In this document: positions 1 through 64,000 of the stretch, in pieces
Position numbering within the stretch: the stretch's first letter is position 1
Layout of the letters: each line of letters opens with the position of its first letter
Assembly: GCA_964199315.1 (NCBI GenBank)
Contig: OZ116703.1
Coordinates: 31,248,001 to 31,312,000 of the forward strand
Direction: 5' to 3'
Length of the DNA stretch: 64,000 nt
DNA from: Orbicella franksi
Taxonomy: Eukaryota
The notes under the pieces: model-generated
What the model was told of the DNA's origin: nothing
The model's input: the letters and a program-made list of their open reading frames with translations, nothing else
Database searches by the model: none
Made by a program: the position numbers and the translations under genes

Positions 1-3000
1 GGATAAGCTCCGGCCTGATGGGCCACTTGGCTCGCATGCAGACTTTACCTTTACCTACCCAATTTATTACAGGGAAAGAAAAAGACTAAATCTAGTCGAA
101 TGAGACTAATCAAAGAAAGATTGAAGCAAGTATAGAGGATAAGAAAAGAGAAAAGGCTCAGCTAGAAGCATTTACTCCTAAAAAACACATCCGGGCGAAA
201 TAACTCCTGGCCCAGATAGTTTTATTATCCAAACTAGGGCCAAAAGTGAAATTCACAAATTGCATCAAGAGCTTCGTTAAACAATCATTGTTAAAGCTTT
301 TTTTCTAAATTTGTAATTCAAACTTGTTTCTGTCTGCTTTGTACTGGTCGTATTGCTAATTTATACCGCTTCTTCCATGGTGCATTAATGATATACATGC
401 CTTTTGGGCACATAAACCGTGCTCAGATTGCCTTGCTCAGTTCAAGGGCTTGGATTGTTCCGATAGTTCCATAGAATTTATTTCCATTCTCTCTCGCCAG
501 GATTTCAACGTTTTATATTCCTTTTGTTGTCTTGTTGGGTTCTTGATGGGATGTGGTTTTGTCCCCATATCTTCTCTTTGTTTTCCATTCACCTTGAAAA
601 TGGACAATCAAATAAAATAAAGGAGAACTTAGATGAGAAATTAAAGAAGAAATGCATGTGTAACCACTCTAGCAAAAGCTCCTTTGTTTAGTGTTAAAGA
701 AGGGGTCCCCGGTGTGTCTCATGGGTTTTCACGGTTTTAGTTAAACGCATTGCAAATACAGTATTTGGGCTGTTTTTGGTTGGGGCATGCGTCCCGAACT
801 TTTAAACCAGTACCCCATTTCAGGCCAAAATCTTTGATTTTCCATACCCTATTTCAGCCCGGAGCCAAAAATCGATACCCCATTTCAGACCTCTACAATT
901 TATAGTATACGGCTCATGACCGCAGTTATAACCCAGAATTGGCTCCCATTTGCGTAAAACATTTGAGAAAGGTTGCAAATTTACCAATTCCTTGCAAACT
1001 AAATACCCAATGCTAAGCCAGGGTGAAAAACATGCCCTATTTCAGAACAGAATGGTCAAAATCTATATCCTTTTGCAGATATCTCCCCGATCTGGAAATG
1101 AAAGGGAAGCATAAACGGGGTTGCAATAATGAATCTCGTCAACTACTTTCCGTCGGAAATTAAAAAAAAAAAAAGAAAGGAAGAAGAAAAAATCGGGGTT
1201 TCCTCGGTAAGCGGAAATAGATTGCGCGACGAGCCATAAAAATGTATGCGTAGGAGGAGCACAAAAAGGAGTAGCAGCTGTCAATATGTTTTACTACCTA
1301 CTAACTAACATCATAAAAATTCTTGTTCTTCGACCATTTCAATTTCAGAGGAAAGAGAAAACAAACAGCGGTTACAAACATAACAAACAGGTTTCGCATG
1401 GTACAACTACTTATCAACTGAGACTGAGGTCTTAATTTAAAACGGAAAATCTCAAACCGAGACCTTGCCGTATTGACTGAGCGGGAGGTACGACAAGGCC
1501 GAGGTTTTTTTCCCCGTAAAGACCGAACGTTCGAGGCCCGGGTTCTAGTATTAGAGTGCTTTTTGCTCTGTGTTTTGCAGGAACGTAATCGGCCCGTGGG
1601 CATTACTGGAGAATATTACCCCAGAATTAACCAATCAAAGCGCGCGTTATATCGTTATAATGAAACTGATTTGCAATTTTGTTTCCTTTTAGCTCACAAC
1701 TTCACCTCCCAGCCGATCGTCAAATTCCTCTAAGAAGTGGCTAAGAGCACTATCTTGTACGCTGGCTGACCCAAAGGAAGCTGCTGACGTACTCGAAAAG
1801 TGTCAAGCCAGTTCCTGAAACACGTGCGGCTTGTCCTCACTTTGGGAGGCATGACCACAAACACATACCTTGTGACAAGTCGCGCTGCACACTGTTTACG
1901 CCGAAAAACTAATTTTGGCACCTCCCGGCGTGCTTATTATAATTATTTGCAGACAAATATTTTCCATGCAGACCATGAAAACAGATGTGGCGCAGGCTTT
2001 TGCTTTCATCTCACATTTACATGCTATGTTTTTTTAATGAGGACCTTTTCCATCAGATTACCATCCGTTGTTTCACTCAGTTTGAGGCCACTGCAGAACC
2101 TGGGTTTTCCTTGCATTATATTCGTCAAACAAACATTACATTAAAGTGTTAAGCACAGCGAGCAAGTGTGTTTTGCTTCTTTGTTTACAACTCTTGCGAG
2201 CCCGGTGCGAGTCACGATCGGAAATAACACGGCGGAAATATTCAACACTGAACGCACGCACATTTGCGTATATTGTTTGACCATGGTCATTATAAGTATA
2301 AATATTTTTTAAAAAACAAGGATCTTAGATTTTTATTCCAGACATAGTATCGAGAATGAAGATATTTTTAGACATTATCCAGTAATGATCAACGCCGGGC
2401 CACGCTCCAACAGAGCTATAACTAACGCTAATGTGTTATTCATAAACGTGACCGGAAAACGTGACTGTGCTAGCAAATTTGGTAACACGACTCAAAGAGA
2501 AGCAAAAGAAGGAAGAGAACGTGACAGACGTGAAGTTCAGATCGGAAATAAAGATACACGAACTCAATTTTCTAGAATACTTGATACCGAGTCAACCACT
2601 GAAACACTTGACATTTTTTGACCGCGTCATTTATGTTTAGCTTCGCACGTCTAGCCGATTACGTGCGTGAGACTAGGGTTCCGGTAATTTCTATGGTCCT
2701 CTATCGTCTGCGCATTATTAGCGATCTCTTTCTTGTATGGCTTTGTTTTTTTGCGCAAACTTGAGGTGAAACACAAGTACACTGAAAATATTCTGTGGCA
2801 ATAACCGTAGAATTTTTTTTGTGTACCATGCTTGGGCAATACTTATTTGAAGAAACAAGAAGTCGCTCTCTAGGGAGCTACAACTGTAGTTTGTCGATTC
2901 GGTACCTGCTAAATAGCACGAGCGTATTTACACCGACAAGCTGAGGTATTTCTTGATTGTTATACTCTTTATGTCAATGGAACTCTTGATGTTGTGGAAT

Positions 3001-3389
3001 TTTCCGTAATTATTTTTATTCCTGCGTCATTGTCACATGCGACTAGCCAGGGTTGTTGGCGTATTAACTCCGTGATAAATTTGCATAGGAATGCTGTCTT
3101 TCTCAAGCAGGTATTTTTCACATTGCGTAATCACGGTCTAGAATAAGTAATCCGAATATAAAAGAAATGGTTATTTTCGTTTTCGCAAAGAGAGCAAAAA
3201 GAAACTTTCGATATTTCCAGTTCATCCCCATCCACGAACATTCGTTCAAAATAACAACTTCCTTGTCAACAACCGAACCCCTCGCAAGTTGTTGATGTCT
3301 CATTCCCAAAATACTCTGGCTTTCGCGCCAAATTCCTCTGGGATGAACTTTGGAATATGAGAACCAAGTGAAATTGTTTCCTCCTGGTT

Positions 3390-3445
3390 ATGATTGGCTA
3401 ACCAAACAATAGATCGTTTGGCTTGCTGCTCTTGACCAATCATAT
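3390..3445 (+). promoter_or_regulatory. Candidate CCAAT boxes upstream of the CDC14-like gene
   Basis: ATTGG at 3393-3397 and CCAAT at 3436-3440, 160-210 bp before the ATG. Confidence 0.3.
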
Positions 3446-3600
3446 CTTTGTTGTTATCACGTGCTATGATAATGAGCCACTGTCATGAATGAATGACTGC
3501 ATGTTAGCGCGCCACGACGACGGTTTATTTTACTCTTTTGTTTTGGTTCAGAGACAGTCGTAGATTCGTTTCCTCGTGTTAAGAAGACACGAAAACGAAA

Positions 3601-4734
3601 ATGTGGGACAGGAATATCATGAGTTCTTGCGAAGTGGTCAAAGATCGCTTGTACTTTGTGAGTGTTAGCTGTAAACCGCGAAACAACGCAACATATCATT
3701 ATTTTAGCGTGGATCATGACTGGACTCTCGATGGTTGTAAATTTCACGACACACCTTACTTCGGTCCGGCAAATCTGGCTGGAATATACCGGTTCTGTTG
3801 CCTTGTGAACACTAAACTTCATGTGATCCCGGCCTCGAAGAAGATTGTCCTGTACACAACAGCTAACGAGGGATTTTCCGAGGCGAAAAAGCGAACACGC
3901 TCTGTCTTCCTGTGTGGCGCGTTCGCGATGTGTCAACTCAAAATGACCGCCGAAGAAATTTATGGCTTATTAGAGCAACACTTTCCGCCATCCACTCTGG
4001 TTCCTTACTGTGATGTTAATGGAAATCTATCTCATAATCTTAATATCTTGGATTGCCTTAAAGGTTTTGAGAAGGCAACAGCACTGGGGTTCTTCTGCTT
4101 TGACGAATTCGACTTGAACAGATACGAACAAGAAGAGCGCGCTTTTGATTTGAACTGGATTGTACCCGGCAAATTGTTAGCGCTGACTGATCCTCAGAGA
4201 AGACCTGAAATTAAGGCGAGTCGATTCAGTCGACTGAGGAAATATTTCAGGCAGACTGGTGTCAAAGGAGTTGTAAGACTGAACAGGGACGATAACATGG
4301 TAAAATACGGACTTATATATGACGCACGTTGTTTTACCGCCAACGGATTTACGCACAACGATCTTTATTATGAAGATGGCGGAATTCCCACGAAAGCGAT
4401 CATCAAGAAATTTACAAGAGTCGTTGAACAGTGTGATGGAGCCGTGGCCGTTCACTGCCGCGCTGGGTTGGGAAGAACAGGAACCCTGATCGCTTGTTAT
4501 TTGATCAGACAGTACCGATTTACAGCTGCCGAGGCCGTGGCTTGGTTACGGATCTGTAGACCTGGTAGCGTGTCCACTCTTCAACACTGCTTTTTGGAAC
4601 AGAAACAAGATCCGATCATGCGAGGATACCCGGAGGATATGAAGATTGAAGACCTGACCGAGGCTGTGAAGAAAAGTTTAAACATATTTTCCTACCAGAA
4701 TACAATCATTGAGGAGAACGAGAAGGATGTGTAG
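3601..4734 (+). CDS. CDC14: Intronless CDC14-like dual-specificity protein phosphatase (377 aa)
   Basis: A domain EVVKDRLYF, FGPANLAGIYRFC, LNILDCLKG; LNWIVPGK; general acid EDGGIP; P-loop VHCRAGLGRTGTLIACY; WLRICRPGSV. Confidence 0.93.
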   Translation: MWDRNIMSSCEVVKDRLYFVSVSCKPRNNATYHYFSVDHDWTLDGCKFHDTPYFGPANLAGIYRFCCLVNTKLHVIPASKKIVLYTTANEGFSEAKKRTRSVFLCGAFAMCQLKMTAEEIYGLLEQHFPPSTLVPYCDVNGNLSHNLNILDCLKGFEKATALGFFCFDEFDLNRYEQEERAFDLNWIVPGKLLALTDPQRRPEIKASRFSRLRKYFRQTGVKGVVRLNRDDNMVKYGLIYDARCFTANGFTHNDLYYEDGGIPTKAIIKKFTRVVEQCDGAVAVHCRAGLGRTGTLIACYLIRQYRFTAAEAVAWLRICRPGSVSTLQHCFLEQKQDPIMRGYPEDMKIEDLTEAVKKSLNIFSYQNTIIEENEKDV

Positions 4735-7700
4735 ACATGAATATTCATCGCGCTAAATGTGTTGCTATCTAATTTTTCGTGCGTCTGGCCCATGAGGCGG
4801 CGTGTAGCAGCTGAAAGAATATGAAATGAGGAAGTCGCTGAGTAGCCAATCAAATCCCAACAAAACTAGGCATTATTCTTTTGATCTAGCTGTCAAATAT
4901 GCAACTTGTCTGGCTTATTTGAACCTCACTGGTGTAGATTAAAACTGCTTTGAGATGTTTTCATCTTTCATCTTTATTTTAAAAATACCTAATTTACTGT
5001 ATTTCTAAACTAAATGAAAGTGTTTATACTGGAAGGTTCTGATGAATTATGTTTTAAGAATGGTCATGAGCCTGGAAGTTGTAAAATTACTTGAATGTTA
5101 ACACAGGAATGCAGTAATTTACTTGACAGCACAAATGCGACTGATAATTCAGACCAGAAAACACCTCATTTCATTTCCATCGCACTGTCAGCAACAGATC
5201 ACCTGAAAACATGTCCGTGACATTTCAGATAATATCAGTCATCATTGTAAATTTGTAAAATATGTCTTGCTGGCAAGAGAAAGAAAAATGAAAATATTAT
5301 ATTTGTTAAAAAATAGGAATGGGAAATTTTTAATCAGTGGTTGAGGCTAGATTCAAGTTGGATTAAATATTAATTATTTAAGAAGTTTTAAGTTAAATGT
5401 ACAAAATCATCTTGCCACTGATCAAATGTCTCCTTGTATTTGTAAGTTTTCTATTAACTTTTTTCAAAGTTGAAATTATGATAGATTTGACATTATTTAC
5501 ATATTTAAGTCATAAGATGCAACATTTATAAATTAAGAGTTATATTTTCAACTTGTAAAAGTGCAATTAGCAGTGTCATTCTGTTGAGGCGTAATTTTCA
5601 CTTCTGTCATTGAAGCATGTTAAATGTCTTCCAAAGAATATGTAAATGTTAAAACTCTTGCTCAATACTGTTTGTAAGTGGTAAATTGAAATAGTCTTGC
5701 CCATGGTGTAACTGAGTACTAGTAAGTATGGGCTCCTTGTGTTGGCAATAATGCCATTTGAACAAAAAACTTGACAATATACTTTAATTGTATGGACCTT
5801 GAAGAAAATTGCGTAATTATTGAATAAAATTCAATGCAAAATGAGGTCGTTGTGTGTCGATTCGTTAAAGCAGATATAAGGGAAGGAAAACTATGTGACT
5901 TAAAATATGTCCGTGCTTGATGAATTGCTTTTTGCGTGGAAAAATGAATTTGGCATTTGAAACAGGCTTCGGTTCAAAAACTGCTCTTTTACGAATGAGG
6001 AATGTGTTCCTGTGAATCCCGCCAAGATAAGTTCTCGCCTATGAAAGTAAGTCCATGCTTGTTTCTATATATAATATGAGGGAATTGAAGCTTGCGCAAA
6101 TAACTGACTGAACAAACAGAAAGGGCAGCGTACCTTGTGAAATGAAAATAACCCACGCATTTAAGCAAATGGAAATTTTTTCCTAGGCGTGGGTGGAAAA
6201 GATTCAACTGTGAGCCAATGGGCCCGAGACACGATAATTGCTAAACGAACGTTTAATTTCTTGGTATTGACTTTGACATATAATATTCATGCGACGGTCC
6301 ACGTATTTCTAAATCCCTTTACAAGATTAGTCGGCGGCAAAGATGTCCCTTTAATTATTTGATTCAATATTTTGAGCAAGCTCTCGTTGGGCGATAAAAA
6401 ATATTGTAGTTAGCTTGGGGAAAGGGCGGGAAAAGGGCCAAGGGTTTGTTGCCTTGGCAGCAGGACATCGGTGAATGACACGCAAACACTTCTGCCTTTC
6501 CACACTGAAAAATTTAAATAACACTAATTTAAAGCTGTGAACTTAAGGCTCCTAGTTGAAATAAAAAGTAGTTTCTCAAAATTTGCGGACTCGCATGTGT
6601 TTTAAAATGGTTTTGAGACTGTTTGCACGACCAGTTTCCTAATAACTCGGCGGCTTTACTCAGTGCGCCCGTACGAACCTGAATAATATTTCACCTAGAC
6701 TCCATGTAATACTGAAACGTCTGAATGTGCTCTTGACCATGGCACTGGTCATAACTGCGTTGCAGCGTATATCCTTAATGTAGTTTTGACTCCATGTTTA
6801 TCAAGTATTCAAGACATGTCGAGGGAGGTTCGAACCGCCTACGGCCTTAGCGAAAGCCAAAGTAAACAAAACGCACTCCAGACTCAATGCCCACATTTGC
6901 TCCGATGTTTTCAGCTTTATTGGCAAAGAACCAGATGACTTTTTCGAGTTCACGATACGGAACTAGTTGTTGAACTGATATAATGCGGTTTGTTTCGAAA
7001 GCTTAGTGTTGTTTTCAAGACTGCCGGATGGACTCAGCTGAGCAGTGCCCGAACTGTTGAAGCACTGAAATTTTGAGACCAACGAAACCGTAACAATGCG
7101 ACTCCGGTAAAACTGAAACTTACTAACAACTACTTTAATTTTTTTTTTTTTTTTAACAATTGATTCACGCCTTTAGCGTCCATTACTGACTTATGGAACC
7201 GATCATTTTCTAACATCGCTGTTGTGAAAAAAAATTCTCTTTCAAAGCGAAGTTAAGTTTACTCATGCCATCGACGTACGTTTTATAATCCGTGTACTGA
7301 GTCTTTGCAGCCCATGTTATACTTTTATTTTGCCTGGGGCTCTATTTTATATGTATGATATGTCTTATACCGTGTTCAATTCAGGAACTTGAAAACGAAT
7401 TTTTCGAAATTTTTTTTTACACTGAGCTGCTGTTGTTTACCTTTGACACCTAGCCACTTTCATAACTTGAATTTTCAAAATTCTCAGACTGTTATTTTCA
7501 CCAGCCTCCCGCTAAGCTGGGATCCAATACAAGAAAGCCCTTATGAAACAAGAATCCGTCTTTCAAGATCAAGAAAGGTCGCCCACCGTATACGATGGCA
7601 AATTACTTAGCTTAAAAGTGCGGTTACGATGTAGTTTAGTCGGAGTTTCGTACCCTTTCCGTCACGAAACTGCAACAAGGAAAACGGTTAAGTTGCGTGG

Positions 7701-8403
7701 AACGGAAGTTTATCGATATCGTTTCCAAGAAAGTGCTAAAACAATGGAAACATTGAAAACACTGAAAACAAGACGGCAAACTATCGTTTGACGCGTAGGT
7801 TAATCACGAGTGTTGCATTACACATTCAGCAAGCCACAATCGCCAGAAACTAAAAGGAATTCTTTTAAACTCGTTAGCGCAGGTCACCTTGGCGGGACTA
7901 AATTTCCTTATCTACTTATTTCAGCTAGTACAGAGTGGCGTCCGTTCTAGATATCGGCTTTTATTATTAAGACTTCCTGCCTCGGTACTGAACCCTTAAT
8001 TTAGCCCTCGGTACTTTGCCCTCATGACGCGTCACGATGTTTTATTCTCTGCAATTGGGTAACCTTGGGTCGCTTCAAGTAAATGTGTCTAGTTTACTGT
8101 TTTGTTTTTCTGTATCATGATAAAGATAATGTTTACGACTGTTTCCCAAACGCGTTTTCTTCAACGCGTAATTATAACAAATCGATTAATTGACATGCAA
8201 TCTCCTTATAGCCTCCTGTATTCCTGTATTTTGTCATCCGTTTCGGACGTTATTTAACATGAATTATACCGTTGATCAGCTTCCCGCGAAAAATGTCATG
8301 GCTTTAATTCAGTGACCAAAATAAAATAGAGCAAAGAAATTTATCTCAGAAAAGGTACTTCATTTTCGCAACCCGACGACGCCTGGAGGCAAGTCGAGTC
8401 TCC

Positions 8404-8465
8404 TCGTTCCTAGGCTCTCTCTCCTTTACCTCCGGAAGGCAAAGGAGAGAGAGCCTGGGAACGTG
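8404..8465. repeat. Short hairpin MITE-like element
   Basis: CGTTCCTAGGCTCTCTCTCCTTT ... AAAGGAGAGAGAGCCTGGGAACG. Confidence 0.6.
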
Positions 8466-9837
8466 GTTGGAGACTCTGCTCTGACGAAGAGCTAACGCTA
8501 AAAAAAAACGTCTGCTTTACTCTCGCTTTTGTGGTGAATAGCAATTTCTTTTTTCTCAAGCTTTGACCCCAACTTCGTTACAGGGTCCTTTCTCTTCGAT
8601 CTTTTCTCGGGGAAGAAAGAGAGGCTTTGACCAAGAATTGGTTTTCTATGACGTTACAGGACGAACTATCGCGCTTTTCTTGTGCCGAGACCACGTGATC
8701 TAAAGTATATGGCCGCGGCGAAAAAACGCAGAAGCGGACCAGGAACTAAAAGGGGAACCCGTTTCTTGACCACCATTTCCACGGGCTAGAGGGCGCTAAT
8801 TGATTTTGTTTCAGTATAAGAATGCTGGCGGCTGACAAGAGAAGTAACCAGCTGATGATGTTCCTGTCAGAAACAAACGATTTAGGTTCCTTCCGTGTGT
8901 GTAGAAAGGGAATTTTAGTTGGAGCATCATGAAAGTGATTTTTATAACAGTGATCGTAAACGAATACTCTGCCCTTACAGTTGATGATCGTCAGTGACGC
9001 TCAGGAACACATTCAACCAAGGAATTCACTCCTTCTGCAACCGCTACTGTCCTTCTGGGTTTGCTCCCCCGGGGGAATACTCACCCTTTTGTACACCATT
9101 TTGACAGAAAAGGTACCCCTTTCGTACGCCTTTAATTGAAAAAAGTCCTCCTTTCACACGCTTTCATAACTGACCCGTATTATGAATAAATCGCCCAAAA
9201 AGGAAATCTTCTTGTTATTTTCATGTAGTGCCTAATAAATGAAATGATACAGTCGTAAGGTGCGTCTGTTCGAAAAATGTTAATTAAAATAACTACATGA
9301 CAAATTTGCCCACCCTTTCACATACCTCATCTTGTGAAATCCCTGCCCTTTTATATACCTGAAGCCTGAAAACGGTACACGTTTTGGGTGGAGTCTTCCC
9401 GTATAGGCCATTTCAGGGAGTAACCAACCCCCGGGTTTGCGCGCTGTTCGTATCTTTGTGTTTGGAGTAAACCATGTCGGCTCTTTGGTTGCACTGTTAG
9501 TGTGCGCGACCGACCCCTTCGTCTTTAGCAGATGATGAGGCATTTCATGTACGGCTTGTAAAACTCTACGGGTCTGCGGTGCCGCAGATTATGGACGTCC
9601 CCATTCTTGTTGTTTCGGAAACCAAAAACAATTTTGAAATCGAAAGATAACTTCTAAAACATACTTCAACAAATTCCAGTACCCAAGGAAAATGGAAACA
9701 TATATCATATTCCACCATTTTATTGCCGGTTGGGGCTGCTACACACCTGCTAGGTGGTTAACCTGGTATAAGACAGTCAGTCTTATAGACCGCAAGTAAG
9801 TATTTAAGCACAGCAGCTCCAGGAAAATCATCCTGAT

Positions 9838-9980
9838 CAGCCTTTTCCAGGCTCTCGGTCAGTGGGGACGGGGGGTTTGGTAAAGAACCTCCCCTCTTTC
9901 TCTACCAGACCCTGCTCGTTGCTCGTCGCCCGGCCGTTTTTTTCGATCGTCCCCACTGACTGAGAGCCTGGAACAGGCTA
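9838..9980. mobile_element. MITE with ~30-bp TIRs and 9-bp TSD (Mutator-like)
   Basis: AGCCTTTTCCAGGCTCTCGGTCAGTGGGGACG ... CGTCCCCACTGACTGAGAGCCTGGAACAGGCT; CATCCTGAT at 9829-9837 and 9981-9989. Confidence 0.75.
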
Positions 9981-11460
9981 CATCCTGATAGGCTGATCAG
10001 ACCTTTCGACATGGAAAGGACTCCGACTGGTGAGAAATTTAGGCAACACCTAGAGAACAGAATCCAACAGATGCAGTCTCCTGATTTCTATTAGCGACCT
10101 GTTCAGTGAGGAAGATTTATCCAGGTACAATTTGTTTATTTTCTTTTTTCATAAAAAAAAAAAAAAAAAAAAAAAACTTCCGAGGAAGAACACCCCCTTC
10201 CCCCATTCCATTCCCGCCCTTCCTCCCCTCGTCCCATTCCACGTAGGCTGGATCAGTCAATCAATCATTGTTCTTCAAAGTAACTATGAATGATTTCTCT
10301 CTTGGAAATGTTTCCAAAGCTCGAAGAATTTCGGAATTGGCTGTAATCTGCTGACAGAAGTAAAGCATTTGGCGCTTGTAACGCCTGAGTGATGAAGAAC
10401 CTATAGTGCAAAAGATCTATGTTCGAAACGGTAAATAAATAACGAGTCTTTTAAAATGATTGTCATGTGTATTTATTCGTTTATATATACCTCATCATAT
10501 GATGCCGACTCAAATTTCTTTCATGTGTATACATGTGTTTCATTATTCATCCATCTTCTGTTGTTTGGCGAAGATTTCTACAGTTATGTTCTAATACAGG
10601 AATACTGGCTCATCGATGTTAGCACTCAGAGCAATACGAGGTGTGACTAAATGTTTGATTTGTAAATTCCATTTGATTGGGTGTTATTTTTTTACATACT
10701 GTACAGAGTAAAAATAAATAAGCTTATTTTGTCTTTAAATTTTCCCACCACGAATCTCAACAGCTACATATAACATGGTAGGAAAACGGCAGCAAAACGA
10801 ATCGTATGATCATATGACCTTCGAATTCTTCCTCTCTTAAAAAAAGGCACGATTTGATTTGTACATATATAAGCCATAAGTGTAATTTACAGTAATGTTA
10901 GGGTACCTATCATGTAGGGCTAGCTATGTAGCCGATAGCCTCAACATAAATCGCAGGAACTCTTGTGAATATTTACACCACGGTAACCTCTATACCCCTA
11001 TACTTTATCTACTATACCATATATTAAAGAAAAAAGGTATTTGCAGCGTAGAAGTGAGCTTCAAAAGAGAACTTCGACTTATTCAGTTAGAAGGCAGAAC
11101 GACACTTTTAAGTGTCATACTGCGGAAAAGGACAAGGGTTAAGAACAATCTCAGAACTGGAGCTTTCTGAAGTACTTTTTAAGACTTGGGATCAGTCCAT
11201 TTTCGGATAGATTGCAAGTGCAAGCTTTCCGATGAATAGATATTAGTGATTTCTTCATATTCAATGATTTTCAAAAGTGTTCTTTTTCTCGAAGTTTGTG
11301 CTACATGCAGAATAGATTTCAGGAGAGCTTTGATGTACTTCATATATCTACGTTTGCCATTCCCGGTTAGATGCTCTCGTTAACAGTCGTCACGCCATTG
11401 CAAAACGTCTCAACAACATTGCGTGACGATCCAGATGAGACAAAGAGGATTGCCTGTATT

Positions 11461-13435
11461 TTATCCAGTTTCACAGGGCAGCATTTTCCAGATGAGCATT
11501 TGACTTGCCAATCTTCTGTTGATCTCAGCTAATGCCAGTGAGAGTTTCAAACGTCTTTCTGGCGAAGACAACACCTGCATAATGTGGTCAATCTTTCTCA
11601 CTCTAGCTTTAGCTTGGTTTTCTTTGGAGATTTGGTGTCCCTTTCGCTTGATGATGGGTTTATCCGAGAACATCCTCGATCTGTCTTGGACTGCTTTGGG
11701 ACTTTTTACGTTCTGATACAGGACTGGTTTTCTCAACTGCAAATAACGACAAAAGTAGAGTAATTCAGCCATTTTCAATTTAGCTTTGTCTTAATCTGTT
11801 AATTGCTAATTGGTTCATGAAATTCTTGCCACATTGTTTTAGCCAGTAAGAGTAAAGTTGTTATCTTGCTTAACCAATCAGGCGCGGAATCTTGACCTGC
11901 CGTGTTGAGTTGACAACCGCGATTTTCCCGCATTTTTACAGACATCCCGTTGTTTTTATAATGATCTAATTGGTTTACCGCGCTATGGATTTAATAGTCT
12001 TAATAATGGGCCTTTGATAAATGCTTACGGTTTTATGGTAGTCAAAAAAGTAGAAGAAAGAAACAGGTCGAACATCTGAACAGGTTAAGTTGACGAGTTT
12101 TAGTACTTTTATCATGGCACGACAAAGAGGTCTGGGAATAACTAATTATTCATTGCCAAATTAGTTCCAAATCTGTGCGAACCTGTTTGTTTATTTATGC
12201 CTTAAAACTCAAAATATGTGATAGTAAATCTTAAAAGAACGAGGGTGATTGAACCTGGGAAAGATCGAGAGGGATTCACATGTTTTGAGTGAATGGATGG
12301 AGGTTCTGGAATCGCACTTGTCATCGCAATTTCGGCGATGTGTCTTAGCTTTGAGTTATAAGATTTCAGCGCATTTCTCAGCTGTCACGATATTTTGCAG
12401 ATCTCATTCCTCGGCTGTCAGTAAAAAAACAAAAACAAAAACAAAAAACGCGCGTCCTGTCGCAGTTGACAGAAATTTTATCAAATTTCTCTGTATTGAT
12501 TAAACCAGATCCCCCAGCTAGTTTTGTGCAGCCTCTGTCTTTCATTCGTCCTCTCACCTTCTTAGCTGATGGATCGCTGTTCACTATGGCGCCATTTTGT
12601 TGTTTTTCTCGAAGAGTACTGAAGGACTGTCTTCTTGTAGTCCCCAGACGGTAACCTTGACAACGAGATAAGTGACATAAACATAAGCAAAAGAATGACG
12701 CGAAATGTGAAACTGTCACACAACGAGAACTAAGTTTATCTCACCCTCTCATCAAATTATCCAAGTTAATGAAATCACTGAGTGATTGAAAATTAAGAAA
12801 CAACTCTTCTTGTAAATGACATTGCGAAGTACTTGTCAACTCTTTTCGACGATTTCAACGATATTAATTTTCTAAATAATGTGAATATTCAAATAAGTTA
12901 AAAAACAAAAACAACAAAAAGGCAATTGCAACGATATTTCTGATACATGCGAGTGACAACTTGTATCAGTGATAAACGCTTCTTGCGGGGGAGGAGAAAA
13001 CAATAGCGAAGCCAACCCTCAAAAAAACGCTTCTTGCGGGGAATACAGAAACAAAGCCCCCCCCCCCCTCCCCACTTCCAAAAAAAAAAAAAAAATCAAA
13101 CGCACTCGTGCTTATCAGACTCGCTTTCCAGCGAATCCGTGCCAGATCCCGATTTTATTTCTTGGTGTTAGGGCGCTAGGCTATGTACAATGAAACCTGT
13201 CTTACCTGAAAACCGCTTCCCACCAATCCTTCGAGTTTCTGGTGAAAACACGTGCCCACAAGAGCAGGTACGACTTGAGGCCGCGACCTGTGTGAGAACA
13301 AGACGTTTTAAAACGGCTGCAAATTATGGGAGGACGGCTTATTTAGATAGCTTTTTTTCAGTATAGAATAAGTTCTCTATATCGGTACAAACCACGAATT
13401 AAAGATTGCTTAGCCATCACCTTTGTTGGTTCCAT
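11461..13435 (-). CDS. C16orf87: UPF0547/C16orf87-like small basic protein, spliced (13206-13287, 12558-12655, 11461-11736; candidate first coding exon 13421-13435, uncertain)
   Basis: VAASSRTCSCGHVF resembles VPVACKSCPCGYIF; C-terminal LSLALAEINRRLASQMLI resembles FSVALAEINRKIINQRLIL; canonical splice sites with phases 0/1/0. Confidence 0.78.
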
Positions 13436-16400
13436 TCCTGAAAACTGAATTTTAAAACGACAACGCAAGATAATCACAATTTGTTACACAGCGGGGCAAA
13501 CGTTCAGTTTCGTGCCATTTCGTGTCAAGTTTTGTTGTCTTTTGTGGGAGTGCAAACCGTTACTGGCGTGTGTGTTTTATGGAGACGATGAGCTCTTAGG
13601 GTTAGTAAGTGTCGGCTGACAACAAGGCTCTTCAGAATTTTGTAAATTGCCGAACACGCAATTAATAGACCCAGTTATGTCCTTATTGATCAGTTACACT
13701 TATTTGATTACTTGCATAAATTAAACCGTCGTATATGTTGCACATCAGTTAACTTTGTTACTTGGAATATAGAAGGATAAAGCCCCGTATGGAAAGCACA
13801 AGCAATCGATGTGTAAAGGTCGTAAGTTTTCTTATTTTCAAGTCAAGTTTTTTTGTTCCCAAAGCCATACGTAAGCCTACAGCAAAATGCGAAACGCTGT
13901 GCAGTTATCATATGCAATCAAGAACGTTCGCAACGTCGAGAAGAAAATAGACCATGCTTTACGGTTCTTTTTTAAGTGCAGAAAATGGATGCCTAGAAAA
14001 CATCTTGTAATTGTTCTGAGCGACTTTCGTTGACCCTAGGTTTGATCCTCTTTATAAAAAGGAATTATGATCGATGTGATAAGACTTCGTTTCTAGGTAT
14101 CTGAATTTTCTCCATATTTATTCCTGACAACAATCTTAGAAAAGCTAGGCCGGATTCAATGTGAAACGAATTTTATTTATGTTATGCACACTGGTACGTG
14201 GCTGTCCCCTTTTTTCGCCTAGTTTCTCAGTCGCGCGGTACCGCCGAATTGCAAGAACCCAAAACAGAAAAGGATTTACCACGCACAATACAGCTCGAGG
14301 ATAAGGCAGATTTAATTTGTACAAAAATTGTACAACGGACATAATGAAGCATGCTTCCTTTAAGCCCTTTTGTCATATTGAAAGGGATGTCTTCTCCGTG
14401 TATTTAGAAACACAACAGAGGGTACGTTTTACGAGGCCTCGGAAGGCAAGTGACATGAGATGCACTGCGTGATGGAGAAAGTTGGTGTCATTTATCGCAC
14501 TGGGTAATAGCGTTTTAAAACGGAGAGTCGAATAAAGTCGACCGAAATACAATCTTCTAAGAGTCACAGAAATAATTCAACAGAAAGAATGTGGTGTTGG
14601 TGATTTTAAGAGTTGTAGATAATAGATTCATTTACAAGATTTACATCAGGAACATTTCGTCACGGTGAAGTTGGTCCGAGGTCGATGGCTTACAAACAAG
14701 TCGCGGCTGCGAACACTCTGAAACTCAGGAATATTTTTCTTGAACTAGAGTATAAGTTTACGCAATTAGCACACTAACCTTCGAGCTACAAGCGATGCAG
14801 AGCTTCAGCATCTTGCCTCCTATCCCCGAAACAAGCCAAAACTTGTTTTGAAGCGAAGACGAGCGGCGAACGATTTTACGTAAACTACGTAAACACCGCT
14901 CGAAGACAGCTCGATCAGAGTTCGTTATTATTTGAGCGCCTTTTTGGCGTAATTCCAGAAATTGTTTTAATTAGGATTACAATGCGGTTTATTGTTTCGA
15001 CCGACAACTGTGCATTCGGAAAATATGTAAATTGCGTCGTACTTTTTTCGATTTTTTTCCCATGAATAATTTGCGACATATTTATGATTTTACAGTAAAA
15101 ATATAAAATGTGCTATTTGAAGACATCGTGGTCTCCCTTTAATTGTTTTAGCATGATTTCTATTCCTTGTTTTAAGCGCATGTTTTTGTAACCAAAATAA
15201 TCGTCCTCGTTGAAAACCCACTGCGTCACTTGTAAACTATAAATATGCATGACTCGCCCACACACTCCTGGCCGGTCAATCTTTTCGATCGTGCAGAGAA
15301 AGCTACTGTGCGGGGAATTGAGAGAGCCAAGTATCGTTTTAGTCCGCGGGGTCTAGTAGAGTTTTAGATACCTGAGCTACGAGGAGTTCGATGGAGGGGT
15401 GCTCGGCTGTGAAACTTAGCCGAAATTATGGGTGCTAATGGTCCTTCAAAAACCATGATTCTCGCAAAATTTTCGTTGAATTTCACGGGTCTCGCAGTCT
15501 CGTTTTTCAGCGGTTATGAGTGTCTCGCAGTCTTGATTTTACACAAAACTGTCTTTCAGTCTAGAGTTTTTCTCAAAGCTTAGAAAGTCTCAAAGTGTCG
15601 ATTTGTTTGCTTGCGTTTGTAACGTCTAAGAACCTGAAAGACTCGAGCTAGCATAAATCAAAACACTGTGAGATAATTTGTAATTTAGATTGAGGGCCAG
15701 TGGTTTATCAGTTTTTACTGTCATATGCTACCCTCGAAAAGTGAAGTTGTTACATTACTTGCTCACTTACGATGAAGCCGCGAAGAAGTCTAAATGTTTC
15801 GGGCTCGCAAATAAAAACGCGTAATCCACCCCCTCCCTCTTGGCAAAGTCTCGCATTTACCATTCGTCACAAACTAGTTGTGGTGAAGAAAAATAAATCA
15901 GATGAATTAAACAGGCCAACGAACGAGGAAACAGAAGAGAGGAGACAGGTGTCTTCACTGATCGACCAGCGGGGTTTTCTATTTGTCCTATCCCCCAACA
16001 AGGACACAACTTTCACCGTGCTCCATTGAGAGCCACATGAAGCTATCGGAGCCTAGTAAAAAACATTTAAAGTTTAATTCCCAGGAGCTGATTGTATAAT
16101 TGTCTTGCTTGAATAATACTCTGCACGAGGAAAAAATCCACATAGAGCCATCTAGAACTACAGAGTAATCTCTGTGAATCTAGTATCCTGCGTAAGCGTA
16201 GCGGTTCCCTTCCAGGCCAGTGCGAGGCGCTCGAACAAAACGACTTTGGAAAATATGCAGAGGTTCGCAGCGCGAAAGGGAACAAAAACTCTTTACCTAC
16301 ATCCCAAGGTTTCGTTCTCCTCTCGCAAACTTGGAAAAGAAACGCCGGCTTCGCAAGCTGCGAATACAGAAAATCAGAGTTTTCGTTTTTTATCTGGCGA

Positions 16401-18951
16401 ATGTTGAACCGTCTGTGGTATTTTCGATCACAAACCTAATGTTTATGTATTTCGTTTATTTTACTCCTTGTTATTTTTGGCACGGCTATGTTCGACTTCT
16501 ACCGATTCAATTCCCCGACAGATCCCCAGAAAGAAAACAAACGATCTTAATTTTGACACAAAAAGAAGATTGTTGAGAAAGTAACAGTCAAAACCAAGGA
16601 ACGATTAAAAGAATTTAAAACCTCTCTGTCATCCTCATGGGGAAATACAAAGCATGGGAGGGTGGGAAAGCAAAGGAGCTGTCAGCAGCTACTTTAAGAA
16701 CTTTAAAAATGAGTTCTCATAGTCATAACAAAATTGGCTTTATTTATCCAACTTCAGTCTGGGAATAGGCTCCCTAGTCAAAGATGGGGTGAAAGGAGAG
16801 TGGGAAGAAAGATGAGAGAAGAGAGAGGAGGGGAGATCGAGGAGGTCCAATCCCCCACTCGGCCACTTTACTCTCAGCCAGTTCCTTCTTGGCCCTCCCA
16901 GCCGTGGTCAGACCTCGGGGGTCAGACCCTTCGAGCCGGAGCCTGTTCATAGGCTAAGCCAACTCACAGGATTCAACATTATGTCCCGACAACTTTAACA
17001 ATTCACCCATCAAACCAATCTATTCTATGGGTTTGTCTCAAATGCCACTTTCGCCCAAGTTCGTCCAGAAGAATTATGCGTCTCTAGAATAAAAACGGCT
17101 TTTTACGCTAGAGATCTAGGAAATCATTTTCACGAAATTGGAAGCCCCGAGACTAATAGGTTACAAAAAAGGAACTGAAAACGTATTTATACCCATTAGC
17201 TTATACCAGCAGAGGACGCTTTTGATTCGACCAAAATTCCGGTTTCGATTTTCAGAAATTTCCAGCGACGAGTGAGCATCTTATTCCGGAATTTCTGTAA
17301 AAGACGCATAAAAGACGGATAAAATATAGTTATTTTTGGACTGGACCGCAATAATAACGGACGAAGATAAAATCTAGGTTTCGTAATTTTTAATAACAAA
17401 CCTTGAAATTACTCTAGAAAAATTAGATTCGAGAATGGACAAAAGAAAGGCACTATAATTTTTGCCTTACAGGAAAACATTAACAGCTACATGTACAGGA
17501 AGCTAAGATGAATTCTCGCAAAAGGCAGGGGTTTATAAAACTTTTTAATTTGTGATTTTAGGAATTAAGGAGAGTTAAAAGAATTGCATAAGAGACGTTT
17601 TTCTCGGATCCTCAAGATCTAAAGTTCTATGTATGTAACATTGAATTGTCTCTACGGTAAGTTAGTGAAAGTAGATACATCGTATAAAATTCAGCCCGAA
17701 TACATAACTCAAACTCATTGGTCACTGTTATCTATCCATGTCTCCACGTAGTTTTTTACGATAGTAAACAACTGCTTTATCGATGGCCATGACTTACTCA
17801 AATAACATCACTTTGATATCGCGACGGAAAACCGACAATATGCTAGCAACAAAGAGCTATATAAAACAAATAAATGTTCTTCACGTGGTTGATAGCATAA
17901 GTAGATAACTGTCAGCTGGCAGTGAGACAAAAGCTGTATGCTAATAAAATCTTCCAAAACGTGTTTTAAAGTCGGAAGTGAATCCTGAAAGTGAGTTAAT
18001 TGCCACGGTAGTCACCAATTATATCTTTAAACCAGCCTTGCCTTTTTGTTCTTCATTGTCTGATGAACAATACACAACGATTTGGGTGGCCACTAATTGC
18101 CACAAGTAGTGCAAACTAAAACACTGTCTAGAGTTGCCAGAAACTTGCAATTTTGATCAATTTTCTACACTTGAAGGGCGAATTGTCAGCAAAAGCAAAT
18201 GTCGAATGAACAAGTCTTTTGTAATAATGTTAAACCTCTTGTGTCATCTTCTGTCAGATCAGCTTAAACTTATTTACTTATTGCCTTTTTCACATGCAAA
18301 TTTCTGTTTACGATCGATCTTAGGCGCTAATGAACGCGCGAGGGAAAAAAAAAAAAGATTACGTTATACAATTTTAATTGTGTGTCCTAAATTGGCAATA
18401 TCAACATGGTAAAATTCTGGCGATTGCTAGTTTTCGCTACGATCCGTGACGGCTAATGGCCCAAGTGAAGAGCGACGACGCAGTGATCTCGGCCCTGTTA
18501 TGTCGAATTTTTGTAGTTTTAAGACTTATTGAAATAAATTCGTGGCATTGTACGTTTGTACAAACAGAGAGATGTTTTGATACGGAGAATTTGGCAACTG
18601 AAGTAATTCGTGAAAGCTTAGTAAAAACACGTCGACTACACAACCTATTTTATTAAGCAAAAATCATGGTGATTTTCTTGTTTAAGTTCATGATCCCAGT
18701 CTATATATATCTAGTTAAGCACTGTTTGATGAAATACCAAAAATATTCCAGCCCTAATCTACGGGTGAAGTTAATATAGATCGAATGCATGTACAAGCCT
18801 GCTGAGTAAAGGCTTCTTGCTCAGTGAACAATGTACTTGTATTGTCACCTTCCTTTTGTTAAACTGCGTGTAATTTAGATGGCTATACGCGCATTTCTTC
18901 TTACAACATCTTGACGCCAGCTTGAAAAAGCGAATGCTAGAACTGACTTTG

Positions 18952-19710
18952 TCATTTTAATTGTAGAAGTTTAAAACCACTAACAGCATCGTCCATGTTT
19001 TGGTCTCCTTCTAAAAGTTTAATCACCTCCTCAAACTGAGGGCTGCGTTTCACATTCGCACAAAGCGAAAACTTCGTAGAGTCATCGGTAATCGTCGGCA
19101 AAATTGTGTTTCTCCGTCTTTGTTTTCCTTTATTACCACGCCACTTCATTGCCAAACTCCTCGCTTTTACAATGGTTGAAATAGAGTAGGTTTCTTTGGT
19201 ATCTAGCGGCACGGACAGAGATTGCCTCCTTGAAGAATTACCCCGTAGCTTTTCTGGCGTCTCACTTTGACGTCTTTTAGCTGTTATCGTTGTCCCATCC
19301 TTTAACGTTTCCAATGTTTTCCCAGTTGTCTTAGTTACTGGTTGGTCTTTAGAAGGCAAGCCAATCCTCCCCTTTGCTTTTGACTGATAAATACCCCATC
19401 TTCCGTTTTGTTGTGAAAAGTCTGACGGAAATTTTACTTTCCTGGAAGATTCACTTAAGGTTGAGCCCTCGCGATTCCACTTTGACCACGAAGGATGTTG
19501 CACTGATGGTGAAGAAATCTCTGGAGTCTTACTTCGAGTATTTCTTTCTCGTAATCTAGACGTCTCCTTTTCAATTCCTGTCAAGGTCATTCTAGTCGTC
19601 CCACTTTGCAGACGCTTTGTAGCTTTTTCACGTGTAATGGCTGGCGCCATGTTATGCTTCCGTAATTCCACAACTGGATCAGTCTGGGTGGATATACGAT
19701 TGTACGGCAT
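18952..19710 (-). CDS. Orphan basic, Ser/Thr/Lys/Arg-rich protein (252 aa), single coding exon
   Basis: 759-nt ORF in AT-rich DNA, gccATG context, upstream acceptor ttgtag at 19730; no family recognised. Confidence 0.6.
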   Translation of the reverse strand: MPYNRISTQTDPVVELRKHNMAPAITREKATKRLQSGTTRMTLTGIEKETSRLRERNTRSKTPEISSPSVQHPSWSKWNREGSTLSESSRKVKFPSDFSQQNGRWGIYQSKAKGRIGLPSKDQPVTKTTGKTLETLKDGTTITAKRRQSETPEKLRGNSSRRQSLSVPLDTKETYSISTIVKARSLAMKWRGNKGKQRRRNTILPTITDDSTKFSLCANVKRSPQFEEVIKLLEGDQNMDDAVSGFKLLQLK

Positions 19711-20789
19711 GGCGTCGACGAGCTTACATCTACAAGCTTACTTCATGTTTCCAGGGACTAAGCCACTAATTTCGTTCGTACAGCAATAAGTTCGTTTCCT
19801 TTGTGTCCATTCTGCAACGATAGAATGAATACGTTATTTTCTCATTAAGACTAATGCCAAATTAAAATCGCCTTTTCTGTTCACGAACCAGCAATTGTCT
19901 TTCACATTGTCAGTGGGCTTACGTCAAATTTTCTTTCCTTTCAGGGAAAACAAAGTGTTTTCATTTGACAAGAGGATGCTAATTTCCTAGTTCAACAATG
20001 GTTTTAATGTCAGCTTAACCACTGTATTCGCTTCAGATGTATCTTGTATGTTTACCTTTCCCAGCGAGGGGGAGGAGATAAACTTTCAAATGTGTACATG
20101 TCAAGCAATGTGTTGTGACTTACAAGACACAGTTCCAAAACAAACTGAAAGTAAAGTCAGTGAGTATTTGCACAGTAAAAGAAACTGTGGCTTGTTAACG
20201 AGGCTTAAGTCTTTTCATCGGAAAAGACAAAATTACAGAGCACCTGCATGTCAGATATTGTAAAAGTACATTTGTACGCGTCAAAAATGAACAGTACCAA
20301 GAGCACTGAAATATATAGATTTGTGATTCGGTAATTAGTGAAGGTTATATTAGTTTCGCCGTTGCCATTCATTTAAATATGGAGCTATTTTGGACCCTTT
20401 TTCCCTGGCGGGATTTTCGTCGATTATTAGCAACGTGTCATATTTTGAGGAACTCATTGCCCTTCGAGCAACGTTTTTGCTTGCGCATGCTTAGCAACTT
20501 CGATATCCATTCTGCGAAGTCGATCGGAACTGCTTTGAGTTGTTAAATTGGTTTTAAGGTAGAACCCCACGAATACAACCACCTTGGGGCCTTAAAATTG
20601 TGGTCATGCATATTGAAGGGGAGGACATTTTAAAACGAGCTTAAAATGGGAAAATAACCGACAAGGAAATCACCAGCTAAGAGAGGAAAAAGAGTGACCG
20701 GAATAACGAGGTGGCCGTCGGTGTAGCCGTGAGACAAGGTGGAATTTAAATGTATTTACAATATTCAGAGAGGAAGCTACATCAGCCTC

Positions 20790-20950
20790 AGGTGATTTTG
20801 ATTTTTGTGGAGGGAGGAAAACCGGAGAACCCCGCAGAAAACCCACGGCGAAAGGCGAGAACCAACAACAAACTCAACCCACATATGGCACAGGGCCGGA
20901 ATCGTGACTGGGCCAAGCGAGTGCTCTCACCACTGCGCCATCCCTGCTCC
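20790..20950 (-). mobile_element. Second tRNA-derived SINE family (V-SINE-like core), partial
   Basis: Minus strand GGATGGCGCAGTGGTGAGAGCACTCGC head followed by GGGTTCTCCGGTTTTCCTCCCTCCAC. Confidence 0.55.
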
Positions 20951-23596
20951 ACAAACTTTCATGTTTGGCAATGATTATAGTTATTACAATAATGTCTGAT
21001 GATTATACATACATACTTTGGTAGTCTTCAGCATATAGGTTTCACTTGGTGTTGGAGCAGTTTTGTTGCCATGGCGGGTTCCTGTTACCGACGTGTTCTA
21101 GGCGGGTCAGCGGCCTTTTTCAAGAAAACTCAAAATGGCTGACTGCTACATCCTTGATTGACGGTGATTTACGCTAGAAGTACTCAGGCCCCCCTCCGCA
21201 GATACCTCGCAGCCGATCTCACGTAGTGGTAGGAGAGAAGCAAGAGGAAGCTGCCATTTTAAAAAATGCAATTAAAAGTGCGTATATGCTGGTCTCCATT
21301 AAGAGCTAAGCTATTTTACTTACCAACTCGAGCCGTGTGGTAAATTGCACGGAAATGTTTTGAAATTCTACTTTCATAGGGAAATTAGTAAAGAGCGTGG
21401 CTTTCAATTCCTAAATAAAAAGCAACGTCATGGAGTTTGTGAGGACTTTCAACTTATTCAGATATGCCGAACATCTGGTTGACTACCTTGTTGGCAGTGT
21501 ATTATGCGTCCCCCCCCCCCCACCCCCTCAAAAGGTATCGTAAATAAGTAGACCTTCCTTTTCCAGGAGGGAGAGAGTCTTATAGATATGGAGCTTTTCG
21601 GAAAACCGCAGATTTGAGACAATTCGACTCCTTCTTTGAAAAGAATATGAGCGACGAATTCCACCCAAATGCGCGAAACGGAGAATTAATAGACTTTGAG
21701 AAGGTCCAATACGACAGGGAAGAAATAACGCAAGGAAAAAAAAAACCATTATTTAGGATCTGTCACATCTTGCAGAACACGACCGCATCTAACAACTCTT
21801 CAGTTTGCGTCGCGTTCTGAGAACGTTCAAATTTGTTTAAATACCCTCCTAAGGTTTAAATACCTTCCTAAGATTTTTTTTGCGCTTTGTTTTTCCTTTA
21901 AGCCTTGGGGTCTGCGTTAGAAACCTCATCCCTTGCATCTTGGCTAATTTACGTGGTAAAACTTAACAGCTCCAGAACATTTTAAATTGCCTTATTACGA
22001 GTATTTACCTCATCTGGAGACGTGTTTACAGCTATATTTCGACTGCTCCACTTCGTTGCATCCTGTGTGAAGCCTAAAGCAAGTTTCACTAGTTAAAAAT
22101 ATGTTACACGCGGCTATTCCACACAAATTTCGTTGATGTAGTCTTGTGATTTTACTCCTTTGAACATGTAAGAAACAGATTAATTCAGATTTAAGATTTT
22201 GGTCTACCGCAATAGTCAATTGCTAACATCAATTTTTCATTCATGCACGTAGGAAATTGGATCAATTTGTATCTAAAATAAACGGGTTGTTCGTGTTTTG
22301 TCAATGCTTGGAGATGAATGCGACTAATTAATTCACCCAGAGAGAATACATTTTACTCGATGGAAACATGTTAAATTAACTTAATATCCTTTTGTTACAC
22401 ATTTTTCGTAGCAAGCTGCTTTTGGAGTGAGCCACAACTTGATTTTTGATATTCTAATATGTTTCATTATTTTAAAACTAATAAATAAGACGCGATGCTG
22501 AGAAATGGTGGCCAGGCAAATAGGGGTATTGGTTGTTGTTGTTGTTTGTTTGTTTGTTTGTTTTTTTTTGGGGGGGGGGAGGATGACGTAAGAACTTCCT
22601 ACTTCCCTGCTACTGGCTGCCTCATTCCACCCGTTACTCGCCACCTTAGCAATCCTCCTCTCCCCACCCCCCTCTTCTGCCACCTCTCGTGGAGTTCCCG
22701 CTCCCTTACACTGGGTTTCCGTTCCCCTTTCTTTCGAATATGATTCATAGGAAAGGACTTTGGGGTGGGGGAAAGTGGATACATGAAAATTAAACCGGTC
22801 CGAGCATCGCACCAGGAAATAAATTAATATGAGTCGCAACAATCACAGTTTGTGTTGATAATTTATTAAAAACAATTGCTCGTCAGTATACAAGTCGATA
22901 AGTACTATGGATAAGCAAAACCACTCTGCCTGTACTGCGCTTCTTGTTATCCTTTAGATTAGTATAAAAATACTCTGCGCGTGCCTTGCAATTAATGGCT
23001 GCACGCCTTGGATTTGATACAAAATACTTGCTTAAATTTTCTTCACACTCTTACGTGACTTGCACGTGCAGATATAAATAGCATAAATACATGCAGATAA
23101 ATAAAATACATAACACTCCTGATAAGTAAAATTGGCTATTCTTGTTGGATTTAACAAGTTCTGTTTCCTTCGCGTCTAACTTAAATCAAATTGACGGTAT
23201 TAAAATGCGTTGGGTCTTTTCACGTGATCTACACGTCTGAGATTGGTTCATTATCACGTGACTTAGCCGTATCTATTGCAGAACAGAAACATGATATATA
23301 CAACATATCAAGCTTTCACAAATTCAGCTTTTTTAAAAGAATTGTAATGCCACAAGAGCGCAGTATGCTACCAGTGAAGATCAGAAAAGAACATTTTAAA
23401 GAAATCAGTAGAAAATTGGAAGATTTATAACAAAAATATCATTGTCTTGGATATGGAAAAAAATAGTTACAACTAATATTTTCCTTGCTTTAAATTCAGG
23501 CCGACCTGCAGACCTGTCCGCTTTTTTGGTTTTTCTTACGACTATAATTGCTTCACCACACCGCTTCTAACAGTTCTACGTTATCACAGAGACAGT

Positions 23597-23790
23597 TTAG
23601 TACTTTTTTTCTCTGGACACTCTTCTTGTTCGTACACGTTCCATGGCTTTCGCTTTGCTTTTGCTGCAAAACTTGCTGTGTTCCTCCTCATCTTGATGGC
23701 GACAATCTTCCCCACAGTACCCCTGCACGTTACATCTTTGGCACCAGTCATTCGCCACTTTGCCGCAAAAACAGAAATACTCGCATTTTT
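23597..23790 (-). CDS. Terminal exon: MYND-type zinc finger and basic C-terminus
   Basis: Acceptor acaccag phase 1; CFC-x7-CQRC-x4-YC-x3-C-x7-H-x3-C, then [13 protein letters not shown]. Not in the ORF track. Confidence 0.8.
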
Positions 23791-26700
23791 CTGGTGTAGT
23801 GAAATGAAAGACAGAGTTACTTCAAACCTAACATTACATCAAATCCTGTTTATAATTAGCCTATGGCTTCTCGTGTTATTAGTATTTCAATTGGACTTTT
23901 CCATAGTATAAGCCTTCAATTTCAAATTGATTTATCGACACTTCAAGTGAGTCCAGTGAGTCTCTACTTAATAAACTTCATAATAAATAACTGGATCATT
24001 GGATAATACAATTCAAGAGTTTTCATTGGCTTAACCATCATGGTAAATTTAACAGTTATAACATGCTCTACAAATATGGTAAACGTACGCGAAATTGTTT
24101 TTCGGCGTTTTTGTTTTTATTTTAGTTTAGCTTTCTATATTTTGGGGGCGTTTTTAATAAAGCAATTATTCTACTCGCGCTTACTGAATATGAGATGATT
24201 ATAGTCAACTCGCGCCTCGTTAACTATCTACCATCTCATATCCAACTCGTGTCTGTGGAATAATTGTTAATTAGATAACGATTATCCCTATTCAAAGAAC
24301 CTCGTTAAGTAACAAATAACCCTCACTTACGAAACCGACAATTTCTTGTAGTTAAGAGAGGATGAAGAGAGTTAGTACCCCATACAGGTCTTTTTGCTTA
24401 GGTAATCCCTTTTCAGTTATTTTTTAGATATTTTCCCCTGGTCTCCCGCGGATAACAGTACCACGCGTGTTGTGTGGATGTTTCCAGGGAAGAAGCAAAC
24501 GCGTGTGAGTCATTTGAGCTGTCCACGTGAGCAAAATGCGTGCCACAGGATCAGTTATTTCTCGACCCTCCTGGGTTTTTCAAAACGGAAATGAGGATCA
24601 CCTTGGGAATAAGGCGTACAAGGGGGGTAAATCTTTTACTTTTCACTCTACCCTTCATCTGAATGTTGCTCACAACAAATGTAAGTAGCTGTTCATTTTT
24701 GTAAGCGCATATTGAGTAATTAAGACACATGAATGGCTCACCTGCTCCATGGAACACTTTGACATAGATAGTCTTCTTGTAAACCCCGGAGACAATCAGT
24801 TGATATTCTGTTCGAGGGTCAATAATTTTAAACTTGCGCGATATAAACAGATATCTTGCTGAGCCCAGGTATCCAGGCAACGAGCGGTTGATGTCCTGCC
24901 GCAATTCGTTTAAGGTTCCGGATGGGTTGACCTTGACAACCCCTGCCATATGGGCGACGACCCCCAGCTCTGCATTGGGGCGAATAACCTTCACTTGCAT
25001 CTTTTGTTGCTTAGTCGAATCTTTGGGATAAAAGAGAAAAATAATTAAAAAAATCTTTATTGGGCTATGTAGTAAAGCCTGCGTACGAGCCTAGTAGCCT
25101 ATCAGGCCGGCGCCTACCTCCGGTTTCCTTGACATGAAGCGACCAGAAGTATTTCTACTCCCCCCTGGATGCGATGCTGGTCCATCGCGGGGTTATCCCA
25201 GCATTGAAGGGGTTATCCCCAGCATCCGGATTATTTTACCATTAGACATGATTAAGAAATTACTATCTCCACGGGTATTTGTAAGATAATTATCTTGATA
25301 ACGTTATTTAGAAATGATTTTACCCCTGGGGTATGAAGTGATGACGTTAACCCTCGGATGTGATTAAAGACTCACTTTACCCTTAGGTATTGATGAAGTT
25401 GTAATTTTACCTCTTGGATGTTTGATTTAGGAACGATTACGCTTCTCGGATAAGATAAAATTACGACTAGACTGCTTTTTTCTGTTTAAGGAATAGCTTT
25501 AACTTCTTGGCATGCGGTAGAAACATTCGTCTCAAAGGGAAGTACCTGTGAACAGCAAAACGCCAGGCATGTTTTGCATCTGATCAACGTCAAAAGATGA
25601 CGCCCTTCGACGCAACACAGCTTCTTCTCTTAGACTCGCGACTTCATCATAATCATCAAATCCATCTCGCAACATTTCAGTGTCCTCAGATGATTCGGCT
25701 GCGGAGTGGAGACGAGTTTGAGAGCCAGCCGCTGAAATAACAACTTTAGGAGTGCCCAAACGGGTCGTCGAGTCGTCGCCAGGATCACTCGGTTGTAAAC
25801 TGCCGGAAGAACTGGCGACTGGTGTCTGATTTCTGCTCGTGTTCGCCGAGGGATTCGGTGTGGTCCGTTTGGATGACGTGACGGGAAATGCAAGGACCGG
25901 CTTCGGTAGATCAGCTGAGTCTCTCTTCGAACGCTCTTGATTCTGTGAACAGAATGTCAGAAAAGTTGTAGCTAACTATTGAAAAACAAGTTTGATGGCA
26001 ACAGTCGTCAAACTGAAAACTGGAAATGAATGTAGCAGCCACTGCGTCCAGCGAAAAAACACACGGGCAAAAGGAGTCCCGAAATGTCTGCTCGTCAAAT
26101 TAATTGACTTGGAACTTTTTGTTATCCTGCGGAATTGCGCGGAAAATCTCCTAATACTGAAGTGCTTATTAACAATGCTGATATGCGATCTGCAGGTAAT
26201 CAAAATGGTAAAAAAGGGCAGTGCTGTTTTCTACTGAATGTTGTAGACCTAAAACCAAATCACAAAGGATACAGACTACCCGCTGAACTAATTAAAACGT
26301 AAAGCAAATACATGTAGCCGACAAAAAGCGCGAGAAAACGTGTACGAGTGAGCCACAATTGGTTTTGGTTTTACTTGTAATTGGATAACAAAGTGGCGCG
26401 AGTTCTTTTTAAGCCAATCGCTTTACGTGATAATGCAAAGCCAGAGCAAATGCCGATTACTTTCGACACTTAGAGAAAACCACTCTAAAAATTTTAACAG
26501 CTGCGACATTTGCTCTACCAAGTCACCAGTGTGTATCCTAATTTAACTTGGCATCATTAAAACGCAGTGTTACCTCAAACGCCGGTAGCTGTTCCTCTCT
26601 CTCTTCAAATGCTGGTTCCACGATTTCTGTAAACGCCAACGGAGTTGCATACCTTAATTGGCTTAGACTTCTTTGCGAGCCAGTAGAACTCTGAACGGAC

Positions 26701-29700
26701 CAGGCTTCACTCTTGCTCATCGTAGCATACTTGGCGTCTGCGCTTGGAAGTTCTTTTCCTTTCTCGTTGTCGCTGTAAACATCTGGGGTTTCTGGCGGTG
26801 TTGGGTTAATTTTGGCTTCTCTGTTTTTCCGGCACACGCAGTACAATGCGATAACAAAAATTAAAATAACGACAAACGCACCCACACAAGCAACAGCGAT
26901 GATGTAAACTGGCATGCGGTCTTCATCTTCTGGCACAGGTTCGACTTTCTTTGTTTCACCATCGACTTTCATGATTGGTAAGGTTGTTAGCGTTTCTCCA
27001 TTAAACTCGAACTTCAGCCCTTCTTTCACATCCTCCCATAATTTATCAACCGTGGCCTCCCGCTTCGATTCAGGCACAGTCATGTTGAATGAAGCCACAA
27101 TACTGCCTTTTCTTACTACACAGTCGCTTACTGTCGCCTCGGGGTACATCTCTGATAGCTTGATCTCACACTGACTTTGAAATTGCGCTTCTCTCCCTTT
27201 GACAAGCTCGTCATAGTCGCCTTGGAAAGTTATTTCCACAGGGAATATAACAAGCGGATCATTGCATTCTGCGGTGGACTCAGAGATTAGCAGTTTGCGC
27301 TGTGGTATGAAGCTTGGCTGATTTTTAACCCAGGTAGTAACAGATGCATTAGACACGAGATTGGAAGTGAGAAACATTGAAACGACATGTTTCATTCCAT
27401 CAAAAGGCAACTCTTGCAGGATGGAAACGCCCACATCAATATATTCCAGCTCCGATTCCGTGGCTGCAATAACGTATTTTCCGCCTTCGTAACTAGCTTT
27501 GATCAGACCATCTACGTATAAAGCCCCGTCCACGGTTAATTTCGTGCCTGCTGTAAAACTTGTCTGTTCAAATTGAGCAGCAAAGCGTGGCCCAGGGTTT
27601 GAAAACAGAAAGTAAACCTCGGTTTGCGGAGACGAGACCGCTGATCCATCTTTGTTCGCCAGTTTCACAGCGAATTCTAAGCTGCAACGATCCGTTGATT
27701 TTGGAATATGGTAATTAAGCTCTGTCACAAACCTTGCCTTTTCCAGATAAATAAGGGACAAGAAGATGGCGTCGTTATTCTCGATGGCCTCGTTCCAGGT
27801 AACATCCATCCGCGCTTTCATCTCTTCAGTGAATTGGGATTTCGAAGATGCAGAGATGTAACCACTAATGAAAGCGACGTCTATAATGTCAAACGCGCAG
27901 TCTAAGTTGATATCACCCAGATGCGTATCAGGACAAGGGGAAGCTACGTTTGTAGGTGGTATCGGTGACAGCTCTTTATTTACTGTCCTGAAAAATGCAA
28001 CATCGACTTGAGGAATACCGCTTCTCTTAGATGTAAAGGCAACTTCTCCTACATTTTCTGACAGGGCCTTAGATTCCATCAGCGGTCCGAAGATATTGAT
28101 TGAACTGCCAAGCACTGTGTATGGGAGGTCTGTAGTGACTGTATCTAGACTCAAATCGTTCGTGCCGAACTGAATCTCTACATGTACTGCCAAGATTCCA
28201 ACAGTGCCAGGGTTTACTCTGATCGCCATTTTCCAAGTATCCCCTTCACTTAGTGACGGAATAGCTGCTCCTTCTTTGCTTCCAACATCAATTTCGCCAA
28301 CGTTTGGCTCCAGGTTGCAGTAAACTGCAAAGTCTTTTGTTACGCTTGAGTTTCCAACAAGCGTGGCTGTTATGGTTACACGACTGCTGCTGTCTGCGAC
28401 CAGAGTCACTACACCAGAGGACGGATGGATTTTTGCAGTAGCAGGGTCGCTTGAGGTGAACCCAACCAAACCACCGTATCGGGTGAAGTTGTTGATAAGA
28501 TGGGTGGATCCATCCTCCATTTCCACCTCGGCAAACGGTGATGCAGTTGTTCCCGTAATACCGCTCAGTGTCGTGTTGACACCCTCCAAGCCAAACCGAA
28601 TAATCGCAACTGTATTTAGGACTGTTGAAGACAATGTTAGATCAACACTTGCTGAAAGACTACGAGCAAACTCTGCCTGCAATGATACCATTCCGCTCAA
28701 GCCGCTTCCTTCGATGGAGAAGAGATTACGCGGAGCGGGTCCAAATTCAAAAGTGCCTCCAACTAGCTGAGCATTTGTTAAAGCAAACGAAGTGTTAGCT
28801 GAAGTGGAAACGTCCACGGTTTGCCCATTTGTCAAACCAAGAAGAACTTTGAGTAAAACTCGCTGATAGTGTCCCGGGATAATTTGTTTGAGCTCAATAA
28901 CCTCTGAATCGTCGGGAATATCCGAATATGGAACAGCTTTGACGGCCAGGTTGCTGCTGCCCACCACAGTTACATTCACCTCGACCGAGTTGACGTTCGT
29001 GACGTGAACAAGGAGTTTGCCAATTCCAGCCAAACCCGCGTTGTTTGCTATGACGTAAGGTACGCCATTATTGACAGCACTGAAGAGGTTATCGGACTTC
29101 GACAAATCATCCAGTGTGTAACGGTTTCCATTCATGGTGATATCTACTTCAGTTCCATTCTCGTACACCAGGATTATCTCCAATGTAGACCTATCTGCGA
29201 TGCCAGCCAGACCTGCTGGATTGATTGGCGAGGCAATGAATGATTGGATCAAACGCGCCTTGGCGGTGTACATTCCACTGTCGTCTATGTTAAGTACCCG
29301 TATCTCGAGGTTGGTAGTAATTGTTCTTCTGTTGCTACTGACCGGGCTGTTATCGGTAACTGTAACTTCCAAGTTGTGCTGATTAATTGTTTCAAAATCC
29401 AACGCCTTTGCCAACGTGATGACACCTGGTAAAGATTGTAATGAAACAATTGTGGCAATCATATTTTTTATTAACAATGCACTCGGCATTCCAGAAGTCT
29501 GGTCCATTAATAAAAGTTTTGCACCCGAAAGCGAAGCCGAATTTCGCTTCCCAAATCTTACGTTATTTGACCAGTTTGAAAAACTTTCACTGAGTATAGA
29601 TCAAGCTCAAGACACATTGATTGTGGACACAAGTCCTCGGTACTATGGATAAAATCTTGAAAAATACAAAATGCTAAGATTAGTCAAGAGTTTAGCTCGC

Positions 29701-31729
29701 TTTTAAGGTAAATTATCTTGTAACCTCTAACTTTTCAAATTACAGGGCAAAATCATGAGCAATAAATTTTCAGATGACAGCTGGGTTAAGCATGACGGTA
29801 AAAGTGCCTCTTTCAGACACGACAATGAACCGGCAATCTCGGCAGAGATTAGGACGCATAGGACGTTTCCCTATTACGTCATGCTGACGTTATAAAATTT
29901 GAATTAACTGCGATGCTGGCGGTGCTTGTCGCTTGGATAATAAAAGTGATTTCCCCAATTTTACAATCTTCAGTGAAGCTGCATATGACGGAATTGCTGA
30001 CTATTTGCCTATTTTACCTTGTTTATTACCACCTACCTGTGACGTGGTCGATGGCAAACGTTCCCAGGCTGTTGCCGTTTGTAATGGAGTACGTCAGAAC
30101 GCCATCATCTCCGTAATCATCGTCGGTAGCATTGACGTCAAAAATCACTGTCGATATACTGGTGTTCTCACTCAATTCTACGACTTGGTTATCAGCATGC
30201 TGCAGGGCTGGAGTAAATTCGTTGACACTCTGTACTGTGATAGCCAAGGGCACTGAATTGTTGAGCTCTACTGGCGATCCCTTGTCCTTTACAAATATGA
30301 CCAATTGGTACGAACGGTCAGCGGTATGGTTTTGCGTCTCCAGATCCAGGCTCTTGGCGACGCGTATGATACCTTGGTTAGATTCGATGCTGAAAAGACC
30401 CCGTTCATTGCCGCTTGCTATGGAATACACAAGTTCCCCATTGGATTCAAAATCAGGATCTGTCGCTGTTACAGTGATCACTTCATCGCCAATGGCAATG
30501 TCTTCGTCCACGAGCTGAGAGTAAAAGCTCTTAGCAAAGCTCGGAGCATTGTCGTTTACATCCATCAAGCTGAGGAGGACAGTGGTGGTGCCGGACTTAC
30601 GGTTGCCTGTCGCACGATCTTTAGCTGTGATTTCTAGGCTATAGGTTGGCTGCGCCTCTCGATCCAAGGAGGCATCCGTGGTGATGTTCCCTGACACAGC
30701 GTCTATGAAGAATCTCAGGTCGTCGTTTCCGGCGGTGATACTGTATCTTATTTCACCGTCTGAACCGAAGTCGGCATCTGTAGCGCGTGCCTGGTAAATG
30801 AAGCTTCCAACAACAATGTCTTCACTGACTGTGACTGATACGGCCGAGGAAGCAAAACTTGGCGCGAACTCGTTCTTAGAAATCACGTGTATAACGAGTG
30901 TCGTGTTCGAGTGCAGCAAGGGACTCCCAGTATCCTGTGCCATCACTGTTAACATATGTGTCCATGTGGATAGCTCTCTTGTGTCCATGTCGAGGGAGGC
31001 TGGCGAACAAAAGCAAAGTTAGGTGTTTACAATCGATTCTAAGGTTGAATAAAGTACACAGAGAGTCCTTCTCGTTATTGTTTCACCGCCACCTATCAAC
31101 TCTGGTAATGATGAACAAATGACGGAGTTGAAAAACGCATCTTTTTATTAGGTACGCAAAAGCAATTCAATCGTAGTCGTAGGTAAAGTCTGGACACGAG
31201 TCAAGTGGCTCATCAGGCCGGAGCTTATCCCGGTTTCAGTAGCATGAAGTGACCGGGAGTATTTCTACTCCCCCCTGGATGGGATGTTAGTCTATCGCAG
31301 GGTTACCCCCAGTATTAAATTCGTCGTTACCCATTTATACACCTGGGTGGATAGAGGCACTGTGAGAGTAAAGTGTCTTGCCCAAGGACACAACACAATG
31401 TCCCCGGCCAGGGCTCGAACCCGGACAACTCGCCCCGGAATCGAACGCACTAACCATGAGGCCACCGCGCCTCCCACGTAGACAGGGAAAAATGAAGTTC
31501 ATTAGCCTTATCTCGAGGATAACTGACATGATAAGATAATGCTGCCTGAAGCCTCTGAAACTCTTTCATAATTCATCAAGCTTAAACAAAGGAAATCATG
31601 ACCGTAAAGGTGTTTGGATATCTGATCTCGAAATTCGTCAAACATACTCCGCTACGTGTCGTATTTTCGACTCTCTTCTCGGTGTTTGAAAATGTGGTCA
31701 GAAACGGTCTTTCGTGTTTGATATATTAC

Positions 31730-31775
<46 letters not shown>

Positions 31776-34700
31776 CCCTTTTTCTTACCGTTAATTGTGA
31801 GTTCCCCGGTAGAAGAGTTTAGACTCCAAAACTCACTGCTGTAATTACTGGAAATTATTGAATATGAAACGAGTCCATTCAAACCATCGTCGGGATCTGG
31901 AGCAAAGAACGTGAACACAGTGGACTCAACCGCTGCGTCCTCGTCAATATCCACTTCGTAAAGAGGTTCAGAGAATGTAGGCGCGTTATCATTCAAGTCC
32001 AAAACAGACACGTACACGGTGAATATCGCGAACGCCACGTTTCCCGTGTCATCGTTATCACGAGCGTGAATCACTAGGGTGTAGGATGAGCAGTTTTCGT
32101 AGTCGAGCGAGGACATGAGTCTCAGTTCTCCGGTGGACGCGTTGATGGCAAACATGCCTTCATCGTTACCTGTAAACACACAAAAAGTAATGTTTCAGTT
32201 TACCGGTTGTTTAAGCAGTTTACAACATCTTGATCAACTCTTACTTGAAGACGAGAGAATATACCAGTGTAAACGCATGGCAAACTGTAGCTGAAATATC
32301 GTTGATCCGCTTTAAGCAGAGCCTGAAGATACGGAGTTGCAGCTGTTTGTAGCCAATGAACATTGTTCGAACGCTTGCTATAGCTTAAAGCAGTCTTTCT
32401 AACAAACAGTCTGCTGCTGCTAGGAAATTCCGGCACTAATAACCTTTTAAGCTTGAACCACATGAGATTTTAAGATTGAAACTGACGGTAGTTCGATTAT
32501 AATTGTAAGCTGATTTAATATAACACAGCTGTCTGTAAATCTAAAACAGCGTTCGATTAACGTGAGTGGGTAATAATCTAAGTCACTATCGCTGTAATAT
32601 TTAACATCTAGTCCGTATACAATTAACTGATATTGATATCACCAGGTTATAACCAAGTCTATGGTAGTGCTTGATTGACACGCACCTGAACTAATGACAA
32701 ACGACACCCGTCCCTGCTCCCCATAATCCTGGTCTGTAGCATTGACTTGAACTACCAGCACTCCGTCGCCAACTGCGGCGTTTTCAGCAAAGCTGAAGTT
32801 AAACGAAGAGTCATGCTGAAGCTGCGGAGTAAACTCATTAACTGCTGTAATGCTAATGTTGAGCGTTACACTTGTGTTAAGGCTCTGTGGGACCCCAAGG
32901 TCTTCAACAAAGATGACTAAAGAATGGTCGAAGTCGGGTCTTGGTTCTTGATCAAGATCGTACGAAGCGTTTACTTTCACCTCCCCTGTCGAGTTGTTGA
33001 TAGTAAATAGTCCTGCGTCATTCCCGCTCTTTATGGAATAACGAAATTCACTATTCAAGCCCTCATCCGGGTCATTAGCTTGAAGCGTTATGATGACGTC
33101 TCCAATAGCAGCATCCTCTGGAACGGTAGCGACCATTGAAGGGGTGTTAAATGAAGGAGCATTGTCGTTGATATCGGAAATGGTAACTTCAACCTCCCCG
33201 TCTGTAAAACGCACTTTTTCTGGAACCGCGCCGTCGAACGCGCGTACGGTCAACGTGAACACGGCAGTGGTTTCACGGTCAAGCTCTCCAGCCGTTGTTA
33301 TCTCACCCGATGACGCGTTGATATAGAACTTGTTCCCAGTATTCCCGGTCACGATGGAGTATGAAACATCACCTTGAGAACCAGAGTCATTGTCAGTTGC
33401 CATCACTGTGGCAACGGATTGACCAACAGGAGCGTCCTCTGAGATGGTCGCGTTGTACAAGCCATTAGAAGGGTCAAACACAGGCGAGTAGTCGTTGACG
33501 TATCGAACTTCAAAAGGTTGCGAGTGAACCTATAAAACCAAACGGGCACAAAGTAAGGAGCAGAGATTCACTTTAGTAATAATGCAACTCTGATGTGGTA
33601 CAATCTTTCTGCTTTGCATCCCAGTATTACACTATAAAACCGGATAGACGAATATATCAGAGAGTATTTTGTTCCAGATGGGGATAAGACGTGTCATCTT
33701 AAAAGGGAGATCATCATCTAAACATCAACAAAAGCTAAAAAATTTTCCCCTTAAAATAATCACAACGGACAACAACTACCTTGGCGCTGTAATATCATTT
33801 TTCCAGGTGATGAAATTGAATTTCGTTTCAGTCCAATCTACCGAACTACTATATTATTTCGGATGTTGTAAATACAACCGCTGATACTGTTTTCATAATC
33901 CTAACTTGTTATTACGAACATATTTTCGAGTTACCGAGAAGCCTATTTTTGAGTAACTAACTTGATTGTTATGTGTCCTTACAATTACAGAGCTACATAC
34001 CACGTGACCATAGTTAGACTCGAAGACGAGTTGATAACCAACACCGTAGTAAGATATTGACAAGTTTGTAAACTCCACTCTCTCGTCTTCAACCGTCTCG
34101 TTCAGCACTCCACTCAAGGTTCCATTTAAAGCTGAAGGTTTCAGTGAAGAGGCAATTGACCAATCACCTTTGAGAGGGTGTCCACGCATGCGCGTTCCCA
34201 AGTCTCGTACCTCCACTACTGGAGGTACTCCGAAGATTTCCGACTGGTTGGCTCTGTCTGGTTGTGTTATGACTTCGAGGTAGAACTGTCGCGCAGTTAC
34301 ATTGAATGTCTCGGATGTCACGGACAAACTTGAGTAGGAAGAGGAAGGTTCTGTGATGACAATAAATTCCATCTGATGCCCTTGAGCCACGTCATAGAAA
34401 TTCAAGTCTTGAAATTCTACACGCCCCGAGGTTTGTACTGCAAACAAAGTGGTGCCGTTTACCACAGAATTACTTCCACCGACCATGGTAGCGTTTATAA
34501 ACCAGGATCTACCTCTCCAACCGATGTTATCGACTAAAGAATCTGGGAAGGCATTCCTTATTTCCACTATCGGCTGGCTGCCACAGACCACCGTGTCATT
34601 GCAATCACCCGGTTGTTGAACCAGTTTTAGATAAAGCACTCTTTCGGAAACATTAAATGCGGACGAGTTACCACTGAAGACGTACCTTGAAGGCGGATCA

Positions 34701-37700
34701 GTCATTGCCTCCAATGCAAGGACATAGTTCTCACCGGATATGTCTACGCTGAGGTTTGTAAACTGAGCGACTCCTCTGACAAACTCTACTTGGGTAGTTC
34801 CGTTAAGGTGTCCATCGTTTTCCGCTGGATTGGCAAGAGATGCTGTAAAAAGCCACCGGCGTCCTTTCCAGCCCGTGTTGTTAACAATTTCACCGTTAGC
34901 GGCATCTCGAACTTCAATCCTCGGCTGTTGTCCGAAGCTAACAGTTTCATTCGCGTCGTTGGGTTGATCGGTTACTCTGAAGTACATAATCCTTTCTTTG
35001 ACTTCAAATGGCTGAGAAGTAGCGTTAAAATGGGACGCTAATGGTTTGCTAACGTAAAAGAGCAACTCGTAATCAGTTGCATTGTGCGTGATGCTCAGAT
35101 CGGTAAAATTCGCCCAGCCGTTCTCTAACGTGACATTCACGCTGCCTTCTAGTAACGCAAGTGAGTCTCCAGACCCGTTCTTGATGACTGCCGTGACAGT
35201 CCAGTTGGTAAGGGAACCGTGTCCCAGGGTTGTCACCAGAGTGCCATCAATGTCAATCAGTTTAAGCCTTGGCTGTGACGTGAAGGGTACGGTCTCGTTA
35301 GCTCCGCTTGGCTCAGTCACTAACTCCAGTCTGGCGGGAATAAGGAAGTTGAACACATTACTGGGTGCGTTAGCCTCCTGCTCGGCCTGAACCTCGTCAT
35401 ACCGACTTGTAGAGTTGTCCGTTACGTTAGGCTGAACTGTAAGAAGACAGAAAAAAAACGCAAAATCATGATTGAGGGAGTGTCCCTATATGGGAGGTTT
35501 TAATACTTTAATATTGAGTTTTCTGATCGTCGAGAAGAAAACCATTCGAGGCATTACTTACCAGTCTCGTTAGTTGCTCTGACGCCACCGGTTGGATCAA
35601 CCGGAGGAGGAATTGGGTCCGACATTTGAAGTGATAAGATTTCTACCCCGGCTGTCTGAGCGACAGCTCCCGTCTGTACCTTCTCTACAAATGTATCAGC
35701 AATTTCGCTAAGCTCGTCAAATGATGTTGTTTCGTTGACACCTGCAGTCAACAAAAGATAACGCATAACGCGGTAAGTATATTGATACCACACACAGGGA
35801 AATAAGTTAGTTCTTTTCGGAACCTAAAAGTCAAAAAGCCAGGTGATTAACTATAGTACAGTATCTGTGGCACAAACCGTCGCCGAGTATTGCCACACCC
35901 TCCTAGACTAGGTGCAACTCCATCACAAATTCCACCCCCCCCCCCCCTTTCACCCCGCTGTATTTGTGCGGGTTACTACAGGAATTTTTCAGTATTTTGT
36001 AACAAGAACTAACGAAAAAAAGTCATGGCGTTTCGACCTCTCTGAAGCCGTTTCAAGGGCGAGCGAAAATTACAAAAGTAGCATAAATGTGTTTTTAACA
36101 GTAAAAATTAGTTAAAATTTCACAAACGGTGGAATGCAATGAAATATGTAAAATAAGTGAAAAAATATTTACGAAGTTAAAAAGGGACCTAAAATAATGA
36201 GACAATGAAACAATAAAACAATACCAATGAGATTAAAGAACTGATCTAAACAAATAATTTAGCGCGAATTGAATCACACTGTTTGTTTAGTGTTCGTTTG
36301 AGTTCTTTGATGAAAAACATTTCGAAATAATGACAACACCTTTAATATTCTCGTGTTGTGAGAGACTCTGTTAGAGTAAGTGTCTTGTGCAAGATCATGA
36401 CACAATAACCGCGACCAGCGTAAAACAAAAGAGAAATCCCACTTCCATACCTGTGTAGTTGGAAGATGAAGAGCCGTTTGCAGCTAGAGGAGGATCAGCA
36501 ATCTCAATTTGGACAATCGCCACATCGTCAGATGAGCGTCGCCTTCGTCTACTATTCTCGCTGACAATATCTACTACTCTGATAAGCGACTTATCAATAC
36601 CGAGCAGGTCAGCCAGATTATTGACCAGGTTCTTTGTGAAGAAATCATCGATGGAGACCGCTCTCATACCAAGTTGTACCTGCAAGGAACATAATGATGT
36701 TGTTACACGGCTAATACGGTTTTAAGACTAATGTGTTAACTTTTCAGCTCTAATCACAGGTTTATTTATTTATTTATTTTATTTATGGTTAATTTAGTAC
36801 AGAGCGGTTTTCAATTGAGTGTCGTTAAACCAAAGCAAAGTAATCACTCTAGCTAATGTTAAAGGACGCAGGTAATCCAATGAACCAATCAAAACTCGTA
36901 ATAAATACATTTAGCTGACGTAAAGCGCGGGAAAACTTGTGCCAGCGAGTTGCGATTGGTTTTGTGTTTGAGTCCTGATTGAACGAAAAATTGGCGCGAG
37001 CTTTTTACGCTAATCGTGTGGCGTATTGGCGCAAAGCTGATTATTTCTTTACACTCGTTTAAAAACTGCACTTATTTTACTCGGAGGTGTCTGTAAACGA
37101 CTAATTACCTGGATAACGGGCACTACTCGTATTTCCACAGGGTCTGAACCGCGCAGTACGACAAACAAGGTGGCTCGCTCGCGATCAAAATAATTGACAC
37201 CGCCACTACTGGACAGCGGTGGCTCAAAGTAGTCGTCGGGTGCGCCCGGAGGTATGGGAAGTAAAGTGAAGTCTGATCCCTGGAATTCCGCATTTGTTGG
37301 AAAGATGAATATGTCTGAAAGTCAAGAATTGATGTTAGTGCATTGGTTATTTGATTTTTATAGACTGCTATAAAGAGAACATTACTTGAAATTTTGTGAC
37401 ATTTCTGTTGGTTTTTCTGCGTATGCCTAAGAAAATCTCGAGCGGCGCATTGGCCTCATCGTTAGTGCACTCGAACGGTCCGGGTTCGAGTCCTGGCCGG
37501 GGACATTGTGTGTTGTGTTCTTGGTCAAGACACTGTACTCTCACTGTGCTTCTTCTCCACCCAGGTGTATAAATGGGTACCGCGAACTTATTGCTGAGGG
37601 TAACCTTGCGATGGACTAGCATCCCATCCAAGGGGGAGTAGAAATACTCCTAGAAGCTTCATGCTACAGAAACCGGGATAACCTCCGGCCTGATGGGCTA

Positions 37701-40700
37701 CTTTGCCCGTATGCAGACTTTACCTAAGAAAATCTCGGATAAATACTAAGGACGATAAAGCTTACCGTTTTTATACACATCTTGCCTCTGTGGTCTTTGG
37801 TAGAAGATTCCAACACGAATCGAATCTGTGGGGTCGCTGTTTAACAAGTGCAACCTTAGTTTCTGTGGCTCGTTGCTCGTGAAATACAGAGAATAATTCG
37901 TTCCAGTCGCCACGATTCCGTAAAACGTCGAAATGCGTTCTTGACAAGTGTAACCCAAACACCAGCCGTGATCCTGAGGGCCGTTCAGCAGGTTGACGTA
38001 ACCATCTGCGATCAGCGCCACCGGAGACAATCGCCGTGTTTCGGTGTCATCATCCAGACTCTCGATAACTAACATTCTGTAATCTATTGAGCTACATTGG
38101 TACGCGTTCCAGTCAGCATCCCATGAGCAATGGCTTTGATCAGGTGTTCCACGAACGATGCCCTTATTAGGAGCGACAACAGATATGTTGAGTCGGGTAC
38201 CATCCACGGCAGTTGTAGCAGGTTTGGGGATACGATAGTCGCCTAGACCACATAAGGAATAAAGGATACTTAAGCGTCAGATAAGAATTTGAAAATTAAA
38301 GTTCAAGGTGATGAGGGCATTGCAGAATAAAAATATAAATTTACAGAACGTCTATCTTAGACCCGACTTAAACGTTGCTGCATGCCACGCAACTCTACGC
38401 CACAGTCCGCAGTCTCCGACGCGATGTTTTCTTTTTCGTGTAAGTCAACCCTACAACTCGCTTGTTACTATCCCGCAGAACACGAAAAATGTCGTAAGTT
38501 TTTGAGACATGACTGAACCCTGCGGAAATTGTAACCTTAGGCAATGTTGTATGTTAAAAATTTTATGCGATTTTTGCACGACACAAGTTTTTCTTTTATG
38601 TATAAGTCAAGCCTACAACTTGCTTGCTACAAGCGCGTACGACACGAAAAATGTCGTAAGTTATTGAAAATCAACTAAATCCTGCAAACTTTAAACTCAA
38701 GCAATGTTGTATGCTAACAATTTTATGCGAGTTTTGGAGGACACGAAACGACAAAGTTTTCCCGTCTAATTGTAAATCGTCCCTCATCGTAATATTTAAG
38801 CAGCATATCGTACCCAGTCCGTATCGTTTGTTTCCATCCCACTGGTACTCGGCCTTGGAGATGACTGTTCCCCCCACAGAGCCTGTAAATGAGCCATCAA
38901 GGTCCCGGATGAGCTGCTGTCTTCTTGCGTCACAGTCCATGTCAACACAATCTGACGGGTTTATCCACTGAGTCGTCGGTTGCTGAAAAAGCAGTCTGGA
39001 TACTTGGTCGACGGAATCGAAATGCAGGCCTACAACGAGATGAATCAGTTAGTGTCAGTCAGTCAATTACTCTGCCTCGTTTATTGTCAAGTAGGGAAGA
39101 GAAAACCTAAACGCAAAATCTCCAGCAAGAAGCCGAAAAAGAGATAGAGAGGATGAAACCCGATTGAAAGTGTAAATAAAATGGTATATTCTTAACAAAT
39201 CTAGTCCAGTACTGGCCCTATCTCTGTCACGCAACGCTAGGGAGAGAGAGGGAGCCTCTCTTCCTAGGGTTGCGTGACAAAGAGAGGGCCAGAACTGGCC
39301 TATAACAAACCTCGCACGTCCACTGGATGGAGAATGTCTCCCACCCATGAATTAGTCATTATCGCTCGATGTTTATTCCCGCATTTTTCCTGAAATCCGG
39401 AAAACGTCACCTCGTGAAAGAGCGTGTAGCCATTTATTGCTGGATAACTCATCGGGCTTTCCCACGACATCTTTGGACCGCCAGCTGGCGATGATTGGAA
39501 CGACGGAATTGTGATACCAATTTTACCGCCTGTTGAAGCAAAATAAAATGGTGAAAGAAGTAAAACATTTAGTTTTTAGTTCACGTTATTTGAAACTAAA
39601 AGCATTACCCTGGGATATCTAGCTAAACATAATCCAAGCTTCGCAAAATGATTCTACCTTAGCAGCAAAACTGAAGTCAGACTCTTAAATTTACGGACGG
39701 TTTTAAAATTGAGGAATGTACTATAGCAGAAAAGACGAGCTATTCTTTGCTTGACGAAATGCCGAAATTCAGAGCATGATCTATTCAAACTTAAAATAAC
39801 GGTTCTTTAATGATCTGCCTGTCTGGAGCAGTGGTTTTTTATCCACTGAATACTGAGCGATTTATCTGGTGTACAGCGCTATCCAGCCTTCCAACAACTG
39901 GGGCCTACTTGAAATCAAAGATCACCGGAATACATCCATTTGATACATGCCTAACAAACGGATTCTGTTGAGAGAAATCACCTCTACACCACGTATGCGC
40001 GAATGACTACAAACATTTCAAAGGGAAATTTTCCTCTACTCGCTCCGATTGTTAAATAGGCAATGAAATCGAAGGGGCTAACATATAGCTTGTACAGGCG
40101 CCGGAACGTGAAACCATCTCTTGAAAGAAAATAATATTGAACCATTGCTTTACATTTAAATATGTATTCAAAACCGAGCATTGATGTTTTAACACAAGCA
40201 AGAACGTGACTAGAGCACACAAACGGGTTTTTTTCTCTACCTCTGGAGTAATTTCGTCGCTATTTAAGTCGGTGAACAACAAAACGAATCTACAACAGAA
40301 ATTCGCTATTACTTTAAAGGTAAAACTATCTTTTAACTCTTGGGCGCAAAATGTCTTCATAACCTTTCTTAAAAAAATGCACATGTTCAAGGTTACATTT
40401 CTGGAGCTACATTGCACGGTCTACATAAAAATGAACATTTCAACTTGAGTGTACCTCCTGGGGCCGTCTTCGCCCCAATTCCTCCGTACGGTTCTCTGGC
40501 ATATGGTATAATGCTGTCTTCTGCGCAGTCGTAGTTAGGACTTGTGCCAACGATCAGCGAGTGTCTCAGAATGAAATATTTGTCAGCAGTCCTGTGTGAT
40601 TTAGCAGGTGGCCCCCACACATTGGGAAACATTCCCACGGTGTTATCCACGGCAATAACATGGTCTACGACAACACTGGACTCACAGTATGTGAAGATGC

Positions 40701-43700
40701 CGTAGTCGTAATTTTTCCAAATGAGGAAGCCGTATAGCATAGCACATCCTGGAAGACCCTCCACGTAATGCAAATGTACTCCGTGCCAAGCACCGTGGAC
40801 TTCATTGCCAGTGGAAATTCCCAGAGGGTAATCTGTGCATTTCTCGCCATCAAGCTTGTATCCAAACCGTTCGCTTCCAGCTACTGTATTATTGATCAAA
40901 ATGACATCGAATGCTTCGTGTACTTCGATGGCTCCAGGCCAGTGAATGTTGGACTTCTCTTGTCTCCCGTCGTAGGTGTGGATAGAAATGGAATACACTG
41001 CCAAGTTTCGTAACACGCTGTTACATTTTCCGGCAACTCGAATTGAAGGGCCGACCGTGTGGTGTACAACGTTGTCCTCCACAGTCAGATTGTCGGTTCC
41101 AAACACACCGATACCAGTGTTGAAACAATCGTGGAAGGAACTGCCACGGACGTAAGACGTGTTGCCTTCAACCACACCAGTATTGAGGAAAGCTAAGGCG
41201 AATCTGACGAGTGAAAAAAATGGCATCATTTATGATACAAAGACGTTTAACACACCATTATTTATTTGGTTCTAAAACCACGCTTTACGTTAAAGGAGAA
41301 AGAGTGTTATTCCGTGGATCATGCTTAAACCGCGATTTACTTTGGTACGATGTTAAAAGAATGTAATTACACATCTCGATAATTTTGGGGACAGTTATTT
41401 CATGGTACTGAGTTTAAGTGAAACAATTATTCATCTCGACAAATGTTGGTCATTGAGCGCGTGTCTTACCTGGGGTCGTAATCATCCGTATAGCCTTCCT
41501 GACCGCAACGATTAAACTCCACATTCTCAATTCTGGCGCTACCCTTGTACTCTATCCCACCAGATACTGTTCGACCAATCAGAACACGACATCCAAACGA
41601 CTGGTCCCAGGCTCTAGAGGGATTATCCGCACCTTCTATAACGATATTTCTGGTCAGCAGTCCCACTTCTGCCGCCATGGTGTATGACCAGTTGCCAACC
41701 GTGTGTGTTTGTACGGTGTGTTTGTACTGAAGGCACGCATTCAGTGTCAAGTTTCGTTTGTCTTGTGAAATGGCTACTATAAAGAACTTTTCAGTCTGTT
41801 CAGGCTCAACTGTAGTTGAAGTAAGCACAATCTCATCGCCAAATCTCCAATCCACGGGTTCAGCAAGTATAAGTGAACAATCTCCAGCTTCGGCGGTAAC
41901 AGCCAATCGAGTCCAATAGACCTGCTTTGGTTTCCCGTGCAGCCATAGGAACCCAAACACTCCAAGTGCCTTGCTTCCCATGTTCACGTCTCGCAAGGGC
42001 AGCTCCTCACTGTAATGATCACCTCGAAGGCTTAATAGGAAGTTTGAAAGATAAGGCTCGTCCGGCCATCCCACGATCAAACCGCCGCTGACGAAGACAA
42101 TTGAAGCATTCAACACCATGGTCTCACCATCCCTGTCCTCGATCTCCAATGTGCCGTACACAAACAACTGGTTCAAATATGGCAGCCGAGTATCGGCTAC
42201 CATGTACCAATCTGTCATTATCATGACGTCACTTCCGTTGCCAGGTAATCTTCTTCCATAACCACCATACAGGGGCTCAGTGCCTTCCCAGTCATCAACA
42301 CTGGACCAGCGACGGTAGACCTCCGGTCTTCCTTGCGGGGGAGGGGGTGGCACCGGGGTGATGCAGTCTTCATAATAACAGAGGTAAACGTCCAGATCGA
42401 CAGAACGTGGCTCAACATTGTTATTTTTTGTCAGAGTCGCATTCTTGCCAGACGCGATGTACGTAAACACCTTTGTCTCGTTAACAAAACTCCAGTTTCC
42501 GTGAAGAGCATCACGGGATGGCACGACTTCCGTCATGTTCTGGTAAGCGCCAGTAGTGGCAAAGTGATCTGGTGTTTGCATAAATTGGTGGGATATCCAG
42601 ACATAATCGCCTTCCCTCATATCATAGAACTTGCCAGTGTAGCTGATGTTAGTTATGTGGGATGTGTCTTCGAATGTCATGTTGTATATTTCTCCCCGAA
42701 TCAAAAGCATCACCCAACCCATCGGATGAGTCGCGCACTTGATGCAGAAAGGGACCTTGTCGATTCCGTGCTGGTTCGTCAACAAAATGTATTTGGCCTG
42801 CAAGGATACTGGGGCGGCGTTGTTCAAGGCAAATCTCGTGAATTGCACACTAGAATCACAGACACTTCCATTATGAGGCCCGTAGCTGTCCTGGACGGAC
42901 GGAGTACATTTCTCGGGCGGTAGATTCTCATTGTCAGGCACGACGCTTCCATTTGCATAACCAGTGAGACTTCCATCCAGATCGAGTATGACTGCCTCGT
43001 GACTCCATCTAAAAGCGGTCCGGCGTGGAGAGTTGACGAAATGGTTTCGCAAAGTGTGTGAAGTCCAGCCGCCTCTCTTTTTAAACTCTGCACATTGTGC
43101 ACAAGCGCTGTAAGCGGTGCAGCCTTCCCGGTCGAAGTTCACGAAGGTGACATTTTCGACGACAAGCTTAGAGAACTGTGGCAGTCTTATACCGGAAGTC
43201 GTGCAAAGTGTGTTGCTGCTTACTTTCAGTTCCAATCCCTCGCTCACTTGGCTGTGACCGACGATAAGTGCGTCTTTAATCCTAGGACCACCCCTTGGGA
43301 CGTCTGCTTCGTTAGCAAAAACGTACTCAATACCAGCAATGTCATTATCCAGCATCTTGAAGTTGTGCATTTGAACTGCACCAACTTTGACGGCTTCTGC
43401 CCCTCGCATATTGTTATAGGCGATAAATGAGCCAAACACCGCGGGCTCAGCGATACAATCGTCGCATCCCCCTCCCCGCTGGGGGTGGTAAACGGGAAAT
43501 ATCCACAATCCATAGCGGCCGAACGAATGCGCAGAGTTGTTGAAAAATTCAAGCATGAATACATTCCTGGGACAGTAGTCGGATCGAAACGACGGGCCAT
43601 CAGGGCGGTCGAACATTTGATACCAGAAACCAAAATGGCTGCCCCCTGCAGCGGCGTTGTGACGCACGGTGTTGTTAGCGTTTGTTACCCAGAAGGTAGC

Positions 43701-46700
43701 CGGAGTTATATCCACGTTCAGCGCCGACGACGAAGCGATGACGAATATCCCCAGGTTGTACTCGACTATGTTACCAGTTTCAATGCCGTCCTCCATGAAG
43801 AACGCATTTCCGCGGACGTTGAACACAACGTTGTGGCTTACATTAAGTCTGTGTATACCGTGCATTGTTATGGCTCGATTGAAGCTGTGATGTATTGCAC
43901 AGCCGCGAACATACGAGCCATAAACATCACCACTGAGATGAAAATGAATTGGATAGCGACCAAGACGGAATGCTTGCCCTGCGTGCGAGATCTCCACGTA
44001 ATTGAACCTTGCTGTTACCAAGCCTTTATTTTCTTCAGGGGCATGTATCATAATCTGCACACCAAATTCATCGCTTCCAATCTCTTCGCCAAATTTTCCT
44101 TGAAAGCAGGTCTGTGTTTGGAATTGACCTGGTTCAAATTCTTCCTCGCAAGCTTCAATTGCCTCCGTCCACTCGGAATGTACGGAGCCTCGCACACGCA
44201 CGTTCCGCGTGAGTAGACCAACTTCCGCGCGCGTTTCCACTGCGTGATTTCCTTGAAACGTCTGCACGATGGAGATGTGCTTATACTTTAGTGCCGGTGA
44301 CACTTGTAACGTGTAATTATCATTGAGAACGGCTGTTATCGTCAGCTCTTCAAACTCTCGCTGTGATTTTCCAGTTGGTGCCAGAATAATCTGATCACCT
44401 GGTTTCCACGTGACCTGTTTCATCAAGTGGAGCTGAGTTGCACCCGCTTCTACCGTGGAATTCAGATGCGTCCACGTGATGGGCACGTGTAAACCGTGAA
44501 GATCGAGCCTTCCCTCGCGAAGCGCTAACGTCTTGGTTCCAAACACTGGAATTTCTCTCGATCGAACATGGCCGTGCAAAGTGATCGTGGCCTTTCCTGG
44601 GAACGGGTCATTTTCGGTACCAACTTCAAGTACACCATTGTCGGTGATAAGTATGTTTTCTGCTTGTAGATGAAGAAAAGGCTCTTTCCTGTCAAATATG
44701 AGCTGTCCTCCCTGTATTAGGAGTAATTTAAGTACTGGCGTGTCTTGATCAAGCAATATAGTTTGTCCTTTCTTTATAACCACGAAGGTACCTGTGAGTT
44801 ACAAAACAAATAACCTCGTAAGGCACTGTCGTAACTGTGTAAATTTTCTTTGGGGAGGAGGAGGAGGGTAGGATCTCGTAATAGTTGACTCACAATAGGG
44901 AGTTTACGTACGAAAACCGTGACGGCAACAGTAAGAAAAGGTCAAATGAGGAGGGCAATGGCCAATTCCCTCTGTAAGATGCGCTTGCAAGGAATCATGG
45001 TAGTTGTATTCATCATCTTGGACTGGATATTTGTTTTGATGAATACAACTACCATGATTCCTTGCAAGCGCGTCTCGTGGATGGAATTGGCCATTAGCAA
45101 AATGGTGTACGAGTCTTGGCCCTTTGCAAAACAGTAACGACGTGAAAAGACCAAATTCTGCGTTTTCTAAAGAACATCAACAATGAGGGTAAATTATCAA
45201 AGCCTGTTTGAAAGACAACGCTATAATGAGCTGAGAGTTCATCTAACACTGATAAATTAAACAGAACATTGATTTACAGACATAAACGTATTCGTGTAGG
45301 GTAAAATTACTAGCTGAAAACTGTGTATTGAATAATACATACCATTCTCAGGAGGATCATTACCACCCCACGTAAACGGAGATGACCATACATCCACGTA
45401 GAAAAAATCAGCTTCATCATCTATCGCCTTTCCATTGCTTCCAACTTCCACTCGCACTTTAGTTTCGATTGTCCCGTTATGTGGACCAGTCTGGCACGTA
45501 ATCAGCGATGAATTGGCATAAGTAACGTTACATTCAACGCCGTCTATTGTAACGATATTGTCGCTCTGTGTGTCACTAAATCCTGTGCCAAGTATCGTGA
45601 GGGTTGTGCCCCCACCCGTCCCGCCTCGGGATGGTGTGACGGAAGTTATTTGGGAGGTCATTTCGGGTTTGTAAGTAAAGCCGTTGCTTAGAGTAGCGCT
45701 GAAACCGTTCAAGATGATCTCAATATCGCACACTTGGTCAATGTTTCCTGGCGCATGACTTGGTGCTTCACAAGATATTTCTGTAGTTGTAGTGAGGCGA
45801 TCTGAATTATGGGTGCACTCATTGCCACAAATGGTCAACTCTGCAGACTCATCAAAGCCCTGACCTTGAATGATAAGCACGCGGCCTCCTCCAAAGCCAC
45901 TCTGATCGGGATCCACGCCATCTATTTGTAATCTGTATTCAAAGAAATCATCAGATGTAGCCCTACCTTTCCCGGGAACCACCACGTCAACAAGGTATGA
46001 GCCAGCAGCATGTGCAGCCAGTGTACAAACCACATTGTCGTCCTCCGAGCTGGTTACCGCGCATGACACGTCTCCAATCTGAACCTCCACTTCATCTTGT
46101 GTAGTAGGATCTAAACCGCTTCCGTGTATGGTTAACACTTCACCGCCTTGTCCTATTGTTGGTGAAATTGACGTTACAACCGGAGTCGCGGCCTGGGTGT
46201 ACGCTATATTGATTGTTGGAAATACACCACCAGCATTTCTACGTCGCCGTGAAACTTCACCAGAATCAACAGTGACTTGTATGACGACTGCGTTACTTAA
46301 CGGGTGTGGTGGTGTCACGCATTCAATCAGCCCATACGAGATCGTGATTATTTCACAAATCTCGCTTCCGATGGTCACGGTAGTTTTGCCTGGAGTCGGA
46401 TTGAAACCATTTCCTTCTATAGTAATGATCAAGCCTCCATGTTTGCTACTTTGAGACGGCGATACTGTGGAGACTAAAGGCTCACTATCAACGACGTCTG
46501 ACACAGAATCAAACTGGGCGTTTCCTTTTCCCGCCACGTGAATCACAATCTTGTGACTTCCAATGACGGCTCCCGGCAGCATACATTTGACTAATTGCGA
46601 CAAGACCTCTGTCACGTGGCAGACTTCATTTCCCACTGTTACTGTCACGTCTGCAGCACTGGATGGAAGGCGTGACACTTGGAAGCGAAATTCCGTCTGA

Positions 46701-49700
46701 GGATTTTCAATATCAGCTGGAGACACTAACGTTACTACCGGCGTCCTGTCAAGTGCGAAGGTGTATTTGCAGTCCGTGCTGTCAAAGGCAACGCACTCGC
46801 TTTCACTACCACTGACTGTTACAATGACTTGCTGAGCTTGTTCAGAGCTTGCTCGTGTTCTGCAAACTATGGTGTCGAATGACGACCTTTCGACATCGCA
46901 CACAGTAGAACCTATTTGAACGACATTGTTACTGATTGCGTTACTAAAACCGTCGCCTGTTATTGTCACCAGCGTGCCGCCCGCTTGGGAACCGCTGCTC
47001 GGTGACACGGCAATTACGCTCGGTTTCAACACGAAGTCAGTTGTGTCACCTGCGTCTGCCCGGACAAATGCGTAGCCTCGGTTTAGTACCTTCACTTTGA
47101 CATCAAGTGCTTCGCCAGCAATGGGATATTCCGCTGTACTGAGTACACAAGTGATTGCTGTGTCATTAGAAGAGATTACCTCGCACTCGTGCGAGCTGAA
47201 CGTCACTTTATTGTGGCACGACTCGTTACTAAATCCATGCCCGTGGACTGTAATTATCGTGTCGCTTGTGCCTTGAGGAGGTGTTACAGCTGATACTTTA
47301 GGCGTGCTACATTCCGAGTAGGTAAAATCAAAGCTGTCACTGTTTGAACTCTGGGCTTCATGTGAAGAGTTGCACCCAGGAATACCATCCGTCCTCCCGG
47401 CCTCACACGTTGGAGAGGAGTATGATGACGAGGTTGCATTGTAATTTGCTTCAAATCCTAAAACAATTAACAAAATTGTGGTTATGTTAAACTATTAAAC
47501 ATTTCCAGACAATTTGCTTCACTTTTTTTGCAAACAAGAATGAAATAAATAAAATAGATTAGTAAATGCTACATTTTGTAGTACTGTTGTGCTAAATGAG
47601 GGAGCTAAACAAACAAAACACAACAATAACAACAAAAAGAACAAAAAGCAAATAATGCAAGCATTAAATAAACTTGTTAGGAAACAAAGCATTTTTGTGG
47701 AAATTTCACCGAAGTCTTTGTTTGAAGAATTACTGAAACCTGTTCAACTTACTTCACTGGTTTGTACTTCATATAAAATGAACAATTTGTGCCTCACCGT
47801 CAATGTTAAGACTGATTGGTCCGCTCTGCGTTCTAAATGACAGCACCTTGATCACGCCTTTCATTCGAACCGATCCGCTACCGGCGTAGTAGAACACTCC
47901 TGGGCTCAAGAACCTGCAGAAGATTTCAACAAATACTCCTTATTGAACATCTCCGTGATAACAATTTCATGACAGCTTGATGTCACGCAACGAAAGTCAC
48001 GCGGCACTATGGAACTATGGTCGTTAAATAACGACTTCTCTCGACCTTTTTAAAGGGAAAAAAGGCTATTAATGAAAAATAAATTCACCCAGTAGTAATG
48101 ATTAAAAATGTGTGCAAAATGTTTGGAGAAAAGTTTTGTCCGTAATTAAGACAACTGAACCAGAATTAGCAAGAATTTTGATTTCAGTTACGTAACTTTT
48201 CCGTGAGGTTTTTTGTTTATATTGTTTGTCCTTCAGTTTTGTGTTTGAATTTATCTCAAGTGACACAAAACATAAGTTGTGAAAAGCATTTTTATACCAG
48301 AAAAATTAATACTTCGGGTAACTTTTAACCCTGGATCAGCGTTAACAAGTTTTTGAACATCTTAACTGAAAGGAAAAGAAACAAGGCGCATATATATATA
48401 CCATGCATATTTTCTGTAATTTGCAACTCGGAATGTACATTAGTGACAGGAGTAAACTGGTATGATCTTACCGTGCTAGAATTGTAAGAAGGGCAAGTAA
48501 TCTAATTATGTTGTATTGTAAGCAGTGTAAGTATTAGTATTGTTAGTAGCGTGAGTATGCGTATTATATAGAGTAAGTGTTAGTATCGTAAGTGGCGTAA
48601 GTAATAAGTTTTTTGTAAGTAGTGTAAATAACTACATTAATATTGTATTGTAAGTAGTGTAAGTAGCATTTAAAAAGAATAAAGAAGAAAAGAAAAAAAA
48701 AAAAAAAAAAAAAAAAGTTTTTGAACATCTTGGCCCAGATTCCTAACATCAGGGCAAAATGCTATCTCATTACGGTAGCTAACGGCAGACTGTATGACGT
48801 TGACTCACCTGTGTGTGAAGACTCCAGTCTTACTGACACCACCACTGTGAAATCCGAAAAGATCATAATCAACTGACGATGAATCGCTGGTCTGATACAC
48901 GTTGTAGAATGCGTCAGATAGTTCCTGTCCAGTCCAGTGCCACTGCGTTCAAAAGAGAAAAAAATTGAAATAAAAGACGAAGATTTTTCGGCCTAAAATA
49001 CAACTGCTATTCATGTGGCTTTTTATTTGAAATAGATAGACTTGTAAGTTGTTAATTGGCACTTGAGTATTCGCATGAAAACGTCGTGCTCTCCTTCAAG
49101 TGTCAACATTAAACGTGATCGAGACACATAATAAGGTCTTAGCTGACAAACATACCTCGACAGTGTCGCCTTGATGACAAACAACGAACTTTGGTAACCA
49201 TTCATAGCCACGCCCATACTCTGACAAATAAACAGGTAGATAAATAAGCAAACGAACAAATAAATATGTAAACAGATAAATTCTAATCATAAACCCTCTC
49301 CGCTACTTTCTTAAATATCGCTCAAACGCTTCACTTGTGCGATATTGTTCTGCACTCAAAAATAACATGCATATCTCCTGGCAAATGCATAAAATCCTCA
49401 ATTGTATTTCATACAGGAAAACATTTATTTGTGCTTCAACTTGATGCCACATTACCTACAGACAAAGCTCAATGCTAAAAAAGGACAACATCAAACTAAC
49501 CTAGGTGTGATCCACTGTTATCAACCATTATAGTTTGAAACATGTCCCCCGTTTCACATATCACGTGTGTATCATTGAATGACGTAATTTGACAGAGCCT
49601 GTCTTGTACCGTGACAACAGCGCGTGACGCATCAGACCCAAACCCTTGTCCAGTGATAACCACGCGCGTCCCGCCTGCTACTGAGCCAATCAGAGGAAAG

Positions 49701-64000: not shown

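Follow-up and report, generated by a model that had tools for sequence, protein, structure and literature searches.

A spliced cytoplasmic tail with a ubiquitin-like domain and a divergent MYND-type zinc finger in a giant cadherin-type receptor gene of the coral Orbicella franksi

Results

Gene architecture and the true gene end

The minus strand of the window (the whole 64,000 nt stretch of DNA analysed) carries a giant receptor gene encoding IPT/TIG repeats, G8 and beta-helix regions, cadherin repeats, BIG, cohesin and dockerin-type modules, a SEA-like domain and one membrane helix. The dockerin-type module is a weak Pfam match. Pfam Cadherin matches are strong in the upstream exons (E 3e-52 and 5e-47), and a partial cadherin repeat at the start of the big exon scores 26.6 bits, just below the Pfam cut-off of 28.8 bits. 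Tandem extracellular cadherin repeats are thus present in the same transcript, which places the gene in the cadherin superfamily.

The 989 aa ORF of the big exon stops at 26538. It appeared to end there because the start of intron 1 holds an in-frame stop; the receptor gene runs past this position and is spliced to three more exons that make up the cytoplasmic tail (Table 1). The joined frame is open as far as a TAA at 23597–23599 and provides 376 aa beyond the membrane helix, in agreement with the approximately 380 aa claimed in an earlier note on this DNA.

Table 1. Features of the membrane-proximal region and tail of the receptor gene
Feature	Position (nt)	Strand	Evidence
Juxtamembrane SEA-like domain (b-a-b-b-a-b)	26946–27254	-	AF2 model m0bc63ffc52f5
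Invariant Gly-Ser-Ile, b2-b3 turn	27099–27107 (GSIVASF, 27087–27107)	-	
Single transmembrane helix (MPVYIIAV...LYCV), then stop-transfer CRKNRE	26835–26915	-	Translation; kept in orthologues
Membrane-proximal tail, final part of big exon	26574–26834	-	tblastn against four coral orthologue loci; junction reads
Conserved motif (10 protein letters), membrane-proximal tail	26784–26813	-	tblastn, coral orthologue loci
Conserved motif (22 protein letters), membrane-proximal tail	26574–26648	-	tblastn, coral orthologue loci
Intron 1 start with in-frame stop 26538–26540	26538–26573 (intron 1, 25943–26573)	-	Sequence, RNA depth
Exon B, linker	25546–25942	-	Junction reads on both sides
Conserved motif LPKPVLAFP, exon B	25883–25909	-	
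Conserved motif RRRASSFD, exon B	25589–25612	-	
Conserved motif MPGVLLFT, exon B	25547–25570	-	
Exon C, ubiquitin-like domain at approximately 24743–25003	24742–25020	-	AF2 model, fold matches
MYND-type zinc finger, C-x-C-x7-C-x2-C-x5-C-x3-C-x7-H-x3-C	23666–23773	-	Pfam, orthologue profile
Groove segment CRHQDEEEH, Glu at usual MYND Trp position	23678–23704	-	
Basic C-terminus (13 protein letters; RRVS, 23615–23626); stop TAA 23597–23599	23600–23638	-	Translation
3′ UTR, extends below 23200	23200–23596	-	RNA depth 28–38, continuous with last exon

Splicing of the tail exons

The donor of the big exon is GAG/gtaaca at 26574/26573 (GT at 26573–26572), followed by donors at 25546 and 24742; the acceptors are at 25942, 25020 and 23790. 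The earlier note had proposed that the donor at 26574 joins in phase to three more exons, and all of the joins are found both in raw reads and in transcript contigs. In the polyA run X23, 29 reads span 26574>25942, 22 span 25546>25020 and 25 span 24742>23785/23790. Read on the minus strand, each of the three introns is bounded by GT..AG. The X23 library is unstranded, therefore the strand was assigned from the splice dinucleotides together with the reading frame. Transcript contigs of runs X1 and X7 bear the same joins, as do, independently, P0025 (a spliced transcript fragment from a related coral) and P0043 (a spliced protein of the jellyfish Sanderia malayensis). Where the last exon starts, AGAGT replaces the reference AAAAA in most reads, with the exact reference form also present in X7. 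The change keeps the frame (Lys to Ser) and is therefore taken as an allele, not as an alternative splice. No further splice join in the 3′ UTR region is reported by the RNA reads.

The three exons could instead form a separate small gene or a minor isoform, with the main protein ending at 26538, and RNA depth over the last exon and 3′ UTR is indeed roughly double that over exons B and C. However, higher 3′ depth is in keeping with polyA library bias, and the junction counts are equal along the chain. A single 1166 nt contig (X7 contig 11; 27062..26574, 25942..25546, 25020..24742) contains the membrane exon spliced to exon B and exon C. RNA depth is 0–1.7 in the introns vs 10–37 in the exons; within intron 1 it is 0.4–1.7 against 15–31 in the adjoining upstream exon part (26563–26916), no more than about 5 % of that in the exon. 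No loose read ends indicate another first exon; five loose reads at 25022 match the terminal part of exon B apart from a single allelic difference. Additionally, the jellyfish protein is one chain. A separate gene or minor isoform is thus barely tenable, and a reading of the plain ORF would misplace the gene end, which the spliced tail corrects.

Conservation of the tail

Four other corals (L001–L004) have the tail exons in the same order downstream of their orthologous exon; the earlier note had suggested such a comparison among anthozoans. The order also recurs in L005–L008, comprising a jellyfish-like contig, a more distant cnidarian-like one and marine metagenome contigs, and in P0043, which combines Pfam Cadherin and zf-MYND within one chain. 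Identity to the orthologues is 68–79 % for the ubiquitin-like domain (among corals) and 52–75 % for the MYND finger, and drops to 42 % in part of the ectodomain; orthologous copies of exon B are 35–68 % identical. Values of dN/dS are 0.09–0.30, those of the ubiquitin-like exon being 0.11–0.22. Judged from these comparisons the tail is conserved across cnidarians, and its standing as a genuine part of the cadherin-type gene is supported. The analysis worked with references for single exons, and with P0025 and P0043 as natural spliced relatives, in place of the spliced 376 aa tail as one chain. A protein homologue search with the tail region of the jellyfish protein, under a length rule that excludes full-length giant proteins, returned the query alone, and an ESM Atlas feature search yielded no usable match.

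The linker and the basic C-terminus

Exon B encodes a predicted disordered linker, Ser/Thr/Pro-rich at first and then acidic, with pLDDT below 50 in the model; a Pfam search of this exon returned no match. Besides LPKPVLAFP, a TPLAF motif is conserved in the tail. At the other end of the tail, the spliced frame does contain the basic terminus that the earlier note had described. RTRR[VI]SR is kept in three of the four coral orthologues, and [RK][RK]xS in L004, L005, L006 and P0043, while the pattern is absent in the metagenomic orthologue L007 and in a paralogue described below. RRxS motifs are well kept among anthozoan-type orthologues only. Where conserved, the basic end reads as a basophilic-kinase site pattern rather than a clear nuclear-import signal, and no classical nuclear-import signal is clearly present in the tail.

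The ubiquitin-like domain

The model of exon C has a beta-grasp fold of b-b-a-b-b-(a)-b order, with pLDDT of 87–97 over the domain (AF2). It superposes on the ubiquitin-like domain of USP7 with a VIA Z of 8.8 (rmsd 2.1, 76 aligned), on that of Dsk2 with Z 8.3 and on ubiquitin with Z of approximately 8. All Foldseek matches are Ubl, UBX, LC3 or RBD domains. The best cluster match is a DGK-iota-like domain, and other fold matches include the HOIL-1L UBL, a DGK zeta/iota region, UBXD1 and the N-terminus of SPATA1. The domain had been called SPATA1-like in the earlier note; the ubiquitin-like fold holds, and SPATA1 1–143 is among the fold matches (E 1.8e-3), however at 14 % identity there is no membership at the sequence level. 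Likewise, no named Ubl family was reached by sequence (best Pfam match TECR_N, E 0.04), searching the PDB with a profile of the Ubl alignment brought nothing useful, and no sequence-level relative was found outside this receptor family. Within the genome the Ubl profile A1 matched this locus only, the paralogue having a divergent domain.

The best solved-structure matches are ubiquitin and shuttle or UBX-type domains (Dsk2, Rad23, Ddi1/2, p47, UBXD1). These matches could point to a role in receptor fate, in which the domain would be a built-in tag for the proteasome, p97/UBX-type or endocytic sorting factors and the MYND finger an auxiliary contact. However, beta-grasp Z values of 7–9 are generic and show no function, and sequence identity is 8–21 %. 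Control of receptor fate would also leave unexplained the tight, conserved pairing of the domain with the finger, from which it is separated by about 8 residues. Such a role is considered unlikely.

The MYND-type finger

MYND fingers are peptide-docking modules of cytoplasmic and nuclear proteins alike. The MYND pattern (PF01753) is C-x2-C-x7-9-C-x2-C-x4-6-C-x3-C-x7-8-H-x3-C, with eight zinc ligands (C4-C2HC). In the tail, ligands 2 to 8 are invariant with canonical spacing, and all family members have C-x-C as the first pair. The earlier note had claimed a MYND finger with all eight zinc ligands; the MYND-type Cys/His pattern is borne out, but its first pair departs from the canonical C-x-x-C, and the Pfam and PDB alignments of the finger begin at profile position 3–4. 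Eight Cys and one His are invariant in corals, and the corals' extra upstream Cys is absent in jellyfish-type orthologues.

Against the Pfam zf-MYND gathering cut-off of 22.7 bits, the window finger scores 18.4 bits and those of other corals 14.6–21.6 bits, whereas P0043, L005, L006 and L007 reach 26.6–29.1 bits. Since the distant orthologues clear the cut-off, the family as such qualifies, and orthology makes the window copy a divergent member of it. With the orthologue profile, the MYND finger of ETO (2dj8) is matched at E 3.4e-5 and that of DEAF1 at E 0.012. The finger was modelled at pLDDT 64–85, with short hairpins and a C-terminal helix, as part of a longer, metal-free model. On this profile evidence the tail carries a divergent MYND-type finger. 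A literature search found no paper describing a MYND finger on such a receptor tail.

Among solved structures, the fingers of ETO/MTG8 (NHR4) and DEAF1 come closest in sequence; ligands 2 to 8, a conserved Gly-Tyr-Cys and an Asp align. The window finger differs from them in its C-x-C in place of C-x-x-C and in the groove motif C-Q-x-x-D-W, which in MYND fingers reads PxLxP-type motifs. Replacement of the groove Trp, already pointed out in the earlier note, extends to all orthologues, in which the position holds Glu, Gly, Val, Ile or Arg; the groove Asp is kept, and the Gln is kept in distant orthologues only. ETO and DEAF1 are soluble nuclear adaptors, whereas the window finger is membrane-tethered. 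The coral's own ETO homologue (L012) is canonical.

The SEA-like domain

The region adjoining the membrane was modelled with a pLDDT of 86.7 as a ferredoxin-like fold. Its top match is SEA5 of MUC16 (Z 9.3, Foldseek rank 1), followed at Z 7–8 by the SEA domains of TROP2/EpCAM, TMPRSS6, GPR126 and HAT. No Pfam SEA match was obtained. Residues G60, S61 and I62 of the domain are invariant in 14 orthologues, including jellyfish. MUC1 and alpha/beta-dystroglycan, which are cut at G/S[VI]VV, have the same fold by the membrane, and the window gene has Gly-Ser-Ile-[Val/Ile] in the b2-b3 turn. Unlike those proteins, the window domain lacks a Pfam SEA match, and its best match, MUC16 SEA5, comes from a mostly uncleaved set. 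The Gly-Ser-Ile is a plausible candidate for a self-cleavage site.

Discussion

Relation to a paralogue and to known receptors

A paralogue lies in the same genome at G000:C2:13083864-13088824. It shares the cohesin/dockerin region (27–30 % identical), a membrane helix, a Ubl exon and a MYND exon, with a phase-1 intron between the latter two, a GSIL motif at the position of the Gly-Ser-Ile in the SEA-like domain, and the C-x-C signature in the form LFCPCG. The paralogue differs in that it retains a canonical CQSKDW, with both Gln and Trp, whereas the window finger is without the Trp. Additionally, it ends 12 residues past the finger without a basic end, and its ubiquitin-like domain is only weakly alike (hhalign E 1.2e-4).

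Coherin-type cadherins were reportedly described by Nichols et al. in 2012. In these cadherins and in the TMEM132 architecture (Sanchez-Pulido and Ponting 2017, PMC6030884), as in the window gene, cadherin repeats precede BIG, cohesin and dockerin-type modules and a single membrane helix. TMEM132 tails bear PP1-docking and WIRS motifs (PMC6030884). The WIRS and RVxF motifs of those tails are not conserved in the window tail, as read by eye in the orthologue alignments; the window tail instead has the ubiquitin-like domain and MYND finger, and a SEA-like module precedes the membrane. Fibrocystin (PKHD1) likewise combines one membrane helix with a giant ectodomain that contains IPT/TIG repeats as well as G8 and beta-helix regions; in addition to these, the window gene has cadherin repeats and modules of the cohesin/dockerin and SEA-like kinds. 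The fibrocystin tail is short, with ciliary targeting and a nuclear signal, and has been proposed to signal after cleavage. The window tail, in contrast, contains folded ubiquitin-like and MYND domains.

A membrane-tethered adaptor or a nuclear signal

The earlier note had suggested nuclear signalling after ectodomain shedding, with fibrocystin as a precedent. In such a Notch-like route, self-cleavage or shedding at the SEA-like domain would be followed by intramembrane cleavage and release of a Ubl-MYND fragment that enters the nucleus and recruits co-repressors. The SEA-like fold, with its invariant G-S-I where MUC1 and dystroglycan cut themselves, would fit such a route, as would the single-pass helix and the basic C-terminus in corals. 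In sequence the finger is closest to those of ETO and DEAF1, which are nuclear co-repressor adaptors, and fibrocystin, MUC1 and several cadherins are generally known precedents. However, after SEA cleavage alone the two halves stay together and no intracellular piece is freed. Neither the paralogue nor L007 has the basic end, which elsewhere resembles a kinase site; none of the orthologues has the Trp that the ETO-type co-repressor peptide requires, and many MYND proteins are cytoplasmic. A nuclear signal of the Notch or fibrocystin type therefore appears quite unlikely, and the tail more likely acts as a membrane-tethered adaptor.

As such an adaptor, the Ubl-MYND pair would recruit cytosolic partners to the receptor at the membrane. 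With no canonical Trp and a C-x-C first knuckle in its finger, the pair probably binds a ligand different from the classical PxLxP peptide. In corals, the flanking RRxS-type sites (RRRASS before the ubiquitin-like domain and RRVS after the finger) may let a basophilic kinase, e.g. PKA, tune the docking. Outside the cell, the SEA module could serve as a pre-cut, force-sensitive joint of the ectodomain, as in mucins and dystroglycan. Taken as a whole, a membrane-tethered docking platform, probably for a non-PxLxP ligand, kinase-tuned in corals and with a SEA joint outside, is held to be reasonably probable. A bolder proposal combines several of these elements into a cnidarian-private pathway from adhesion to the nucleus: force or ligand would part the SEA joint, intramembrane cleavage would free a nuclear Ubl-MYND fragment, and that fragment would read a non-PxLxP ligand. 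This is highly doubtful.

The paralogues, differing in the groove Trp, offer a natural experiment on MYND specificity. The receptor also offers handles on its signalling: the Ubl-MYND pair could serve in screens for partners, the Gly-Ser-Ile is a candidate for self-cleavage, and two RRxS-type motifs are candidate kinase sites. To the intracellular wiring of cadherin-type receptors in early-branching animals, the locus adds a conserved, folded Ubl-MYND module with a family-specific C-x-C knuckle.

Transcript structure of the cytoplasmic tail

A minus-strand open frame of 989 aa (the big exon; translation, 29507 to 26538) crosses the membrane helix and then ends in a stop. The earlier note had proposed that a donor GAG/gtaaca leads past this stop into three further exons; these are called here exon B (linker), exon C (ubiquitin-like domain, Ubl) and exon D (MYND finger). 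The donor is present at 26574/26573, and acceptors 25942, 25020 and 23790 and donors 25546 and 24742 all lie as placed there. The four joined pieces keep the frame open up to the TAA at 23597–23599, with intron phases of 0, 1 and 1, and the joined translation has a cytoplasmic portion of 376 aa past the membrane helix.

RNA evidence over 23200–28500 came from two polyA runs (raw reads) and two sets of RNA contigs. In one run (X23), junction 26574>25942 is crossed by 29 reads, 25546>25020 by 22 and 24742>23785 by 25. Contigs of both sets (X1 and X7) contain the same joins, with X7 contig 11 (1166 nt) running in a single piece through 27062..26574, 25942..25546 and 25020..24742. Every join has GT..AG ends on the minus strand, the strand being taken from splice dinucleotides and frame in an unstranded library. 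The short form ending at 26538 makes up a few percent at most, the level expected for unspliced precursor. Because the three junction counts are equal, nothing suggests that exons B to D start from a first exon of their own; the sole loose ends at an exon edge are five reads at 25022, and these fit the exon B end apart from one allele difference. With 26574>25942 reads present and no second first exon found, the outcome favours the joined tail over the alternative raised in the earlier note. Equal counts along the chain and nearly unread introns (depth 0–1.7 versus 10–37 in exons) effectively exclude that the three exons are a separate gene or a minor isoform.

At the last join, most reads carry AGAGT versus AAAAA in the reference; these reads come from other colonies and differ at three of the five first bases of the last exon. 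An alternative splice was considered here and rejected, as AGAGT is an in-frame allele, changing Lys to Ser at a site variable between species, and the exact reference form also occurs in X7. RNA contig depth is very high over two intronic stretches (in X7, up to 17,928 and 6,491, respectively), which show loose ends and an opposite-strand join (24156/24246) and look like expressed interspersed repeats with copies elsewhere. Additionally, an X1 contig lacks 12 bases within the ectodomain exon, an in-frame length variant.

Features of the receptor gene and of associated sequences
Feature	Position	Strand	Remark
Ectodomain part of big exon			identity to window down to 42%
X1 length variant	27851
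SEA-like domain, directly before membrane helix	26946–27254	(-)	Gly-Ser-Ile at 27099–27107
K[IV]NPTPPxTP	past membrane helix		kept in coral orthologues
ATPLAF..VEPAFEEKEEQLP	big exon end		kept in coral orthologues
LPKPVLAFP	exon B start		kept in coral orthologues
Acidic run	linker		kept in coral orthologues
LRRRASS[FIML]D	~20 residues ahead of Ubl		kept in coral orthologues
Proline-aliphatic-Ala-Phe motifs	26574–26648; 25883–25909		TPLAF, EPAF, LPAF, PVLAFP
Exon B (linker)			identity to window 35–68%
Exon C (Ubl)			identity to window 68–79%
Exon D (MYND)			identity to window 52–75%
AGAGT variant	23786–23790	(-)
Intronic stretches	25147–25323; 23908–24260
N runs	54738–54902; 59218–59948		896 bases together
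Paralogue (L017)	G000:C2:13083864-13088824	(+)	other contig, same genome
ETO/MTG-type gene (L012)	G000:C13:19879929-19880045	(+)	same genome

Conservation and gene context

A search with the big exon recovered the orthologous exon in other corals as prokaryote-style ORF calls, at identities from 89 % down to 42 %. In the genomic surroundings of four coral loci (L001–L004), exons B, C and D lie downstream in 4/4, with order and strand kept; dN/dS is 0.11–0.22 for exon C and 0.09–0.30 for exon D. Against 1.84 billion representative proteins, the exon C profile matched only 25 proteins at E <= 0.001 and none outside this receptor family, which is weak evidence of absence because intron-split exons would escape the search. 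P0025, a 201-aa spliced transcript fragment from a related coral, reaches from the last part of B through C and D. The jellyfish Sanderia malayensis (named in EukProt) contributes P0043, of 938 aa, with precomputed Pfam families Cadherin and zf-MYND. This protein combines in a single chain cadherin repeats, dockerin-like sequence, GSIVV, one membrane helix and the Ubl, with the MYND finger directly after it. The other matches were read as exon-sized ORFs, and the contigs of four were fetched. In three (L005, L006 and L007), the Ubl exon is followed downstream by a MYND-type exon, and the phase-1 intron between them keeps its position; L008, a short metagenome contig, holds dockerin-like sequence, the start of a SEA-like domain, a membrane helix and the Ubl exon before it ends. 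The same tail exons thus recur across coral and jellyfish relatives, making the module a fixed feature of the receptor family in Anthozoa and Scyphozoa.

Upstream minus-strand ORFs encode many IPT/TIG repeats, G8 and beta-helix regions and cadherin repeats, and Pfam weakly matches dockerin in the big exon; this make-up fits the coherin type of ancient cadherins. Two N runs interrupt the upstream part of the window. Within the 497-Mb genome, the Ubl profile matched the window locus alone. A paralogue on another contig was found by the MYND profile and by the cohesin/dockerin/SEA protein. Its cohesin/dockerin region is 27–30 % identical to the window gene, followed by GSIL at the place matching the SEA Gly-Ser-Ile (ORF translation, by eye), a membrane helix, a long Ser-rich tail, a Ubl exon weakly similar to that of the window (hhalign E 1.2e-4) and the same phase-1 intron between the Ubl and MYND exons.

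Ubiquitin-like domain and zinc finger

Sequence searches yield next to nothing for exon C: its only Pfam match is TECR_N (E 0.04), and a PDB profile search with it returned no match. An AlphaFold2 model of the Ubl-MYND part was built from a 23-row alignment with P0025 as first row (84 % identical to the window in the Ubl exon, 90 % in the MYND exon); residues 50–135 have pLDDT 87–97 and β-β-α-β...β order. Fold searches with this domain returned beta-grasp domains exclusively: USP7 Ubl (Z 8.8, rmsd 2.1, 76 aligned), Dsk2 Ubl (Z 8.3), ubiquitin (about Z 8), HOIL-1L UBL, LC3, UBX and RBD domains. AlphaFold DB matches include a region of diacylglycerol kinases zeta/iota, plant KIN-10A, UBXD1, RnfH and SPATA1 residues 1–143. 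SPATA1 has the top query TM-score of the Swiss-Prot list (0.38) at 14 % identity, therefore the earlier description as 'SPATA1-like' is valid for the fold only. That the Ubl serves as a turnover or sorting tag is considered unlikely.

The window finger scores 18.4 bits on Pfam zf-MYND, under the 22.7-bit cut-off; other corals score 14.6–21.6 bits, and P0043, L005, L006 and L007 score 26.6–29.1 bits. A five-coral finger profile matched the solved MYND structures of ETO/CBFA2T1 (E 3.4e-5) and DEAF1 (0.012). Given these matches and the orthologues above the cut-off, the MYND assignment holds by orthology, as a divergent member, although the window copy itself falls short of the Pfam threshold. 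Every family member has F-C-x-C-G at the first knuckle versus C-x-x-C-G, and all alignments to MYND models begin past the first canonical Cys; corals have an extra Cys four residues upstream, which is not retained in jellyfish-type sequences. The Trp of C-Q-x-x-D-W-x-x-H, correctly noted earlier as replaced, is Glu, Gly, Val, Ile or Arg in all orthologues, with the Asp retained. In the ETO finger, this groove Trp and the Gln contact a proline-rich peptide; with the Trp replaced, the family's finger likely reads a different ligand. The paralogue finger has the same LFCPCG (C-x-C) knuckle but CQSKDW with the canonical Trp, and ends 12 residues later; the Trp loss is specific to the lineage of the window gene, and the jellyfish shares it. 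For internal comparison, the ETO/MTG-type gene of this coral is useful, as its MYND finger is fully canonical (CWNCGRK...CQHKDWENHHHVC).

Linear motifs

The coral linker is otherwise disordered, yet short motifs are retained. The repeated proline-aliphatic-Ala-Phe motifs, conserved in coral tails, may serve in docking, perhaps of the finger in the same tail. Past the finger, corals retain RTRR[VI]SR, and L004, L005, L006 and P0043 have [RK][RK]xS, followed in P0043 by ~80 residues. The basic end is absent in L007 and the paralogue. The kept core, [RK][RK]xS, is thus a putative basophilic-kinase type site and not an evident import signal. TMEM132 tails have WIRS and RVxF motifs (PMC6030884), whereas these are not conserved in the tails of coral orthologues.

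SEA-like domain and proposed role

The 110 residues ahead of the membrane helix were modelled as β-α-β-β-α-β (pLDDT 86.7), a SEA-like domain undetected by Pfam. Its best match is MUC16 SEA5 (Z 9.3, Foldseek rank 1, E 7.8e-3), with further matches to TROP2/EpCAM and the SEA domains of TMPRSS6, GPR126 and HAT. Gly-Ser-Ile is invariant in 14 orthologues, jellyfish included, and lies in the β2-β3 turn of the model, the position of self-cleavage in MUC1 (G/SVVV) and dystroglycan (G/SIVV). By analogy with these two proteins, it is a candidate self-cleavage site. Fold and motif are the only new evidence on the cleavage suggested in the earlier note, and they bear on it indirectly. The Notch-like nuclear route suggested there for the tail is a slim possibility.

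Beyond the transcript structure and conservation established here and the three folds assigned, we infer the remaining mechanism and somewhat favour a docking role: the Ubl-MYND pair would be a membrane-tethered platform for a non-canonical ligand, with, in corals, an RRxS site on either side of it; the SEA joint ahead of it may be pre-cut and respond to force. Full-text searches of the accessible literature revealed no paper describing a cadherin tail that carries a MYND finger. The receptor is of a known cadherin-superfamily type; what is new is its undescribed, conserved intracellular module.

Follow-up and report, generated by a model that had tools for sequence, protein, structure and literature searches.

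Bacteria and archaea are known to have tandem cohesin-dockerin modules that are not parts of cellulosomes (review by Peer et al., 2009, cited in PMC6030884 and PMC9012536), and archaeal non-cellulosomal cohesins and dockerins bind as separate modules according to the available part of PMC9012536, which cites Haimovitz 2008. Cohesin homologues have been placed in the coherin, lefftyrin and hedgling cadherins and in TMEM132 (Sanchez-Pulido and Ponting, 2017; PMC6030884), where, as in the coral protein presented here, they are embedded in animal-lineage adhesion proteins of the cadherin type; coherins have been described from choanoflagellates and sponges (PMC8164589 and PMC6030884, available parts). 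Dockerins are not detectable in vertebrates, so the sense of the animal cohesin has been regarded as unclear (PMC6030884), and our literature search on dockerins in cadherins, corals and metazoa returned no description of an animal dockerin.

Within a 64,000-nt stretch of Orbicella franksi DNA (the window, to which all positions refer), a genuine duplicated dockerin lies directly after a cohesin in the ectodomain of an animal membrane protein. As in the non-cellulosomal tandems of bacteria and archaea, the cohesin comes first and the dockerin second on one chain, usually one of each, in an extracellular protein unrelated to cellulose; the cohesin of Archaeoglobus fulgidus (2xdh) matches the coral cohesin at Z 10.3, and the nearest neighbours by features in the ESM Atlas are Cohesin/Dockerin clusters at 0.96. 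Unlike those tandems, the coral pair is carried by a spliced, giant membrane receptor of an animal, and the cassette lies inside the protein instead of at its C-terminus. The modelled relative orientation of the two domains also differs (rmsd ~20 between the prokaryotic tandem models and the coral model), so that it is not obviously common to both. Loop position 6 of dockerins is usually Gly; in the coral dockerin it is an invariant Cys, probably paired with a Cys in the linker, which again distinguishes it from the prokaryotic tandems.

The coral protein combines cadherin repeats and a cohesin in one chain, the combination typical of coherins, whereas choanoflagellates and sponges supplied the proteins from which that family was first defined (Nichols et al., 2012) and the coral is a cnidarian. 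The accounts of coherins and TMEM132 in the available text of PMC6030884 and PMC8164589 mention no dockerin beside the cohesin, and the coral protein has one. Nor does it follow the order of TMEM132 (conserved region, cohesin, three BIG/Ig domains and membrane helix): its Ig-like domains precede the cohesin, which is followed by a dockerin, a single Ig-like domain and a SEA-like domain. The Pfam families of TMEM132 gave no match on the window's ORF.

Both folds are shared with the type I complex of Clostridium thermocellum (1ohz and 2ccl), whose dockerin likewise consists of two Ca loops of 12 residues with a helix after each. The coral cohesin matches 1ohz_A at Z 10.8, and the coral dockerin can be aligned end to end with the sequences of 1ohz_B and 2ccl_B; identity to this cellulosomal pair is only 8–15%. 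A cellulosome has a multi-cohesin scaffoldin and enzymes, and the coral system is without both. The recognition positions 10–11 of the C. thermocellum dockerin are Ser-Thr, whereas those of the coral dockerin are Ile-Ile in repeat 1 and Asn-Asn in repeat 2; because the coral repeats are asymmetric, this dockerin is unlikely to bind in two modes as 1ohz-type dockerins do.

Gene structure and domain content

The cassette is encoded by a single large exon (Table 1), which contains, in order, the last half-repeat of the cadherins, Ig-like domains, the cohesin, the dockerin, an Ig-like domain, the SEA-like domain, the membrane helix and the start of the cytoplasmic tail. RNA contigs from three coral (meta)transcriptome runs give the splice junctions 30035->29423 (cut +2) and 26574->25942; raw reads of run X24 gave no alignments. 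At both junctions the intron ends are CT..AC on the plus strand, i.e., GT..AG on the minus strand, and the acceptor CAG/GT and the donor GAG/GTAAC (slash at the exon edge) can be read directly in the sequence. The exon is thus transcribed and spliced, with its introns used in polyA RNA, and the in-frame stop at 26538 is intronic because the RNA contigs splice 26574 to 25942. Residue numbers such as C525 and C537 refer to the ORF at 26538..29507 (minus strand), in which the module occupies approximately residues 404–588.

Table 1. Positions in the window of the cassette exon and of the features that it encodes
Feature	Positions	Strand	Details
Coding exon, single, ~950 codons	26574..29425	-	RNA contig junctions and splice sites read
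Cohesin domain	27954..28304	-	ORF residues 402-518, model residues 13-129; AlphaFold2, Foldseek, VIA-align, hhalign
Nine-residue Pro-rich linker TNVASPCPD	27927..27953	-	Contains Cys525; pLDDT dips to 68
Dockerin, type I-like	27723..27926	-	ORF residues 528-595; two Ca-loop-plus-helix repeats and a short middle helix
Putative Ca-binding loop 1, 12 residues	27879..27914	-	ORF residues 532-543; D/N/D/D/D at 1, 3, 5, 9, 12; Cys537 is position 6
Putative Ca-binding loop 2, 12 residues	27771..27806	-	ORF residues 568-579; D/T/N/E/D at 1, 3, 5, 9, 12
Ig-like beta-sandwich	27282..27737	-	ORF residues 591-742; AlphaFold2 model 2, pLDDT 84
SEA-like domain (predicted)	26946..27254	-	ORF residues 752-854; G801-S802-I803 at 27099-27107 in a beta-hairpin
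Transmembrane helix, 28 residues	26832..26915	-	Hydrophobic stretch read directly; basic stop-transfer CRKNRE next; kept in orthologues

Upstream exons at 30026–30988 and 32639–33481 encode cadherin repeats, and RNA contigs join them to the cassette exon. On the minus strand the gene region reads TIG repeats, G8 and beta-helix, cadherins, Ig-like, cohesin, dockerin, Ig-like, SEA-like, membrane helix and cytoplasmic tail. From the upstream exons and an RNA contig of 15,972 nt, the ectodomain is estimated to be several thousand residues long.

The structural likeness of the Ig-like domain after the dockerin is generic only (Z ~5.5); its Cys608, together with Cys748, is invariant. For the segment that follows, the predicted order is strand-helix-strand-strand-helix-strand, with the GS between strands 205–212 and 216–225 of model 2, and the GSI motif is invariant. 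Its closest match among the Swiss-Prot AlphaFold models is Uromodulin-like 1 (residues 711–934, E 2.9e-4), while Pfam SEA did not match the segment; from the model we infer a SEA-like domain. Between the end of the dockerin (residue 595) and the start of the membrane helix (865) there are ~270 residues.

Evidence for the cohesin and dockerin folds

The AlphaFold2 model of the didomain has a pLDDT of 90.6 and a pTM of 0.86, with the cohesin blocks at pLDDT 91–98. In a Foldseek search of the PDB with this model, the best 31 matches were all cohesins (E 6.5e-5 to 1e-3), and VIA-align superposed the cohesin part on 2vo8, 5nrk, 1anu, 1ohz_A and the archaeal 2xdh with Z 10–11.8 and rmsd 2.2–2.8 over 106–113 residues, so that the structural matches span types I, II and III as well as an archaeal cohesin. 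Both methods show the model to be an elongated cohesin-type beta-sandwich of nine strands. At ~117 residues the coral domain is shorter than bacterial cohesins (135–170 in the PDB targets). In profile searches, Pfam Cohesin (PF00963) did not reach its gathering score on the coral domain and gave no match there with the limit relaxed to E 10, the best single case among 15 orthologues had E 0.0011 (1/15), and a profile of the cohesin part found one chance match only among PDB sequences. A transitive link is provided by the giant cadherin P0046, with which the didomain aligns in hhalign at a probability of 97.8% (E 7.5e-13) and whose residues 770–835 match PF00963 at E 4.7e-10. Judging from the predicted structure, the cohesin fold in the coral receptor is genuine.

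The dockerin can be recognised by profile as well as by structure. Pfam Dockerin_1 (PF00404) scored 22.4 bits on the window's domain (E 1.4e-4; gathering cut-off, 22.9 bits) and matched 13 of the 15 orthologues, the best at E 2.1e-7; precomputed PF00404 annotation exists for one orthologue and several giant relatives. Of the two families named in the earlier note, therefore, Dockerin_1 came just under its cut-off on the window's domain and PF00963 gave no direct match to the window. With phmmer, the segment matched proteins that carry 8–10 Pfam-significant dockerins (E 7e-21 to 9e-9), and 14 of the 15 matches of a dockerin profile to PDB sequences were dockerins. The model range 139–206 aligned by VIA-align to 8x39_A, a double dockerin of C. 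thermocellum (Z 9.1, rmsd 2.0, 66 residues, 18% identity). AlphaFold2 predicts helices at model residues 152–163, 172–178 and 188–198, with one after each loop, and the segment thus has the two tandem EF-hand-like loop-and-helix segments and the predicted three-helix fold of a dockerin. A plain EF-hand pair was also considered and rejected, the EF-hand families being without any match on the window's ORF.

Among 22 relatives, loop 1 keeps D1 in 21, N/D3, D5, C6, D/N9 and D12 in all 22, and I10 in 21; loop 2 keeps D1, N/D/T3 and D12 in 21, N/S5 in 22 and E/D9 in 19. Conservation of this kind suggests that the dockerin binds Ca2+. In repeat 1, 21/22 sequences have Ile at position 10, whereas positions 10–11 of repeat 2 are free to vary, and this asymmetry across the relatives fits one binding mode. 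C525 is kept in 21 and C537 in all 22, and the two residues probably form a disulfide. Features resembling those of an interface are also conserved: Ile10 of repeat 1 (21/22), the invariant Pro/Cys linker, C525 and C537.

Most of what the earlier note had read from the letters was therefore upheld. The cohesin-like beta-sandwich with a duplicated dockerin agrees with the AlphaFold2 model, Foldseek, VIA-align and the Dockerin_1 profile; the coordinates first assigned to the pair (27744–28298) nearly match the refined limits in Table 1; the D/N/D/D/D of loop 1 and the largely intact loop 2 are reflected in ligand positions kept in 19–22 of the 22 relatives; and the difference at the specificity positions (II versus NN) proved to be general, with a nearly constant Ile in repeat 1 and variable positions 10–11 in repeat 2. 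The two Cys residues that it pointed out in SPCP and LDCA are present and conserved, while the disulfide it suggested is still a prediction.

Relatives and origin of the cassette

Orthologues of the cassette exon have 39–98% identity, and in two other, diverged genomes cadherin exons lie upstream of the cassette. The nearest non-orthologues of the coral segment are giant cadherins of 2.6–7.9 thousand residues, which have the same cassette and also TMEM132-type Ig domains; those matched by the window's segment bear Ig_TMEM132, Pfam Cohesin and often Dockerin_1, and each has 4–8 cohesin-like stretches and few dockerins. In the giant cadherin P0035 the cassette is internal and more cadherins come after it; because of such internal positions, a juxtamembrane role cannot be general. 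The cohesin-then-dockerin tandem is common in prokaryotes, where matching AlphaFold DB clusters align across both domains. The order is constant from prokaryotic proteins to giant cadherins, which suggests that the two domains act as a unit.

We have rejected recent horizontal transfer or contamination on the basis of the GT-AG introns used in polyA RNA, the orthologues at 39–98% identity and the giant-cadherin kin. Sequence relationships indicate that the cassette is inherited within holozoan giant cadherins, in the coherin/TMEM132-type lineage, and an ancient transfer of the cassette is plausible.

Possible roles of the pair in the coral receptor

We tentatively favour, at somewhat less than even confidence, the explanation that the didomain is a self-associated joint or latch, stabilised by calcium and a disulfide, within the stalk of this very large coral receptor and close to the membrane. 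The dockerin would be a two-site Ca2+-binding module that is permanently loaded in sea water, and the C525-C537 disulfide would staple its first loop to the linker. Most likely the dockerin would pack on its own neighbouring cohesin, giving a compact unit that could act as a joint or latch of high mechanical strength directly above the SEA-like domain and would not collect other proteins as a scaffoldin does. The self-association, the surface used and any mechanical role are drawn from the model. This explanation is favoured because AlphaFold2 fixes the arrangement of cohesin and dockerin in one chain: the pTM of 0.86 and pLDDT of 90.6, obtained from a shallow alignment of 22 sequences, compare with 0.58 and 84 for the next two-domain piece modelled in the same way. 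As an independent hint, one ESM Atlas representative matches across both domains (141 residues, rmsd 4.1, query 2–203). With only ~270 residues between it and the membrane and a very long ectodomain above, the module is better placed for cis or intramolecular contacts than for a mesh between cells, which counts in part against the mesh proposed in the earlier note.

Lateral pairing between molecules is a possible but doubtful reading, in which the dockerin of one receptor would bind the cohesin of a neighbouring copy, mostly sideways on the same membrane because the module is membrane-proximal, and would build Ca-dependent rows or clusters. Cohesin-dockerin modules are by nature binders between molecules, and the archaeal non-cellulosomal ones have been reported to bind (PMC9012536, available part); moreover, an asymmetric dockerin whose repeat 1 is conserved agrees with a single, defined mode of binding, and the numerous cohesin-like stretches of the giant cadherins, set against their few dockerins, could act as spare acceptors for a dockerin. 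Against it stand the fixed intrachain arrangement of the model and the single cohesin per molecule here, although the binding surfaces of both domains could stay accessible to another molecule even in a rigid didomain.

It is unlikely that the pair is a structural relic, its folds and Ca sites kept only as rigid spacers of the stalk and its cohesin-dockerin binding lost. The cohesin has drifted below Pfam detection and is short in comparison with the PDB targets, and stiffening is the sole role of many extracellular Ca-binding modules; however, the tandem stays together across very distant lineages, and the hydrophobic residue at the canonical recognition position is nearly invariant.

Very improbable is a scaffoldin or capture device, whose cohesin would gather dockerin-tagged secreted proteins of the coral, its symbionts or bacteria: the idea draws on the cellulosome analogy only and on the resemblance of dockerin-rich bacterial database proteins to the coral dockerin, whereas the lone cohesin adjoins its own dockerin, an ectodomain estimated at several thousand residues buries the module close to the membrane, and the animal scaffoldin of the earlier note found no counterpart, a profile search in six frames of the 64-kb window detecting one cohesin and one dockerin, with no enzyme partners evident. 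We know of no dockerin-tagged coral enzymes, and none came up in this analysis.

A more far-reaching possibility, which we rate as a long shot, is that the pair bears force in an animal mechanoreceptor, as a latch or a lateral zipper. An ultrastable Ca-dependent contact between cohesin and dockerin would pass tension from the ectodomain of TIG/G8, beta-helix and cadherins on to the SEA-like domain; shedding could then occur at the conserved G-S site of that domain, and the tail thus freed could signal. PKHD1L1 and tip-link cadherins are hair-bundle proteins of vertebrates, and, if this possibility is true, the coral modules would be linked to these and to TMEM132; no earlier case would then be known of an animal using the high-force bond of the cellulosome. 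The cohesin-dockerin bond, which breaks at forces above 120 pN, ranks with the strongest non-covalent contacts of proteins so far measured, and TMEM132 mutations have been linked to hearing loss (PMC6030884).

The animal literature consulted treats only the cohesin half, in coherins and TMEM132, and the coral protein presents both halves side by side. The pair is intact, conserved and expressed, its receptor has the build of an adhesion or force-sensing protein, and the probable disulfide of the pair would be an extracellular adaptation. As a natural eukaryotic dockerin, presumably disulfide-stapled, the coral domain is a candidate for protein engineering. Furthermore, the coral system allows one to ask what the partner of the animal cohesin is, whether the modules were acquired from bacteria before animals arose, and whether they were used for adhesion or mechanosensing in early animals.

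Identity of the two domains

The earlier note had read a cohesin directly followed by a dockerin in an animal ectodomain, and this identification is upheld by profiles, AlphaFold2 fold matches and an hhalign link. The dockerin is real. When the window's dockerin was scanned alone against Pfam Dockerin_1, it scored 22.4 bits (E 1.4e-4), just under the cut-off of 22.9, and the same Pfam model matched 13 of the 15 orthologues, with a best E of 2.1e-7. A profile of the orthologous segments matched 15 sequences in PDB, 14 of which were dockerins, and the window's single sequence could be aligned end to end with the Clostridium thermocellum Xyn10B dockerin (1ohz/2ccl). In structural superposition, residues 139-206 of the AlphaFold2 model matched the double dockerin 8x39_A over 66 residues (Z 9.1, rmsd 2.0). 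Among 22 relatives, with identities as low as 24%, the calcium-ligand positions were kept both in loop 1 (D1 21/22; N/D3, D5, D/N9 and D12 22/22 each) and in loop 2 (D1 21/22, N/D/T3 21/22, N/S5 22/22, E/D9 19/22, D12 21/22). Exhaustive phmmer searches found proteins made of 8-10 Pfam-significant dockerins (E 7e-21 to 9e-9); the strongest non-cadherin matches to the coral dockerin were the database proteins P0032, P0048, P0054 and P0073, which have 8-10 tandem Dockerin_1 domains, some together with FG-GAP-like repeats.

The cohesin can also be regarded as real, on the basis of structure and transitive homology only. Pfam Cohesin gave no match to the window, and one orthologue reached E 0.0011. 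With the AlphaFold2 model of residues 390-600 (22-sequence alignment, pLDDT 90.6), the first 31 Foldseek matches in PDB were all cohesins, and VIA-align superposed the cohesin model on types I, II and III and on archaeal 2xdh (Z 10-11.8, rmsd 2.2-2.8, about 110 residues). ESM Atlas features (0.96) and a shape search agreed with this fold. Furthermore, hhalign aligned the whole didomain with part of the giant cadherin P0046 (probability 97.8%, E 7.5e-13), residues 770-835 of which are a Pfam-significant Cohesin (E 4.7e-10).

The exon and the receptor that carries it

In three coral (meta)transcriptome runs, RNA contigs defined the real unit as one exon, spliced with GT..AG introns to a cadherin exon upstream and to a Ser/Pro-rich exon downstream (see the table); because of this downstream splicing, the stop of the ORF is intronic and the protein runs on.

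Features around the cohesin-dockerin pair
Feature	Position	Strand	Observation
Fibrocystin/PKHD1L1-like part	40393-51181	-	TIG repeats E 1.6e-97, G8 E 2.2e-55, CEMIP-type beta-helix E 5.8e-50; same strand as cadherins
487-codon ORF	33893-35356	-	between beta-helix part and cadherins; no Pfam family
Intronic stretch	31200-31480		RNA contig depth 9,500-16,000 vs 20-330 for exons; no Rfam match
Cadherin exon	30035-31000	-	spliced to the exon below
989-codon ORF	26538..29507	-	contains the pair
Exon	26574-29425	-	one coding exon
Last cadherin to cohesin	28320-29275	-	about 320 residues, repeated beta-rich, ending Big_2/Ig-like (e.g. VTITATL...); no Pfam match
Cohesin	27954-28304	-	
Dockerin	27723-27926	-	
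Ser/Pro-rich exon	25546-25942	-	past ORF stop; joined by RNA
Further ORFs	about 24551-25000, 23597-23758	-	past ORF stop; look like compact domain and Cys/His-rich finger (WCQRC...CGEDC...H...C)

One RNA contig of 15,972 nt extends 14.9 kb further upstream of the exon's junction, suggesting that the TIG, G8 and beta-helix exons and the cadherins form one transcript. The upstream minus-strand ORFs encode cadherin repeats, numerous TIG repeats and, together with G8, a right-handed beta-helix; from these and the contig, the exon appears to be part of a very large receptor that combines fibrocystin-like and cadherin parts. The 487-codon ORF may encode a further piece of this receptor, either a new domain or a linker. 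The deeply covered intronic stretch looks like a dispersed repeat that ends in a tRNA-like sequence, and its depth is accordingly probably summed over many copies. The window's G+C content of 42%, the canonical introns, the animal-type domains and the label "coral metagenome" on three runs containing the gene point to the coral host as its origin. The window holds 896 N.

Special features of the cassette and its possible roles

Position 6 of loop 1 is Cys in 22/22 relatives, and a second Cys, in the linker 12 residues upstream, is kept in 21/22; the disulfide proposed earlier would naturally staple the linker to the first calcium loop. The asymmetry of the repeats, also pointed out in the earlier note, is conserved: Ile occupies position 10 of repeat 1 in 21/22, and positions 10-11 of repeat 2 vary. 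Since the didomain model has a pTM of 0.86, against 0.58 (pLDDT 84) for the next two domains in the same modelling, a fixed cohesin-dockerin arrangement is predicted, rather than beads on a string. The dockerin is followed by an Ig-like sandwich and then by a domain of strand-helix-strand-strand-helix-strand order, in which an invariant G-S-I lies within a hairpin; this domain is putatively SEA-like, with weak fold support and no Pfam match. The membrane helix begins at residue 865.

We tentatively favour the reading that the cohesin and dockerin of one chain self-associate in the stalk, where calcium and the disulfide would stabilise the pair as a joint or latch. Sideways pairing between receptor copies or paralogues is a somewhat less probable second. 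A non-binding relic, in third place, is unlikely. A capture scaffold is very improbable: the window contains one cohesin and one dockerin, and the anatomy does not support the scaffoldin or mesh function proposed earlier.

Relatives and novelty

The close orthologues, 39-98% identical, correspond to this exon in other assemblies; cadherin exons lie upstream in both orthologous loci examined, and a relative at 29% identity likewise has one upstream. Beyond these come single ORFs (2.6-7.9 thousand residues) that encode numerous cadherin repeats along with Ig_TMEM132 domains; for many of them, Cohesin and/or Dockerin_1 are also among the precomputed domains. In the giant cadherin P0035, Dockerin_1 (3785-3841) comes after a cohesin-like part (3588-3643), and BLASTP aligned both halves to the window; Cys occupies loop position 6 in these giant relatives too. 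A C-terminal cohesin-dockerin tandem is common in prokaryotic proteins, with alignment spanning both domains. From these prokaryotic and giant-cadherin sequences, the cassette is therefore judged to be old, common to prokaryotes and borne in the animal lineage by giant cadherins of the coherin kind (PMC6030884, PMC8164589).

PMC9012536, which refers to Peer 2009, Bayer 1999 and Haimovitz 2008, describes non-cellulosomal cohesins and dockerins from all three domains of life and reports binding for archaeal ones. Known cohesin homologues also include those in TMEM132 and in the cadherins of choanoflagellates and sponges, and vertebrates have no detectable dockerin (PMC6030884). Our literature search found no description of an animal dockerin adjoining a cohesin, and database Pfam assignments already place both domains on giant cadherins. 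The coral pair is thus a variant of known modules: a cnidarian, membrane-proximal cohesin-dockerin cassette, putatively stapled by a disulfide, in a fibrocystin-cadherin receptor.
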